Assembly (NCBI GenBank): GCA_963742735.1
Contig: CAVUMN010000003.1
Location: forward strand, 160,001 to 224,000
Length of the DNA: 64,000 bases
Origin: an uncultured Actinomycetes bacterium
Lineage (GTDB): Bacteria; Actinomycetota; UBA4738; JBBDTT01
Reading direction: 5' to 3'
The notes under the pieces are model-generated. The model was not told where the DNA came from. It searched no databases and worked only from the letters and a program-made list of their open reading frames with translations. How positions within the stretch are numbered: position 1 is the stretch's first letter; every line of letters begins with the position of its first letter. The position numbers and the translations under genes are program-made. Below, piece after piece: positions 1 through 64,000 of the stretch.

Positions 1-247
1 CGCCGTGCTTCTTGACCTGGTCCACCACGCTCAGCAGGCGCTCGGCGCGCTCGCGGCCCTTCATCCGGGGCCACGGTCCCTCGTCGAAGGCGTGCCGGGC
101 GATCTCGAGCGCGCGCTGGACGTCCTCGGCCCCGGCCTTGGGGACGGTGGCGAACACCTCGCCGGTCGAGGGGTCGGTCGTCTCGAAGGTCTCTCCGGAT
201 GCGGCATCGGTCAGGTCGCCGCCGATCACCAGCTTGTAGTCAGGCAT
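1..247 (-). CDS. Aldehyde dehydrogenase family protein, N-terminal part (runs off window start)
   Basis: Manual translation MPDYKLVIGGDLTDAASGETFETTDPSTGEVFATVPKAGAEDVQRALEIARHAFDEGPWPRM is a typical ALDH N-terminus; GAGGAGG RBS upstream. Confidence 0.9.
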   Translation of the reverse strand, partial: MPDYKLVIGGDLTDAASGETFETTDPSTGEVFATVPKAGAEDVQRALEIARHAFDEGPWPRMKGRERAERLLSVVDQVKKHG

Positions 248-294
248 GGCCTCGAACCTCCTCGTTCGTGGATTCTCATCGTATCGTCCGCGCG

Positions 295-762
295 ATGGGC
301 GCCGACGGCTGGACGCAGGTCCCCGACGTCGCCGGGATCGGGCTGCTGTGGGTCTGCCCCCGGTGCGGGAAGAAGTTCGTCCAGCGCAACTCCTCGCATT
401 CGTGCGGACCGCACACGATCGAGGCGTTCCTGGAAGGCAAGGGGCCGCGGGCGATGGGGCTGTGGGAGCGCTTCGCGGAGATCGTGCGGGGCTTTGGGCC
501 GGTCGAGGCCGTCGCCAACAGGATGAACATCGGGTTCATGGTCCGGGCCCGGTTCGCGGGCGTGTTCTCGCTCAGTGAGCGCGGGATGAGCGTCCACTTC
601 TGGCTGAAGCGTCGCGTGGACAGCCCGCGGTTCGCGAGGCGGGAGTACCTGCTGCATCGGGACTGGATCTACCGGGTGCGGGTGACCGATCCGAGCGAGC
701 TCGACGACGAGCTCATCGGCTGGCTGCGCGAGGCGTACCAGGTCGGCGCCCAGCGGGCGTAG
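295..762 (+). CDS. DUF5655-like protein with N-terminal zinc-finger motif
   Basis: WVCPRCGKKF..HSC motif; C-terminal ELDDELIGWLREAY typical of DUF5655; start uncertain. Confidence 0.7.
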   Translation: MGADGWTQVPDVAGIGLLWVCPRCGKKFVQRNSSHSCGPHTIEAFLEGKGPRAMGLWERFAEIVRGFGPVEAVANRMNIGFMVRARFAGVFSLSERGMSVHFWLKRRVDSPRFARREYLLHRDWIYRVRVTDPSELDDELIGWLREAYQVGAQRA

Positions 763-775
763 GGGGAGAGGTAAC

Positions 776-1501
776 GTGGCGGAGCGCGGGATCGACGGGT
801 TGGGGACCATCCTCGGGGTCTGGGCGCACCCGGACGATGAGACGTACCTGACCGCGGGGCTGATGGCGAACGCGGTTCGCCTGGGCCAGCGCGTGGTGTG
901 CGTCACGGCGACCCGGGGCGAGGAGGGCTCCTGGGACGAGGAGCGATGGCCGGCGTCGGAGCTCGGAGCGATCCGGCAGGCCGAGCTCGAGCGCGGCCTC
1001 GCGATCCTCGGCGTGACCGAGCACCACTGGCTCGACTATCACGACGGGAAGGTCGACGAGGTCCCGCAGGACGAGGGCGTCGCCCGGGTCGAGGGGTTCA
1101 TGCGCGACGTCGTGCCCGACACGGTGTTCACCTTCGGGCCCGAGGGCATGACCGATCACCCCGACCACAAGGCCGTCCACCGGTGGACGGCGGAGGCGTT
1201 CGAGCGCGCGGCAAAGCCCGGAGCGCGGCTGCTCCACGCGACGACGACGCCCGACTGGGTCGAGCGATGGAAGCCGAAGCTCGACAGGTTCAACGTCTTC
1301 TACTCGCCCGACACGCCGCCCATCACCGCACGAGAGGACCTGGCGGTCGAGTTCGACCTCCCGCCGGACCTGCTCGACCTCAAGGAGCGAGCGATCAAGG
1401 AGCACGTCAGCCAGGTCGAGGGCTTCGCCAACGCCTTCGGCCCTGACTTCCTCCGCGACTCGAACGTCACCGAAGCCTTCGTCCTGGCGCGGACGAGGTA
1501 G
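776..1501 (+). CDS. PIG-L family deacetylase (MshB/Mca-like)
   Basis: AHPDDE, ATRGEEG, R-x-x-EL and DHPDH motifs. Confidence 0.9.
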   Translation: MAERGIDGLGTILGVWAHPDDETYLTAGLMANAVRLGQRVVCVTATRGEEGSWDEERWPASELGAIRQAELERGLAILGVTEHHWLDYHDGKVDEVPQDEGVARVEGFMRDVVPDTVFTFGPEGMTDHPDHKAVHRWTAEAFERAAKPGARLLHATTTPDWVERWKPKLDRFNVFYSPDTPPITAREDLAVEFDLPPDLLDLKERAIKEHVSQVEGFANAFGPDFLRDSNVTEAFVLARTR

Positions 1502-1510
1502 CGCCCTCGC

Positions 1511-1858
1511 TCAGCCGGCCTTCCAGTCGCACCAGGCCTTGATGGCCTTCTCGAGCTGGGCCTTCTTCTTCTCCACGTCGTCCAGGTCGACAAAGCGGGC
1601 TGTCCGGGCGAGCTTGCCGTCACCCTCCAGGAGCGGATGCTTCCCTGGGATCTCCGCGCCGCGGTGGAACAGCAGGCTGACCAGGTTCTTCGCCGGGTTG
1701 AAGCTGAAGATGTTTCCGTTGAACGAGTAGGTGGGCGTCTGCCACTTGATCGACTCCTCGACCCGAGGGTCCGCGGCGAGCGCGATCTCCCGCACCCGCT
1801 GCATGGCCGCCTCCATCGGTGGTTTCCGTTCCGCGAACCAGGCGTCGACGTCGTTCAC
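1511..1858 (-). CDS. DUF1801 (YdhG-like) domain protein
   Basis: VREIALAADPRVEESIKWQTPTY...LLFHRGA...LLEGDGK..R; GTG start overlaps upstream stop. Confidence 0.8.
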   Translation of the reverse strand: MNDVDAWFAERKPPMEAAMQRVREIALAADPRVEESIKWQTPTYSFNGNIFSFNPAKNLVSLLFHRGAEIPGKHPLLEGDGKLARTARFVDLDDVEKKKAQLEKAIKAWCDWKAG

Positions 1859-2202
1859 TTCGGGAGCGCGGCCACGTATCCGTACGCCGCCCTGGCGAGC
1901 TCGGACCAGCGTTTGGACTGGGCGACGGGGATGGCGACCCACTCCTTCATCGGACGGTTCTGGCCGCTGGGGTCGAACAGGTGGGCGCCCTTGATCGCCA
2001 TCGCCTCGCCGTGGGCGGGAACGCCGAGCTTGAAGACGAGCTCCTTGCCCCACAGGCCGACGAACATCTTGCCGTTCGCCTTGAGAGAGGGCATGCCCAT
2101 CATCTTCGTCCGCTGCGTGGGCGTGCTCGCGGCCAGCTCGTCCGCGATCGCCTCGTACGCCTTCAGCGCCCTCGGGTCCGGCGCCGGCATCTCCATCGGC
2201 AT
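1855..2202 (-). CDS. TfoX-N-like small protein
   Basis: KMMGMPSLKANGKMFVG...FDPSGQNRPMKEWV; TAGGCT -10 box 6 nt upstream of ATG. Confidence 0.65.
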   Translation of the reverse strand: MPMEMPAPDPRALKAYEAIADELAASTPTQRTKMMGMPSLKANGKMFVGLWGKELVFKLGVPAHGEAMAIKGAHLFDPSGQNRPMKEWVAIPVAQSKRWSELARAAYGYVAALPK

Positions 2203-2256
2203 GGAGGAAGCCTACCGCCGCCCGCGAGTACGATTGACCGTGGAAGGAGGTCGACG

Positions 2257-3171
2257 ATGACCTACGCGGAGCGGACGGCGGAGTTCAAGGCGCGCATCGA
2301 CGCCGGCGAGAAGATCGAGGCCGGCGACTGGATGCCGGACCAGTACCGGCAGGCGGCGTTGAAGTTCATCGAGATGCACGCGAACTCCGAGGTCATGGGG
2401 GCCCTCCCCGAGCGCGAGTGGATCCCGCGGGCCCCGTCGCTGCGCCGCAAGCTCTCCTTGACCGCCAAGGTCCAGGACGAGGTGGGACACGGGCAGATCC
2501 TGTACCGCGTCGCCGAGGACCTCGGCAAGAGTCGCGAGGCGATGTTCGGCGACCTGGTCAACGGCCGGACCAAGTTCCACAACGTCTTCCACTACCCGAC
2601 CGAGACGTGGGGCGACGTCGCCGTCATCGGCTGGCTCATCGACGGCGCCGCGCTCGTGACGCAGAAGGCCCTGCTGGACGCGAGCTACGCGCCGTACGTC
2701 CGGGCGATGCGCCGCATCTGTCCCGAGGAGTCCCTGCACCTGCGCCACGGCGAGGACCTCACCCTGGAGCTGTGCAGCGGCAGCGACGCGCAGCGCGCGA
2801 TGTTCCAGGACGCCGTGAACCGGTGGTGGCGGCCGATCATGCACTTCTACGGCCCCCCCTCGAACCCGGAGAAGGACGTCCTCCTGTACTGGGGGATCAA
2901 GACCAAGACCAACGAGGCGCTGCGCCAGGAGTTCTTCTCGACGTACGTCCCGAAGCTGTGGGACCTCGGGATCTCGGTCCCGGACGACAAGCTCGCCTGG
3001 AACGGGACGGTGGGTGAGTGGGACTGGTCGGACCCGGGCTGGGACGACTTCTGGGAGGTCGTGCGAGGGCGCGGGCCGATGACCTCCGTCCGCCTGCTGT
3101 ATCGCAAGTCCATGTGGGACACCCACGCCTGGGTGCGCGAGGCGTTCGCCGGCCTGCCCCGCGTGGCCTGA
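2257..3171 (+). CDS. paaA: 1,2-phenylacetyl-CoA epoxidase subunit A
   Basis: KIEAGDWMPDQYR, HANSEVMG, AKVQDEVGHG and ICPEESLH diiron ExxH motifs; AAGGAGG RBS. Confidence 0.95.
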   Translation: MTYAERTAEFKARIDAGEKIEAGDWMPDQYRQAALKFIEMHANSEVMGALPEREWIPRAPSLRRKLSLTAKVQDEVGHGQILYRVAEDLGKSREAMFGDLVNGRTKFHNVFHYPTETWGDVAVIGWLIDGAALVTQKALLDASYAPYVRAMRRICPEESLHLRHGEDLTLELCSGSDAQRAMFQDAVNRWWRPIMHFYGPPSNPEKDVLLYWGIKTKTNEALRQEFFSTYVPKLWDLGISVPDDKLAWNGTVGEWDWSDPGWDDFWEVVRGRGPMTSVRLLYRKSMWDTHAWVREAFAGLPRVA

Positions 3172-3178
3172 CCGCCGC

Positions 3179-3529
3179 GTGGACGTCTGGGACGTGCTCC
3201 AGCAGCGCGTGGACGGGGAGGAGCTCACGCTGGCGGGCTCGATCAACGCGCCGTCGCTCGACGTCGCTCTGATGCTCGCTCGCGAGACCCATTTCCGCCA
3301 CGGTGAGGGCGTGAACTTCGCCGTCCGCCGTCGCGGTGAGGACGAGGTGCACGTATGCGCCGACCCGACCGCGCTCGGCGGCGTGATCGACCGGTCGTAC
3401 CGCCGCCAGGACGGCTACGTCGGGGTGGGCGCCAAGCTCCGGCGCGTCCGTGAGCAGCTGGCCGGCCGCGGCCTGGTCATCGAGGGCCACCGTCCTCCGG
3501 CCCACGCCCACGCACAGGCCGATGGCTGA
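3179..3529 (+). CDS. paaB: 1,2-phenylacetyl-CoA epoxidase subunit B (divergent)
   Basis: WDV...AGSINAPSLDVALMLARETHFRHGEG and DRSYR match the PaaB pattern; lies between paaA and paaC. Confidence 0.75.
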   Translation: MDVWDVLQQRVDGEELTLAGSINAPSLDVALMLARETHFRHGEGVNFAVRRRGEDEVHVCADPTALGGVIDRSYRRQDGYVGVGAKLRRVREQLAGRGLVIEGHRPPAHAHAQADG

Positions 3530-4397
3530 GGATCCCCGCCGGACGCTGCTGCTGGCGCTCGCCGACGACGAGCTCGTCATCGGCCACCGTCACTCGGAGT
3601 GGACCGGATGGGCCCCCCACATCGAGGAGGACTTGGCCTTCTCCTCGATCGCCCAGGACGAGATCGCCCACGCGCGCCTGCTGTACGAGCTCGCGGCGGA
3701 GCTCGACGGCGACACCGGCGGCGTGGACGCCCTGGCCCTGGGCCGGCCGGCGGCCGGCTACCGGCACGCCGTGCTCTGCGAACGGCCCAACGGCGGCTGG
3801 GGCCGCACGATCGCCCGCCAGTACCTGTACGACACCGCGGACGCGGTGCGGCTCGGCGCCCTGGCCGGGTCGAGCTGGAAGGACCTTGCCGACCGAGTCC
3901 GGCTCATGCAGCTCGAGGAGCGCTACCACCTGGACCATGCGGGGACGTGGTTCGAGCGGCTCGCCAACGGCCCGGTGGAAGCCCGCCAGCACTATGCCGA
4001 CGGGCTCGCGTCGACGGTCGGAGAGGCGATGGCGCTGTTCGAACCGGTCCCCGGCGAGGAGGAGCTGGTCTCCGAGGGGGTCCTTCCCCGTTCGAACGAA
4101 CAGCTGCTGGCCGAGTGGCTGGAGGGCCTCGGCACCGCGCTGGAGGCGGTCGGCCTGGACTGGGTCCTGTCGGACACCGGCGGCGAAGCCGGCGAGATGG
4201 TCCCGACGTCCTCCGGAGAGGTCGAGGCGGCCCCCACGATCACCGTTCCGGGGCTCGTACGGCGCGACGGAACCTGGGCTCACGAGGGCGGCTTCGCCGG
4301 CGAGGGAGGACGGCTTGGCCGGCACACCGAGGACTTCGTGGCACTCTGGGACGAGATGACCGCCCTGTATCGCGCCCATCCCGGAGCGTCGTGGTGA
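3522..4397 (+). CDS. paaC: 1,2-phenylacetyl-CoA epoxidase subunit C
   Basis: LADDELVIGHRHSEWTGWAPHIEEDLAFSSIAQDEIAHAR, EERYH, GRHTEDF, C-terminal HPGASW. Confidence 0.95.
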   Translation: MAEDPRRTLLLALADDELVIGHRHSEWTGWAPHIEEDLAFSSIAQDEIAHARLLYELAAELDGDTGGVDALALGRPAAGYRHAVLCERPNGGWGRTIARQYLYDTADAVRLGALAGSSWKDLADRVRLMQLEERYHLDHAGTWFERLANGPVEARQHYADGLASTVGEAMALFEPVPGEEELVSEGVLPRSNEQLLAEWLEGLGTALEAVGLDWVLSDTGGEAGEMVPTSSGEVEAAPTITVPGLVRRDGTWAHEGGFAGEGGRLGRHTEDFVALWDEMTALYRAHPGASW

Positions 4398-4915
4398 ACC
4401 GGCTGCAGGCGCTCACCCTCGAGACCGAGGTCCGCGACCGGCTCACCCACGTCATGGACCCGGAGATCCCGACGTGTTCGATCCAGGACCTCGGGCTGGT
4501 CGAGCGGATCGAAGTCACCGACGACGCCATCGAGGTCGACCTGCTGCCCACCTTCGCCGGCTGCCCCGCATTGGACGTGATCGAGCGCGACGTCCGCGCC
4601 GCCGTGGAGGAGCTCGCCGAGGGCCGCGAGACGCGCGTGAAGTTCGTGTACGACCCGCCGTGGACGACCGACCGGATCAGCGCCGCCGGCGAGCGGTATC
4701 TGCGCGCCTACGGGATCTCGCCCGCGCCGCACGGCCACGGCGGCCCGGTGGTGATCTCCATCGCCGACGTCCGCTCGCGCGTGGTGCTGTGCCCGTTCTG
4801 CGGCTCCGAGGACACCAACGTCGAGAGCGCGTTCGGGCCGACCCCGTGCCGGACCACGCACTTCTGTCGGTCGTGCCGCAACCCGTTCGAGGGTTTCAAG
4901 CCGAAAACCCGATGA
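4394..4915 (+). CDS. paaD: 1,2-phenylacetyl-CoA epoxidase subunit D (DUF59 plus Zn ribbon)
   Basis: VMDPEIP, PTFAGCPA, PPWTTDRI, CPFCGS...FGPTPC...CRSCRNPFEGFK. Confidence 0.93.
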   Translation: MNRLQALTLETEVRDRLTHVMDPEIPTCSIQDLGLVERIEVTDDAIEVDLLPTFAGCPALDVIERDVRAAVEELAEGRETRVKFVYDPPWTTDRISAAGERYLRAYGISPAPHGHGGPVVISIADVRSRVVLCPFCGSEDTNVESAFGPTPCRTTHFCRSCRNPFEGFKPKTR

Positions 4916-6006
4916 TCTCGCTGCGCGAGGTCACGAAGGTGTTCCCGGGCGCGACCGAGCCGGCCGTCAACGCGCTTTCCCTGGAGATCGGCGAGGGCGA
5001 GACCGTCGTCCTGGTCGGGCCGTCGGGATGCGGCAAGACCACGACGATGAAGATGATCAACCGGCTGATCGAGCCGACCTCGGGCGAGATCTGGGTCGGC
5101 GACGTCAACGTGATGGAGCAGGACCCCGCGAAGCTGCGCCGCGGGATCGGCTACGTCATCCAGACGATCGGGCTGATGCCCCACCGCACGGTGGCGCAGA
5201 ACATCGCGATCGTCCCCAAGCTGCTCGACTGGGAGGACGGGCGCATCGAGGGTCGCGTCGACGAGCTGCTGGAGATCTTCCATCTGGACCCTGCGCTCAA
5301 GCATCGGTATCCGGCCGAGCTCTCCGGGGGGCAGCGCCAGCGCGTGGGCGTGGCACGGGCACTGGCCGGCGACCCGCCAGTGATGCTGATGGACGAGCCC
5401 TTCGCCGCGGTCGACCCGATCGTTCGGGGCAGGCTCCAGGAGCAGTTCCTCGAGATTCAGGACCGTCTGCGCAAGACGATCGTGTTCGTCACCCACGACA
5501 TCGACGAGGCCATCAAGATGGCCGACCGGATCGCGATCCTGAACGTCGGCGGGATCCTCGAGCAGTTCGACACGCCCGAGGTCATCCTGCGCTCGCCTGC
5601 CAACGAGTTCGTGGAGCAGTTCGTCGGTGCCGAGCGCGGCCTGAAACGCCTGGCGCTGATCCCGGTCTCGGCCATCGAGGTCGAGCAGGGCCCCGTCGTG
5701 TCGCCGGACGCGACCGCGGCCGAGGCGCGCAAGGTCATCAAGGAGCTCGGGATGGGCTGGACGAGCGTGGTCGCCGACGGCGAGCTCCTCGGCTGGATCG
5801 ACGAGGAGTCGCTGAAAGGAAAATCGACCGCGGTCGAGGCCGGGCCCCGCAGGTTTAGCGCGTACGTGACCGAGCGCGACTCGCTCCGTCAGGCCCTGGA
5901 CTCGATCGTCACCTCGCAGACGAACGTCGCGGTCGTCGTCACCGAGGGTCAGCACTACAAGGGCATCCTCACCCTCGAGCGGGTCTCGCAGGAGATCGTG
6001 TCGTGA
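4912..6006 (+). CDS. Osmoprotectant-type ABC transporter ATP-binding subunit (OpuCA/OsmV-like) with C-terminal CBS-like region
   Basis: Walker A GPSGCGKTT, LSGGQRQR, LLMDEPF, FVTHD; ATGA overlap with paaD. Confidence 0.92.
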   Translation: MISLREVTKVFPGATEPAVNALSLEIGEGETVVLVGPSGCGKTTTMKMINRLIEPTSGEIWVGDVNVMEQDPAKLRRGIGYVIQTIGLMPHRTVAQNIAIVPKLLDWEDGRIEGRVDELLEIFHLDPALKHRYPAELSGGQRQRVGVARALAGDPPVMLMDEPFAAVDPIVRGRLQEQFLEIQDRLRKTIVFVTHDIDEAIKMADRIAILNVGGILEQFDTPEVILRSPANEFVEQFVGAERGLKRLALIPVSAIEVEQGPVVSPDATAAEARKVIKELGMGWTSVVADGELLGWIDEESLKGKSTAVEAGPRRFSAYVTERDSLRQALDSIVTSQTNVAVVVTEGQHYKGILTLERVSQEIVS

Positions 6007-6707
6007 ACGGCCAGCCGTTCATCCGCTGGGACTGGATCTGGGATCACCTCGACGACATCGGGACGCAGCTCGTCGAGCATCTCTACCTGACGGGGATCGC
6101 GGTGGGGGTCGGGCTCGCCATCGCCCTGCCCCTCGGCGTCTTCGCCTACCGGCACCGGTGGGCGTATCCGCCGCTCACCTGGTTCACGGGGATCCTGTAC
6201 ACGATCCCGAGCCTGGCCCTGTTCGTGCTCCTCATCCCGTTCACCGGCCTGTCCACGCTGACCGCCGAGATCGGGCTGGTCAGCTACACCCTGCTCATCC
6301 TGATCCGCAACATCGTCGCCGGGCTGCGCTCCGTCCCGGAGGACGCAAAGGAGGCCGCACTCGGCATGGGCTACACCCACCGGCAGCTGCTGTGGAAGGT
6401 CGAGCTTCCCCTCGCCCTGCCGGTGATCGTCGCCGGCATCCGCATCGCCACCGTGACGACGATCGGCCTGGTCACGGTCACCTCGCTGATCGGGCTGGGG
6501 GGCCTCGGCACGTTCATCCTCCAGGGGCGCCGTCGCGCCTTCTTCACCATGACCTTCGTCGGCTCGGTGCTCTCGGTCGTCCTGGCGCTCGCGGCCGACG
6601 CGCTGCTGATCCTGATCCAGCGGAGGCTCACGCCTTGGGTGCGCAAGCGCCGCGTCGTCCAGCCCGTGGGCGTCGAACCGAGGGTTGGCTGGACGGTGGC
6701 GGGTTGA
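6003..6707 (+). CDS. Osmoprotectant ABC transporter permease
   Basis: YTIPSLALF, EAALGMG EAA loop, VELPLALPVIVAGIRIA. Confidence 0.92.
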   Translation: MNGQPFIRWDWIWDHLDDIGTQLVEHLYLTGIAVGVGLAIALPLGVFAYRHRWAYPPLTWFTGILYTIPSLALFVLLIPFTGLSTLTAEIGLVSYTLLILIRNIVAGLRSVPEDAKEAALGMGYTHRQLLWKVELPLALPVIVAGIRIATVTTIGLVTVTSLIGLGGLGTFILQGRRRAFFTMTFVGSVLSVVLALAADALLILIQRRLTPWVRKRRVVQPVGVEPRVGWTVAG

Positions 6708-7456
6708 ACGAGCCGGGTCTGTGGCAGGAGCTGACCACCTGGCTCTTCGACCCCGTCCACTGGCAAGGACCCGAGGGGATCCCTACGCGCATCCTCGAGC
6801 ACGTGCAGATCTCGGTCACGGCACTTGTGATCGCCGTCGCGATCGGACTTCCCTTGGGCCTCTACGTGGGCCACACGCGCCGCGGGGAGTTCGTCGCGGT
6901 CGGCGTGGCGAACCTCGGGCGCGCGATCCCGTCGCTGGCGATCCTGGCCATCGCGTACCAGGTGATCCTTGAGATCCGTCCACAGAGCGCGTTCGGATTC
7001 CTTCCAACGGTGATCGCGATGGTCCTTCTCGGCGTGCCCCCGATCCTCACCAATACCTATGTGGGTGTCCAGGCGGTCGATCCCGACACGCTCGAGTCGG
7101 CGAAGGGGATGGGGCTCACCCCACGACAGGTGCTCACGCGCCTCGAGATGCGGTTGGCCATGCCGCTGATCATGGGAGGCATCCGCACGGCGGCCGTCCA
7201 GATCGTGGCGACGGCGACCCTGGCCGCGGTCATCGCGGGTGGCGGTCTCGGCCGATTCATCGTCGACGGCTTTGCCGGCCAGGATTACGACGAGATGATC
7301 GGTGGCGTCATCTTCGTGGTCGCGCTGGCCATCACAACCGAGGGGCTCTTTGCAGGGATCGAACGCCTGGCGACGCCGCGAACGAGCTCACGGGGGCGGC
7401 GCCGGACGCCCTCGATCCGGCCCGATCTCGAACCCGTTCGACGCCCCGCCACGTAA
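6704..7456 (+). CDS. Osmoprotectant ABC transporter permease
   Basis: ANLGRAIPSLA, PPILTNTYVG, ESAKGMG, GGGLGRFI; TTG start overlaps upstream stop. Confidence 0.9.
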   Translation: MNEPGLWQELTTWLFDPVHWQGPEGIPTRILEHVQISVTALVIAVAIGLPLGLYVGHTRRGEFVAVGVANLGRAIPSLAILAIAYQVILEIRPQSAFGFLPTVIAMVLLGVPPILTNTYVGVQAVDPDTLESAKGMGLTPRQVLTRLEMRLAMPLIMGGIRTAAVQIVATATLAAVIAGGGLGRFIVDGFAGQDYDEMIGGVIFVVALAITTEGLFAGIERLATPRTSSRGRRRTPSIRPDLEPVRRPAT

Positions 7457-7578
7457 CACTCGGCGAGGGATCTGAGCTGCATTGCCGGAAACGCCCGTTT
7501 CCAGGTTGGCCTGCTAGGGTGCTGACCAGCCCATTCTCACGGGGTTGGCAGCCCCACGACCAGGATCGGAGGAGACCC

Positions 7579-8514
7579 ATGCGGCACCACCGCAAGCTCG
7601 TCCTCGGGGCGAGTCTCCTCGCATTCGCGCTGTTCAGCGCGGCGTGCGGAGACGACTCGGGTGGGGGCGGCACACCGACCACCACGGCAGATATCGAGCG
7701 CGGCACGGTCGTCGTCGGCGTGTCCGGCGCGTTCGCGGAGAGCCAGGTCGTCGCCGAGATGTACGCGCAGGTCCTCGAGGACGCCGGCTACACCGTCGAG
7801 CGCCAGCTGGATCTGGACAGCCGCGCCGTCGGTGACCAGGCGCTGGCAAGCGGTGACATAGACGTGAAGCCCGAGTACGTCGCGTTCGAGCTGACGGCGC
7901 TCGACGAGGACGCCGACAATCAGGGCACGGTCGAGGACGTCTACCCGCGCATGCAGGCCGCCGCCGAGGCCAAAGGCCTCACGGCGCTGGCCTACTCGCC
8001 GGCGAACAGCACAAACGCCTTCGTGATGCTCCCGGACCGGGCGACGGAGCTCAGCGTGGCCTCGCTGACCGACCTGGCGGAGCCTTCCGGTGACCTCGTG
8101 CTGGCCGCGCCGCCCGACTGCGACGAGAACTACCCCTGCCAGCAGGGTCTGAAGGAGGTCTACGGGATCGAGTTCAAGGAGATCAAGAAGCTCGACTTCG
8201 GCGGACCCGACACCGTGGCCGCGGTCGACAGCGGCCAGGCCGATGTGGGGATCCTGTTCACCCTCGACCCGACGATCACCCAGAAGGGCTACACGGTCCT
8301 GGAGGACGACGAGAATCTCCAGCCCGCGGGGAACTTCTTCGCCCTGGCGCGAACGGAGATCCTGAACGGGGAGATCGAGGAGCTGTTGAACTCCGTGACC
8401 ACGTCGCTTACCACCGAGGAGATGCTCGAGCTCGTCGGCCGGGTACAGGTCGACCAGGAGGACGTGGCGGACGTCGCCACCGACTACCTGGACGGGAAGG
8501 GCCTGCTGGGCTAG
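7579..8514 (+). CDS. Glycine betaine/osmoprotectant ABC substrate-binding lipoprotein (OpuAC family)
   Basis: Lipobox FSAAC; FAESQVVAEMYAQVLE, KPEY, GLKEVYG, LEDD; GGAGG RBS. Confidence 0.9.
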   Translation: MRHHRKLVLGASLLAFALFSAACGDDSGGGGTPTTTADIERGTVVVGVSGAFAESQVVAEMYAQVLEDAGYTVERQLDLDSRAVGDQALASGDIDVKPEYVAFELTALDEDADNQGTVEDVYPRMQAAAEAKGLTALAYSPANSTNAFVMLPDRATELSVASLTDLAEPSGDLVLAAPPDCDENYPCQQGLKEVYGIEFKEIKKLDFGGPDTVAAVDSGQADVGILFTLDPTITQKGYTVLEDDENLQPAGNFFALARTEILNGEIEELLNSVTTSLTTEEMLELVGRVQVDQEDVADVATDYLDGKGLLG

Positions 8515-8534
8515 TCGCCGGCAGGGAGGGAAGC

Positions 8535-8565
8535 AAAGGGCCCGCCCCTACGGGGCGGGCCCTTT
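8535..8565. terminator. Bidirectional intrinsic terminator
   Basis: Perfect 14-bp stem AAAGGGCCCGCCCC-TAC-GGGGCGGGCCCTTT between convergent genes. Confidence 0.85.
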
Positions 8566-8569
8566 CGCG

Positions 8570-10189
8570 TCACGCCGCGCCGGAGCCTGCGCCGGAGTCC
8601 TTCGAGGCGGCCTCGAGCTGTTCTTGCGAGGGGTTCTTGATCCCGAACCCGTTGATGGCGGCGCCGAGGAACAGCAACGCCGAGGCGACCACGACGGCCA
8701 CGTGCAGGGCCCCGGTCGAGGCCTCCTTGTCGGCGTCGGCGATCTTCGCCTCGACCGGCGGGGGGAGCTCGAGCTTCGTGAAGTCCGGCGGGTTGAGCGG
8801 GGCCACCGCCTCCCGGAAGTCGGGGCTCTCGGTGTTCACCTCCGGGACCTTCTCTCCGATCGTGGCGTAGAACGAGGAAACGATCGCGATGAAGATCACG
8901 GCCGTCACCAGGGGCGCCCCGACGCGAGAGATGGCGTTGTTGATCGCCGAGCCGACCCCGGCGTTCTGCTTCGGGATGGAGGTCATGACGGCGGTGGTCA
9001 GCGGCGCGACCATCACCGCGAGGCCCGCTCCGAAGACCAGCAGGGCCGGGAGGAAGTCCACCAGGTAGTCGCCGGGAGGCAGCAGGGACCTTCCCCCGCC
9101 GGACCCGAACACCCACGGCGCGCTGGTGGCGGGAAGACGGACCAGCCAGAGCAGCCCCAGGCCCATCAGGGCCGGACCGACGGTCATGAACAGCCGCGGG
9201 CCGTGCCGGGCGGCGAGCTTTCCGAACCGGGTCGACAGGAAGGTGAGCAGCAGCGCGCTGGGGATCCCGGCGATGCCGGCCGCGGGCTCGTTGTAGCCGA
9301 GCGTGCCGATCATGAACAACCCCTGGAACGTGAAGCTGACGTAGAGGGCTCCGTAGATGACGAACGTGGAGAGGTTCGTCACGGTGAAGTTCCGGGACTT
9401 GAAGAGCGAGGGCGGGACGAGCGGGTTCCGTCGCTTCAGCATCAGGACCGGGAGGGCGATGAGGGCCAGGCCTCCCACCGCGAGGGCGATGAAGGCCTCG
9501 GTTCCGGTCCACCGGGTCTGTTCTCCGCGGATCGCGCCGAAGGCGAGTCCGCCCACGGCCACGACCACCGCGAGGGAGCCGACCCAGTCGAAGTGCCCTG
9601 CGGCGTTCTCGTCCCGCGACTCGGGGACGTGGCGCAGGGTCGCCCACACGGCCAGCAGCAGGAACGGGACGTTGATGAAGAAGGCCGCCCGCCAGGAGAT
9701 CGAGTTCACGAGCACGCCGCCGACGAACGGGCCGAGGATCGCCGTCGCCGCGGAGGCTCCCGCCCAGATCCCGTAGGCGCGACCCTGCTCTTCGCCCTCG
9801 AAGGTCGCCGTGATGATGGCCAGCGAACCGGGAACGACGAACGCGCCGGCGGCGCCCTGCAGGATCCGGAACGCGATCAGGCTCTCCATGTTCCACGCGA
9901 TGCCGCACAGCACCGACGTGGCCAGGAACCCCAGCAGCCCGATGGCGAAGACCTTGCGCCGCCCGAAGAAGTCGGTGATGGCTCCCGCGAGGATGAGGAG
10001 GGCCGACAGCGTCACGAAGTAGAAGCCGTAGACGTAGGACTGCCCCTCGAAGGCGCTCGACACGAACGAGCGGGGGAGCTCCTTGCCGATCGCTTTCAGG
10101 GCCAGGTTCACGACCGAGGTGTCCAGGAAGACGATCCCGGAGCCAAGGATGACGGCGATGAGGGTCCATCGCTTCTGGGTCTTCGTCAC
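8570..10189 (-). CDS. MFS transporter, DHA2 (EmrB/QacA) family
   Basis: FLDTSVVNLAL, GAITDFFGRRK motif A, SWRAAFFINVP; many hydrophobic segments. Confidence 0.92.
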   Translation of the reverse strand: MTKTQKRWTLIAVILGSGIVFLDTSVVNLALKAIGKELPRSFVSSAFEGQSYVYGFYFVTLSALLILAGAITDFFGRRKVFAIGLLGFLATSVLCGIAWNMESLIAFRILQGAAGAFVVPGSLAIITATFEGEEQGRAYGIWAGASAATAILGPFVGGVLVNSISWRAAFFINVPFLLLAVWATLRHVPESRDENAAGHFDWVGSLAVVVAVGGLAFGAIRGEQTRWTGTEAFIALAVGGLALIALPVLMLKRRNPLVPPSLFKSRNFTVTNLSTFVIYGALYVSFTFQGLFMIGTLGYNEPAAGIAGIPSALLLTFLSTRFGKLAARHGPRLFMTVGPALMGLGLLWLVRLPATSAPWVFGSGGGRSLLPPGDYLVDFLPALLVFGAGLAVMVAPLTTAVMTSIPKQNAGVGSAINNAISRVGAPLVTAVIFIAIVSSFYATIGEKVPEVNTESPDFREAVAPLNPPDFTKLELPPPVEAKIADADKEASTGALHVAVVVASALLFLGAAINGFGIKNPSQEQLEAASKDSGAGSGAA

Positions 10190-10252
10190 CCGCGCCCCCC
10201 CTTGGCCGTCGCCGCTCCCAACCCGGCGGGCGAGACTAGCATTCCGGCCCGG

Positions 10253-11641
10253 ATGGACTACGACGTGATCGTTATCGGCGCCGGCGCGGCCGGGGAGGGG
10301 GCGGGGACGCTCGCCGGAGAGCTCGGAACCCGCGTCGCCGTCATCGAGAGCAATCTGGTCGGCGGGGAGTGCTCCTTCTGGGCGTGCCTGCCGTCGAAGA
10401 CCCTGCTCGACTCGGCGCGGCATCGCGCAATGGGCGCGGACTATCCCTGGGACCGGGCGGTGGCCCGCCGCGACTGGATGATCAGCCGCGAGGGCGACCT
10501 CGACTACCCCGACGACTCCGGCCACGTCCGCGGCCTGGAGTCCGCCGGCGCCGAGGTCATCCGCGGCATCGCCCGCATCGTCGGTTCGAACCGCGTGGAG
10601 GTTCGCCCGAAGGACGGCGGCGCGCCTCGAACCCTGGAGTCCCGCTCGCTGCTCGTGGCCACGGGCTCGGTTCCGGTGATCCCCGCGATCGAGGGCCTGG
10701 TCGACGCCGGCTTCTGGACGAGCCGGGAGGCCACGTCGCTGCGGCACCTGCCCTCCAGCCTGGGGATCATGGGGGGCGGCCCGGTGGGCATCGAGATGGC
10801 CCAGGTCTACGCGCGGTTCGGCGTGAAGACCACGGTCATCGAGGGCAACGACCGCATCCTGGTCCGCGACCACCCCCGGTCCTCGGCGGTCGTCGCGGAG
10901 CAGCTGGAACGCGAAGGGGTTGAGCTCCGGCTCGGCGTGAAGGCCACCGCGGTCCGGGCCGGCGGCGCCGGGCGGATCGTGGAGCTCTCGGACGGGTCGA
11001 CCGTCGACATCGCCGAGTTGGTGGTCGCGGTCGGCCGCGCCCCCATCGGCCTGACCGACCTGGGCGTCGAGGAGGCCGGCGTGACGCTGAACGACCGTGG
11101 CGTTAGCCAGCCCGACGAGCGGATGCGAGTGGCGGACGGCGTGTACGTGGCGGGCGACGCCGCCGGCGGCCTGCAGTTCACCCACGTGGCCGACTACCAA
11201 GCGCGGATCGCCGTTCGCAACGCCACGGGCGGCGACGCCGTCGCCGACCTGGAGTCCGTCCCCAAGGCGACCTACACCGACCCGGAGACCGGCGCGGTGG
11301 GGATCACGGTCGAGGACGCGACGGAGCGCGGGATCGACGCGTTCGAGGTCACCCAGGACTTCTCGGTGACCGCACGCGGCTTCACCATCGAGACGCCCAC
11401 CCGCGACGTGCGCGAGGGCGCCCCCGGGCACCTCACCGCCGTCGTCGATCGCGAACGCGGCCTGCTGGTCGGCGCCTTCGCGGCCTGCCCCGGCGCGTCC
11501 GAGCTGATCCACGAGGCCACGCTGGCCATCAAGGCCAAGGTCCCGCTGCCGGTGCTGGCCGACACGATCCACGCGTTCCCGACCGGAGCACGGGTGTTCG
11601 GGAACCTCATGGCCGAGGCCCTCAAGCGCAAGGAGGAGTGA
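10253..11641 (+). CDS. Class I pyridine nucleotide-disulfide oxidoreductase (LpdA/MerA-like)
   Basis: GAGAAG FAD motif, GGECSFWACLPSK redox disulfide, GGGPVGIE, YVAGD, C-terminal HAFPT. Confidence 0.92.
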   Translation: MDYDVIVIGAGAAGEGAGTLAGELGTRVAVIESNLVGGECSFWACLPSKTLLDSARHRAMGADYPWDRAVARRDWMISREGDLDYPDDSGHVRGLESAGAEVIRGIARIVGSNRVEVRPKDGGAPRTLESRSLLVATGSVPVIPAIEGLVDAGFWTSREATSLRHLPSSLGIMGGGPVGIEMAQVYARFGVKTTVIEGNDRILVRDHPRSSAVVAEQLEREGVELRLGVKATAVRAGGAGRIVELSDGSTVDIAELVVAVGRAPIGLTDLGVEEAGVTLNDRGVSQPDERMRVADGVYVAGDAAGGLQFTHVADYQARIAVRNATGGDAVADLESVPKATYTDPETGAVGITVEDATERGIDAFEVTQDFSVTARGFTIETPTRDVREGAPGHLTAVVDRERGLLVGAFAACPGASELIHEATLAIKAKVPLPVLADTIHAFPTGARVFGNLMAEALKRKEE

Positions 11642-12966
11642 TGGAGCCCGAACCGACCCCCGAGGAGGAGCTGGCGCGCGTCCTGGAGTCCGCGAAGCGG
11701 CTGGGCGTGGAGATCGACGAAGCCGAGGCCCGCCAATGGCTGGAGGCAATGGCCGCCGAGGAGACCGGGGTCGGCGACGTGGTCCTCGACACCGAGACCG
11801 GCGTGTACGGCCACCGCGTGACCATGCTCGACTTCTCGCCGAAGGAGCTCGACCGGTTCCGGCGCATCGCCGAGATCGTCGAGATCCCGGACGTGCCGGG
11901 CCGTGTCGAGACCGCGATCGCGCTGTCCGGTTCGGCCGCGCAGTCGAAGATCCAGAGCTACCCCGGCGACGCCGACTTCTTCGAACGGATCAACATCCTG
12001 GCGCCCACGCGCGAGGAGGCGTGTCTGATCCTGGCCGAGACCATGCGCCAGAAGGTCCTCGACTCGCTGGACGGGCCGACGCACCGGTTCATCGAGGCCA
12101 AGTGGAGCAACTACCCCCGCGACGTGGAGCACGGGGGGAAGCCGCGCTCCAAGGGCTCGCCGATCGCGTGGAACGCCCAGGAGGTGGCCGACGGCCGCAT
12201 CGAGGTGCAGGAGCCGGACGGCTCGACCGCGCCGATCGCCTGGAACGATCTGGCCGGCGACCCGGGCTGGTGCAAGCTCGACTGGATCGTCGCCGATCCC
12301 ATCCGCCGGACGCTGTGCAACGCCAGCAACATGTTCGACGTGACGTGGGAGGCGCCGGACGGATCGATCACGCCGCTCGACGGCTACCTGGACCCCTACT
12401 TCCAGGAGGTGTACCTGGAGGCGTCCTCGATCCCGGTGTTCTCCAAGGTCGCGAAGCACCTGATGGGCAACGCCCTCGATCAGTACGTCGACCAGCTCGA
12501 GCACGAGATCCACAAGTACGCGAACGCACCGGAGAACTACGGCAAGGTCGCCAAGCGGATGTACAACGTGTTCCGGCTCACGGGCTCCTACGACGAGGCC
12601 GCGTACCTTCGCGAGCTCTTCGACGAGCCGGCGACCGTCCTGTACCAGGTGGCCGCGGTGATCCGGTCGCTCGACGAGGCCGCCGGCGAGGGCTCCGACG
12701 TCCCGGTCGAGACCCTGGTCGCTCAGGCGGACTCGCTCATCGACGCGGTCCAGGGGGCGGTGCCGGACGACCTCGAGGTGGCGATCGTCGACCGGCTCAC
12801 CCAGATCCGGGAGAACCTGCTGACCGGAGGCGACCCCAAGGACCGGACCGAGCACGTTCGGGCGGCGGTCGAGGACGTCTCGGCGATGGTGAACGACTTC
12901 TTCTACGAGAAGCTCGTCGCCGTCCCGGAGATCAAGGCCCGGCTGGACGCCGCGCGCGGGACCTGA
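11641..12966 (+). CDS. Hypothetical protein with Pol-beta nucleotidyltransferase-like motif
   Basis: LSGSAAQSKIQSYPGDADFFE (GS-x10-DxD) and candidate third Asp in CKLDWIV; helical C-terminal half; strong GC3 coding bias. Confidence 0.7.
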   Translation: MEPEPTPEEELARVLESAKRLGVEIDEAEARQWLEAMAAEETGVGDVVLDTETGVYGHRVTMLDFSPKELDRFRRIAEIVEIPDVPGRVETAIALSGSAAQSKIQSYPGDADFFERINILAPTREEACLILAETMRQKVLDSLDGPTHRFIEAKWSNYPRDVEHGGKPRSKGSPIAWNAQEVADGRIEVQEPDGSTAPIAWNDLAGDPGWCKLDWIVADPIRRTLCNASNMFDVTWEAPDGSITPLDGYLDPYFQEVYLEASSIPVFSKVAKHLMGNALDQYVDQLEHEIHKYANAPENYGKVAKRMYNVFRLTGSYDEAAYLRELFDEPATVLYQVAAVIRSLDEAAGEGSDVPVETLVAQADSLIDAVQGAVPDDLEVAIVDRLTQIRENLLTGGDPKDRTEHVRAAVEDVSAMVNDFFYEKLVAVPEIKARLDAARGT

Positions 12967-12980
12967 CCGGTCAGGTCCCG
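12957..12980. terminator. Perfect palindrome over two convergent stop codons, probable bidirectional terminator
   Basis: CGGGACCTGA-CCGG-TCAGGTCCCG; no U tract. Confidence 0.55.
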
Positions 12981-13762
12981 GTGAACTTCGCCTCGCGCTT
13001 CTCGAGGAAGGCCAGGATGCCCTCGGCGAAGTCGTGCGTCTCGCCGAGCTCCTGCTGCACCTCGGCCTCGCGGTCCAGGACGTCGGCCAGCGACATGCCC
13101 CACGCCTCGCGCATCACGCGCTTCGACGCGGCGATCGCCTTCGTGGGCAGGGCGGCGAGCTTCGCGGCGTACGCGGCGAGCTCGTCCCGGAAGCTCTCGG
13201 CGTCGACCACCACGCTCGCCAGGCCGATCCGGTAGGCCTCCTCGGCGGAGACGCGGTCGCCGGTGATCGACAGCTCGAGGGCCTTGGCGTGGCCCACGAT
13301 CCGGGGAAGCAGGTAGTTCCCGCCGGAGTCCGGCAGGAGCCCGATCTTCACGAACGCCTGGATGAACGACGCGGCGCTGGATACGACGCGGACGTCCGCG
13401 GCGCAGGCCAGCGACACGCCGGCGCCGGCGGCGACTCCGTTCACGCCGGCCACGACCGGCTTCGGCAGGTCGATGATCGACAGGATCAGCCGGTTGTACG
13501 TCTGGCGGAGCAGCCCCGCGAAGTCGATCTTGGTGAGGTCGGTCCCCAGGCTCGGGTCCTTCAGATCCTGGCCGGCGCAGAACCCGCGGCCCTCTCCGGT
13601 GATCACCACGCACCGGACCTCGTCGTCGCCCGCGGCCTCGGCGACGGCGTCGCCCGCCTCGGCGGAGAGCTGGCCCGTCAGGGCGTTCAGCGAGTCCGGG
13701 CGGTTGAGCGTCAGCCAGGCGACGGGCCCGTCGACCTCGTAGCGGATCGTCTCGTACGTCAC
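12971..13762 (-). CDS. paaG: Enoyl-CoA hydratase/isomerase, PaaG-like
   Basis: LNRPDSLNA, GRGFCAGQDL, GVAAGAG, FIQAFVKIGLLPDSGG; near paaABCD. Confidence 0.8.
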   Translation of the reverse strand: MTYETIRYEVDGPVAWLTLNRPDSLNALTGQLSAEAGDAVAEAAGDDEVRCVVITGEGRGFCAGQDLKDPSLGTDLTKIDFAGLLRQTYNRLILSIIDLPKPVVAGVNGVAAGAGVSLACAADVRVVSSAASFIQAFVKIGLLPDSGGNYLLPRIVGHAKALELSITGDRVSAEEAYRIGLASVVVDAESFRDELAAYAAKLAALPTKAIAASKRVMREAWGMSLADVLDREAEVQQELGETHDFAEGILAFLEKREAKFTGT

Positions 13763-14148
13763 GGGTTCAGCTCCTTCGCGTCGACGTAGCGCTGCACGAA
13801 CGTGCCGCGGCCCACCGTGCCCTTCGGTCCGCGAACCTCGACCTCGGCCACGCACTGCTCCTCGTCGGCGAACGTGCACCGGGCGAGGATGGCCAGGCGG
13901 TCGCCGGGGTGGGCCGCCCGCAGATGGGTCGCCTCGATTCGGTACCCGACGGCGTCCTCACCCTCGGGCATGTGACGGTCGACGAGCAGCCGCCCGGCCT
14001 CCTCCATGTGACGGACCATCCAGGACGTCCCGTACCGCCGGCTCATGACCCGGTCGAACAGGACGGCGACCATGTCCTCGGTCACCTCGACCTCGTGGGA
14101 GGCCTCCTCGCCCTGGGCCGGACGCCCCGTGCTTCGCCGCTCGGACAC
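13759..14148 (-). CDS. Hotdog-fold thioesterase, FlK-like
   Basis: YGTSWMVRHME...ATHL gives the Thr/Glu/His triad pattern; coupled to paaG. Confidence 0.75.
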   Translation of the reverse strand: MSERRSTGRPAQGEEASHEVEVTEDMVAVLFDRVMSRRYGTSWMVRHMEEAGRLLVDRHMPEGEDAVGYRIEATHLRAAHPGDRLAILARCTFADEEQCVAEVEVRGPKGTVGRGTFVQRYVDAKELNP

Positions 14149-14169
14149 GGCGGCGATTCTTCCACACGG

Positions 14170-14955
14170 CTACGCGGTGCTCCGGCGGCGAGCCTCCCAC
14201 TCCGAGGCGCCGAGGAAGACGGCGCCGCCGACCAGCGCGACGAGGCCCCAGGTGTCGCCGGCGCTGCCCGCGTAGTTCGGGAACACCACCGAGGCCAGGC
14301 CGAGGACCATCGCCGCCAGTCCCGCGCAGCGCGCCGGGACGAGCCAGCCAGGCATGCGCAACGAGGCGAGGAGCCCGACCAGCGCGAGCGTGATGGCCAA
14401 CGCCGCCATCTGGGCCCAGTGGTGCTCGTCCACGTGCGAGTCCCCCTCCACGCCCAGACGCTGGAGCTCGGCCATGCTCAGGGCGTAGGCGGTCAGGGGG
14501 ACGGCGGCCGCGACGGCGAGCGCCGCCAGGATCGGGCTCGGCCGGCGCTCCGGCCGCACGAACCGAGCGCGGAAGGCCGGGCCGCCGATCGCCAGGAGCG
14601 TCCCCACGGCCACCGCGCCCGGCAGAAAGCCGATGACGAGCCACACGGGGTCGGCCGCGAGCGCCGCGGCGACCAGGCCGCCCAGAGACGCCAGCGCCAC
14701 CTGATACAGCGGCGCGACCTGCCTGCGGGCGGCCACCGCGAACAGCGGCACCGCGAGCAGGATCCCGACGAGGATCCCGCCCCCCAGGTCGTGGACCCGG
14801 TGGACCAGCCGCTCGCCGCCCTCGAACCACCCAAGGATCAGGGCGGGGAAGCCGAACAAGGCGAGGCCGAACAGCACGCCGACCACGACGGCGATCAGGC
14901 GAAACGCCCTCGGTCGCGTGATCTGGTCTCCGGTGCTCTCCTCGGTGGCGGCCAC
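14170..14955 (-). CDS. Hypothetical multi-pass membrane protein
   Basis: About 8 hydrophobic segments; HRVHD and HVDEHHW motifs; AGAGGAGG RBS. Confidence 0.75.
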   Translation of the reverse strand: MAATEESTGDQITRPRAFRLIAVVVGVLFGLALFGFPALILGWFEGGERLVHRVHDLGGGILVGILLAVPLFAVAARRQVAPLYQVALASLGGLVAAALAADPVWLVIGFLPGAVAVGTLLAIGGPAFRARFVRPERRPSPILAALAVAAAVPLTAYALSMAELQRLGVEGDSHVDEHHWAQMAALAITLALVGLLASLRMPGWLVPARCAGLAAMVLGLASVVFPNYAGSAGDTWGLVALVGGAVFLGASEWEARRRSTA

Positions 14956-14967
14956 GCGTGCCTCCTC

Positions 14968-16245
14968 TCAGCCGATGACTCGGCAGACCTCGATGGGCTC
15001 GGATCGCCCCTTCACCTGGCGCGGGCCCACCGGCTCGGCGGTGACGCCGGGCGCCCGCGCGACGGTGGACGCGGACGCCAGGACCTCGCCGCCGGCCGCT
15101 TCGGACTCCAGGCGCTGGGCGACGTTCACCGCGTCGCCCAGGACGGTGTACGCGAGCCGGCCGCCGCCGCCGACCGTGCCCGCGACCACCGTGCCGGTGT
15201 TGACGCCGATGCCGACGCCGAGGGGCGGCTTGCCCTCGCGGACATCCTCCGCGTTCAGCTCCGACTGGCGGGCCTGCATGGCCAGCGCGCAGCGCAGGGC
15301 CCGCTCGGGGTGGTCGGGGAGCGGGTCCGGCGCACCGAACACGGCCATCACGGCGTCTCCGCTGAACTTGTCCAGGGTGCCACCGTGGTCCAGGACGACC
15401 TCGGCCATCGCGGTCAGGTGGCGGGCGATGACCGTGGCCAACTCGCGCGCCGGCAGCTCCTCGGAAAGCGTCGTGAATCCCCGGATGTCGGAGAAGAGGA
15501 TCGTCGCCTCGACCTCCTCCTGTTCCCCCAGCCCCTCGGCCGAGGCGAGCCGGTCGGCCACCTGTGAGGGAACGAACGACCGCAGGCTGCGAGTGGACGT
15601 CTCCCGGTCGACGACCGCGGAGTGGAGGCGCTTGAGCTCGTCGACGGCCACGGCGGCGCCGCGTCCGACCTCGCCCGCGAGCCGCTCGAAAAGCTCCGTG
15701 ACCCGGCGGTCGATCGCCTCCTGGGTCGTGCCCAGCCGTTCCGCCATCTCGGCGTAGCCCAGGCCCTGTGCCATCAGGTCGAGCACCTCGCGGTCGGCGT
15801 CGCCGCGGTCCTCGCGCCCGGACAGCCGCTCGGCGATCACCGGGTCGATGGCCGTGCCCCCGGCGGCCACCTCGCGGATGGCCCGCACCAGCTCGTCGCC
15901 CTCGGCCACCCGCTCCTTCAGCAGATAGGCCAGCCCGGACTCGCCCCCGCCCAGCAACGCGAGGGCGTACGCCTCGTCGTCGTGGGCGGACAGGACCACC
16001 ACGCCCGTGCCGGGGTGCCGCCGGCGGATCTCGTGGGCGGCCTCGATCCCCTCGAGCTGGAAGTTCGGGGGCATCTTGATGTCGGTCACCACCACGTCCG
16101 GAAGCTCGGCGTCCGCAACCTCCAGGAGCGAGGGCGCGTCGGCGGCCACGCCGACCACGGTGACCCCGTCGGACGCGTCCAGGAGTGCGCGCACGCCCTC
16201 GCGGACCAACACGTTGTCCTCGCCCAGCACCACCCGGATCGTCAC
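14968..16245 (-). CDS. Response regulator (REC plus LuxR-like HTH) fused to class III adenylate/guanylate cyclase
   Basis: REC: EDN, VVTDIKMPP, YLLKE; HTH-like REVLDLMAQGLGYAEMAERL; cyclase FSDIRGFT, DKFSGD, YTVLGDAVNVAQRL. Confidence 0.92.
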   Translation of the reverse strand: MTIRVVLGEDNVLVREGVRALLDASDGVTVVGVAADAPSLLEVADAELPDVVVTDIKMPPNFQLEGIEAAHEIRRRHPGTGVVVLSAHDDEAYALALLGGGESGLAYLLKERVAEGDELVRAIREVAAGGTAIDPVIAERLSGREDRGDADREVLDLMAQGLGYAEMAERLGTTQEAIDRRVTELFERLAGEVGRGAAVAVDELKRLHSAVVDRETSTRSLRSFVPSQVADRLASAEGLGEQEEVEATILFSDIRGFTTLSEELPARELATVIARHLTAMAEVVLDHGGTLDKFSGDAVMAVFGAPDPLPDHPERALRCALAMQARQSELNAEDVREGKPPLGVGIGVNTGTVVAGTVGGGGRLAYTVLGDAVNVAQRLESEAAGGEVLASASTVARAPGVTAEPVGPRQVKGRSEPIEVCRVIG

Positions 16246-16268
16246 TGGCTCACCTGTAGCATCCCTCC

Positions 16269-16946
16269 ATGGCCCGCCTCCGCGTCGTCTTCGCCGAGGA
16301 CAACTATCTCGTACGCGAGGGAACCGCGGCCCTGCTCGCGGAGGTCGGCGACGTCGAGATCGTCGCCGCGGTGGACGACCTCCCCTCGCTCCTCGAGGCC
16401 GTCGCGGAGCATCGGCCCGACGCGGTGCTCACCGACATCCGCATGCCGCCGACGCATACCTCCGAGGGGATCGACGCCGCCCGGCAGATCCGCGCGGAGT
16501 ATCCGGAGACCGGCGTCGTCGTCCTGTCGCAGTTCGCGGAGGACGCCTACGCCTACGACCTGCTGAAGGGCGGCGCCTCCGGCCTCGGGTACCTGCTCAA
16601 GGAGCGGGTCGCCGACGTCGACGAGCTCGTGCGCGCGCTCGGCGAGGTCGCGCGGGGCGGCTCCGTGCTCGATCCGAAGGTGGTCGAGGCCCTCGTCTCC
16701 CATCGCGAGCGGCTCGCCGACTCGCCCGTGGCGCAGCTGACCGAGCGCGAGCGCGAGGTCCTCGGCCATATGGCCGAGGGCATGAACAACGCCGCCATCG
16801 CTCGCGCCCTGGTACTGACGGACCGCGCCATCGAGAAGCACATCAACTCGGTGTTCCACAAGCTCGGCCTCTCCGAGGAGCCCGACGTGCACCGCCGGGT
16901 CATGGCCGTCCTCGCGTTCCTCCGCGAGGCGGGTCCGCCGGAGTAG
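16269..16946 (+). CDS. NarL/LuxR-family response regulator
   Basis: EDN, TDIRMPP, YLLKERV, LTEREREVLGHMAEGMNNAAIA, IEKHINSVFHKL. Confidence 0.95.
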   Translation: MARLRVVFAEDNYLVREGTAALLAEVGDVEIVAAVDDLPSLLEAVAEHRPDAVLTDIRMPPTHTSEGIDAARQIRAEYPETGVVVLSQFAEDAYAYDLLKGGASGLGYLLKERVADVDELVRALGEVARGGSVLDPKVVEALVSHRERLADSPVAQLTEREREVLGHMAEGMNNAAIARALVLTDRAIEKHINSVFHKLGLSEEPDVHRRVMAVLAFLREAGPPE

Positions 16947-16968
16947 ACGCCCCCCGGCCCCCATCGCC

Positions 16969-17571
16969 TCAGGCACGCGCGCGCCGCCGGGCCACGGCCC
17001 GGACCAAGGCGAGCGCCAGCAGCCCGGTCGCGACGTACACCGGCACCCCCACCAGGACCTGCAGGACCATCTCCGAAAGCGTCGAGTGCGTGTGCACCAC
17101 TCGCGCCGCCACCTCCGGGTCGCGCCCGAAGATGTCCACGGCCAGCTTCCCGAGCGGGGCGTCGCGTCCCACCAGCGTGTCGTGGATGAACGGGCCAGGG
17201 CCGGTCGCGACGCCGAACAGCACGCCCACCGCGCCCACGTACAGCCCCGCCTTCAACGGTCCGGCCTTCAGCCCCGCGCGATTCACCGCCCACAGCGCCG
17301 CCGGCATGATCAGGAACAGCGCCGGCGTGAGCGCGACGAACCCGAGCGAGGAGTCGAAGAACCAGTGCGCCCAGTCGTTGATCGGCGGGCCGGCCTCGCC
17401 TCGGTAGATCGCGTGGAACCAGAACATCACGCCGCCGCCGCCGTAGGCGAGCACCGCCGACGTGACCAGCAGCGCCAGCCAGCCCAGCGGACGCGCGTAG
17501 AACGCCCGGACCCCCCGTACGGCAGCCCTCTTCGTGCGGGCGACCGCGTCTCGTGCCTCGACGGCGGTCAC
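16969..17571 (-). CDS. Hypothetical membrane protein
   Basis: About 4 TM segments; MFWFHAIYRGEAGP..HWFFDS..GPFIHD; GTG start overlaps USP stop. Confidence 0.75.
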   Translation of the reverse strand: MTAVEARDAVARTKRAAVRGVRAFYARPLGWLALLVTSAVLAYGGGGVMFWFHAIYRGEAGPPINDWAHWFFDSSLGFVALTPALFLIMPAALWAVNRAGLKAGPLKAGLYVGAVGVLFGVATGPGPFIHDTLVGRDAPLGKLAVDIFGRDPEVAARVVHTHSTLSEMVLQVLVGVPVYVATGLLALALVRAVARRRARA

Positions 17572-17975
17572 TGCGCCGCCCTGGTATCCACGACGTACAC
17601 CGAGCAGGGAGCGTGCTGGACGATGGCGTTCGGGACGCTTCCCAGGAACCACCGCCTCTTGCCGTGCGTCCCCCGGTTGCCGACCACGATCACGTCGGCG
17701 CCCTCGTCCTCGGCCACGTCGCAGATCGTCTCGGCCGGGTCGCCGGCCTCCTCGCGGGTGCGGAGCTTCACGTCGGTGAACCGGGCGGCCAGCGTGGCGA
17801 GATAGCCGTTGGCGTCCGGGACCTTCCCCGGGTCGAACACCTCCCGGGCGTCCAGGGGCGGCTTCACGTACACCACGATCAGCTCCGCGTCCTGGGCCTT
17901 CGACAGCTCCGCCGCCGCCGCGACGGCCAGCTCCGCGGACGCGGAGGTGTCGGTTCCGACCACGATCTTCTGCAT
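17568..17975 (-). CDS. Universal stress protein
   Basis: KIVVGTDTS, GDPAETI, VIVVGNRG...LGSVP, APCSVYVV; AAAGGAG RBS. Confidence 0.93.
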   Translation of the reverse strand: MQKIVVGTDTSASAELAVAAAAELSKAQDAELIVVYVKPPLDAREVFDPGKVPDANGYLATLAARFTDVKLRTREEAGDPAETICDVAEDEGADVIVVGNRGTHGKRRWFLGSVPNAIVQHAPCSVYVVDTRAAQ

Positions 17976-17995
17976 GGTGGGGCTCCTTTCGAACG

Positions 17996-18145
17996 TCAGG
18001 GGGTTCGCGACGCCAGGGCTCGCCGCAGGCGGCGGTCGAGGATGGAGGCCGCGATCCACATCGCCGGCCCGAGCACGGCCCGCTCCACCTTTCGGCGTCG
18101 CCGGGACGTGCGCTTCGGGACCGTCTGCCAGCGCCGAGCTCCCAT
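17996..18145 (-). CDS. Small basic 49-aa protein
   Basis: AAGGAGG 5 nt before ATG; MGARRWQ...VERAVLGPAMWIAASILDRRL; first gene of the USP operon. Confidence 0.55.
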   Translation of the reverse strand: MGARRWQTVPKRTSRRRRKVERAVLGPAMWIAASILDRRLRRALASRTP

Positions 18146-18171
18146 CGCGTCCTCCTTGGTTTCGATGTGGA

Positions 18172-18279
18172 CACGATGCGAGTCACGAGGCCGGTCACGA
18201 CACCCGGGGGGCACGAGGGATCGGGGAGCCGCTCACCCCGACGGGGAGGGGTGGCACCACCACCTCGGTGAGGGGCGTT
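18172..18279. promoter_or_regulatory. Divergent promoter region with direct and inverted repeats
   Basis: CACGA at 18172/18184/18196; TCGGGG-N9-CCCCGA (18221-18241); GAGGGG-N9-CACCTC (18246-18266). Confidence 0.45.
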
Positions 18280-18343
18280 CCTCGCTCGAACCGTTCGGCT
18301 CGCACACTTGGGAGGAGGATCGCGAAGTCCGACAATGTGACCC

Positions 18344-20362
18344 ATGGCGATGACTGGGAGGACCGCCAAACGGCTGGCCTGGTCCGGCGTGGCGTGGTTC
18401 GGGCTGATGGGAGCAATCGGGGTCACGCTGAACCTCCTGGACGGCTCGTACTCGCTCGAGGACATCGTGCTGCTCCCCGTGATGTTCGGGGCGTTCGCGT
18501 CGGTCGGCGCGGTCATCGCGTCGCGCCAACCCTCCAACCCGATCGGCTGGCTGTTCGTGTTGATCGCGTTGGGGCCCCCGACGTCGTTCGCGGCCGAGGC
18601 TTACGCCTACCGGGCTCTCATCGGCGACCCGGGCTCCCTCCCCGCCGGTCAGTACGCGGGCTGGGTCTCGAACTGGGCGTGGGGGACCGTGCCGCTTCTC
18701 CTGTTCCTGCTCCTGCTGTTCCCGACCGGGAGGCTTCCCAGCCGGCGGTGGCGACCCGTGGCCTGGGCGATCGGGATCTGGTTCGGGCTCGCGATGATCG
18801 GGTCCATGACCGTGTCGGGGGAGATGGACAACCTCCCGGGGAGCCGGAACCCGTTCGGGATCGAGGCCCTGGAGGGGGTCATCCGTCCCTTCCTCCAGGA
18901 CATCGCCTACGCCGGGTTCTCCGTGGGGGCGCTCCTGGCTGCCTCGTCGCTGATCTTCCGATACCGCCGGGCCCGGGACGAGGAGCGCCGGCAGCTGAGG
19001 CTGTTCACGTATGCGGCGTTCCTCAGCGGGATCCTCCTCACGATCGTGGAGTACGTGCCGGACGGAGTTGGGAGCGTGCTCTTCGCGCTCGTCCTGGCCC
19101 TGCTCACGACCGCGACCGCCGTGTCCATCCTCAAGTTTCGGCTCTATGCGATCGATCTGGTCGTACGCAAGACGCTCGTGTACGGAGTCCTCGCCGCCCT
19201 CGTTACGGGCCTCTACCTGCTCCTGGTCGTGGCCGTCCCGGCGGCGATCCTCGGCACGAGCGCGGATGGATCCAGCGTCCTCATCATTCTCGGCACGGCG
19301 GTGCTCGCGCTCCTCCTGCTTCCCCTGCGCCGCCGGATGGCGCACCTTGCGAACCGGCTCGTGTACGGGAAGCGGGCGACGCCCTACGAGGTCCTGTCGG
19401 AGTTCGCCGGCCGCGTCGGCGGGTCGTACGGGGTCGAGGACGTTCTGCCGCGGATGGCCCGGGTCCTCGCGGAGGGGACGGGCGCCGAGCGAGCCGAGGT
19501 GCTGCTGCGGTCCGAGGGAGGCCTTCGCCCGGCGGCGGTCTGGCCCGCCGACGCGGAGCCGTTGGAGGTCCGTGACCTGGTCGTGCCCGTCGTTCACCAG
19601 GGCGAGGACCTCGGCGCGCTGGCCGTCACCAAGCCGCGCGGGGAGCCGTTGACGCCGGCAGAGGAGAAGCTCGTCCGCGACCTGGCCGCGCAGGCGGGAC
19701 TGGTCCTTCGCAACGTGGGGCTCTTCGAGGACCTCCGGGCCTCGCGGGTCCGCCTGGTCGAGGCGCAGGACGCCGAGCGCCGCCGGCTGGAACGCGACAT
19801 CCACGACGGCGCCCAGCAGCACCTGGTGTCGTTGATGGTCCGGCTGCGCCTGGCCGAGAGCCTCATCGCCAAGGATCCCGCGAAGGCCACGGCCGCAGTG
19901 GCCGAGGCGAAGGATCAGGCGAACGACGCCCTGGAGACGCTGCGCGATCTGGCCAGGGGCATCTATCCGCCCTTGCTCGCGGACCAGGGCCTGCCCGCGG
20001 CGCTCGAGGCCGCGGCCCGCAAGGCGCCACTCCCCGTCGACGTCCGGCCGGACGGCGTGGGTCGGTACCCCCAGGCCGCCGAGGCCGCGGTTTACTTCTG
20101 CGTGCTGGAGGCTCTCCAGAACGTCACGAAGTACGCCGAGGCCAGCCGAGCCGCCGTGCGCCTGTCGAGCGAGCCCGGCGCGCTTCGCTTCGAGGTCACC
20201 GACGACGGGCGGGGCTTCGACCTCTCGGCGGTCGCGCGCGGGTCCGGGACCCAGAACATGGCCGACCGGCTCGAGGCCCTCGGCGGTTCGCTGGAGATCC
20301 GCAGCGCCCCGGGAGAGGGGACCACGGTGACGGGCCGCGTCCCGACAGGGTTGGCCCAATGA
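18344..20362 (+). CDS. Membrane sensor histidine kinase 1 (multi-TM, GAF-like, HisKA_3, HATPase)
   Basis: ERDIHDGAQQHL H-box, EALQNVTKY N-box, DDGRGF G1 box. Confidence 0.95.
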   Translation: MAMTGRTAKRLAWSGVAWFGLMGAIGVTLNLLDGSYSLEDIVLLPVMFGAFASVGAVIASRQPSNPIGWLFVLIALGPPTSFAAEAYAYRALIGDPGSLPAGQYAGWVSNWAWGTVPLLLFLLLLFPTGRLPSRRWRPVAWAIGIWFGLAMIGSMTVSGEMDNLPGSRNPFGIEALEGVIRPFLQDIAYAGFSVGALLAASSLIFRYRRARDEERRQLRLFTYAAFLSGILLTIVEYVPDGVGSVLFALVLALLTTATAVSILKFRLYAIDLVVRKTLVYGVLAALVTGLYLLLVVAVPAAILGTSADGSSVLIILGTAVLALLLLPLRRRMAHLANRLVYGKRATPYEVLSEFAGRVGGSYGVEDVLPRMARVLAEGTGAERAEVLLRSEGGLRPAAVWPADAEPLEVRDLVVPVVHQGEDLGALAVTKPRGEPLTPAEEKLVRDLAAQAGLVLRNVGLFEDLRASRVRLVEAQDAERRRLERDIHDGAQQHLVSLMVRLRLAESLIAKDPAKATAAVAEAKDQANDALETLRDLARGIYPPLLADQGLPAALEAAARKAPLPVDVRPDGVGRYPQAAEAAVYFCVLEALQNVTKYAEASRAAVRLSSEPGALRFEVTDDGRGFDLSAVARGSGTQNMADRLEALGGSLEIRSAPGEGTTVTGRVPTGLAQ

Positions 20363-22389
20363 CGCAGAAGGTCGCCGCCCGGCTCGCCTGGGGTCTGTGG
20401 GGCCTCACCCTGGCGATCTCGGCCGCCGCTCTCGTGGCGTGGGTGCTCTCGCTCGACACGCCGACGCAGGCCTACGGGTTCCGGGGGGTGGCCCTCCTGC
20501 ACGCCATGGCCTTCGCGACGGCGGGGGCTCTCATCGCGTCGCGCAGGTCGACGCATCCGCTGGGCTGGATCTTCTGTGCGGTCGGAGCCCTGATCGCCGT
20601 CCAGGAGCTCGGCTACGAGTACGCGGTGTACGCCCTCGAGCATGCTGCCGTCGCCGAGCTGGCCCGGGTGGGTGCCTGGATCGTGAACTGGATCTGGGTG
20701 GTGTGGATCTTCGGGGTCGGTATGTTCGGGCTCCTGCTGTACCCGGACGGACGCCTTCCCTCTCGCCGTTGGCGGCCCGTCGCCTGGTTCGACGGGGTCG
20801 CGATCGTAATGCTCGGCGTGACCTCGGCGTTCAAACAGGGAACGCTCGACAACGTCCGTGAGTACACGAACCCGTTCGGGTTCCTTCGGGGCACCACGTT
20901 CGAGGTGCTCGATACCCTGGGCATCCTCCTGGCGATGACCGGGATCGTCCTGTCCGTCGCCTCGATCGTCGTGCGGATGCGGCGGGCTCGCCCGGAGGAG
21001 CGCCTGCAGCTTCGGTGGTTCCTCCTCGCCGGCGCCGTCCTGGTAGTCGGTCTGGGTACGAACGTCTTCGAGAACGTCCTGTCGGACAAGGTCATCGGAT
21101 CCTCCGTCCTCGCCGCGCTCGCGCTGTTCCCGGTGGCTCTCGGCATCGGGATTCTCAAGTACCGGGCGTTCGACCTGGACGTCGTCATCAGCAAGGCCGT
21201 CGTCTACGGCATCCTGCTGGTGATCATCACGCTCGACTACCTGGCCATCGTGGTGGGCATCGGGACGCTCGTCGGCGACCGTGCCAGCCCCGTCCTCACC
21301 GCGGCCGCGGCGGCGATCGCGGCGCTGTCGTTCCAGCCGATCAACCGCCGGCTCACTCGGTTCGCGAACCGGTTGGTCTACGGCAAGCGGGCGACCCCGT
21401 ACGAGGTGCTCTCGGAGTTCTCCGAGCGCGTCGGCACCGCGTACTCGACCGAGGACGTCCTGCCCCGGATGGCCCGGCTGATCGTCGAGGGCACGGGCGC
21501 GACGCGCGGCGACGTGTGGCTTCGCATCGGCGACACCTGGCGGCTCGAGGCTTCGTGGCCGGCCGAAGCCCCGACGCTCTCCGCTCCCGACGACGATGAG
21601 GGTCGCCCGTTCGAGGTCCGGCACCAGGGCCAGACGCTCGGCGCCCTCAGCCTGGTCAAGCCGGCGAACGATCCGGTCACCCCGGCCGAGGAACGTCTCC
21701 TGGGCGACCTGGCCGCGCAGGCCGGACTCGTCTTGCGCAACGTGCGGCTGCTGGAGGATCTCCGCGCTTCGCGCCGCCGGCTGGTGACCGCCCAGAACGA
21801 CGAGCGGCGCCGGTTGGAGCGCGACATCCATGACGGCGCACAGCAGCACCTCGTCGCGCTGATGGTGAAGCTTCGGGTTCTGGAGGCCCTCGCGAAGAAA
21901 AATCCCGCCAGGGTGGCCGGCGCGGTCGAGGAGCTGAAGGGGCAGGCCCAGGACGCCCTGGAGACACTGCGCGACCTGGCCCGCGGGATCTATCCGCCCG
22001 TCCTCGCCGACCGGGGTTTGGCCGCGGCCCTCGAGGCGCAGACCCGTGGCGGGCCGGTGCCGGTGGCGATCAGTCCGGACGGCGTCGGCCGCCTGCCGCA
22101 GGAGGTGGAGGCCGCCGTGTACTTCTGTGTCCTGGAGGCGTTGCAGAACGTCGCGAAGTATGCCGGGGCGTCCGGGGTCGATCTGACGCTCCGTCAGATC
22201 GACGGCCAGGTCGAGTTCGAGGTCCGCGACGACGGCCGGGGGTTCGACCCAGACACCACGCCGCGGGGGTCCGGGCTGCAGAACATGGCCGACCGCCTGG
22301 AGGCGCTGGGGGGCACGCTCGTGGTCACCAGCGCGCCGGGGGGCGGGACCACGGTGGTCGGCCGTGTCCCCGCGGAGGCGCTGCGATGA
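20359..22389 (+). CDS. Membrane sensor histidine kinase 2
   Basis: ERDIHDGAQQHL, EALQNVAKY, DDGRGF, GSGLQNM; ATGA-coupled. Confidence 0.95.
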   Translation: MTQKVAARLAWGLWGLTLAISAAALVAWVLSLDTPTQAYGFRGVALLHAMAFATAGALIASRRSTHPLGWIFCAVGALIAVQELGYEYAVYALEHAAVAELARVGAWIVNWIWVVWIFGVGMFGLLLYPDGRLPSRRWRPVAWFDGVAIVMLGVTSAFKQGTLDNVREYTNPFGFLRGTTFEVLDTLGILLAMTGIVLSVASIVVRMRRARPEERLQLRWFLLAGAVLVVGLGTNVFENVLSDKVIGSSVLAALALFPVALGIGILKYRAFDLDVVISKAVVYGILLVIITLDYLAIVVGIGTLVGDRASPVLTAAAAAIAALSFQPINRRLTRFANRLVYGKRATPYEVLSEFSERVGTAYSTEDVLPRMARLIVEGTGATRGDVWLRIGDTWRLEASWPAEAPTLSAPDDDEGRPFEVRHQGQTLGALSLVKPANDPVTPAEERLLGDLAAQAGLVLRNVRLLEDLRASRRRLVTAQNDERRRLERDIHDGAQQHLVALMVKLRVLEALAKKNPARVAGAVEELKGQAQDALETLRDLARGIYPPVLADRGLAAALEAQTRGGPVPVAISPDGVGRLPQEVEAAVYFCVLEALQNVAKYAGASGVDLTLRQIDGQVEFEVRDDGRGFDPDTTPRGSGLQNMADRLEALGGTLVVTSAPGGGTTVVGRVPAEALR

Positions 22390-24509
22390 ACCCGCGACGG
22401 ATCGCGTGGAGCGCATGGACTCTGTCGCTGGCCATCGTGGCCGGTTTCGTCGCGCTGGCGTTCGTGAACAGCCGAACCGACATCGGCCTAGGGTTCATCG
22501 TGGCCCTCGCCACGATGGGCTACGCGACGACGGGCGCGCTCATCGTCTCGCGGCAGCCCAGGAACACGGTCGGATGGCTGTTCCTCCTGATCGGGCTCTG
22601 CGTTGGCTTCTCCGGTTTCGCCGAGAACTACTCGCAGCGGGCACTTGACCTGGGAGGTCCTGAGGCGATCCCGCTGGTGCCCCTCGTCGCGTGGCTCGGA
22701 GCGAACTTCGCGCTCGTCGTCGGCTTCGGCTCCATCCCCCTCGTGCTCCTCGTGTTCCCCGACGGCCGTCTGCCTTCCCGCAGATGGCGGGTGGTCGCGG
22801 TCGCGATGGTGCTCGCGCTCGCTGCGGGGCTCGCCGGGCTGGCGCTCAGTCCGAACCCGCTGGGTGGCGAGGCAAAGATCCCGAACCCCACGGCGATCCC
22901 CGGCTTGAAGGAGCTGGCATCGCTCCTGATGACGATCGGTGGGTTCGGCTCGGTCATCTCCGGCGCGCTGTGCGTGGCCGCCCTCGTCGTGCGATTTCGG
23001 CGCTCGCGCGGCGCCGAGCGACAGCAGCTTCGATGGCTGGCCTACTCCGCCGGAGCCGCGGTGGTGCTGTTCCTCTCGACCGTTACCGTCGGCGTCCTCG
23101 ACGAAGGTCGCCTGAGCGACGCGATCTTCTTCGCGTTCCTCACGCTGTTCGCGGTCGGGATCCCGGTGTCGTGCGGGATCGCGATCCTGAAGCACGGGCT
23201 GTTCGGGATCGACGTCGTGGTCAACAAAGCGCTCGTCTACGGGTCGCTCGCCGCGTTCATCACCGCGGTGTACGTCGCGATCGTCGTGGGCATCGGCACG
23301 GTGATCGGCACCGGCGACGAGCCGAACCTGGCCCTGTCGATCGCCGCGACCGCCGTGGTCGCGATCGCTTTCCAGCCCGTCCGGACCCGTGTTCAGCGAG
23401 TCGCGAACCGTCTGGTGTATGGCGAGCGGGCGTCGCCCTACGAGGTCCTGTCCGGGTTCGCAGCGAGCGTCGGTGGCTCCTACGACGTCGAGGATGTCCT
23501 TCCCCGCATGGCCCGCGTGGTGGCCGAGGGGACGGGCGCGGCCCGAGCTGAGGTCTGGCTGACCGTCGGAGACGCGCTCGTCGCGGGGGCCTCGTGGCCA
23601 GCCGACCCGCAACCGCGCGACCCCCTTCCGCTGCCAGACGACGGAGGTGCGCCGGAGGTTCCGGGAGCCGACCGAGCGGTGGCCGTCCGGGCGCAGGGCC
23701 AGCTCCTGGGTGCGCTCTCGGTGACGAAACCACCGGGCGAGGCCCTCCGTCCCGCCGAGGCAGCCCTGCTGGACCACCTCGCCGCCCAGGCCGGCCTGGT
23801 CGTTCGCAGCGCCCGCCTGGCCGCGGAGCTCCGGGCCCGGCTTGAGGAGCTCTCCCGCCATGCGGAGGCGCTGCGGCTCTCACGGCAGCGGATCGTGGCC
23901 GCGGAGGACGGGGAGCGCCGGCGGCTGGAGCGGGACATCCACGACGGCGCGCAGCAGCACCTGGTGGCGCTGGCGGTGAAGATTCGCCTCGCCCGTCAGC
24001 TCGCCGGCAAGGACCCGGAGCGGGCCCGGGGACTGATCGCCGACCTTCGCCGGGACGCCGTGTCGGCCTCGGACACGCTCGCCGGTCTGGCGACGGGGAT
24101 CTACCCGCCGCTGCTCTCGGAGGGAGGCCTGGTCCGGGCCCTGCGGGCGAGCGCCGAGGGCATGCCGTTCGAGGTCCACGTCGAGCCGGACGGGGTGGGC
24201 CGCTACGCCGAGGACGTGGAGGCCGCCGTGTACTTCTCGATCCTCGAGGCGCTGCAGAACGCGGCGAAGTACGCGGAGGCCTCTCGCGTGGATCTGACCC
24301 TCCGTCAGGTGGACGGGACGATCGAGTTCGAGGTGTCAGACGATGGCAGCGGCTTCGACCCCGAAGCCACGACGCACGGCTCGGGCTCGCGGAACATGGC
24401 GGATCGACTGGAGGCGCTCGGGGGCGTCGTCTCGATCGACAGCGGGCCGGGGCGCGGGACGCGCGTGAGCGGCATGGTCCCCGCCACGCCGGTGGAGGTG
24501 GCGGGATGA
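22386..24509 (+). CDS. Membrane sensor histidine kinase 3
   Basis: ERDIHDGAQQHL, EALQNAAKY, DDGSGF; ATGA-coupled. Confidence 0.95.
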   Translation: MNPRRIAWSAWTLSLAIVAGFVALAFVNSRTDIGLGFIVALATMGYATTGALIVSRQPRNTVGWLFLLIGLCVGFSGFAENYSQRALDLGGPEAIPLVPLVAWLGANFALVVGFGSIPLVLLVFPDGRLPSRRWRVVAVAMVLALAAGLAGLALSPNPLGGEAKIPNPTAIPGLKELASLLMTIGGFGSVISGALCVAALVVRFRRSRGAERQQLRWLAYSAGAAVVLFLSTVTVGVLDEGRLSDAIFFAFLTLFAVGIPVSCGIAILKHGLFGIDVVVNKALVYGSLAAFITAVYVAIVVGIGTVIGTGDEPNLALSIAATAVVAIAFQPVRTRVQRVANRLVYGERASPYEVLSGFAASVGGSYDVEDVLPRMARVVAEGTGAARAEVWLTVGDALVAGASWPADPQPRDPLPLPDDGGAPEVPGADRAVAVRAQGQLLGALSVTKPPGEALRPAEAALLDHLAAQAGLVVRSARLAAELRARLEELSRHAEALRLSRQRIVAAEDGERRRLERDIHDGAQQHLVALAVKIRLARQLAGKDPERARGLIADLRRDAVSASDTLAGLATGIYPPLLSEGGLVRALRASAEGMPFEVHVEPDGVGRYAEDVEAAVYFSILEALQNAAKYAEASRVDLTLRQVDGTIEFEVSDDGSGFDPEATTHGSGSRNMADRLEALGGVVSIDSGPGRGTRVSGMVPATPVEVAG

Positions 24510-26557
24510 GCGCGCGTGCTCGTTCGGTGGCCGCGTGGTCTGCCCTCGGGCTGTGCATTGCATTCGCCGTCGCCGGCGCCGTCGTCGCCGCGGCGTTCAC
24601 GCCGACGCCCTTTGAGTGGTCCGGGATCGGCTTCATCATCGGGGTCATGGGGGCGCCGACGTTCGGGGCCCTGATTTTGTCCCGCGCCCCCAACCGGGTG
24701 GGGTGGCTCCTGATCGTCGTCGGGCTGGGCGGCACCCTGGCCATCGTGCTGGGGTCGATGGCCGACTCGAACGTCGAGGCCGGGTGGATGGTGTGGGTGG
24801 CCTGGGTGGCCAACTGGGTGTGGCCCTTCTCCCTGGGGAGCCTGATCCTGATCCTGCAGCTCTTCCCGGACGGACGCCCCCTGACCCCGCGGTGGCGGTG
24901 GTTGGTCGGGCTTACCCTGCTCGCGGTCGGCCTCCTGGTGATCGGAAGCGCGTTCGGCCCTGGTCGGCTGGGCGACTACGAGCGCTACACGAACCCCGTG
25001 GGCCTGGAGGCGCTCCGCGGGAGTTGGGTGTCGGCGGATGTGAACATCGGGTGGGCCCTGATCATCCCCTCGGTGCTCGGGTCGGCGGCGTCGTTGGTGG
25101 TGCGGTACCGGCGAAGCCGCGGCGAGCGGAGGCAGCAGCTCAAGTGGCTGTCCTACGCCGCGGTGCTGTTCGGCCTCGGGTGGGTGGGCGTGGTGGTCTC
25201 CTACGAGGCGTTCGGCAGCGACCTGGTCGGTCAGATCCTGTTCGCGTCCGGAATGATCGCCGTCCCGGTCGCGGTGGGGATCGCGATCCTCAAGTACCGG
25301 CTGTACGACATCGACCTCGTCATCAACAAGACGATGGTCTACGGGGCGCTCGCCGCGTTCATCACGGCGGTGTACGTCGCGATCGTGGTCGGCGTCGGCG
25401 CGTTGATCGGCAGTGGCGACGAGCCGAACCTGGCCCTGTCGATCGCGGCCACCGCCGTCGTCGCGCTCTCCTTCCAGCCCGTCCGCGAGCGCGTGCAGCG
25501 GGTCGCCAACCGGTTGGTCTACGGCGAGCGCGCCACGCCCTACCAGGTGATGGCGGGGTTCTCCGACCGTGTGGCGAACGCGATCTCAGTCGAGGACGTG
25601 CTGCCGCGGATGGCGGAGACCGCCGCCCGCGGTGTCGGCGCGGCCGCCACCCGTGTGTCGGTGTTCCTGTCCGAGGGGGATCGCCACGCGGTGTGGCCGG
25701 AGGACGCCGAGGCGTCTCACGGCTTCGATCGGACGATCACCGTGCGGGACCGTGGAGAGGCCGTGGGGGAGATCGCCCTGCGCAAGCCGGCCGGCGAGGC
25801 GTTCACATCCTCCGACGAGCGGCTGCTCGAGGACCTCGCGGCGCAGGCAGGCCTCGCCCTGCGCAACGTGCGCCTCACGGCCGAGCTCGAGCGTCGGGTC
25901 GAGGAGACCTCGGCGCTCGCCGGGGATCTGGCCGAGTCGCGTCGTCGGATCCTGTCGGCCCGGGACGAGGAGCGACGCCGCCTCGAGCGCCGCGTTCACG
26001 GTGGCCCTCAGCGCCGCCTCGCGGTCATGAACGACCGGCTGCGGGAGATCGACGAGGCCCTCGATGACCCGGCGCGCGCCACGGAGCTCCTCGAGGCCCT
26101 CGGCATGGAGACCGCCGGGACCCTGGACGTCCTCAGGGAGCTGGCCCGGGGGATCTTCCCGCCGCTGCTGTCCGACCAGGGCCTCGCGCCCGCCCTCGAG
26201 GCGCAGGCGCGGAAGCTCGATCGCGCCGTCGAGATCTCGCCGGAGCTCGTTGGCGTCCGCCTGTCGGCGGAGGCCGAGGCCGCCGCGTACTTCTGCTCCG
26301 CGCTTCTGCTCGAGGAGGCGAACCCCGCCGCGGTGCTGTCGGCTGCGCTCGAAGGAGGGTCCGTGGTCCTGTCGCTCCCCGGCGGCGTCTCCGAGGAAAC
26401 CCTCCGGCGTGTTCGCGACCGGGCGGAAGCCCTCGGGGGTTCGCTGGAGACGGGGGCGGCGGTGCAGGCCAGGATCCCGGTCGGCGATCAGCCGGAGCTG
26501 GCGGCGGCCCAGGCCTCCTCGAGCCGGTCCGGCTCGAACTCCGACTTGGGGATGTAG
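24506..26557 (+). CDS. Membrane sensor histidine kinase 4 with degenerate ATPase domain (probable pseudokinase)
   Basis: Same TM/GAF scaffold; H-box altered to ERRVHGGPQRRL; N and G1 boxes absent. Confidence 0.85.
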   Translation: MSARARSVAAWSALGLCIAFAVAGAVVAAAFTPTPFEWSGIGFIIGVMGAPTFGALILSRAPNRVGWLLIVVGLGGTLAIVLGSMADSNVEAGWMVWVAWVANWVWPFSLGSLILILQLFPDGRPLTPRWRWLVGLTLLAVGLLVIGSAFGPGRLGDYERYTNPVGLEALRGSWVSADVNIGWALIIPSVLGSAASLVVRYRRSRGERRQQLKWLSYAAVLFGLGWVGVVVSYEAFGSDLVGQILFASGMIAVPVAVGIAILKYRLYDIDLVINKTMVYGALAAFITAVYVAIVVGVGALIGSGDEPNLALSIAATAVVALSFQPVRERVQRVANRLVYGERATPYQVMAGFSDRVANAISVEDVLPRMAETAARGVGAAATRVSVFLSEGDRHAVWPEDAEASHGFDRTITVRDRGEAVGEIALRKPAGEAFTSSDERLLEDLAAQAGLALRNVRLTAELERRVEETSALAGDLAESRRRILSARDEERRRLERRVHGGPQRRLAVMNDRLREIDEALDDPARATELLEALGMETAGTLDVLRELARGIFPPLLSDQGLAPALEAQARKLDRAVEISPELVGVRLSAEAEAAAYFCSALLLEEANPAAVLSAALEGGSVVLSLPGGVSEETLRRVRDRAEALGGSLETGAAVQARIPVGDQPELAAAQASSSRSGSNSDLGM

Positions 26558-26862
26558 GCGGCGGCGCCGGCGGCCTCGGCCTTCGGCGCGTACTCGTCGT
26601 ACTCGTAGGTCGACAGAAGCAGGACCACGACCCGTCCGGGCGCCGCGCCCAGGATCTGCCGGGTGGCCTCAAGCCCGTCGATGCCGGGAAGGTTCACGTC
26701 CATCAGGACGAGGTCGGGGTTCAGCCGGGCCGCGGCCTCCACCGAGGCCTCCCCGGTCTCCGCCTCCCCGACGACCTCGAAGCCGTCGGTAAGCTCGACC
26801 ACGGTCCTGGCGGCCTCCCGGAAGGGGGCCTGGTCGTCCACGATGAGCACATTGATCGCCAT
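26488..26862 (-). CDS. Single-domain response regulator (receiver only)
   Basis: LIVDDQ, VLMDVNLPGIDG, LLST, YIPKS; no output domain. Confidence 0.92.
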   Translation of the reverse strand: MAINVLIVDDQAPFREAARTVVELTDGFEVVGEAETGEASVEAAARLNPDLVLMDVNLPGIDGLEATRQILGAAPGRVVVLLLSTYEYDEYAPKAEAAGAAAYIPKSEFEPDRLEEAWAAASSG

Positions 26863-26954
26863 CCTGCGGGGAATCCTCGCCCATCCGGACCGCCCGGGCC
26901 AGGGTGCGCGCACGAGACCTCGAGGTGGTGCCCGCCCCCGGCCCCGGCTACAGT

Positions 26955-27053
26955 GCGGCGACGGGGGAGTCCGGCGGCACCGGGCTGAGAGGCGGGTACC
27001 ACGCCCGCGACCCTTCGAACCTGATCCGGGTCATGCCGGCGGAGGGAGGCGCG
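26955..27053 (+). ncRNA. TPP (thi-box) riboswitch
   Basis: GGGGAGT..GGGCTGAGAG..GACCC..GAACCTGATCCGGGTCATGCCGGCGGAGGGAG matches the TPP consensus; TACAGT -10 at 26949; 3' end contains the RBS of the next gene. Confidence 0.95.
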
Positions 27054-28466
27054 ATGTCCACGGTCACCGAGCGGCTCGAGCGAGAGGCGCCGGAATGGGG
27101 CGTCCGCCCGTCCCCTCCCGAGGTCCGGCGACTGGGCGGCCGGGACTTCGCCGTCCTGTGGGGCGATCTGTCGATCGGCCTGCTGGTCGCACTCACCGGC
27201 GCGTTCCTGGTCCCCGGCCTCGGGCTGCCGACGGCGCTGCTGGCGATCGTCGTGGGCTCGGTGCTGGGCTGCGCGCTCCTGGGGGCGGTCGGCGTCGCCG
27301 GGGCCCGCGAGGGTGTTCCCGGCATGGTCCTGTTCCGTCCGCTCCTCGGCATCCGCGGCTCGTACCTGCCGACGCTGTTCAACGTGGTCCAGCTCCTGGG
27401 TTGGACGGCGTTCGAGCTGTGGGCGATGGCGGTCGTCGCCAGCCGCGTGGGAGGCGACCTTCTGGGCGTCGACTCGTACGCGTTTTGGCTGGTCGCGATC
27501 TCCGTCATCTGCCTAGCCCTGGCCCTCGGTGGGCCCGTGCTCGTGGTCCGCCGGTGGATGGAGCGGTTCGGGGCGTGGGTGGTGGCGGCCGTCGGGCTGT
27601 GGATCACGATCGGGCTGTTCATCCAGGGCGACGTCTCGGGGATCTGGTCGGCGCCGGGGGCCGGCGGCTATCCGGGCTTCTGGCAGGGCGTGGACCTGGT
27701 GATCGTCATGCCGATCTCGTGGCTGCCCCTGGTGGCGGACTACAGCCGCTTCGCGCGCCCGGGGGTCTCGAGCTTCGCCGGGACCTTCGGCGGCTACTTC
27801 GTGGGCAACGTGTGGTTCTACGCGCTCGGGGCCCTGCTGGTCCTTGCCGGCGGGCTCGACCCGCTGGCGGGGCCGGCCGGGCTGTCGGCCTCCATCGCCG
27901 CGCTGGCCGGGGGCGGGGCCGTGCTGATCGCGCTGCTGGTGGGGGAGACCGACCAGGCGTTCGCCGACATCTACTCGACGGCCGTCTCCGCGCAGAACGT
28001 GGCGCCGAAGCTCCCACAGCGCCCCACGATCGTCGTGGTCGGGCTCGTCGGATTCGGCATCGCCCTGGCCCTGGGGAACGACCCCGTGGGCGCCCTGGGC
28101 TCCTACGAGCAGTTCCTGTTCCTGCTGGGGTCGGTGTTCGTGCCGGTGTACGGCGCCTTCGTGGCCGACTACTTCTTCCTGCGACGGCGGGGGTTCGCCG
28201 AGGCCGACCTGTTTCCCGACCGAGGCGGCCGGTTCTGGTACGTGGGCGGGTTCAACTTCCGAACGATCGTGCCGTGGGTTGCCGGCTTCCTCGTCTACCA
28301 CTGGACCGGCCCATTGGCACCGGCGTGGTGGATCAACGGATTCAAGGCTGCGGTCGAGGCGGTCGGCCTGCCCTATCCGCTGTTCGACGGCGCGCTCGGG
28401 GCGAGCATCCCGGCGTTCGCCGTGGCGCTCCTCGCCACCCTGCTGCTGCGGGGACGCGGTCGATAG
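27054..28466 (+). CDS. cytX: NCS1 purine-cytosine permease family, probable hydroxymethylpyrimidine transporter
   Basis: GIRGSYLPTLFNVVQLLGWTAFE, MPISWLPLVADYSRFA, FADIYS; under TPP riboswitch. Confidence 0.85.
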   Translation: MSTVTERLEREAPEWGVRPSPPEVRRLGGRDFAVLWGDLSIGLLVALTGAFLVPGLGLPTALLAIVVGSVLGCALLGAVGVAGAREGVPGMVLFRPLLGIRGSYLPTLFNVVQLLGWTAFELWAMAVVASRVGGDLLGVDSYAFWLVAISVICLALALGGPVLVVRRWMERFGAWVVAAVGLWITIGLFIQGDVSGIWSAPGAGGYPGFWQGVDLVIVMPISWLPLVADYSRFARPGVSSFAGTFGGYFVGNVWFYALGALLVLAGGLDPLAGPAGLSASIAALAGGGAVLIALLVGETDQAFADIYSTAVSAQNVAPKLPQRPTIVVVGLVGFGIALALGNDPVGALGSYEQFLFLLGSVFVPVYGAFVADYFFLRRRGFAEADLFPDRGGRFWYVGGFNFRTIVPWVAGFLVYHWTGPLAPAWWINGFKAAVEAVGLPYPLFDGALGASIPAFAVALLATLLLRGRGR

Positions 28467-28476
28467 GCTCGGCGTC

Positions 28477-29493
28477 GTGAAGTTCGTCATCCTCGTCAAG
28501 GCCACGAAGAACACCGAGGTGGGCCTCCTGCCGACCGAGGAGCTCCTCCAGGCGCAGCTCGAGTACAACGAGTCGCTCATGCAGGCCGGCGTCTGGGTGG
28601 ACGGCAACGGCTTCCGCCCCACCCGCGACGCGTGGCGCGTGCACTACGAGCCCGACGGCGTCCGCATCGAGGAAGGGCCCTTCGACGAGGAAGGGCTCAT
28701 CGCGGGCTACCTCATCATGGAGGTGCGTTCGCGCGAGGAGGCCATGGAGTGGTCCAGGCGCATGCCCAAGCCTGCCTTCCCCCACGAGTGGGGCGTCCAC
28801 ACCGAGGTCCGGCCGTTCGTCGAGCTCGACGACTTCGTCCAGGGACCGGCCATCGCACGGTTCCGCGAGCTGGAGCTGCTCGACCGGATGGCGGCCGATG
28901 CGGGCCGCGACCGCCCGGACCTCACCGCCGCGACGGCGCCGAACGGCACGGTCACGCTGCTGTTCTCCGACATCGAGGGCTCCACGCAGCTGACCGAGGC
29001 CCTCGGCGACCGGGAGTGGATGAACCTGCTCCGTGAGCACAACGAGCTCGTTCGCGCGCAGCTCGCCGCCAACCACGGCTTCGAGGTGAAGGCGCAGGGA
29101 GACGGGTTCATGCTCGCGTTCGCCTCGGCCCGGGATGCGCTGAACTGCGCGATCGGGATCCAGAGTGCGCTCGCGAAGCGGAACGCCTCCGGCCCCGACG
29201 GCGGGCGCGTGGAACCGGAGGGCCCGAAGGGGCCCGAGCTCCGCGTCCGGATCGGCCTGCACACGGGCGAGACCATCAAGGAGGCGGACGATTTCTTCGG
29301 CAAGGCCGTCATCCTGGCGGCGCGGATCGCCGGCGAGGCCCGCGGCTCGGAGATCCTGGCGTCGTCGCTCGTTCGCGAGCTCGTCGAGCACACCGGGGAG
29401 TTCTCGTTCGAAGACCCCACCGACACGGAGCTGAAGGGCCTGTCGGGGATGTACCGCCTGTCGTCGTTGCGGTGGGCGGAACCGGTGGCCTGA
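28477..29493 (+). CDS. YciI/DGPF-domain protein fused to class III nucleotide cyclase
   Basis: N-terminal YNESLMQAGV..EEGPFDEEGLIAGY..SREEAMEW..EVRP; C-terminal FSDIEGST, VKAQGDG, RIGLHTG, DFFGKAVILAARI. Confidence 0.88.
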   Translation: MKFVILVKATKNTEVGLLPTEELLQAQLEYNESLMQAGVWVDGNGFRPTRDAWRVHYEPDGVRIEEGPFDEEGLIAGYLIMEVRSREEAMEWSRRMPKPAFPHEWGVHTEVRPFVELDDFVQGPAIARFRELELLDRMAADAGRDRPDLTAATAPNGTVTLLFSDIEGSTQLTEALGDREWMNLLREHNELVRAQLAANHGFEVKAQGDGFMLAFASARDALNCAIGIQSALAKRNASGPDGGRVEPEGPKGPELRVRIGLHTGETIKEADDFFGKAVILAARIAGEARGSEILASSLVRELVEHTGEFSFEDPTDTELKGLSGMYRLSSLRWAEPVA

Positions 29494-29495
29494 GC

Positions 29496-29864
29496 TCAGC
29501 CCGTCCGCTCGGGGCCGGGCTCGCCCGTTCCGTCCCCGGCCGGCACGGCCGGCGGGGGCGCGGCCACCAGCAGCACCACGAGCGGATCGGCCGACGCGTT
29601 CGAGATCGAGAGCTCGTTCTTCGCCGGCACCAGAGCGGTTTCCCATTGCTTCAGCCGCTTGCGCCCGGCGCCCACCAGCACCACGGCCTCGCCGGCGACG
29701 ATCGTCACCATCGCGTCGGAGTCCGGGTCCGAGACGGGGCCGTGCGACTGGTTGACCTCGAAGCAGAGCACCTGCGCGAACAGGTGCTCGGTCTCGAACA
29801 CGGTCTCCTTGCGCACCGCGTCCTCGTCGAACTCGACGTAGCGCCGCAGGTCCTTCGCCTCCAC
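29496..29864 (-). CDS. Cupin-like domain protein
   Basis: LCFEVNQ...IVAGEA...VPAKNELSISN cupin-like pattern; TACGCT -10 box 8 nt upstream. Confidence 0.65.
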   Translation of the reverse strand: MEAKDLRRYVEFDEDAVRKETVFETEHLFAQVLCFEVNQSHGPVSDPDSDAMVTIVAGEAVVLVGAGRKRLKQWETALVPAKNELSISNASADPLVVLLVAAPPPAVPAGDGTGEPGPERTG

Positions 29865-29926
29865 GGCGCCAGAGCGTAGTGGACGGATAGACTCGGAGCT
29901 CCCCACGAGTCCACGAGGAGGCAACG

Positions 29927-31453
29927 TTGCCGACGTTCGACTTCATCACCGGCCCCGCCACCGAGCACGCCGCCGACCTGCTGATCGTCCCCGTCTACGA
30001 GGGACCCGAGGCCGGCCCCGGCGTGAAGGACGTCGAGAAGGCGCTCGGCATCTCGGTCCTGGACACGCTCAAGGACAACGGCCTGACCGGCAAGAAGCAC
30101 GAGTTCTTCTCGATCCCCGCCTACGACAAGCTCCCGGTGACGACCGTGCTGGTGGTGGGCCTCGGGCCGCGCCGCGAGGTCGACGCCGACCGGGTTCGTC
30201 GCGCCGCCGGGCACGCCGCGCGGTGGACGTCGCGGTACGCGTCGGTGGTGACCACCCTGCCGCAGGCGGCGTCGGGCAAGGCGGACGACAACGTCCACGC
30301 CTTCGTGGAGGGCCTGCTGCTCGGCTCCTACCGGTTCACCCGGTACAAGTCGTCGTCCAACGGCGACGAGCCGGCCCGGCTCGCGCGGGTGACCATTGCG
30401 GGCGGTGCCAAGCTGGACGCCAAGGCGGGGCGCAAGGCGATCGAGCGCGGGCAGGTCTACGCCGAGGCCGCGATGTGGGCCCGCGACCTGGTCAACACCC
30501 CGGCCGGCGACGCGACTCCGGACTTCCTGGCCAAGGCCGCCGCGAAGATGGCCGGCGAGGTCGGCCTGGAGTGCAAGGTGTGGACCAAGGCCGACCTGAC
30601 CAAGGGCGGGTTCGGCGGCGTGCTCGGCGTGGGCCAGGGGAGCGAGAACGATCCCCGGTTCATCGAGCTCCGGTACTCCGGCGGCGGCAAGAACGAGCGC
30701 CCGGTCGCCATCACCGGCAAGGGGATCACGTTCGACTCCGGCGGCCTGTCCATCAAGGACGCGGCGGGGATGGAGTGGATGAAGTCCGACATGGGCGGGG
30801 CGGCGGCCGCGCTGGCGGCGATGCGCGCGATCGCCGTCCTGAAGCCGCGGGTGAACGTGATCGCCGGGATCCCCTCGGCCGAGAACCTCCCGAGCGGCTC
30901 GGCCCTGCGTCCGGGCGACGTGATCACGCATAGGGGCGGCAAGACCTCGGAGGTCCTGAACACCGACGCCGAGGGCCGCCTGGTCCTGGCCGACGCGCTC
31001 GCGTGGCTCTCGGAGCAGGACCCGGTCCTGATCGTGGACGCCGCCACTCTGACCGGCGCCTGCATGATCGCTCTGGGTGAGGACATGTGGGGCGTCATGG
31101 GCAACGACCGCCGGCTGATCCGCGAGGTGCTCGACGCCGGCGAGGAGGTCGGTGAGCCCGGGTGGGAGCTTCCCCTGTGGCGCGAGTACAAGCGCCACAT
31201 CGAGTCGCCGATCGCCGACGTCAAGAACGTGGGGCAGCGCTACGGCGGCGCCATCCACGCGGCACTGTTCCTGGCCGAGTTCGTGGGCGACACCCCGTGG
31301 GCGCACATGGACGTGGCGGGGACGGCGTTCCACCAGAAGCCGGGGGACTACTGGGGCAAGGGCGGCACGGGCAACCCGGCCCGGACGTTCATCCGGTTCA
31401 TCGAGAACCGCGCGGCCAAGGCCCGGCCGCGCAAGAAGGCCGCCGCCCGGTAG
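29927..31453 (+). CDS. pepA: Leucyl aminopeptidase (M17)
   Basis: GKGITFDSGG, MKSDMGG, NTDAEGRL, ATLTGAC; GAGGAGG RBS. Confidence 0.96.
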   Translation: MPTFDFITGPATEHAADLLIVPVYEGPEAGPGVKDVEKALGISVLDTLKDNGLTGKKHEFFSIPAYDKLPVTTVLVVGLGPRREVDADRVRRAAGHAARWTSRYASVVTTLPQAASGKADDNVHAFVEGLLLGSYRFTRYKSSSNGDEPARLARVTIAGGAKLDAKAGRKAIERGQVYAEAAMWARDLVNTPAGDATPDFLAKAAAKMAGEVGLECKVWTKADLTKGGFGGVLGVGQGSENDPRFIELRYSGGGKNERPVAITGKGITFDSGGLSIKDAAGMEWMKSDMGGAAAALAAMRAIAVLKPRVNVIAGIPSAENLPSGSALRPGDVITHRGGKTSEVLNTDAEGRLVLADALAWLSEQDPVLIVDAATLTGACMIALGEDMWGVMGNDRRLIREVLDAGEEVGEPGWELPLWREYKRHIESPIADVKNVGQRYGGAIHAALFLAEFVGDTPWAHMDVAGTAFHQKPGDYWGKGGTGNPARTFIRFIENRAAKARPRKKAAAR

Positions 31454-31460
31454 GGCCCGG

Positions 31461-32345
31461 CTAGTCCTCGCGGACCGAGACGGCGAGCAGGACCTCGACC
31501 GAGTCGCCGAACCGCTCCTCGAAGCGCTCCCGGTACACGGCCGTGACGTCCTCCTGGAAGCGGGCCCACAGGGCGTCGCCGAGCAGGTCGCGCATGTACC
31601 GGGCGCCGCGGATCTCGTTGCGGTTGGCGACGAACGCGTCGCGGTCCCACTCGAACCGGTAGCCCCGCTTCTCGATCTGGATCTTGCGGAAGCCGGCGTT
31701 CCACAGGACGTCCTTGAGCCGTCCGGGGTCACCCACGATCTCCTCGGATCGCATGAGTGTGGCCTTCGCCTGGGCGAGCAGCTCGCGCCCCGCGTAGCGT
31801 TCCGCGACGTCCATCCAGGCGCGGTCGAACTCGTCGTCCGACGGCACCCACGCGGTCATCCCGAACCGCCCCCCGTTTCGCAGGACCCGGCGCATGTCGA
31901 ACAGCGCCGTGTCCAGGCGCGTGAAGTGCGACACCACGAAGTTGGCGGTCTCGACGTCGAACGTCTGGTCCCGGAAGGGGAGGTCGAGGGCCGCCGCCCC
32001 CACCGGCCGGTCCAGGCGGCCGTTGGTCACGCCGACCCGGAGCATCCCCACGGCGGGATCGGCGCCGACCGCAAGCGCGTCGGGCCGTGCCGCGCGGACG
32101 GCCTCGATCACGACGCCGGTCCCGGTCCCCACGTCCAGGACCCGCTCGCCCGGCTGGATATCGAGGGCCGCCACCAGGTCGCGGGCCACCTCGGCGGTGT
32201 GCCGCGCGTCGCCGCGCTCGAAGGCCTCGGCGATCTGGTCGTAGGCGCCCGGGTCCTTCCGGTGGCGGCCGGGCGGGTGCGCCGGCGCGGCCTCTGCCGG
32301 AGGCGCGGGCTCGGTCGTGCGGTCGCGTCGTTTGAAAAGGCCCAT
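31461..32345 (-). CDS. Class I SAM-dependent methyltransferase
   Basis: VLDVGTGTG, LPFRDQTFD, RVLRNGG. Confidence 0.9.
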   Translation of the reverse strand: MGLFKRRDRTTEPAPPAEAAPAHPPGRHRKDPGAYDQIAEAFERGDARHTAEVARDLVAALDIQPGERVLDVGTGTGVVIEAVRAARPDALAVGADPAVGMLRVGVTNGRLDRPVGAAALDLPFRDQTFDVETANFVVSHFTRLDTALFDMRRVLRNGGRFGMTAWVPSDDEFDRAWMDVAERYAGRELLAQAKATLMRSEEIVGDPGRLKDVLWNAGFRKIQIEKRGYRFEWDRDAFVANRNEIRGARYMRDLLGDALWARFQEDVTAVYRERFEERFGDSVEVLLAVSVRED

Positions 32346-32451
32346 CGATCCGCCAGACTACCGGGCGTCATCCGATTCCGGACCGGGTTTGCCAGCGGCG
32401 CCGCCCGGCCGCGAAACTCTCCGGGCACCCCGATCGAAACGGAGCCGAGTC

Positions 32452-34089
32452 ATGGACAAGCCACGCCACGGAGGGCACCTCATCGCCGAGGCCCTCAAGC
32501 GCGAGGGCGTGACCCATCTGTTCACCCTGTCGGGGGGCCACATCGCGCCCATCTACGACGGCTGCGTGGACCTCGGGATCCGGATCGTCGACCACCGCCA
32601 CGAGCAGGCCGCCGCACACGCCGCCGACGGCTGGGCCCGGGTGACCGGCCGGACCGGGGTGGCCGCGGTCACGGCGGGCCCCGGGCTGACCGACGCCGTC
32701 ACCGGCATCGCCAACGCCATGTACGCGAACTCGCCGATGCTCGTGTTCAGCGGCAAGAACCCGGTGTTCGAGTTCGAGATGGGCTCCCTGCAGGAGATGG
32801 ACCAGGTCACGCTGGTGTCCTCGATCACCAAGTGGGCCAAGACCTGTTACGACACCCGCAAGCTCGGCGACTACGTGGCGACCGCGTTCCGCCACGCGAA
32901 CGCCGGGCGCAAGGGGCCGGTGTTCCTGGACATCCCCCTCGACGTCCAGTTCAACTCGTGGCCCCCCGGGGTCGAGGTCCCGCGCGACTACCGGACGGAC
33001 TCGAAGCCCGAGGGCGACCCCGACTACGTCGCCCGGGCGGCGAAGCTCCTGCAGGAGGGCGAGCGCCCGGTGATCTTCGCCGGGGCCGGGGTCCGGTGGA
33101 GCGAGGCCCACGAGGCACTGGCCGAGCTCGCCCACGCGATGAAGGTCCCCGTCTTCCTGAATTCCCTGGGCCGGGGCTGCCTGTCTCCCGACCACCCGTA
33201 CTACTTCGCGGCCGCGCGCAAGTACGGGCTGGGCCGCGCCGACGTCGTGCTTGCCCTCGGGGTCGACTGGGACTTCCGCCTGGGCTACGGGCAGCGAGGG
33301 TTCAACGCGGACGCGCGGGTGATCCAGGTCGACGTCGACGCCACGCACATCGGGCGCAACCGGCCCGTCGACGTGGGGATCGTCGGCGATCCCGGCAAGG
33401 TCATCGCGCAGCTGCTGGGCGCCGGGGTCGGCTCCCCTGAGGAGCCCTCCTGGACGGCCGAGGTCCGCGACGAGGAGAACCGGCTGGCGGGGGAGGCCGA
33501 AGCGGGCATGTCCTCGGACGCCGTGCCCATCCACCCGCAGCGGTTCGCCCGCGAGATCCGCGACTTCCTGGACAAGGACGCGGTGGTGGTGGGCGACGGC
33601 GGCGACATCGTGGGAATCGCGGCGTCGGTGCTCCCGGCGTCCGCCCCCGGTCACTGGCTCGACCCCGGCCCGTTCGGCTGCCTGGGCGTGGGTCCGTCGT
33701 TCGCGATCGCGGCCAAGCTCGCGAAACCGGACAAGCAGGTGGCGATCGTCTACGGCGACGGGTCGTTCGGGTTGAACGCCATGGAGTACGAGAGCGCGAT
33801 CCGGCAGGACATCCCGTTCGTGGGCATCATCGGCAACGACGGCGCGTGGGGCCAGATCAAGGTGGCGCAGGAGGCGATGTACGGCGAGGGGAACGCGCCG
33901 GCGTCGGTGCTCGACGCGACCACGCCGTACCACGCGATGGTCGAGGGCCTGGGCGGCTACGGCGAGCTCGTCACCGAGCCGGGGGAGATCGGGCCCGCCC
34001 TCAAGCGCGCCTTCGACTCCGGCGTGGCCGCCTGTCTGAACGTGATCGTCGACCCGAACCTGATGAAGCGCGCCTCCTACCTGGCCTAG
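32452..34089 (+). CDS. ThDP-dependent enzyme (acetolactate synthase-like / 2-hydroxyacyl-CoA lyase-like)
   Basis: RHEQAAAHAADG, TAGPG, DPGPFGCLG, GDGSFG...NDGAW ThDP motif. Confidence 0.92.
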   Translation: MDKPRHGGHLIAEALKREGVTHLFTLSGGHIAPIYDGCVDLGIRIVDHRHEQAAAHAADGWARVTGRTGVAAVTAGPGLTDAVTGIANAMYANSPMLVFSGKNPVFEFEMGSLQEMDQVTLVSSITKWAKTCYDTRKLGDYVATAFRHANAGRKGPVFLDIPLDVQFNSWPPGVEVPRDYRTDSKPEGDPDYVARAAKLLQEGERPVIFAGAGVRWSEAHEALAELAHAMKVPVFLNSLGRGCLSPDHPYYFAAARKYGLGRADVVLALGVDWDFRLGYGQRGFNADARVIQVDVDATHIGRNRPVDVGIVGDPGKVIAQLLGAGVGSPEEPSWTAEVRDEENRLAGEAEAGMSSDAVPIHPQRFAREIRDFLDKDAVVVGDGGDIVGIAASVLPASAPGHWLDPGPFGCLGVGPSFAIAAKLAKPDKQVAIVYGDGSFGLNAMEYESAIRQDIPFVGIIGNDGAWGQIKVAQEAMYGEGNAPASVLDATTPYHAMVEGLGGYGELVTEPGEIGPALKRAFDSGVAACLNVIVDPNLMKRASYLA

Positions 34090-34090
34090 C

Positions 34091-34447
34091 GTGCGCGCCG
34101 ACCTCCCCGACCCCGGCCGTCCGAAGCGCCGCCTCTTCGGCCGCGCGAAGAAGACGAAGCCGGCCGGCGGCGCCAAGCCCGACCGCGAGACCACCAAGTC
34201 GATCGAGCAGTTCGTGACGACGCGGGTCGGCGTGGAGGCGTACGTCGAGCCCCGAACCGCGACCGCGCCCCTGTCGGTGGTGCTCGTGGCGGCCGACGGC
34301 GAGTGGATCCGCAAGCGGATCCCCGACGTGAGCTTCCTGCAGAAGCTGTCGAAGGCAGGAGGGCTTCCCGTCTACGACGCCGCGCTGGTCGGGTACCCCA
34401 AGCGGATGCGCGAGTACCGCCGCCCCGGCCGCGACCCCGAGGCGTAG
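34091..34447 (+). CDS. Conserved hypothetical protein
   Basis: GVEAYVEPRT..VVLVAADGEW..PVYDAALVGYPKRMREY, a pattern recalled from actinobacterial proteins near pepA. Confidence 0.75.
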   Translation: MRADLPDPGRPKRRLFGRAKKTKPAGGAKPDRETTKSIEQFVTTRVGVEAYVEPRTATAPLSVVLVAADGEWIRKRIPDVSFLQKLSKAGGLPVYDAALVGYPKRMREYRRPGRDPEA

Positions 34448-34449
34448 CC

Positions 34450-35175
34450 TCAGGCGTCGGGGCGCGGCTCGGATCGGGGATCGAGCCGCTCGCCGCGCGG
34501 CGTGTAGACGGCCCCGTCGTCGCCCGTCTCGTGGAGCCGCAGGTAGAGGGCGGCGACGGCCCCCGCCAGCCACAGGTTGAGGACGGCGACCCCCGCCGGG
34601 ATCAGGACTCGCCACCACGCGGTGGCGCGCAACGCGTAGGTGATCGCCGCCAGGTTCAGGGCTGCGGGCACGATCGCGTACCAGGCCGATCCGGGCCAGG
34701 TCCGCCGCAATGCCCGGAAGCCGAGCCACACGGCGATCGAAACCCGGCGGGTCGAGTAGGCCAGCGGGGGCTGCAGGAAGATGACGGCGGCGGTGACGGC
34801 CGCGCCTCCCACCGTGAGGATCGTGGCGACGGCGTCGACCCGGCCGGTGACCAACACGTACGTCACCAGGGCCGCGATCAGCGGCACCGACGCAACGAGC
34901 CCGAGGATGAAGAAGCGGCCGAGGAACGACCAGGTGAACCGCCACAGCTCGACGGAGAGGATCGGAAGGCCCCGGTACGCCCGCAGGTAGAACATCAGCT
35001 GGGTGCCCTGCCATCCGATCGAGAACAGAAAGGCCGGCAGCAGCAAGAGGGACCATGGGTCGGGGGCCGACGCCGCCAGCCCCAGGGCGGCGGCGATCCC
35101 GATGATCCTCGGCTCCAGACGCCAGGCGCGGGCGGCCTGCCCCAGATCGGCGCGAAATCCAGTCCGCTCGCTCAT
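34450..35175 (-). CDS. Hypothetical membrane protein
   Basis: Several hydrophobic segments; coupled to upstream thioesterase. Confidence 0.65.
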   Translation of the reverse strand: MSERTGFRADLGQAARAWRLEPRIIGIAAALGLAASAPDPWSLLLLPAFLFSIGWQGTQLMFYLRAYRGLPILSVELWRFTWSFLGRFFILGLVASVPLIAALVTYVLVTGRVDAVATILTVGGAAVTAAVIFLQPPLAYSTRRVSIAVWLGFRALRRTWPGSAWYAIVPAALNLAAITYALRATAWWRVLIPAGVAVLNLWLAGAVAALYLRLHETGDDGAVYTPRGERLDPRSEPRPDA

Positions 35176-35567
35176 GCGGTTCGCTCCCGTGCCGAGGTCA
35201 GGAAGCGCTCCCGGTCCACGACCACCCGAACGTGCCCGGCCCTCGCCACGACCCCGGCGTCGTCGGTGACCTCCACGGAGAACGTCAGCGTTCGCCCGTC
35301 CACGGCGTCGAGCGTCGCCCGCGCGATGACCCGTCCACCGAGCGGGGTGGGCGCAAGGTGATCGAGCACGATCCGCGATCCGACGGTGGTGGCGCCGTCG
35401 CCGAGGGCTCCGTGGAGCGCGTTCATCGCGGCCCGCTCGACGAGCGCGACGACCTCGGGCGTGGCCAGCACGGGGACCGAGCCGGACCCGACGCGCTCGG
35501 CCGTGACGGCGTCGGTCACCTCGACCGACGCCTCGCCGGTGGCCCCCGGACGCAGCTCCTCGCTCAC
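35172..35567 (-). CDS. FlK-like hotdog thioesterase
   Basis: GSGSVPVLATP..LVERAA..TTVG..HLAPTPLG. Confidence 0.9.
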   Translation of the reverse strand: MSEELRPGATGEASVEVTDAVTAERVGSGSVPVLATPEVVALVERAAMNALHGALGDGATTVGSRIVLDHLAPTPLGGRVIARATLDAVDGRTLTFSVEVTDDAGVVARAGHVRVVVDRERFLTSARERTA

Positions 35568-35614
35568 CGGTCGAGGCTACTCCGGCCGCTCGGGTGGTGC
35601 CCAGCCCGGACGCC

Positions 35615-37276
35615 TCACGCCTCCAGGATGAGGGCCCGGAAGCGGTGATACATCAGGGAGCACAGGAGCAGCAGCATCCCCAGTGCGCCGAAGGCGATCA
35701 CGCGATGCGGCGTCGAGAGCAGCCACAGATCGATCGTGGCGACCTTCGAGATCGTGACGATCAGGATCCCCACGCCGACCAGCCGGGCCCGGCGGCGCCG
35801 GGTCAGGACGCCGGCGATCAGCAGTGCGGTCGCGTAAACGCTCCACTCGACCGTGAGGGTGAACTGGACGGCGCTCTCCGCGGACCCGGGGAGGACGCGG
35901 GTCCAGTAGGCCGCGGCCTCGAGCCCGCCCCACAGCAGCGCCAGCAGGTGCGCGCCGACCGATGCGCCGACGCGCAGCGTGCGACCGGTCTCGTCCTCGT
36001 CGTCGCGAAGCAGCCGGGCGAGCACGTGAAGTCCGGCGATCTGGAACAGCAGGGTGATCGACAGGCCCGAGACGATCGGGACGTCCGGGGCGTAATAGGC
36101 GCCCAGGCCGGCCTCGACGAGCAGCGAGTCGCCCAGGGCCAGGGCGAACAGGCCGACGCCGGCGTGGATGGCGACCTTCGAGCCCGATCGGCTCCCCAGG
36201 GCCACCAGCGCGATCGCCTGCACGGTCCAAGCCGCGGCGATCCCGCTTCCCTCGAACTGGATCGGCACGGCCAGGGCCAGGAACCCGCCGCCCAGGACGA
36301 GCATCGCGGCCCCGAGGTTTGCGCGGTCCTTCGATCCGGGCTGCACGGCCATCCCCAGCCCCAGGTGGGCCGCGCCGAGCAGGGCCGTCATCGCGCCACG
36401 CCACGGCTCCAGCCCGTTCACGCCCATCACCGTCATCGAGTACGCCCAGAAGGCGAAGGCGTTCGCGGCCGCGACCGGGGCCTCCTCGTCGTGGGTGCGA
36501 CGGCGGGAGAGCCCCGCGCGGATCACGGGCTGGACCGCGAACAGGGCCCAGAACAGCGCGCCGTACGCGATCGCCGTCCACGCCGTGGTGGAGCTCGCGG
36601 CGACGGCGGCGAAGATCCACGTTCCCGCGAGGGCCAGGCGCTGCACGATCCGCCATGGGCGGAAGGTGACCGTGGTCAGGATGGCCGCGTCGAGGATCGC
36701 CACGAAAGCCAGCACCGGCCCGGGCGACATGGCGTCGCCGATCAGGTACGGAACCAGGAAGCCACCGAACGCGCCGAGGATCGTCAGCGCTTCGGACTCG
36801 TGGCGCCAGGCGAGGGCCACGCCGAGGCCGGCGACGAACGCGAGCCCCCAGAACGCGGTGGGCGCGTCGATGAGCCCGTAGCGCTCGTACGCCGCCCACA
36901 GGGAGAGGTACAGGACGCCGGTCCCGCCCCCGGTGAGCGACTGGGCCAGCGACGACCATTCGTGCCGGCGGGACGCCTCACCGAGCAGGACCAGGACCAT
37001 GCCGAGGATCAGCCCCAGAGCCACGCGGGCGTGGGTCGTGACCAGGCCCTGCTCGACCGCGTAGGAGTAGCCGAACCCGGCCGCCAGGAGCAGCGCCACC
37101 GCGCCGATCCGGGCGAACCAGGTGGCGACGGCGTTGACCTCCTCCTCGGGGTCGCGCGGCGGGACCGCCGGAGGCGGGGGCGGAGGTCTTCGGGCCGCCG
37201 GCGGCGGGGGGGGCGGCAGGTTGGCCGGCGGCGGCGCCGGCGGGAGCTTCGCATTCGTGTACATGAACTCAGCCAT
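35615..37276 (-). CDS. DUF2339-like multi-pass membrane protein
   Basis: Pro-rich N-terminus, WFARIGAVALL, LTGGGTGVLYLS, KVATIDL..RVIAF; GGAGGAG RBS. Confidence 0.85.
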   Translation of the reverse strand: MAEFMYTNAKLPPAPPPANLPPPPPPAARRPPPPPPAVPPRDPEEEVNAVATWFARIGAVALLLAAGFGYSYAVEQGLVTTHARVALGLILGMVLVLLGEASRRHEWSSLAQSLTGGGTGVLYLSLWAAYERYGLIDAPTAFWGLAFVAGLGVALAWRHESEALTILGAFGGFLVPYLIGDAMSPGPVLAFVAILDAAILTTVTFRPWRIVQRLALAGTWIFAAVAASSTTAWTAIAYGALFWALFAVQPVIRAGLSRRRTHDEEAPVAAANAFAFWAYSMTVMGVNGLEPWRGAMTALLGAAHLGLGMAVQPGSKDRANLGAAMLVLGGGFLALAVPIQFEGSGIAAAWTVQAIALVALGSRSGSKVAIHAGVGLFALALGDSLLVEAGLGAYYAPDVPIVSGLSITLLFQIAGLHVLARLLRDDEDETGRTLRVGASVGAHLLALLWGGLEAAAYWTRVLPGSAESAVQFTLTVEWSVYATALLIAGVLTRRRRARLVGVGILIVTISKVATIDLWLLSTPHRVIAFGALGMLLLLCSLMYHRFRALILEA

Positions 37277-37472
37277 CGATATCTCCTCCGATCCCTCGAC
37301 GGAGTGCGCGGAGGTGACGCTCGAGCGGAGTGCCCGCGCACGGGTGGCTGTCCTCCGGTCGAATGAGGAGCTCGTACTCCGGCCGGCCGGGGTCGTCGTC
37401 GTCCACCCACCAGATGCCGCAGACGGGAGCGATCGTCTGCGGGTGCTCAGCCGCGAAGGTCGATGCGCCCAT
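37269..37472 (-). CDS. Small hypothetical protein (67 aa)
   Basis: GGGAGGGAG upstream; overlaps both neighbours in the same orientation. Confidence 0.4.
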   Translation of the reverse strand: MGASTFAAEHPQTIAPVCGIWWVDDDDPGRPEYELLIRPEDSHPCAGTPLERHLRALRRGIGGDIDG

Positions 37473-37695
37473 AGGTCTCTCCCTCCCACACCTCGGCGTG
37501 GCGAACGGACAGCGCGGGGGGGTTCGGCTTCGCCATCCGCGGGGTCGCGTCGCTCGAAGCGACCAGCCCGATCAGGCCGACGGCCATCAGCGAAGCCATG
37601 GCCGTGCCCGCGATCGCCAGAAGCACCTTCAACACGAGACCGAGGTCTCGCCCGAGCTCCGAGACGTCGAGGTCGATGAACGCCAGTGCCTCCAT
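37447..37695 (-). CDS. Small hypothetical membrane protein (82 aa)
   Basis: MEALAFIDLDVSELGRDLGLVLKVLLAIAGTAMASLMAVGLIGLV, one hydrophobic helix; fills gap after promoter region. Confidence 0.45.
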   Translation of the reverse strand: MEALAFIDLDVSELGRDLGLVLKVLLAIAGTAMASLMAVGLIGLVASSDATPRMAKPNPPALSVRHAEVWEGETYGRIDLRG

Positions 37696-37796
37696 GGATC
37701 CAAGGATGCGGTCCGAGCGCGGCGTGCGGTAGTCGGATTCGGACCCAAACGCGCAGGTCAAGTGCCCTAATTGCGTCTGGGTAGTTCCGGCAATCC

Positions 37797-38465
37797 CTAC
37801 TCGGGGGCTCGGTCGAGGCCCTTCTGGATCGCGTAGCGCATCAGCTCGTAGCGCCGGCGCATCTGGAGCTTGGCGAGGATGTTCTGCACGTGGTTCTGCA
37901 CGGTCTTCACCGAGACGAAGAGCTTCTCGGCGATCTCCTTGTAGGCGTAGCCCTTCGCGACGAGCACGAGGACCTCGTTTTCCCGCGGCGTGAGGCGTGG
38001 CTCGTTCGACGTCGCCTCGCCGCCGCCGGCGACCCGGCGGAACTCGTCCAGCACCAGCCCCGCCAGCGACGGCGTGAACACGGGCTCGCCGCCTCGGACA
38101 CGGCGGATGGCATCGACGACCTCCTCGCCGGTGGAGCTCTTCAGCAGGTAGCCGGACGCGCCGGCCTTCACGGCCTCCAGCACGTCGGCCTCCTCGCCCG
38201 AGGCGGACAGCACCAGCACACGGACGTGGGGCGATTCCTCGACGATCTGGCGCGTGGCCTCGACGCCGCTCACCGTCGGCAGGTTCAGGTCCATCACCAC
38301 CACTTCCGGCATCGACTCTCGAGCCGCCTCGATGGCCTCGCCGCCGTCGGAGGCCTCGGCGACGATCTCCGCGACGCCCGCTGCCTCCAGGTCGGCCCGC
38401 ACGCCGTCGCGCCACAGCGGATGGTCGTCGACGAGCATCACGCGGATCGGCTCCGTGGCGCTCAT
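37797..38465 (-). CDS. NarL-family response regulator
   Basis: LVDDHP, VMDLNLP, YLLKS, LTPRENEVL..KTVQNHVQNILAKL. Confidence 0.95.
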   Translation of the reverse strand: MSATEPIRVMLVDDHPLWRDGVRADLEAAGVAEIVAEASDGGEAIEAARESMPEVVVMDLNLPTVSGVEATRQIVEESPHVRVLVLSASGEEADVLEAVKAGASGYLLKSSTGEEVVDAIRRVRGGEPVFTPSLAGLVLDEFRRVAGGGEATSNEPRLTPRENEVLVLVAKGYAYKEIAEKLFVSVKTVQNHVQNILAKLQMRRRYELMRYAIQKGLDRAPE

Positions 38466-39673
38466 GGCGTCGACGTCTCCGGGACGCGCAGCTCGAGCTC
38501 GGTGCCCTCGCCGGGCGCGGTGGTGATGCGCACGTCGCCCCCGAGGTCCGTGATCCGTCCCATCACGCTTTTCAGGATGCCGCCCCGGCCGTCCGCGCGC
38601 AGCTTCTCAGGATCCATCACGAACCCGGCGCCGTCGTCGCGCACGTTCACCGAGATCCAGCCGTCCGCGGCCTCCGCGAACACCGTCGCCCGTGAGGCTT
38701 GCGCGTGGGTCTCCACGTTGGCAAGCGCCTGGCCCACCGCGGCGACGATCTCGGTGACCATCCCGCCCGGCAGCCAGATGGGCCCGACGGTGCTCACGGT
38801 TACCGGCACACCGTGGACCTCGCGGGCGGCCGTCTCCAGCGCGTCCCGCAGCGAGGTCGTGCCGCCGCCGGGAGCCGGCTCCGGCGAGCGCAGCAGCAGC
38901 TCGCGCAGGGCCCGCTCCTGATCCCCGGCCGTCTGTGCCAGCGCGAGCACCTCGTCGGGCTGGACCGACCCACGCGCTCCCAGCTCGCGGCCCCGCTTGT
39001 GGACCAGGGCCAGGGCCTGCAGCACGGAGTCGTGGATCTCGCGCGCGAGCAACTCCCGCTCCGCGTAGCGGGCCGCGCGTTCGCGCTCCCGGATGGCCTG
39101 CTTCGTGGCGGCGCGGAGCTCGGCGGACGAGCGATCGAGCAGCCGGGAGATCACCCCCGTCGCACCGCCGGCCAACAGCATGTAGATCATGCCGTTGGCG
39201 ACCTGCTGGATCTGGTTCGCGTCGAGCTCGTCCAGGGGGAGGCCGTTCAGGGGCCTGCTGGCCAGGAGCGCCGCGGCGAGGACGGCGCCGACGATCACCC
39301 CCGGGCCGGGGCCGCGCTCAGCTCCCCAGGTCAGCGCGGCCGAGGCCGGATACATGGTCGCCACGAACGGCCGCGGCCCGGAGACCTCGCCTTCGCCGAC
39401 CAGGAGCGCCGACATGACGATGAGCCCGATCGCGATCCCGAGGTCGGCCCACCGGTCGGCGGGCGAGAGGGGTCCGCGAACGAAGGTGAGTCGGATCGTC
39501 CACAGCCCGGCGACCCCGAGCGTCGCCCACAGCAGACCGGGCCGCTCGAACGGTCCGCCGGTCAGGGCGAGCACGAACATCCACGCCAGCGCTCCCCAGC
39601 GGAACACGAGGATTCCGGCGGCGAGCGTGCGGCGGGCCCGCTCCGGCTCGGTGGGTTGAGCGCTCTCGCGCAT
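38462..39673 (-). CDS. Membrane sensor histidine kinase (HisKA_3, MacS-like)
   Basis: AREIHDSVLQAL, QALANVETHA, RDDGAGF. Confidence 0.93.
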   Translation of the reverse strand: MRESAQPTEPERARRTLAAGILVFRWGALAWMFVLALTGGPFERPGLLWATLGVAGLWTIRLTFVRGPLSPADRWADLGIAIGLIVMSALLVGEGEVSGPRPFVATMYPASAALTWGAERGPGPGVIVGAVLAAALLASRPLNGLPLDELDANQIQQVANGMIYMLLAGGATGVISRLLDRSSAELRAATKQAIRERERAARYAERELLAREIHDSVLQALALVHKRGRELGARGSVQPDEVLALAQTAGDQERALRELLLRSPEPAPGGGTTSLRDALETAAREVHGVPVTVSTVGPIWLPGGMVTEIVAAVGQALANVETHAQASRATVFAEAADGWISVNVRDDGAGFVMDPEKLRADGRGGILKSVMGRITDLGGDVRITTAPGEGTELELRVPETSTP

Positions 39674-39718
39674 TCGATCGTTACCCTATCCCGCGATGCG
39701 AGCCCAGACGACGATCGC

Positions 39719-40495
39719 GTGAGGGGTCCCGCCGGCGTCCTCGCGCTGGTGCTGGCCGAGACCACGGCCGGCGCCGTCGCGTTCCTCTGGTTGGCGCCGC
39801 TGTGGGGGAAGGTCCGCCGGGGGTTCTTCGTCCTGACCGGCGCGATCCTGGTCGGGCTGGGCCTCGCGGCGTGGGGATCCGCTGCCGCGGCGACCGATCC
39901 CGGGGGCTCCATCGCGCCCCAGACGAGCCTGCTGATCCTCTCGGGGGCCACGGCCGTGTGGACCCTGCTGCTGTCGATCCGGCGTGACGCGATCGGGCGA
40001 TGGATGGGCCTGGCCACGGTGCCCGTGGCCCTGTGGTCCATCGTGGCGTTCGCGTCGGCGGGCGAGGGGTCGAGCGCGGTCGCGATCTTCCAGCTCGCGG
40101 CCGGCGCGGCGTTCATGGGTGCGGTCCTCGACGGCCTCCTGCTCGGGCACTGGTACCTGGTGGACCGAGGGCTGGCCCGAGGCCCGATCAACTTCTACGC
40201 GCGATCGCTGCTGGTGGCCGTCGTCCTGGAGGTCGTCGCGGTGGCCATGGAGGGCTTCGGCCAGATCGAGGCCGGCGCGGAGTTCTCCTCGCTCCTGTCC
40301 GCGGCGGGGGTGGCGTCGTATCTGGCGCTCGGGATGGTGCTGGCGACCGCACTGATCGCCGTGATGATCCGGCTGGTCCTCAAGGGGGAGCGGTCCTCGG
40401 CCGTGCAGGCCGCCACGGGGTTCTTCTACCTCGCGGTGATCACCGCGTTCGCCGGCGAGGTCGCGGCGAAGATCAGGTTCCTCCCCCGGGTGTGA
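39719..40495 (+). CDS. Hypothetical multi-pass membrane protein
   Basis: About 8 TM segments; DGLLLGHWYLV and AATGFFYLAVI motifs; start approximate. Confidence 0.75.
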   Translation: MRGPAGVLALVLAETTAGAVAFLWLAPLWGKVRRGFFVLTGAILVGLGLAAWGSAAAATDPGGSIAPQTSLLILSGATAVWTLLLSIRRDAIGRWMGLATVPVALWSIVAFASAGEGSSAVAIFQLAAGAAFMGAVLDGLLLGHWYLVDRGLARGPINFYARSLLVAVVLEVVAVAMEGFGQIEAGAEFSSLLSAAGVASYLALGMVLATALIAVMIRLVLKGERSSAVQAATGFFYLAVITAFAGEVAAKIRFLPRV

Positions 40496-41106
40496 TGCGC
40501 GCCCTGGTGATGGCCGGCGGCGCGGTGAGCGTGGTCCTGGCGTGGCGGTTCGTGTCCGGTGGAGGCTCGCTGTGGTGGTCGACGGCGATCGTCAACGGGA
40601 CCTTGGGCATGCTGGGGCTGGTCCTCGGGTCGTTCGAGGCGTCTCCGGGCCTGCACCCGTTCATCGCGGGGATGCTCGGGATCGGCCTCGGTTGCGCGAT
40701 GTGGGCGGCCACACGGGCCTTCGTGTGGATGGCCGGGCGGTGGCCGCCGTTCGCGCGCCACACCAAGGACCTCTACGACCAGCGAGCGGGTCTCTCCCTG
40801 GCGGCCGCCGTCACGATCGCCGCCGTCGTGGTGGCGCCGGGCGAGGAGCTGTTCTGGCGCGGGCTGTTCCAGTCGGAGCTCGCGCAGGAGACGACCAGGA
40901 CGTCGGCGGCGCTGCTCACCTGGGCCGCCTACGCGCTGGCGAACGCGGCGAGCTTCCGGCTGCCGATCATCGCCGGTGGGATCGTGGGCGGCGCGGTGTG
41001 GGGAGCGTTGGCTTGGTGCACCGAGGGGGTCATGGCGTCGATCGCCTGCCATGTGGTGTGGACGGGGATGATGCTCGTGGCCCCGCCGCGCCAGGCCCGA
41101 ACGTGA
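40495..41106 (+). CDS. CPBP (CAAX/Abi) family intramembrane protease
   Basis: GEELFWRG motif 1 and CHVVWT motif; hydrophobic. Confidence 0.85.
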   Translation: MRALVMAGGAVSVVLAWRFVSGGGSLWWSTAIVNGTLGMLGLVLGSFEASPGLHPFIAGMLGIGLGCAMWAATRAFVWMAGRWPPFARHTKDLYDQRAGLSLAAAVTIAAVVVAPGEELFWRGLFQSELAQETTRTSAALLTWAAYALANAASFRLPIIAGGIVGGAVWGALAWCTEGVMASIACHVVWTGMMLVAPPRQART

Positions 41107-41973
41107 AGCTCTCGAAGGAGGCACGCCGGGTCCTGGCCGAGGGGACGTTCTGTTCGATCGCGGCGCGGACCCCGGCCGGGCCGCACCTGACGCCGGTGGT
41201 CTACGTGGCCGACGGCCGGCGCATCTGGCTGACCACCGCGCGCACCTCCGGTGAAGGCACGGGCGTGGCGGGAGGACGAGAGGACGGCGGGACTGATCGT
41301 CCACGAGGGCCTGGCCGTCGCGTTCCGCGGGGACGTCCGCATGTTCGACCTGCTGGATCCGAAGACGTGGGGACCCTCGGCGGCGCGGAGCCCGATCATC
41401 ACTCGGGCGGCGGCTCGGTTCACCCTCAAGAACGCGCGTTTCTTCGCCGGCTACGCCCGCGACGCCCATCGGGTTCCGCTGTCGTGGACGCCGCCGGCGC
41501 GGGTGTTCGCGTCGGTCGAGCTCGACTCGGCGGCGCTGCTCGATCTCGGCGAGGGAACCGTCCTGGAACGGGTGGGGGAGTGGCCCGGCGAGGCCCCGCG
41601 CTCGAGCACCGCCCGGCGCCGTCCCGGACGGGACGATCCGCTCGCCGGCGTTCCCGAAGACGTCCGCCGGGCCGTCGCCCGCGAGGGCGACGGGGCGCTG
41701 GCCCTGGGTGCGGCCGTGCTGCCGTGTCATTGGCGGACGAACGAGGGGCTCCTCGAGGCCGCCGCGAGCTCGGAGCACCTCCAGCTGTGCGGGTCCGTGA
41801 CGGGGGGCCGGGCGGCGATCGCGGGGCAGCGTCCGTCGGCGTGGCGTGCCCGCGAGATGCGCGGCTTCCTCGCGCAGGGCCGGGTTCGGGTCCGACGGGC
41901 CGGGCCGGTGGAGCTCGAGCCGGAGCGCGTGGTGTGGTGGCACGGCTGGGCGACGGGTACGGTGGGCCGGTGA
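41103..41973 (+). pseudogene. Pyridoxamine 5'-phosphate oxidase-like protein interrupted by a one-base insertion
   Basis: GPHLTPVVY..IWLTTARTS then extra G at 41250, then VKARAWRED in the next frame. Confidence 0.75.
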
Positions 41974-42437
41974 GCCACATCCGGGTAGCGGTGAACGTCG
42001 ACGCGCCGCGACAGCTCGTCTGGGAGGTCGTCGCCGACCCGCGCAACCTGCCGGACTGGGACCGCCACGTCGTCTCGGTGAGGGACGTCCCCGAGGGAGG
42101 GCTCAAGGCGGGCACCAGCTACGTCACGGAGATCGCCGTCTTCAGGGTCAAGTCGCGGGTGGACGCGTTCGTGAAGGAGGTTCGTCCGCCGGAGTACGCG
42201 GAGATCGAGCTGATCGGCGCGCCGCTTCGGGCGACCGTGCGGACCACCCTCACGGAGCTCAGCCAGGACCGGACCCGGCTGGAGCAGGATGTCGAGTACC
42301 ACGTCCGCGGCGGTCCGCTGGGGGAGGTCCTCGGACGGGCGCTTCGAGTCCTCGGGGCCGAGGCGATCCTTCGCCGGGGGGTCGAGGGTCAGAAGCGCCA
42401 GGCCGAGGAGCACGCCCGCAAGGTCGGTGGCTGGTAG
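41970..42437 (+). CDS. SRPBCC (polyketide cyclase/dehydrase-like) protein
   Basis: VDAPRQLVWEVVADPRNLPDW, GGPLGEVL. Confidence 0.88.
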   Translation: MSHIRVAVNVDAPRQLVWEVVADPRNLPDWDRHVVSVRDVPEGGLKAGTSYVTEIAVFRVKSRVDAFVKEVRPPEYAEIELIGAPLRATVRTTLTELSQDRTRLEQDVEYHVRGGPLGEVLGRALRVLGAEAILRRGVEGQKRQAEEHARKVGGW

Positions 42438-42440
42438 CGC

Positions 42441-43076
42441 CTAGAGGACGACCGAGACCGAGAGGCCGTCCCCGACGGGGACGACGTGGGACACGAGCCC
42501 GGGGTCCTCGAAGATCCGGCGGTTGAACTCCCGGACCGCGTCGGTGGAGGGCTCGCGAACCGACGGATCCGAGACGGTGCCCTGCCACAGGACGTTGTCC
42601 GCGCAGATCAGGCCGCCGCGCCGGACGAGTCGCCGGGCGTGATCCAGGTAGTCCGGGTACTCGGACTTCACCGCGTCCATGAAGCACAGGTCGTACGGCC
42701 CCTCGAGCCCCGGCAGGACGTCGAGCGCCGCCCCGAGCCGGATCTCCACCTGCTCATCGACGCCCGCGGCTTCGTAGTTCGTCCGGCAGACCGCCGCGTT
42801 CTCCTCGCTGAGCTCGATCGTCTCCAGCCGGCCGCCCTCGGCGAGGCCGCGGGCGATCCATATGCCGGAGTAGCCGGCGCCGGCCCCGACCTCGAGCGCC
42901 CGGGTCGCGCCGACCAGACGGACCAGGATCTCCAGCAGGCGTCCGGCCTCGGGAGAGATGCTGGGCCGACCCGGTACCGACCGCGCGTCGGCGTACGCCC
43001 GCTCGAGGACGGGGTCCTGTCCGAGCAGATCCCGTATGTAGGCGAGGTCGCGTTCGTGATCGCGGGGCGACTCCAT
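42441..43076 (-). CDS. O-methyltransferase (COMT/caffeoyl-CoA family)
   Basis: LEVGAGAGYSG, FMDAVKSEY, ADNVLWQG, VGDGL; start may be GTG at 43100. Confidence 0.92.
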   Translation of the reverse strand: MESPRDHERDLAYIRDLLGQDPVLERAYADARSVPGRPSISPEAGRLLEILVRLVGATRALEVGAGAGYSGIWIARGLAEGGRLETIELSEENAAVCRTNYEAAGVDEQVEIRLGAALDVLPGLEGPYDLCFMDAVKSEYPDYLDHARRLVRRGGLICADNVLWQGTVSDPSVREPSTDAVREFNRRIFEDPGLVSHVVPVGDGLSVSVVL

Positions 43077-43096
43077 CGCCTCGGGAGGGCGGCGGC

Positions 43097-43471
43097 TCAC
43101 TCGCCGGGGGGTCGTTGCCGGCGGTCCCCGCGGCCGGGCTTCGCCTCGGCCTCCGCCTCGCGGATGAGCCGGCGATGCACCTTCGAGGGACGCCCGAGCA
43201 GGTACCCGACCATGCCTCCGATCAGGCCGCAGACCAGGAACACCCAGATCAGGCGGGCGTCCGCGGTGACGAACACGAAGTCGACACCGTTGCTCTCGGA
43301 GACGGGCTTCGAGTTCCGGATGATGAACAGGATGAACAGCACCACCAGCACGAGGGCCACGACGATCTTGCCGAGCCGCGAGCGGCGGGCCTTGTCCAGC
43401 TCGCGCATGTGCTGAGCTCGTTCGCCCGGCGTTCCTCCGGCGGGGTGCTCGGCTCGCTCCTCGTCGCCCAT
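43097..43471 (-). CDS. LapA/DUF1049-like small membrane protein
   Basis: Two TM helices separated by FIIRNS..VDFVF; GAGGAGG RBS. Confidence 0.75.
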   Translation of the reverse strand: MGDEERAEHPAGGTPGERAQHMRELDKARRSRLGKIVVALVLVVLFILFIIRNSKPVSESNGVDFVFVTADARLIWVFLVCGLIGGMVGYLLGRPSKVHRRLIREAEAEAKPGRGDRRQRPPGE

Positions 43472-43531
43472 CGTGCCCTCCTCGATCGTGGTCCGGGCGA
43501 TTGTGGCACGGGCCTCGGTAGGCTACCGGCC

Positions 43532-44140
43532 ATGTCACGACGGGGGTTGGGGGGCGCCGCGCTCGCCGCGGCCGCCGCGTTCGGGGTCGCCGCCGTCACG
43601 GCGCGGGGGAAGCTCCGCGAGCTCGACGACGGGCTGTTCAAGCGCGTGAACCGCGAGCGCGGCCCGATGGCCGATCGGGTTTTCGACCGGGTGACCGATC
43701 TCGGCTCGTTCTGGGCCGCCCTGGGCGCCGCGGCGGCGATCGCGGGGACCGGCCGCCGCCGGGCCGCCGCCGACGCGCTCGCCGCGGCGTCGGGCGCCTG
43801 GCTCCTGGGGCAGGGCGTCAAGAAGCTCTTCGGGCGGGCGAGGCCGTACGACGCGATGACGGAGATGCGGCTCCTCGTCGGCCGTCAGATGGGCACGTCG
43901 TGGCCCAGCAGCCACCCGCTGGTGTTCACGGCGTTCGCCACCGTGGCCGCGCGCGACCTGGAGGTAGGCCGCGGCGGGCGAGCCGTCCTCGGCGGGGTCT
44001 CGGGCCTGGTGGCGTACTCGCGGGTCCACGTGGGCGTGCACTACCCCTCGGACGTCGTCGGCGGCGTCCTGCTCGGCCGAGCCTTCGGCCGGGCCTGGGC
44101 GGCGCTCCTCTCGCCGGCCCTTGCCGGGGACGGCCGCTAG
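43532..44140 (+). CDS. PAP2 family phosphatase
   Basis: KKLFGRARP, SWPSSH, SRVHVGVHYPSD. Confidence 0.93.
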   Translation: MSRRGLGGAALAAAAAFGVAAVTARGKLRELDDGLFKRVNRERGPMADRVFDRVTDLGSFWAALGAAAAIAGTGRRRAAADALAAASGAWLLGQGVKKLFGRARPYDAMTEMRLLVGRQMGTSWPSSHPLVFTAFATVAARDLEVGRGGRAVLGGVSGLVAYSRVHVGVHYPSDVVGGVLLGRAFGRAWAALLSPALAGDGR

Positions 44141-44151
44141 ACTCGCCCGCC

Positions 44152-45471
44152 ATGGACGCCGTCGCCGCGATCGGCTGGGAGGTCCTCGACCGCTTCGACC
44201 TTGGGCCGCTGCGGATGTCCCCGCACGGGGTGGGGATCGCCCTCGGGTATCTCGCCGGGTCCTGGTGGCTCCTGCGGGAGGGCAAGGTGCGCGGCCTGAA
44301 CGAGGACGACATCTCCTCGGTCCTGCTCCGGGCGTTGATCGGGGCGATCCTGGGGGCCCGCTTCTTCTACGTCCTCGCCCACTTCTCGGAGTTCGACACC
44401 TACGTCGACATGCTCAAGATCTGGCAGGGCGGGATCAGCCTGATCGGCGGGATCTTCGGCGCGATCATCGCCGCGTACCCGTTCATGCGGAAGCACCGGA
44501 TGGGCTTCCTGCGCACGATGGACTCGGCCGCGATCGGCCTCGCCTTCGGGATCCTGTTCGGCCGGGTGGGGGATCTGATCATCGGCGACCACCTCGGGAA
44601 GCCGACGTCGTGGCTGCTGGCGTTCGTCTACAAGGGTGGGAACCTCAGCGGCTACGACTGCTCGATCGCCGACGTGTGCCGCACGACGCTGTCGGGCGAC
44701 CACACGCAGATCATCCAGGCGAGCCGGGCGGAGCTCCTGAACCCGGCCCACGAGGTCATCCAGAGCGGGATCGGCGTGCACCAGACCGCTCTGTACGACT
44801 TCATCAGCACCTTCTTCCTGTTCGGCCTGCTCGTTTGGCTCTCGCGCAAGAGCCATCGGCAGGGCTTCATGATCGCGGTCTTCGCGCTGTGGTACGGGGC
44901 GATGCGGATCGTCACCGACTTCCTCCGTGTGGACAAGCGGTTCTTCGGCCTCACCGGAAGCCAGTGGGCGAGCGTGGCCGTCGCGTCGATCGCCGCCTTC
45001 GCCCTGCTGAAGTGGATGCGCGCGGGCCGCATCGAGGCGTCCTCCGACGCGGCGACCGGCGCCGACGTCCTGGCAGCGGTGGCCGGCCCCGCGCCCCCGC
45101 CGGCCGCGCCCGTCGCGACCACGGAGGCGCCGGGAGAGCCGACGGTCGTGGAGCCGTCCGCCGCCGAGCCGTCCGTCGTGCAAGAGGAACCGGAGCGACC
45201 GCCGCCCGGGCCCGAACCCGAACGGCCGATCCCCGGACACGAGCCCGGCCCGGAACCGCCGCAGCCGCAGCTGCAGCCCGAGACGTCGCCCGGAGCGACA
45301 CGAGAGGCGACGAGCGAGGCGGCCACCGAGGCGACAAGCGAGGCGGCCACCGGGGAGGCCACCGAGGCGGCCGAACCGGATGCCCCGGCCGAGTCGCGGG
45401 ACGTGCCACGGGACGCGCCGTCGGACTCGGTCACGACGTTCACGCCCCCTCCGGATCCGACCTCGACCTAG
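44152..45471 (+). CDS. lgt: Prolipoprotein diacylglyceryl transferase with low-complexity C-terminal tail
   Basis: GARFFYV, KIWQGGISLIGG, FGRVGD, HQTALYD, YGAMRIVTDFLR. Confidence 0.9.
   Translation: MDAVAAIGWEVLDRFDLGPLRMSPHGVGIALGYLAGSWWLLREGKVRGLNEDDISSVLLRALIGAILGARFFYVLAHFSEFDTYVDMLKIWQGGISLIGGIFGAIIAAYPFMRKHRMGFLRTMDSAAIGLAFGILFGRVGDLIIGDHLGKPTSWLLAFVYKGGNLSGYDCSIADVCRTTLSGDHTQIIQASRAELLNPAHEVIQSGIGVHQTALYDFISTFFLFGLLVWLSRKSHRQGFMIAVFALWYGAMRIVTDFLRVDKRFFGLTGSQWASVAVASIAAFALLKWMRAGRIEASSDAATGADVLAAVAGPAPPPAAPVATTEAPGEPTVVEPSAAEPSVVQEEPERPPPGPEPERPIPGHEPGPEPPQPQLQPETSPGATREATSEAATEATSEAATGEATEAAEPDAPAESRDVPRDAPSDSVTTFTPPPDPTST
45304..45351 (+). repeat. 24-bp tandem repeat (EATSEAAT x2) in the Lgt tail
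   Basis: GAGGCGACGAGCGAGGCGGCCACC followed by GAGGCGACAAGCGAGGCGGCCACC. Confidence 0.8.
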
Positions 45472-45510
45472 GGAACGCGGCGTTCGAGCCGGGCGCGGTA
45501 CGCTCGGTGC

Positions 45511-48159
<2,649 letters not shown>

Positions 48160-48166
48160 CCCGCGG

Positions 48167-49663
48167 TCACAGCACGACCTCGCACTCCAGGACCAGATCG
48201 CCGACGTCGAACGAGCAGCTGTCCGTCCCCACGGAGCCGCGGACGAAGTCCTGTGTGTCCCCGTCGTCGCCGTGGAGGACGTCGTTGCCGGCGAACCCCA
48301 TGACCCAGCTCCCCACGCCGCCGAACCTGGCGGTCAGGACGTCGTCGCCACCCGATCCGTACACGTGGACGAACGAGGCGATCACGTCGGTGCCGAACGC
48401 CCCCGAGCTCGTCATCGCGGTCAGGTCGATCGTCTGTCCGGGACCGGATCCCTGGATGTCCGAGTACTCGATCGTGTCCGCCCCCGGCCCGCCGTCGGAC
48501 ATGGGGTCGTCCCCGAAGCCAGGCAGGAGGCGGTCGTCGCCGTTCCCGCCGTAGAGGCTGTCGTTCCCGAGGTTGCCGCGGACCTTGTCGTTCCCGTCGC
48601 CACCGCGAACGACGTCGTGGCCCTCCCTGCCGTCCAGGTAGTTCGCCTGCCCGTCGCCCGTGATGTCGTCGTTGTAGGGCGAGCCCTGGACCTGCTCGAT
48701 CGTGCTGACCTGAGCCCCCGCGGGCCCGGCGAACACGATCGAGTCCCACCCCGCGGCCTCGTTGTACCCGTAGCCGGCCGCGAGGTCGACGACGACTCCG
48801 GAGCCCGACACCGTGGTGTCGTAGAAGCCCGCCGCGTCCAGTCCGGCGCGGCCGTCCAGGTAGTCGTTCCCCCGGCAGCCGAGGAGGGTGTCGCCTCCGG
48901 CGCCGCCGATGAGCACGTCCCCGCCGTCCAGGCCGACGATGCCGTCGTCTCCGGGACCGCCGCAGATCACGTTGGCCGTCGGCGAGGGGTCCGCCAGCTG
49001 ATCGTTGCCGGTCGTGCCCAGAACATGGCAGTTCTCGCCGTGGGGCGTCGAGTCCCACACCCGCCAGTCCTGCGCGGAGTCCGTGTCGTTGTCCATGGTC
49101 GGGCGGAACAGGGAGAAGTCGGGCTGGACGCCGTCGTCCGTGCCCACCGCCGGCCCCAGGTTGATCAGCGGGCCTCCCGCGATCCGCGCCGAGGGGATGT
49201 CGGCCTCGTACGCCACCGCGTCGAACACGAAGTTCGTCGCGGTGTTGATCAGCGCGAGCCCGTCGGGCCCGTTCTGGATCTGGTTGCTGTCACCCGGGAG
49301 CGCGAACGTCGCCGACCCGCCGGGCATCAGGAACGGCAGCGTCCCGCTGGCGATCGTCACGATGCCGAGCGGGGGGATCGAGCCCGACAGCGGGACCCGA
49401 AGGTATTCGCTCGCCGGCGTGTCGCCGGCGTTGAAGAACACGACCGCGACGTTGGTCAGGCCGACCGACGTCCGGGCCATGTTGTAGATCTCGACGAACT
49501 CCGCCGTGTCCGTGGAGGGCTGGTCGTAGTCGACCTCGCTGATCACGAGGTTCACCGACGCAGCGCTTGCGGGCGCGGCGAGGATTGGAACAAGGGTCGC
49601 CACGACCATCGCGGCGAGCAGCCATCCCAGGCGACGAAGTCGCGGAGCGGGACCGGGCAGCAT
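48167..49663 (-). CDS. Secreted protein with lamin-tail-like domain and hemolysin-type Ca-binding (RTX) repeats
   Basis: Signal peptide ending ASA; LVISEVDYD..EFVEIYN..IQNGPD; many GGxGxD nonapeptides. Confidence 0.88.
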   Translation of the reverse strand: MLPGPAPRLRRLGWLLAAMVVATLVPILAAPASAASVNLVISEVDYDQPSTDTAEFVEIYNMARTSVGLTNVAVVFFNAGDTPASEYLRVPLSGSIPPLGIVTIASGTLPFLMPGGSATFALPGDSNQIQNGPDGLALINTATNFVFDAVAYEADIPSARIAGGPLINLGPAVGTDDGVQPDFSLFRPTMDNDTDSAQDWRVWDSTPHGENCHVLGTTGNDQLADPSPTANVICGGPGDDGIVGLDGGDVLIGGAGGDTLLGCRGNDYLDGRAGLDAAGFYDTTVSGSGVVVDLAAGYGYNEAAGWDSIVFAGPAGAQVSTIEQVQGSPYNDDITGDGQANYLDGREGHDVVRGGDGNDKVRGNLGNDSLYGGNGDDRLLPGFGDDPMSDGGPGADTIEYSDIQGSGPGQTIDLTAMTSSGAFGTDVIASFVHVYGSGGDDVLTARFGGVGSWVMGFAGNDVLHGDDGDTQDFVRGSVGTDSCSFDVGDLVLECEVVL

Positions 49664-49755
49664 GGTTCCTCCTCTCCGGGGGAGGAGACGCGCGAACGCT
49701 AGCAGGGGGGTCTGACACGGCCTCCCCCCGCCGGAACCGAGTCGGGGTCGGGGCT

Positions 49756-49788
49756 CGTCACCGAACCTTCACGACGTCTTCACGCGTT
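49756..49788 (+). promoter_or_regulatory. Three 11-bp-periodic direct repeats (OmpR/PhoB-type box candidate)
   Basis: CGTCACCGAAC / CTTCACGACGT / CTTCACGCGTT; TCAC at 49758, 49769, 49780. Confidence 0.5.
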
Positions 49789-49828
49789 CCGCTCCTCCGG
49801 CCGCCGGGGATGCCGTAGAACGTTCGGA

Positions 49829-50239
49829 ATGCTTGGACCTGTCCTCCTCGAGGCGTCGCCAGTGCTGGGCGGACAGGCGGGCCAGGACGGCATCGTGCTG
49901 CTCCCGCCGTTGCTCTTCCTCTTGCTTGCACTCGCGTTCCTGATCGCGGGACCGATGATCGGGGCGGCAACGGTGGGCCTGCTCGTGGCCGTCGTGCATC
50001 TCATGCGGCGACTGGGCGGGGAAGCGCAGCTCCTCCGAAACGGTGGCTCGGAGGCGGCTAGTGGGAGTGGCCGGCGTGGTCGTGGCCGGCGTGGCCGCCG
50101 CCGTTTCCGGACGGCGCGGCGCCCGCGGCGACCGTCAGGCCGAGGGGCTTGCCGACCTTGCTCTTCGACAGCCGGGCGATCTGGCTCGCCACCTCGCGGA
50201 GCTGGACGCTGGCGGGCGAGTCGGGGTCGGAGACCATGA
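49829..50239 (+). CDS. Possible small membrane protein
   Basis: Hydrophobic LLPPLLFLLLALAFLIAGPMIGAATVGLLVAVV; TAGAAC 7 nt upstream; overlaps mrp 3' end by 182 bp, so doubtful. Confidence 0.35.
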   Translation: MLGPVLLEASPVLGGQAGQDGIVLLPPLLFLLLALAFLIAGPMIGAATVGLLVAVVHLMRRLGGEAQLLRNGGSEAASGSGRRGRGRRGRRRFRTARRPRRPSGRGACRPCSSTAGRSGSPPRGAGRWRASRGRRP

Positions 50240-51224
50240 TCGGGGTGCCGGAGTCGCCGCCCTCGCGCAGGCTGGCCACCAGCGGGATCTGGCCGAGGAG
50301 CGGCACGTCGAGCGTCTCGGCCGCCTCGCGCCCGCCGCCCTCGCCGAAGATCTGGTGGCGCTCGTTGCAGGAGGGGCACACGAAGTAGCTCATGTTCTCG
50401 ACGACGCCGAGGACCTTCAGCCGGGCCTGGCCGGCCATCTTCCCCGCCCGCTCGGCGACCTTGCGGGCCGCCTCCTGCGGGGTGGTGACCACCAGCATGT
50501 TCGCGCCGGGGAGGAACGAGGCCATCGAGATCGACACGTCGCCGGTCCCCGGGGGCAGGTCGGCGAGCAGGAAGTCCAGGTCCCCCCAGTAGACGTCGCC
50601 CAGGAACTGCTGGACGGCCTTGTGGAGCATGGGCCCGCGCCAGATCACCGGGGTCTCCTCCGGCACGAAGAACCCCATCGAGATGATCTTCACGCCGTGG
50701 GACTCGAGCGGCAGGATCATCTGGTTGAACGCGACGGGCCGGCCGGAGATCCCCATCATCCGGGGGATGGAGAAGCCCCACACGTCCGCGTCGAGGATGC
50801 CCACGCGGTGACCCTCCGCGGCCAGCGCCACGGCCAGATTCGCGGTCACGCTCGACTTGCCGACGCCGCCCTTGCCGGACGCGACCGCGATCACGCTGGT
50901 CTGCCCGTCGGTGAAGAACGCCTGCGCCTCGGGCCGGCCGCCGCGCAGAGAGGTGACCAGGCCCTCCCGCTGCTCCGAGGACATCTCGCCGAGGACCACG
51001 TCCACCCGCGTCACGCCCTCCAGGGGCGCGACGGCGTCGGTGACGCGGCGGTTGATCTCGTCCTTCAGGGGGCAGCCGGGAACGGTGAGCAGGACGTCCA
51101 CGCGGACCACGCCGTCGGGGGCGATCGCGATGCCCTTGAGCATCCCGATCTCCTCGATCGGACGGTTGATCTCGGGGTCGTGGACGCTGCGAAGCGCCTC
51201 GCGTACCTGTTCCTCGGTAACCAT
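50058..51224 (-). CDS. mrp: Mrp/ApbC/NBP35 Fe-S cluster carrier ATPase with N-terminal DUF59
   Basis: VHDPEI..GCPL, SGKGGVGKS, WRGPM, DLPPGTGD, ENMSYFVCPSC; His-rich tail. Confidence 0.95.
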   Translation of the reverse strand: MVTEEQVREALRSVHDPEINRPIEEIGMLKGIAIAPDGVVRVDVLLTVPGCPLKDEINRRVTDAVAPLEGVTRVDVVLGEMSSEQREGLVTSLRGGRPEAQAFFTDGQTSVIAVASGKGGVGKSSVTANLAVALAAEGHRVGILDADVWGFSIPRMMGISGRPVAFNQMILPLESHGVKIISMGFFVPEETPVIWRGPMLHKAVQQFLGDVYWGDLDFLLADLPPGTGDVSISMASFLPGANMLVVTTPQEAARKVAERAGKMAGQARLKVLGVVENMSYFVCPSCNERHQIFGEGGGREAAETLDVPLLGQIPLVASLREGGDSGTPIMVSDPDSPASVQLREVASQIARLSKSKVGKPLGLTVAAGAAPSGNGGGHAGHDHAGHSH

Positions 51225-51288
51225 CAGAGATTTATCCTGTTTGGCACGGTGCCTATCTCACATGGTAGTCGGGGCTCGGAGATGCGTC

Positions 51289-51960
51289 ATGCCTGAGGTC
51301 AAAGATCTCGAGGTCCACAAGGCCCTCGCCGACGACACGCGGTACCGGCTGTACCGCCACCTGGGGCTGGCGGGTCGCCCCACGTCGGTCCAGGAGCTGT
51401 CCCGCCGCCTGTCCCTGCATCCGAACACGCTCCGTCCGCACCTGCGACGGCTCGAGGAGGCGGGGCTCGTCTCCCGCGAGGTCCGCAAGGGCGCCTCGGT
51501 CGGCCGTCCCCAGACCCTCTACGCCCTGGCCGCAGCGACGCCGGGCCCCACGGGCGACCACCGCCTCCTGGCCGAGATCCTGGCCGGCAGCCTGCGGGGC
51601 AAGCGCGCGATGACCGACGTGGAGGCGCTGGCGGAGGAGTGGGGCACGTACCTGGTCAGCCAGGGCGGCCCGAAGCCGGGCGTCGAGCTGCCGGCCCGAA
51701 GGAACCTGGCCATCCTCCAGGAAGCGATGGCGCGGGCGGGCTTCCAGCCGAGGTTCCGACGGACCGGGACGACCGTGGAGGTGACCATGCGCGACTGCCC
51801 CTTCCGCGACCTGGTCGAGGAGCACCGCGAGCTGGTGGAGATCGTTCACCGAGGCCTGCTGACCGGGATGCTGAAGGGCCTGAAGCCGGGGATGAAGCTG
51901 AAGGAGCTCAAGCCCTTCGTCGAACGCAACCTCTGCCGCCTCGTCGCCGGCTCCCGGTAG
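51289..51960 (+). CDS. ArsR/SufR-like HTH transcriptional regulator
   Basis: HKALADDTRYRLY..LHPNTLRPHLRRLEEAGLV..GRPQTLY; C-terminal RDCPF..LC. Confidence 0.88.
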   Translation: MPEVKDLEVHKALADDTRYRLYRHLGLAGRPTSVQELSRRLSLHPNTLRPHLRRLEEAGLVSREVRKGASVGRPQTLYALAAATPGPTGDHRLLAEILAGSLRGKRAMTDVEALAEEWGTYLVSQGGPKPGVELPARRNLAILQEAMARAGFQPRFRRTGTTVEVTMRDCPFRDLVEEHRELVEIVHRGLLTGMLKGLKPGMKLKELKPFVERNLCRLVAGSR

Positions 51961-51963
51961 ACC

Positions 51964-52968
51964 GTGCTCTCTGACACGATCAAGACGGTGGGCGCTTCCG
52001 AGGGACGATGCTCGGGCCGCGGACGAAGACGCCTGAGCCAACCAGCGAGGGCGACGATCTCGCTAAGGCTCGGCTTGGTTCTGGCCACCTTGACTTGTCT
52101 GAGCCACTGCACGCCCAGTGATTCCCGGCCGGTGCCCTCAGCTTCTGCTGCCGCAGAGGAAACGCCTACCCACCTCGCGCTGGATCGCGACGTAACCCGC
52201 GAATTGGAGGAGGCTCTCTTCAGATATGGCGTCGGGTTCAATGCTGGACTGAAGGTGTCTGACGGCCTCCAGGTCTCGGCGGATATCGCCTTCGCCCTCT
52301 ATGAGGCGAATTCCGGCCTCCTCGGGTTTGCGGGTTTCGAGAGGCGCGACGGGGCCTGGCAAGTCGCGGACACGATCGCTGGGCCATGGAGCGAAGTACC
52401 GGAACCTGGCTCCGCCTTTTATGTGCTCTTTCCCGTCACCGTCGATGGCGCGACGGCTGTTGGTGGGCGTGTCGATGCGGAAACAGACGTTGTCATCAGC
52501 CTTGATAGCAAGGGGAGGCCAATCGACAGTGACACTCCGCGGCGGGGCCTTGTGACGCTGATGGCCACTGACGGCGCGCAAGTCCGAGGGCTGGAGGGAG
52601 ACGAGACTGCCTTTGCCTACCCATTCGGTGTCGTTACCGTCCCTGCAGCACAGAGGGTTCCGGCTGATGCCCGAGCGACGACGGATTCGTTCATGTCCTC
52701 CCTGAAATCGGTCGATTGGCCGTCAGCAGCAGGCTTTGTAAGTGATGCGGTGAGTCCTGATGTGTTTGTTGCGCTGCTCCACGATCTCCAGGGTACCGCC
52801 GGTCTCGGAGATGGAGGCGTGCGGCACGACCCCGGAGGGTTCACCTACTTGGTCTCGAACGGGCGCCGCACAGCGTTGCAGCTGCTCCTTCGTCGGGAGG
52901 GCGGGGACTGGAAGGTTTGGTATTACCTGTACCGGTCGTGCGTTGTTAGACCTGGCGTGTGCCCGTAG
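51964..52968 (+). CDS. Hypothetical exported protein or lipoprotein with atypical composition
   Basis: 1 kb open frame; hydrophobic LGLVLATLTCLSHC; many A/T-ending codons; true start probably downstream. Confidence 0.55.
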   Translation: MLSDTIKTVGASEGRCSGRGRRRLSQPARATISLRLGLVLATLTCLSHCTPSDSRPVPSASAAAEETPTHLALDRDVTRELEEALFRYGVGFNAGLKVSDGLQVSADIAFALYEANSGLLGFAGFERRDGAWQVADTIAGPWSEVPEPGSAFYVLFPVTVDGATAVGGRVDAETDVVISLDSKGRPIDSDTPRRGLVTLMATDGAQVRGLEGDETAFAYPFGVVTVPAAQRVPADARATTDSFMSSLKSVDWPSAAGFVSDAVSPDVFVALLHDLQGTAGLGDGGVRHDPGGFTYLVSNGRRTALQLLLRREGGDWKVWYYLYRSCVVRPGVCP

Positions 52969-53005
52969 TAGTTCTCGAGATCTCGATCGGGGATCTGACG
53001 GTCCG

Positions 53006-55159
53006 TCAGGTTCCCAACGGTTCGAGCTCGATGATCGAGTCGAAGATGCGCAGGCCGAGGTCGCCGTCCTCGTCGAACATGTCGTCGGGGCCGAAGACCA
53101 CCGCGACGATCACGGAGCCGTCGTCGGCCAAGCCGGCGCCGGCGCGCACGTCCCCGCCCGGGTAGTCGTACCAGCGCTTCCGGGGGTTCTCCAGGCTCAG
53201 GAAGAAGTCCGTGTCCGTCCCCAGGCTCTCATCGAAAACCGGCTTGCCCGGGAAGAAGTTGCTGAAGATGTCGATGGTTCCGTCCAGCAGGTCGAACGTC
53301 GCGTCGGCTCGCGGCGGCGACCACCGGAACACGTAGACGCCCGCGTCGTTCGCCTCGCTCACGAACCCGTCGTACCAGCCCGCGGCGAAGTGCTCGCTTC
53401 GCACCCAGTCGGTCGGGCGGCACATGGCCGCGTTCAGGTCCCGCGGCACGTACGCGGAGAGCTCCGGCAGCGCCACCTCGGACTCGCCGGTCGACAGCAG
53501 CCGCCCGTTCACGTACAGCTCGACCCGGTAGGTCCCCTCGCGCAGGCAGCTCGGGGGGAAGCTCGAGGCCAGCCACGACCGCAGGACGAAGAAGCCTCCG
53601 TCGTCCTCCTCGGTGGGGGTCACGACCCCCGACACGTTCGGCAGCGAGGCCCACCCCAGCCCGGAGGGGTCCCGGTAGTACCACTGCTGGCTCACCACGT
53701 CGGTCGCCGCGTCGTAGTTCGGCAGGTCGGCCTGCCACTGCACCTCCGCCGGGAACGCCGCCACGTCGATCGCCCCGATCTCCACGGCGGTCTCGCCGAT
53801 GCCGATCATGCCGAGCGAGGCCGACCCGACGATGAGCTCCTTCAGCTCCTGCACCGGCCCGGCAACGTCCGGCCGAGCCCCCACCAGCAGCTCCAGGTCG
53901 GTGAGCGCGCCCGCCACGTAGAACTGCTCGGTCCCGGGGTCCTGGCGAAGGACCTGCTCGCCGACATCGGAGTAGATCGTCAGGCCGATGGCGTCCTCGT
54001 AGGCCGCACGGGCCTCCTCGACCTCGCCCGTCGCCAGCAGGGCCACGCCCAGGTTGTAGCCGAAGATCGGGTTCCGGGGATTGATCTCCATCGCGCGGCG
54101 CGTGTAGCCCACGCTCCGCTCGAACGGCTCGTCGGAGTCCCCGTTCAGTCCCTCCAGGAACGCGTGGAAGCCGAGGTTCCCCAGGACCGTCTGGTTCTCG
54201 ACCCCCAGCTCCAACGCCTTCTCGAGGTCCCGCGTGGAGGCCTCGAGCGCCTCGGGCGCGATCACGCTGAGGGCCCCCTGCGCCTGCGGCGAGCCGGCGC
54301 CGACGATCGCCTCCGAGCGCTCCTGGTACGCCTGCCCGAACGTCGGACGGAGCTCGATGGCTCGGTCGAAGTCGGCGACGGCCGCCTGGTACTGCGCCCG
54401 GGATCCCGCGGACTGCAGCTTCACATGGCCGCTGGCGAACGCGTCCGCGGCCGTCTCGGACGGCGCCTCGGGCGAGGACGCCGCGACCACCGCCGCCCAC
54501 CCCGAGCCGAGCACCACCAGCGCCAGCCCGAGCCCCGCGAACATCCGCTTGATCCCGAACGTCACCGTCAGCGAGAGGCCGAGCAAGTACAGGGCCACGG
54601 CGAAGAGCGTGAGGATCGCCGTGTACGTCGACTCCTTGCTGCTCCACGCGCCGTCGGCCTCGTTCGCCGCGTCCTGCAGCGCGCGGAGCCGGACGGCCCC
54701 GCGGATGGAGTTGGCGAAGAACTCGGTGGGGAACCCGGGATCCAGCACCGGTCCGTCCGGCCGGTCGGCGGTGATCGCGGTCAGCTCGGCGGTCTGCGTG
54801 GCGAGCTGCTCCCACCGGTCCTGCGCCAGGGTGGCCGTCTGCTCGTATGGCCCGGTCAGGAAGATGAACCGCTGCCGGGCCGACGCCGCCAGCCGGCGCT
54901 GCCGGTCCGCCAGCGCGTAGTTCTCGAAGTCGACCTGGGCGCTCTGCTGCGCGCGCAGCAGCTGGCCCATGGCCTGGGTCGCGTACCGCTGCGCGGCCAC
55001 GCCGGCCGCGCTCGACTGGCGTCCCGCCGAGGTCTGCAGGAACCCCACCACGGCCCCGGCCAGGGTCCCGACGACGATGAGGGTCGCCGCGATCCGAGAG
55101 AAGCGGTCGCGGAGCTCTTCGGAGTCCGGCACGTTGATGTCGGGCGCGTTGCTGCTCAC
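53006..55159 (-). CDS. Membrane protein with TPR repeats and C-terminal extracytoplasmic domains
   Basis: Three TM segments, TPR-like AVADFDRAIELRP and YNLGVALLATGEVEEARAAYEDAI. Confidence 0.85.
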   Translation of the reverse strand: MSSNAPDINVPDSEELRDRFSRIAATLIVVGTLAGAVVGFLQTSAGRQSSAAGVAAQRYATQAMGQLLRAQQSAQVDFENYALADRQRRLAASARQRFIFLTGPYEQTATLAQDRWEQLATQTAELTAITADRPDGPVLDPGFPTEFFANSIRGAVRLRALQDAANEADGAWSSKESTYTAILTLFAVALYLLGLSLTVTFGIKRMFAGLGLALVVLGSGWAAVVAASSPEAPSETAADAFASGHVKLQSAGSRAQYQAAVADFDRAIELRPTFGQAYQERSEAIVGAGSPQAQGALSVIAPEALEASTRDLEKALELGVENQTVLGNLGFHAFLEGLNGDSDEPFERSVGYTRRAMEINPRNPIFGYNLGVALLATGEVEEARAAYEDAIGLTIYSDVGEQVLRQDPGTEQFYVAGALTDLELLVGARPDVAGPVQELKELIVGSASLGMIGIGETAVEIGAIDVAAFPAEVQWQADLPNYDAATDVVSQQWYYRDPSGLGWASLPNVSGVVTPTEEDDGGFFVLRSWLASSFPPSCLREGTYRVELYVNGRLLSTGESEVALPELSAYVPRDLNAAMCRPTDWVRSEHFAAGWYDGFVSEANDAGVYVFRWSPPRADATFDLLDGTIDIFSNFFPGKPVFDESLGTDTDFFLSLENPRKRWYDYPGGDVRAGAGLADDGSVIVAVVFGPDDMFDEDGDLGLRIFDSIIELEPLGT

Positions 55160-55959
55160 AGGATCCTCGTCTCGACCAGGGCGAACGCGATGAGCCCGGC
55201 GACGCCCACGGCCACGCCCGCCACCGCGAACAGGCCCCGGATGGCCGCGCCGGCGAACTGAGCGATGGTCAGGAAGAACAGGGCCACGACGACGAGCGTG
55301 AACACGCCGACCAGCCGGACCGTTCGGTCGTGCTCCTCATCGGCGCGGCGGAACGTCGCCTGCGGATCGAGCACCGGCAGGTACTGGTTGTTGGCCTCCA
55401 GGTTGGCCAGGACGAAGTCGCGGTCGTAGGCCACGACCCCTTCGTCGTCGCCGAAGTCGGGGGTGCCTCCCTGGAAGAACCCGCGGAGCGACCGGGCCAG
55501 GGCGAGCTCGCCCTGCGCCTCGGCGGCCAGGGCGTCGGCCAGCTCCTGGTCCTTCCCGCGCTGGGCCTCGGCCTGCTTCTGGAGCAGCCGCCAGGCCAGG
55601 ATGTGCTCCTGGTAGCGGGCGAACAGCCGCTGGTCGTTCGCGACCAGGCCCTCGATCGAGGCCCGCTCCTGCTCCTCCAGGACGAGCTCCTGCGTGCCCT
55701 GCTCGTCCAGGTCGCCCGCCGCGTTCGAGGACACCGACGCGCGCCACGCGACGACCGCTCCCAGGATCGAGGTGACGGCGATGAGGACGGCCACGACGGT
55801 CTTGAACCGGCCGGCGTCGTCCTCGCCGGTGAGGTCCTCGGACGGCGGGACCGGCGGCGGCGCATACGGCGGCTCGGACGACTCGGGAGGCTCGGGAGGC
55901 GGCATCGGACGCTCCAGCCCGAGCTCCTCGGGCGGCACCTCGGGAGGACGGCCGGCCAT
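55156..55959 (-). CDS. Hypothetical 3-TM membrane protein with helical loop
   Basis: Pro-rich N-terminus, VAVLIAVTSILGAVVAWRAS, helical region, two C-terminal TM segments. Confidence 0.8.
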   Translation of the reverse strand: MAGRPPEVPPEELGLERPMPPPEPPESSEPPYAPPPVPPSEDLTGEDDAGRFKTVVAVLIAVTSILGAVVAWRASVSSNAAGDLDEQGTQELVLEEQERASIEGLVANDQRLFARYQEHILAWRLLQKQAEAQRGKDQELADALAAEAQGELALARSLRGFFQGGTPDFGDDEGVVAYDRDFVLANLEANNQYLPVLDPQATFRRADEEHDRTVRLVGVFTLVVVALFFLTIAQFAGAAIRGLFAVAGVAVGVAGLIAFALVETRIL

Positions 55960-58794
55960 CTACAGACCCGGGGGGAGGAGGCCGGTGTAGATGTCGTCCC
56001 CGCCGTTCACGGCGTCCTGCCACGCCAGCCGGAGCCCGGAGAGGGCGGGGAACCCCTGCTGCCCGCGCAACCCCGGGAGGACGTCGTAGGTGGTCCCGGT
56101 TCCGAAGCTGAACAGATACAGGTCGGTGTCGGGCACGGGCAGGCCGCCCGAGCCGAGGTTCTGGGCGACGCTGCCGCCCAGGTTGCCGACGACCTGCCCC
56201 CACACCGCGTACTCGCCGGAGAGCGCGGCCCCGAACGGCGAGGCCTGCTCCGAGAGGACGGCCTCCGTCCCCGACGCCAGGTCGAAGAGCGTGGCGGTGC
56301 CCTGGTAGATCGTCTCGTTGCCGGAGGTGGTCGAGATGGCCAGCACGCGGTCGCCGAACGCTCCGACCGCGAGGACCAGGGACTTCGGCGTTCGCAGCAC
56401 GTTGGGGACCTGTCCCGGCTTCCACACGACGACCTCGCCCGCGGAGGTCCCGATGGCCACCGTCCCCCCGCCGGTGGCGATGGACTCGGGCAGGGTCGAG
56501 ACGGGGTACCGCTCGCGCTGCAGGTTCCCCTCCGGGTCCACGAACGTCATCGTCGAGGATGCCGAGTCGACCCACGCGGCGCCCTCGGCCGATCCGGCCA
56601 CTCCGACGAGCACGCTGTCGCCGTCCACGGTTCCCAGGTCGGTCACGGCCCCGTTCGAGAGGTCGTAGCGGCGCACGACCGGGGGGCTTCCGTTCTGCGC
56701 CGCGATCAGCGCGTCGCCGGCGAAGGCGGCCGAGATCGTGGTGGCCTCGGCGGTTGCGACCGAGGGCTCACCGCCGACCCGCAGGGAGGACGGCTGGGCG
56801 AGCACCCCCTCCGACGCGCCGAAGTCGAGCCACGCGATCCGATCGCCCGAGACCGAGGGGGTCTTCTGCGTGGCGACGGAGGTGGCGATGGCGACGGCGG
56901 GGGTGACCGGCGTCTCCACGCATCCCCGGCAGATGCGGTTCTGGTCGAAGACCTCGCGGGCCACTCGCAGGATCACCGGATCGGCCTGGAGCTCCTGCGC
57001 CGCCTGCTCGATGGCGGTCCGCGCGGCCAGGAACCCGGAGGTGGGGCCGAGGTGTCGCGTGAGGGCGGCGTACACCACCCCGTCGAACGCGCGGGCGAGC
57101 GGCGAGTCGTTTCCGGGCTTGTTGTCGATCTGGGCCAGGCGGGTGCGGATCGACCACAGCGCCTGGTTCCAGATCGCGCTGTTCAGATGGACCCCGCCGT
57201 TGTCCTGGTTGAACCCCAGGAACTTGAACGAGATCGGCATGTCCAGGTAGTAGAGGTAGTCGGCCAGGGTGGCCCCGTTCAGCATGTACCGCTGAGAGAA
57301 CCGGCCCTCCGGGTCGCGGCGGCATACGGGGTTGTCCGCGGCCACGCCGCGGCACCCGTCCTCGTACAGCGAGGCCCCGTCCGTGCCGTTCAACTGGTTG
57401 CCGATCACGTTTCCGAAGTAGTCCGAGAACGACTCGTTCAGGGCCCCCGACTGCCCGCTGTAGATCAGGCCGGCGGTGACATCGGTCACCCCGTGGGTGA
57501 TCTCGTGGCCGGCGGTGTCGATGTCGGTGTCGGTGGCGCTGTACGGGCAGCCGCCCGAGTCGCCGTAGACCATCTGCTCGCCGTTGAAGTAGGCGTTGCA
57601 CGGCAGCTCCATGTTGGCGGTGGAGATGAGCTTGCCGCCCTGCCCGTCCCAGGAGCGGCGAGCGTGCGCCTCCAGGTAGTACTCCAGGACGTAGCGCCCG
57701 TAGGCGTGGGCGGCCAGGGTGTCGGCGTCCAGCCACGGACCGTCCCCCAGCTGGGCGGCGATGGGGCCGGGGAGCGTGTCCTTGCTCGCGGCGGTGCCGT
57801 CGTGGGTCTCGATCGTGGCCGTCCGGCCCTCGCCGGTGGGGTCCACCAGCAGGACCGCCCCGTCGGCGCGACGGGTCCCCACCGCCTGCAGGGGCTGGCC
57901 GAGCGGGCCCGCGCCGGAGACCTCGACGGTCGGAGGGCCGGAGACCTGCCCGAGGACCGACGAACGGAGGCCGCTGATCGCCCGGCCGAGCGCCGAGACC
58001 CGCTCGGCCGAGGCGGGGACGACGGAGAGCACCGTTCCGGTCGCCGCGTCCAGGTAGTAGCGCGCGCTGGCCATCCCCCCCGCGGCGGGGTCGCCCGGCG
58101 CGGTGACGGTGACCTCCCAGGCCAGGGTGCCGCCCTCGGTGTTCGGCATGACCACCAGGCGCAGGTCGCCGACGTTCCCGCCCGAGGCGCGCCGCGCCAG
58201 CGTCCGGGCCCGGTCCCGTCCGATCGTCGGCTCGGGCGGGGGAGCGATGCCGGCGAACGACCGTCCTCGCACCCCGAACACCGCGGGGACCTGTCCCGCC
58301 CGGACGGTGAACACCAGCCGGCCGTCGAGCACGGGAACGCCGCCCGCCCGCTGCTCGCCGATCAGCACGAAGGTGGGGGCGTCCGGGGTCTCACCCTCGG
58401 GTCGCAGGTCCACCTCCGCGCCGGAGATCCCGAACAGATCGCGGCCCGCCCCGTCCAGCAGGCGCCGGGCCACGTCCTCGGGAGCCTCGCCGCCGGCCGA
58501 CTTCAGCGAGCCGCCGGACAGCTGGGCCAGGTAGCCCGTCTCGTCGTCCTGGACGCCCACCCACCCCGAGGAGGTCTCGGCGCGCAGGCGTTCGATGGCC
58601 TCGGTCAGGGACCGCAGCCGGGAGCCGAATTCCTCGGCGGGGACCGATTGCTGGAAGACCGGGGAGGGCACCAGGACCCGCGGGGTGGGATCGTCCCGGC
58701 CGATCAGGCGCTGGTCGGCGCAGGCCGAACCCAGCAGCGACACCGTGAGCAGGGCGACGGCCAGCGAACGAGCGCTCGGGAGTCGTGAGGTCAA
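55960..58794 (-). CDS. M4 (thermolysin) family metallopeptidase lipoprotein with C-terminal beta-rich repeat domain
   Basis: Lipobox LLGSAC; NAYFNG, AGHEITHGV, GALNESFSD, DNGGVHLNS; TTG start inferred. Confidence 0.92.
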   Translation of the reverse strand: MTSRLPSARSLAVALLTVSLLGSACADQRLIGRDDPTPRVLVPSPVFQQSVPAEEFGSRLRSLTEAIERLRAETSSGWVGVQDDETGYLAQLSGGSLKSAGGEAPEDVARRLLDGAGRDLFGISGAEVDLRPEGETPDAPTFVLIGEQRAGGVPVLDGRLVFTVRAGQVPAVFGVRGRSFAGIAPPPEPTIGRDRARTLARRASGGNVGDLRLVVMPNTEGGTLAWEVTVTAPGDPAAGGMASARYYLDAATGTVLSVVPASAERVSALGRAISGLRSSVLGQVSGPPTVEVSGAGPLGQPLQAVGTRRADGAVLLVDPTGEGRTATIETHDGTAASKDTLPGPIAAQLGDGPWLDADTLAAHAYGRYVLEYYLEAHARRSWDGQGGKLISTANMELPCNAYFNGEQMVYGDSGGCPYSATDTDIDTAGHEITHGVTDVTAGLIYSGQSGALNESFSDYFGNVIGNQLNGTDGASLYEDGCRGVAADNPVCRRDPEGRFSQRYMLNGATLADYLYYLDMPISFKFLGFNQDNGGVHLNSAIWNQALWSIRTRLAQIDNKPGNDSPLARAFDGVVYAALTRHLGPTSGFLAARTAIEQAAQELQADPVILRVAREVFDQNRICRGCVETPVTPAVAIATSVATQKTPSVSGDRIAWLDFGASEGVLAQPSSLRVGGEPSVATAEATTISAAFAGDALIAAQNGSPPVVRRYDLSNGAVTDLGTVDGDSVLVGVAGSAEGAAWVDSASSTMTFVDPEGNLQRERYPVSTLPESIATGGGTVAIGTSAGEVVVWKPGQVPNVLRTPKSLVLAVGAFGDRVLAISTTSGNETIYQGTATLFDLASGTEAVLSEQASPFGAALSGEYAVWGQVVGNLGGSVAQNLGSGGLPVPDTDLYLFSFGTGTTYDVLPGLRGQQGFPALSGLRLAWQDAVNGGDDIYTGLLPPGL

Positions 58795-58928
58795 GAACGC
58801 TGAGTATTCGAGTGGATTGACGGGAATGTCAAGGCGGGTGTCCGGGTCCCGCGGACCCGTCCGGCCGCGTTGACGGCCGGGATGGTGGCGGCCAGAATGC
58901 CCGGCGACCGCGACGTCGAGGAGGACGC

Positions 58929-60137
58929 ATGGACTGTCCCTCATGCAGGACGGCGAACCCCGAGTCGGCCTCCTTCTGCTTCAAGTGCGGAACCGCCCTG
59001 CGCGGCGCGGACGCCTCGAGGTACGGCCGCGGGGGGGCCTACGCCGCGTCGGCGTCGGAGAACGTGACCCAGCTCGCGTTGATCTCCACGATCATGCCCC
59101 ACACCTCTCGCCGGGTGGCGGACAACTACCGGTGGGCACTCCTGGTGACGAGCGTGATCGTGGTCGGGCTGACCCTGGCGGGGATCCTCCCGGCGGCGAT
59201 CCTGGCGGCCGCGTTCCTGGTCCCCCTCACGTACCTCGTCTACATCTACGACGTGAACCTGTGGGAGGACGCTCCGGGGCCGGTCACCGCCGGGCTGTTC
59301 GTGTTCACCGGCCTGCTGGCGGTGGGCGTCTCGCTGGTGTTCTTCCGCTGGGTGTTCGACGGGCAGTTCCACCAGCTGGGGGCCACCGCGGGGGGCGGTC
59401 GCACGGGACTCGGGACGACGTTTCCCCTCGTCCCCATCCTGATCTTCGCCGTCCTGCTGCCCATCGTCTCGGAGGTCGCGAAGCAGCTCGGCCCGCTCGT
59501 CCTGGCGGCGCGGCCCCAGTTCGACGACATGGTGGACGGGCTTACCTTCGGCATCGCGTCGGGCGCCGCCTACGCCGCGTTGGAGACCGTGATCGTGTTC
59601 CTCCCGGTGTTCACCTCCGGTCAGCTGCGGACGACCGACAACCTCATGTTCTGGCTGTTCATCGTGCTGAACCAGATGGTGGTGAAGTCGCTCATCTACG
59701 GGACCGCCACCGGGATCGCCGTGGCGCAGTACTCGGGGCTCGGCGAGGGGTACGACGGCCTCACCAAGCGGTACTACCGGTCGTTCGCGTTCGCCGCGCT
59801 GGCGAACATCGTCTACTGGCTGGGCGTCCACATCCTGGCCCGTGCCCCGTTCGGCGTGGCGCTCGGGCTCCTGTGGGGGCTGATCGTGCTGGCCTTCCTG
59901 GTCATCCGGGTCCGTATCATGCTGCACACCGCGCTGCTGGAGGCGGCCGTGGAGGACGCGGCGCGGGAGGCGGGCGGAAAGCGCGCCACGGGGGCGTCGG
60001 GCGGGTTCTGCCCGGAGTGTGAGATGCCGCTGCTGCCCGGGGCCCTGTTCTGCATCGTGTGCGGGACCTCGGTCCGCGCCGCCTCGCACGTGGCCCAGCG
60101 AGGGCTCCGTGGACCGAGCGAGGGAGGTGCGGCGTGA
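58929..60137 (+). CDS. PrsW-like intramembrane protein flanked by zinc ribbons
   Basis: CPSC..CFKC at N-terminus, SEVAK, DGLTFGIASGAAYAALET, CPEC..CIVC at C-terminus; GAGGAGG RBS. Confidence 0.85.
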   Translation: MDCPSCRTANPESASFCFKCGTALRGADASRYGRGGAYAASASENVTQLALISTIMPHTSRRVADNYRWALLVTSVIVVGLTLAGILPAAILAAAFLVPLTYLVYIYDVNLWEDAPGPVTAGLFVFTGLLAVGVSLVFFRWVFDGQFHQLGATAGGGRTGLGTTFPLVPILIFAVLLPIVSEVAKQLGPLVLAARPQFDDMVDGLTFGIASGAAYAALETVIVFLPVFTSGQLRTTDNLMFWLFIVLNQMVVKSLIYGTATGIAVAQYSGLGEGYDGLTKRYYRSFAFAALANIVYWLGVHILARAPFGVALGLLWGLIVLAFLVIRVRIMLHTALLEAAVEDAAREAGGKRATGASGGFCPECEMPLLPGALFCIVCGTSVRAASHVAQRGLRGPSEGGAA

Positions 60138-61123
60138 GCACCGAGCCCCCCACCCCGCCCACGGGCCCCACTCCGCCGAGCCCTCCTCCCGTCCCGACCC
60201 CGCCTCCGACGCCCCCGACCCCGCCCCCGGCACCGACGCCCCCTCCGGCTCCGACGCCGCCCCCGACGCCTGCCCCCACCCCCGCGCCCACTCCGCCGGC
60301 GGCTCCCGCCACCCCGGCCCCCACGGCCACGACCCAGGTCCTCCCGCCCGCCGCGCCGCCCCCGGTCCCCCCCGCCGCGGCGGGTGTGCCGCCCGCCGGG
60401 CCTCCGGGCGCCGGAGTGCCCGGCAGGGGGAAGACGATCGCGTTGATCGTCGGCGGGGTGGTCGGCCTCGCCGCGATCGGCCTCGTCCTGTGGCTCGTCC
60501 TGGGTGGGAAGGACGAGCCCAAGACGACGACGACGCTGCCGACGCCGTCGGGGACCCTGGCCCCCTCACCCGTCTCGACCGGGACGATCGTCCCGACGAC
60601 GTCGCCGACGAGCTCGCCGACGACCCCGGCGACGACGGAGCCCCCGCCGCCTCCGCCCGGGGAGAGCGTGACGATCGGCGGGCACACGCAGGTCCCGGTT
60701 CCCGAGGGGTGGCAGGTCCTCGGCTCCAACGAGGATGCCGTGGAGATGGCCGACGACAAGAACGACTACTACTTCGCCCAGATCGAGCACGGCGTGGACC
60801 CGTCCGGGGACGCCGCCGCCGGCATCGGCCAGGTCGTCGACCAGCTCCTGGCCGAGGGCTACAGCCAGGTCGAGACCATCGATCCGCAGTCGTTCCAGCC
60901 GTTCGGGGGGTTGGTGAGCGTGGCCCGCGTCGACTATCGCGGCATCTGGAGCAACCAGCAGGGCTCGTTCGAGGTGCAGGGATTCATCGTGCTGGCGATC
61001 CGCCAGGACGGTGAGGCCCTCGTCTCGATGGTCGAGGGCACGCCGCCGGATGCGTTCGGGGAGAACGAGCCGTTCTGGCAGCCGGTGACCGTGGGGACCC
61101 TGAGCAGCTTCGCGGGGGCCTGA
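60134..61123 (+). CDS. Pro/Thr-rich single-pass membrane protein
   Basis: PTPP repeats, one TM helix, Thr/Pro linker, VPVPEGW-starting C-terminal domain; GTGA-coupled. Confidence 0.85.
   Translation: MSTEPPTPPTGPTPPSPPPVPTPPPTPPTPPPAPTPPPAPTPPPTPAPTPAPTPPAAPATPAPTATTQVLPPAAPPPVPPAAAGVPPAGPPGAGVPGRGKTIALIVGGVVGLAAIGLVLWLVLGGKDEPKTTTTLPTPSGTLAPSPVSTGTIVPTTSPTSSPTTPATTEPPPPPPGESVTIGGHTQVPVPEGWQVLGSNEDAVEMADDKNDYYFAQIEHGVDPSGDAAAGIGQVVDQLLAEGYSQVETIDPQSFQPFGGLVSVARVDYRGIWSNQQGSFEVQGFIVLAIRQDGEALVSMVEGTPPDAFGENEPFWQPVTVGTLSSFAGA
60143..60420 (+). repeat. Low-complexity Pro-rich repeats
   Basis: Recurrent PTPPP/PAPTPP units. Confidence 0.7.
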
Positions 61124-61202
61124 GAGGCCCGGGAGCGAGCTTGGGGGGCACGATCGGGCTCAAGTCCGGCGTATCGGGCGCCGATACGGGGCTAAGGCCC
61201 AC

Positions 61203-61871
61203 ATGACGAGCACTGCTGCCTCTCTCACTGCGCTCTACGTCGGTGGCCACACGTTGTCTCGCGATGCCATGCGGACGGCCCTGGCCCACGGCGGTATCAG
61301 GCTGTCCACCGCGGTGTCCATCCCCGACGCGCTCGAACGGATCGAATCCGAGGGCCCCTTCCAGGTGGCCCTCGTGGACGACGACGGGCTCGGCGAGCGC
61401 CTGGCGCTCGAGGCGATCGATACCCTGGTGACCCTGGACGCGTGTCCCGTCGCGGTCATCTCCGCGAGCCGTTCGCCCGTGTTCCCCGCGGACGCCGTCC
61501 GGGCCGGCGCCTCGGGCTACCTCTCGAAGGAGACCGGCCTCGAGGAGCTCAGCCAGGCCATCCAGAGGATCTCCGAGGGCCTGGTCGTCGTGGACCCGAT
61601 GGTGACCCGGACGCTCCTGGGCATCCTGGGCCCGCAGGGCGTCGCCGAGTCGACGAACGGGTCGAGCGCCCCAGGACCCCACCTCACCCCGGTCGAGCGA
61701 CGGGTCCTGGTGCTCGTTGCGGAGGGCAAGGTCAACAAGCAGATCGGCGCCTCCCTGGGGTTGTCGCCGCTCACCGTGAAGAACCACCTCGCCCGCATCC
61801 GGGCGCGCCTCGGCGCGGGGGACAAGGCCCAGGCCGTCGCCATCGCGTTGCGTTCCGGGCTGCTCGACTAG
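61203..61871 (+). CDS. LuxR-family response regulator with atypical receiver
   Basis: GASGYLSKE, LTPVERRVL..VNKQIG..TVKNHLARI; beta1 acidic pair replaced by VGGH. Confidence 0.9.
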   Translation: MTSTAASLTALYVGGHTLSRDAMRTALAHGGIRLSTAVSIPDALERIESEGPFQVALVDDDGLGERLALEAIDTLVTLDACPVAVISASRSPVFPADAVRAGASGYLSKETGLEELSQAIQRISEGLVVVDPMVTRTLLGILGPQGVAESTNGSSAPGPHLTPVERRVLVLVAEGKVNKQIGASLGLSPLTVKNHLARIRARLGAGDKAQAVAIALRSGLLD

Positions 61872-61896
61872 CGGCCGAAGGGCCAAAACGAGGGGG

Positions 61897-61925
61897 TTGA
61901 CCGACTCCGGAACGGCAAGTAAGTT
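61897..61925 (+). promoter_or_regulatory. Housekeeping-sigma promoter
   Basis: TTGACC-N17-TAAGTT. Confidence 0.6.
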
Positions 61926-61969
61926 CGGGTGATGCGCTCCATCGCCCTGGTGCCCGCTTCCCCGATCCG

Positions 61970-64000
61970 ATGACCTCCGCTCGCCGCCGCGCGTCCGCCG
62001 CGCTCCTCCTCGCGCTCTTCGTGCTCGCGTCCGGGCTCAGCCCGGCCTCCGCGGACGCCACGTTCACCGTCACCACGACCGAGGACACGAACGGCGCGTG
62101 TGCGTTGGAGCACTGCTCGCTCCGCGAGGCGATCACGGCGGCGAACGCCGCGACGGGAACCGACGTGATCAACTTCGCGTTGCCCGGTCCCGACTACGCG
62201 ATCGTTCTCGGCTCGCCCCTTCCGAGCGTGACCGAGGCCGTCTCGATCGACGGCACCAGCCAGGCGGGCTACGCGGGCACCCCGGTGGTGAGCCTGGACG
62301 GCTCGGGGGCGGGGGCCGGCGACGGCCTGGTGCTGGCGGGCTCGGGCATCACCGTGGCCGGGCTGGCCATCGTCAACGTCTCCGGCACCGGCATCAAGAT
62401 CTCCGGCTCCGGGAACGCGGTGGAGGCCTCGACGATCGGGACCGACGGCGCGGACACCACGGGCCTGGGCAACGCGACGAACGGCCTGTTCGTCGCCGGG
62501 TCGAACACCGTGGTGGGAGGCTCCGAGCCCGGGGCGGGCAACGTGATCGCCAACAACGGCGCGTCGGGAGTTCGTATCGCCAACCTGGTGACGGGCAACC
62601 TGATCCAGGGCAACCGGATCGAATCGAACACCGCGAACGGGGTTCTGGTGATCGGGGGGAGCGGGCACACCGTCCGGGCCAACGCGATCTCCGACAACGG
62701 CGCGCTGGGGATCGACCTCCACCCCGCCGGGGTGGCCCCGAACGACAGCGCCGACCCGGACTCGGGCGCCAACGGCCTGCAGAACTTCCCGGTGATCACC
62801 TCGGCCGTCCACGACGAGGAGAGCGCCTCCACGCTCGTGACGGGTTCGTTGAACAGCACCGCGTCCACGACCTTCACCGTGGAGCTCTTCTCGAACGCAT
62901 CGTGCGACGCCTCCGGGAACGGGGAGGCCGAGGTGCCCCTCGGGACGAAGCAGGTCGTCACCGGGGCCAACGGCGCGGGTCCGTTCACCTTGACCGTCCC
63001 TGACCCCGGTCTTCCCGTCGGCGCGATCGTCACCGCCACCGCCACCAACCCGTCGGGAAGCACGTCGGAGCTCTCGGCGTGTGAGACGGTGGAGGAGGAG
63101 GCGCCCCTGGACCAGCCGAACATCCTGGTGATCCTCACCGACGACCAGAGCTACGACTCGATCCCGCGGACCCCGGCCGCCATGCCCTATCTGCAGGGAC
63201 GGGTCCAGAATCCGGCGGACCACTGGGCTCGGTTCTCCCGGGCGTACCTCAACACCCCGCTGTGCTGCCCCTCGCGGGCCAGCCTGCTCACGGGCCGGTA
63301 CTCCCATCATCACGGGGTGGACGACAACTCGGAGGGCAACAAGCTCGACGAGTCCTCGACGCTCGCGACCTGGCTGGACGACGCCGGCTACCGCACGGGG
63401 CTGATCGGCAAGTACTTCAACAACTATCCGTGGAACCGGGGCAACTACACCCCGCCGGGGTGGGACGACTGGGCCGCGGTCGTGGGGGAGGTCGACCTCT
63501 ACTACAACTACCGGATCAACGACAACGGGACGCTCACCACCCACGGCAACGACCCGGACGACTACTCCACCGACGTCCTGCGTGACCGGGCCCTCGACTT
63601 CCTGGACGAGACCGGCTCGGATCCGTTCTTCCTCTACTTCGCGCCGAACGCGCCGCACGCTCCGCGCACGCCAGCGCCCCGGCACGCGGGCCTGGGGACG
63701 TCGTTCCCGAACGTCCGGAACCCCAGCTTCAACGAGGCGAATGTTTCCGACAAGCCGGAGTGGGTCCGCAAGCTCCCCCTCCTGAACGCCAATGCGATCA
63801 AGAAGCAGGACAAGTTCCGCCGGGACGCGTACCTCACCCTGCTCGCGGTCGACGAGGCCATCGCCGCGCTCATCGGCGAGATCGAACAGCAGGGCAAGCT
63901 CGACAACACCATCATCGTGTTCACGACGGACAACGGCTTCTCGTTCGGTGAGCACCGGCACCAGGGAAAGCTGTGCGCCTACTTGAGGTGCTCGGCGACT
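61970..64000 (+). CDS. Secreted CSLREA/beta-helix domain protein fused to a sulfatase (runs off window end)
   Basis: Manual translation: signal peptide, HCSLREAI, parallel-beta-helix-like repeats, then PNILVILTDDQ, LCCPSRASLLTG (CxPxR), FTTDNG..GEHR in the same frame with no stop. Confidence 0.92.
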   Translation, partial: MTSARRRASAALLLALFVLASGLSPASADATFTVTTTEDTNGACALEHCSLREAITAANAATGTDVINFALPGPDYAIVLGSPLPSVTEAVSIDGTSQAGYAGTPVVSLDGSGAGAGDGLVLAGSGITVAGLAIVNVSGTGIKISGSGNAVEASTIGTDGADTTGLGNATNGLFVAGSNTVVGGSEPGAGNVIANNGASGVRIANLVTGNLIQGNRIESNTANGVLVIGGSGHTVRANAISDNGALGIDLHPAGVAPNDSADPDSGANGLQNFPVITSAVHDEESASTLVTGSLNSTASTTFTVELFSNASCDASGNGEAEVPLGTKQVVTGANGAGPFTLTVPDPGLPVGAIVTATATNPSGSTSELSACETVEEEAPLDQPNILVILTDDQSYDSIPRTPAAMPYLQGRVQNPADHWARFSRAYLNTPLCCPSRASLLTGRYSHHHGVDDNSEGNKLDESSTLATWLDDAGYRTGLIGKYFNNYPWNRGNYTPPGWDDWAAVVGEVDLYYNYRINDNGTLTTHGNDPDDYSTDVLRDRALDFLDETGSDPFFLYFAPNAPHAPRTPAPRHAGLGTSFPNVRNPSFNEANVSDKPEWVRKLPLLNANAIKKQDKFRRDAYLTLLAVDEAIAALIGEIEQQGKLDNTIIVFTTDNGFSFGEHRHQGKLCAYLRCSAT

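Follow-up and report, generated by a model that had tools for sequence, protein, structure and literature searches.

An unnamed bacterial family of nucleotidyltransferase-fold proteins related in structure to giant-virus Mg662 and paired in most relatives with a Cap18-clade exonuclease

Background

Several groups of described enzymes bear comparison with the nucleotidyltransferase-fold protein (NTase) considered here. In the OAS, cGAS and Mab21 proteins and in TENT5 (FAM46) a Pol-beta core is followed by a helical lobe, as it is in the NTase, but structural comparisons with these families give TM scores below 0.25 and there are no Pfam matches to them. The product of OAS is 2'-5' oligoadenylate. 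The CD-NTases of CBASS systems (SMODS/DncV-like) have the GS...DxD pattern in common with the NTase family and the genomic logic is also the same, with an NTase adjoining a Cap18-clade DEDDh enzyme. However, there is no significant sequence similarity between the two and the structural similarity is weak. The only robust structural relatives are Mg662 and the virophage V21-like proteins, among them models named 'V21 virophage-like protein' and 'L544-like' protein, although identity to the NTase in structural alignments is only 9-17%. These proteins are carried by eukaryotic giant viruses and virophages, whereas members of the NTase family are encoded on bacterial chromosomes.

The exonucleases that accompany CD-NTases have been studied recently. 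According to one preprint the Exo enzymes of CBASS are selective for 2'-5' linkages, which they hydrolyse in CD-NTase intermediates and in 2'-5' oligoadenylate among other substrates (10.1101/2025.03.04.641389). In the same preprint a Cap18-type enzyme neither bound nor acted detectably on ordinary DNA or RNA, whether single- or double-stranded, and Exo is reported not to interact with cGAS. The 2'-5' specificity of Cap18-type enzymes comes from that single preprint. In an earlier preprint a catalytically dead Cap18 did not affect protection against lambda (10.1101/2022.01.04.474952). A literature search found no paper in which Cap18 is paired with an enzyme other than a CD-NTase.

The gene and its upstream neighbour

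The NTase gene was found in the window, by which is meant the whole stretch of 64,000 nucleotides that was analysed, from an uncultured Actinomycetes bacterium. It lies directly downstream of a reductase gene:

10253 to 11641, plus strand: class-I flavoprotein disulfide reductase of 462 aa, upstream of the NTase gene and translationally coupled to it, with a likely ATG start at 10253
11630 to 11638, plus strand: Shine-Dalgarno-like sequence AAGGAGGAG, within the 3' end of the reductase gene and 2 nt ahead of the NTase ATG
11641 to 12966, plus strand: gene for the NTase-fold protein (P0001) of 441 aa, stop codon at 12964-12966, from the ORF and its translation

Third-position GC is 0.83 in the stop-to-stop frame that holds the gene (11107-12966) and, together with thousands of full-length relatives, this places the NTase gene at 11641-12966 far above chance. 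A preliminary description of this DNA had reported an ORF of 441 aa with three sequence motifs, all of which were recovered: LSGSAAQSKIQSYPGDADFFE at residues 95-115, CKLDWIV at 211-217 and GKVAKRMYNVFR at 301-312. It had also stated that the start of the NTase overlaps the stop of the reductase, and the reductase TGA (11639-11641) and the NTase ATG (11641-11643) do have one base in common, with a strong ribosome-binding site ahead of the start. The upstream gene had been correctly recognised as a flavoprotein disulfide reductase. Pfam finds Pyr_redox_2, Pyr_redox and the dimerisation domain Pyr_redox_dim, and the protein carries a GxGxxG motif and the redox motif CSFWAC. It scored under every NCBIfam cut-off (e.g. 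267 bits against 454 for MerA and 263 against 409 for Lpd) and, within the class-I flavoprotein disulfide reductases, falls in no specific named subfamily.

The coupling of the two genes is real but lineage-specific, and we take it to reflect how the operon is arranged locally and not a trait of the NTase family as such. Only one of 80 related loci (L001) has a reductase adjoining the NTase and the other 79 are without a redox partner. In L001 the reductase-NTase order is the same as in the window and the products are 81% (reductase) and 83% (NTase) identical, a relative too near for the shared gene order to inform. The coupling stressed in the preliminary description was thus put too strongly. 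This bears on the suggestion that the NTase is an NMPylase of proteins or small molecules that works with the upstream reductase, for example through nucleotidylation of a redox protein, a xenobiotic or a thiol cofactor. We consider this very unlikely: the tight stop/start overlap, the strong ribosome-binding site and the gene order of L001 would fit it, as would the occurrence of the aminoglycoside nucleotidyltransferase AadA (5luh) among the weak Foldseek matches, but a reductase found in a single, uninformative relative, itself of no specific subfamily, is a poor candidate for a functional partner when the partner across the family is an exonuclease.

A large family without a name

The NTase had been thought an orphan, a view contradicted by 6153 relatives at E<=0.001 out of 8000 candidates scored, and by 501 clusters at 50% identity. 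In species genomes at least 571 of 599 matched stretches were counted. The relatives are mostly labelled Chloroflexota/Anaerolineae and are ~57-60% identical, and it is at this same level (~57-60%) that Actinomycetota-labelled and Chloroflexota-labelled records resemble each other. In the NTase tree the window clade is sister to a Chloroflexota-rich clade and not nested inside it. Transfer of the gene from Chloroflexota to the window lineage was considered and dropped, because a sister position gives no claimable direction.

That the protein cannot be placed in any named family is in agreement with the searches made here. Pfam returned only two sub-threshold DUF matches for the window NTase and nothing real for 34 diverse members at E<=1, NCBIfam returned no match, and PADLOC returned 0 families at E<=10 for the window protein and 0 at E<=0.01 for the orthologue in L023. 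Searches of the PDB by sequence and by profile gave nothing real. Neither Pfam nor NCBIfam gave a match of the NTase to class I adenylate cyclase, GlnE/GlnD or CCA enzymes, and the SMODS, DncV-like and PADLOC cyclase models left it unmatched (34 members against Pfam; PADLOC at E<=10). Apart from unnamed clusters of the family itself, a search of the Atlas with an NTase homologue returned a single weak lead, a giant-virus NTP_transf_2 cluster with a score of 0.89.

The family, which is large, bacterial and unnamed, also behaves like a gene conserved on chromosomes and not like one of defence. Searches of plasmids and phages found no copies, and the recurrent neighbours of family members are housekeeping genes such as rpoD, dnaG, glyS and tsaD. 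No longer (fused) form was found at E<=0.001, a negative result of little weight. Two long cluster representatives have unrelated N-terminal domains, PQQ_2 in P0181 and AbfB, FBA and PLAT in P0233.

Predicted fold and structural relatives

The AlphaFold2 model of the NTase has a pLDDT of 88.2 and a pTM of 0.86. When it was compared with the PDB using Foldseek only three matches were obtained at E<=0.001, all of them Mg662 of Megavirus chilensis (4ams, 4xul and 4amq; probability 1.00, TM 0.48-0.60), with alignments that span 424-453 columns. With a model of the core only Mg662 again took the top three places, 4amq being the sole match at E<=0.001 (4e-4), followed by 4ams (1.4e-3) and 4xul (1.8e-3). 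A comparison with BFVD gave 17 matches at E<=0.001, all virophage or giant-virus proteins, with TM scores that reach 0.62 when normalised to the query length and 0.76 when normalised to that of the target; the best was a 442-aa Zamilon protein (E 2e-13, TM 0.62 over 442 columns). Over its full length the NTase is thus predicted to have a fold of the Mg662/virophage V21-like type, with the three-part architecture in common and not the core alone. The original assignment to the Pol-beta-type NTases is upheld by the Mg662 match and by the conserved GS and DxD. When the A2 profile was run against PDB sequences at E<=10, 4AMQ, 4AMS and 4XUL were not listed.

No paper describing a reaction or function of Mg662 was found in the literature; its PDB titles say nucleotidyl transferase and there is one mention of it in data-mining work on GTP binding. 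For this reason the structural match does not assign the NTase to an already characterised family. Literature searches likewise found no functional study of L544 or of virophage V21 proteins.

Attempts to find a closer likeness to the eukaryotic and CBASS enzymes were less rewarding. Below the threshold Foldseek listed MB21D2 (E 8.5e-3), FAM46B (1.7e-2), OAS1 (0.1) and DncV, all between E 8.5e-3 and 0.1 with TM below 0.25, and also TENT5A, B and C and the 'tRNA processing enzyme' structures 3wfp and 3wfo (3wfp at E 0.056, TM 0.17). With the core-only model the weak MB21D2, DncV and OAS matches were gone and TENT5C (E 0.056) was the sole NTase among the weak matches. An hhalign comparison of the NTase with a Cap18-associated SMODS enzyme gave a probability of 0.2 and aligned one short stretch, in which GS falls on GS and DxD on DxD. 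A specific likeness to cGAS, OAS and the CD-NTases is weak on these values, with Foldseek E of ~1e-2 to 1e-1 at TM below 0.2, no reproduction with the core alone and an hhalign probability as low as that.

Domain layout and conserved residues

The NTase can be divided into an N-terminal domain, a core and a C-terminal lobe, with the following landmarks:

11641 to 11895, plus strand: N-terminal domain (residues 1-85), modelled as a pair of helices followed by a beta-hairpin and a further helix
11923 to 11934, plus strand: hG[GS] motif LSGS (residues 95-98), where the first core strand ends
11968 to 11976, plus strand: metal-binding DxD motif D110-A-D112, where the second core strand (110-120) begins
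12280 to 12381, plus strand: candidate third carboxylates D214 (12280-12282), D233 (12337-12339) and D247 (12379-12381)
12541 to 12576, plus strand: GKVAKRMYNVFR, residues 301-312, on helix 300-314 of the C-terminal lobe, the most conserved signature of the family

Conservation was followed in the A2 alignment of 34 diverse sequences, in 35 distant full-length representatives and in a set of 32 close relatives. In the N-terminal domain W33, G57, D64 and R74 are nearly invariant. The LSGS motif conforms to the hG[GS] pattern of the Pol-beta superfamily and is flanked in the model by strand 89-95 and a helix from residue 97; S98 is invariant in A2, and among the distant representatives G97 is kept in 32/35 and S98 in 30/35. 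D110 and D112, which conform to [DE]x[DE], are likewise invariant in A2 and are each kept in 30/35 distant representatives. The Asp of CKLDWIV had been put forward as the third carboxylate; it does lie within residues 211-217, but its role is doubtful as D214 is kept in only 22/35 distant representatives compared with 32/35 for D233 and 33/35 for D247. The basic patch originally described in the helical C-terminal lobe was recovered, and in it K302 (32/35), R306 (34/35), Y308 (33/35), N309 (33/35) and R312 (35/35) are kept among distant representatives. This conserved patch may bind the triphosphate of an NTP or the acceptor.

It could be argued that the fold is merely kept in a protein that is catalytically inactive or structural, as the virophage V21-like proteins might be. 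None of the viral relatives has been characterised, PMC3671162 lists Sputnik V21 and OLV5 as proteins of unknown function in which no domains are detectable, and in the alignment 5/35 distant representatives lack both D110 and D112. However, the GS, the DxD and the K/R/Y/N motif of the C-terminal lobe are invariant in the window clade and in the 32 close relatives and nearly so in distant members, and the title of 4xul shows that Mg662, the nearest relative of solved structure, has been crystallised together with GTP. An inactive protein is on this evidence a highly improbable explanation.

A Cap18-clade exonuclease in related loci

The partner of the NTase across the family is a DEDDh exonuclease of the Cap18 clade. 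A cluster of ORFs of ~185 aa is found near the NTase in 64/80 related loci (relatives of about 55% identity or above), or in 59/71 when the count is restricted to loci whose upstream flank reaches 700 nt or more. Of the 61 loci with an exonuclease ORF of 140 aa or longer, 59 have it upstream in the same orientation, one (L072) has it downstream and in one (L071) it is divergent. Orthologues linked to a Cap18-type gene occur, for example, in Bellilinea caldifistulae (L023) and Levilinea saccharolytica (L076). Two Actinomycetota-labelled loci (L010 and L041) also have the partner, and the genes that flank the pair vary among loci. A profile of the partner matched Escherichia coli Cap18 (7T2S) at E 6.5e-65 compared with 7e-12 for RNase T, while a single partner sequence matched Cap18 at E 1.2e-42 with ~73/177 positions identical (counted by hand). 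The PADLOC model PDLC00753 'Effector/Exonuclease' was matched by 12/12 scanned partners (E 6e-47 to 2e-71), and the DEDDh motifs are kept. Relatives of the partner that are 44-51% identical occur on 97 plasmids, and the three that were inspected (3/3) were in CBASS operons. No recognised CD-NTase was found near the NTase-exonuclease pairs in 13 loci, and therefore it is the NTase that holds that position. The association with Cap18, which is a trait of the CBASS type, is found in 59/71 loci of the family but not in the window or L001; the Cap18-type gene is absent from the whole 64 kb of the window and locally from L001, its closest relative.

A pair of this kind may also be read as housekeeping RNA maturation, in which the NTase would be a template-independent RNA 3'-end nucleotidyltransferase that tails or repairs tRNAs or other RNAs and the exonuclease would trim the same ends. 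DEDDh enzymes such as RNase T do work on RNA 3' ends and the partner matches RNase T, but it is far nearer to Cap18, and a Cap18-type enzyme had no detectable activity on ordinary DNA and RNA in the preprint cited above (10.1101/2025.03.04.641389). The sub-threshold matches to TENT5A, B and C, which are non-canonical poly(A) polymerases, and to 3wfp and 3wfo are in keeping with such a role, and so is the survival of TENT5C alone in the core-only comparison, although all of the TENT5 and tRNA-enzyme matches are at E 0.017 or worse with TM below 0.25. The setting among rpoD, dnaG, glyS and tsaD, the high conservation of the NTase and the lack of copies on mobile elements would also suit RNA maturation. 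We regard it as unlikely, if with more to be said for it than for a reductase-linked or inactive enzyme.

Effectors and cyclases in the neighbourhood

No CBASS effector was matched when 11 ORFs of the window (~5 kb around the NTase) and 87 ORFs from 13 related loci were scanned with PADLOC, and the original remark that no such effector is adjacent holds for the 11 window ORFs. In the related loci no conserved effector or receptor gene lies beside the NTase-exonuclease pair, and in those examined there were no Cap effector, HORMA/TRIP13 or E1-E2/JAB genes near it. A weak PADLOC 'E1-E2' match in L023 is actually a 2-hydroxyacid dehydrogenase. The two cyclases previously noted in the region are present:

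14968 to 16245, minus strand: cyclase-domain ORF, by Pfam
about 27928 to 29490, plus strand: cyclase-domain ORF, by blastp only (E 2e-12)

Matches of the response-regulator cyclase of the window to PycC were set aside as domain-level cross-matches. A 2H/LigT phosphoesterase gene lies downstream of the NTase in 10 loci; it was given little weight as a second hint of 2'-5' chemistry, and was counted as one event because all 10 belong to a single Anaerolineaceae subclade.

Proposed function

We tentatively favour, at a little short of an even chance, the reading that the NTase is a synthase that uses NTPs to make a 2'-5'-linked oligonucleotide or a cyclic nucleotide, as part of a module that has no effector beside it. 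In this scheme the N-terminal helical and hairpin domain, the Pol-beta core with GS and DxD and the C-terminal lobe with K302, R306, Y308, N309 and R312 would form an active two-metal NTase. It would convert NTPs to a short linear or cyclic 2'-5'-linked oligonucleotide, and this product would act as an intracellular signal. In most relatives the neighbouring Cap18-type DEDDh phosphodiesterase would set a threshold by destroying the product or its intermediate, in the way reported for CBASS. In the window lineage, where the Cap18-type gene is not adjacent, the NTase would be co-translated with the flavoprotein disulfide reductase instead. A nucleotide-messenger synthase was already suggested in the preliminary description, and the pairing with Cap18-clade exonucleases in relatives argues for it, although the window itself is without a Cap18-type gene. 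The catalytic activity, the NTP substrate, the 2'-5' chemistry and the signalling role are all inferred by us from this pairing and from the fold and motifs.

A wider scenario can be drawn, which we think rather doubtful. In Chloroflexota and some Actinomycetota the Mg662/V21-like NTase and the Cap18-type phosphodiesterase might constitute a conserved second-messenger module that is chromosomal and not concerned with defence, where a 2'-5' signal would be both made and policed with no abortive-infection effector involved. Giant viruses and virophages might have taken up this NTase lineage, which would provide a first functional lead for the ORFans Mg662 and Sputnik V21, and the synthase of the window might have been re-wired under a redox operon.

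Significance

If the proposal is true, Cap18-type 2'-5' phosphodiesterases would go beyond their accessory role in CBASS and would also police a second NTase family that is unrelated in sequence. The range of oligonucleotide signalling enzymes would be widened past the CD-NTases, GGDEF, DAC and Cas10. Anaerolineae, a dominant group in sludge, sediments and mats, are poorly understood, and a Pfam-less family of thousands of proteins that is abundant in them would be defined. It would also provide a testable function for Mg662 of giant viruses and for the V21-like proteins of virophages.

The nucleotidyltransferase gene and its surroundings in the window

P0001, the 441-residue protein with a nucleotidyltransferase (NTase) fold, was found with its motifs exactly as quoted in the preliminary description: LSGS...DAD at residues 95-112, CKLDWIV at 211-217 and GKVAKRMYNVFR at 301-312 of the translation. 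The claimed overlap with a flavoprotein disulfide reductase amounts to one base, shared between the ATG of the P0001 gene and the TGA of the reductase gene, with AAGGAGGAG at 11630-11638 upstream of the ATG. The identity of the reductase comes from its domains and motifs, its scores against NCBIfam equivalogs lying under every cut-off. No promoter-like or terminator-like sites were found in 9900-13300.

Genes of the window (coordinates, strand where assigned, description)
1819-3171 and 3450-4397: PaaA/PaaC-family ORFs
upstream of the reductase/NTase pair, -: MFS transporter gene
10253-11641, +: class-I flavoprotein disulfide reductase, likely ATG 10253; Pyr_redox_2, Pyr_redox and Pyr_redox_dim domains, GxGxxG, CSFWAC redox motif
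11641-12966, +: P0001 (ORF and translation, 441 residues)
12971-13879, -: PaaG-like enoyl-CoA hydratase/isomerase, convergent, downstream of the NTase gene
13759-14148, -: FlK/4HBT thioesterase
14170-14955, -: 261-aa ORF, third-position GC 0.95
14968-16245, -: response-regulator receiver fused to class III cyclase (Pfam)
16269-16946: LuxR-type response regulator
18344-24509, +: three tandem paralogous HisKA_3/HATPase_c histidine kinases (672, 676, 707 aa)
24506-26557: fourth ORF of the kinase row, 683 aa, no Pfam match at 1e-5
about 27928-29490, +: second cyclase-domain ORF (blastp only, E 2e-12)

Phenylacetate-catabolism-type genes are split around the NTase locus (1819-4397 and 12971-14148), and between the halves lie a glycine-betaine-type ABC transporter, the MFS transporter and the reductase/NTase pair. 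The 261-aa ORF, between the thioesterase and response-regulator cyclase genes, matched nothing in Pfam, NCBIfam or PADLOC and is probably a real gene. Every start in the kinase row (18344-26557) overlaps the preceding stop. For the two class III cyclases previously reported in the region, two cyclase-domain ORFs were located, one by Pfam and the other by blastp only; the response-regulator cyclase cross-matches the PADLOC models for Pycsar PycC (E 8e-28), and no Pycsar effector was evident alongside it.

Diversity and conservation of the NTase family

That P0001 cannot be placed in a named family by sequence was borne out, with two sub-threshold DUF matches only in Pfam and no match in NCBIfam, PADLOC or PDB sequences and profiles. 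A Pfam scan of all 34 members of a diverse alignment at E<=1 gave nothing real, and none of the 120 relatives listed from a word-indexed search had a precomputed Pfam domain. The term orphan has to be abandoned: the word-indexed search (8000 candidates scored) found 6153 related proteins at E<=0.001, exhaustive phmmer gave 501 clusters (50% identity), of which 143 had E<=1e-30, and at least 571 of at least 599 pattern matches in one-genome-per-species contigs encode a relative. No copies were found on 72,556 plasmids or in 50,697 phage records.

The best 80 related loci were mostly from Anaerolineae and other Chloroflexota MAGs, a few bearing Actinomycetota labels, and included the cultured Bellilinea caldifistulae and Levilinea saccharolytica. 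Relatives were 57-60% identical to P0001 with a mean column identity of 72% (32 sequences), and conservation across the family, as judged from sequence, is striking. A maximum-likelihood tree of 96 rows took in all 80 loci, the window's own protein and 15 further representatives. In it P0001 grouped with L001, the closest locus, and the relatives P0002-P0005 (SH-aLRT 100), in a clade that was sister to a Chloroflexota-rich clade and not inside it. Within the window's clade an Actinomycetota label was carried in the tree by L001 only and in the word-indexed search by P0003. Two long relatives, P0181 (1067 aa) and P0233 (1291 aa), have the family domain at the C-terminus, preceded by a PQQ_2 beta-propeller in the first and by AbfB, FBA and PLAT domains in the second.

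Residues S98, D110, D112, D247, Y282, R306, Y308, N309, R312 and A320 were invariant in the 34-sequence alignment. Among 35 distant full-length representatives G97 was kept in 32, S98, D110 and D112 in 30 each, D251 in 31, K302 in 32, R306 in 34 and R312 in all 35; the candidate third carboxylates of the metal site were D214 (22/35), D233 (32/35) and D247 (33/35). Since they are conserved in both sets, GS and DxD appear from sequence to behave like catalytic residues, as proposed, whereas D214, the third aspartate originally put forward, is the least conserved candidate.

Predicted fold and viral relatives

An AlphaFold2 model of P0001 built on the diverse alignment was confident (pLDDT 88.2, pTM 0.86). 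Foldseek comparison of the whole model with the PDB gave three matches at E<=0.001, all to Mg662 of Megavirus chilensis (probability 1.00; TM 0.48-0.51 on query, 0.57-0.60 on target), whose entries are titled new nucleotidyl transferase, one being complexed with GTP; no paper on its reaction or function was found. Many sub-threshold matches to NTase folds (E 8.5e-3 to about 0.1, TM <0.25) followed, to MB21D2, TENT5A/B/C, DncV, CdnB, CdnC, OAS1, AadA and 'tRNA processing enzyme' entries. With a core-only model (residues 86-335, pLDDT 81.2) the Mg662 entries came out on top once more: the sole match at E<=0.001 was 4amq (4e-4), followed by 4ams (1.4e-3) and 4xul (1.8e-3), with TENT5C at 0.056. 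The matches to cGAS, OAS and DncV did not recur, so that a specific 'cGAS/OAS-like' label is weak on these models. The earlier placement in the Pol-beta superfamily survives through Mg662, its cGAS/OAS likeness being weak, and it is well supported that P0001 is a nucleotidyltransferase.

Among predicted viral structures (BFVD) 17 models matched at E<=0.001, every one from a virophage or giant virus, including V6BPH6 (Zamilon), A0A7D3V789 (Fadolivirus 'V21 virophage-like') and A0A1L4BK94 (mavirus). The best was a 442-aa Zamilon protein (E 2e-13, TM 0.62, 442 columns). Zamilon ORF7 (442 aa) is described as 70% identical to Sputnik V21 (PMC3991649), and one listing gives V21 and OLV5 no detectable domains and an unknown function (PMC3671162). 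Because their full-length fold is that of the NTase family and of Mg662, with E down to 2e-13, the virophage V21-like proteins are probably nucleotidyltransferases, to judge from predicted structures.

Genomic context and the exonuclease partner

The proposed coupling to the reductase holds in the window, where P0001 is co-translated with it, but of the 80 loci only L001 had the reductase upstream. L001 is 83% identical and fully syntenic with the window, including the OpuAC gene, and as the two are so close their shared gene order says little. A reductase-linked NMPylase, which the co-translation would suit and the other 79 loci would not, is quite improbable.

When all ORFs lying up to 5 kb from the NTase gene were clustered for the best 80 loci, which reach down to about 55% identity, a single neighbour kept recurring: an ORF some 185 aa long, seen in 64 loci. 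Of the 71 loci whose upstream flank was 700 nt or longer, 59 had it. Of the 61 loci with an exonuclease ORF of at least 140 aa, 59 have it on the same strand no more than 400 nt upstream of the NTase gene, L072 has it downstream, and in L071 the two genes diverge; the ORF also occurred in the Actinomycetota-labelled L010 and L041. Genes beyond the pair varied (rpoD 14 loci, dnaG 14, glyS 17, DUF3786 11), and the 12 loci without a partner showed no common neighbour pattern. The adjacency has outlasted rearrangement and turnover of the genes around it, which suggests that the two are functionally paired.

The partner keeps the DEDDh exonuclease motifs D-x-E, N-x3-D and H-x4-D. Its profile matched PDB 7T2S, E. 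coli Cap18 (PMC12345164), at E 6.5e-65 as against 7e-12 for RNase T, and the Bellilinea partner alone matched 7T2S at E 1.2e-42, with ~73 identities by hand count in 177 residues. Cap18 is described as serving the type III CBASS of E. coli upec-117 as its 3'-5' exonuclease (10.1101/2022.01.04.474952). The PADLOC model PDLC00753 'Effector / Exonuclease' matched 12 of 12 scanned partners (E 6e-47 to 2e-71). Relatives 44-51% identical were on 97 plasmids, and all three inspected were in CBASS operons, two with a SAVED(-HNH) effector, SMODS nucleotidyltransferase, ThiF-type E1-E2 protein and JAB protein and one with HORMA, AAA ATPase and a Cap17-like gene.

The partner profile found nothing at E<=10 in the six-frame translation of the 64-kb window, and L001 had no partner within its 7.8 kb. 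As the window's clade preserves both the catalytic residues and those of the C-lobe, P0001 is, on its sequence, probably active yet locally uncoupled from the phosphodiesterase; an inactive relic of the fold is very improbable.

In 10 loci of one Anaerolineaceae subclade only (L011, L026, L042, L045, L046, L048, L051, L058, L073, L074) a gene for a 2H / LigT-like phosphoesterase (2_5_RNA_ligase2, Pfam E 5e-12) comes after the exonuclease-NTase pair on the same strand, some 320 nt beyond the NTase gene. In L036, an Anaerolineales locus without the exonuclease, a gene for an AbiEii-type nucleotidyltransferase toxin (5178-5873, +) lies upstream of the NTase gene at a distance of about 2 kb, probably by coincidence.

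Comparison with CBASS and a possible product

No cyclase or Cap effector model of PADLOC matched any of the 87 ORFs taken from 13 diverse loci or the 11 ORFs scanned in the window, which rules out the pair as a CBASS operon in these loci and agrees, for the 11 window ORFs, with the earlier statement that no CBASS effector is adjacent. The remaining matches came from housekeeping genes that cross-match (sigma factor with MzaA, DnaG with DRT models, kinases with PD-T4-6), and the protein behind a weak 'E1-E2' match is a 2-hydroxyacid dehydrogenase by Pfam. The family profile aligned with the SMODS enzyme of a Cap18-bearing plasmid operon at an hhalign probability of 0.2 (E 0.3), the lone aligned stretch setting GS on GS and DxD on DxD. 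The position that a CD-NTase has in CBASS is thus taken by a different nucleotidyltransferase family.

According to one preprint, the 'Exo' proteins of CBASS are a separate clade of DEDDh enzymes that show no activity on ordinary DNA or RNA and are selective for hydrolysis of 2'-5' linkages (the pppA[2'-5']pG intermediate and 2'-5' oligoadenylate); they restrain the output of CD-NTases and do not pull down with cGAS (10.1101/2025.03.04.641389). By association with this clade, whose specificity comes from that single preprint, the product of P0001 may be a 2'-5'-linked oligonucleotide or cyclic nucleotide, a tentative reading with slightly less than an even chance. Against it stand the lack of an adjacent effector or receptor, the housekeeping-like conservation and genomic context, the absence of a sequence link from the family to CD-NTases, and the fact that no biochemical description of Mg662 was found. 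That P0001 instead tails or repairs RNA 3' ends is unlikely.

No paper on the NTase family, or on a Cap18-type enzyme with a non-CD-NTase transferase, was found in a search that took in few subscription journals. Pairs of a nucleotide-signal synthase and a Cap18-type phosphodiesterase are already known; what would be new here is a synthase of another family, with no effector, and chromosomal with conserved inheritance.
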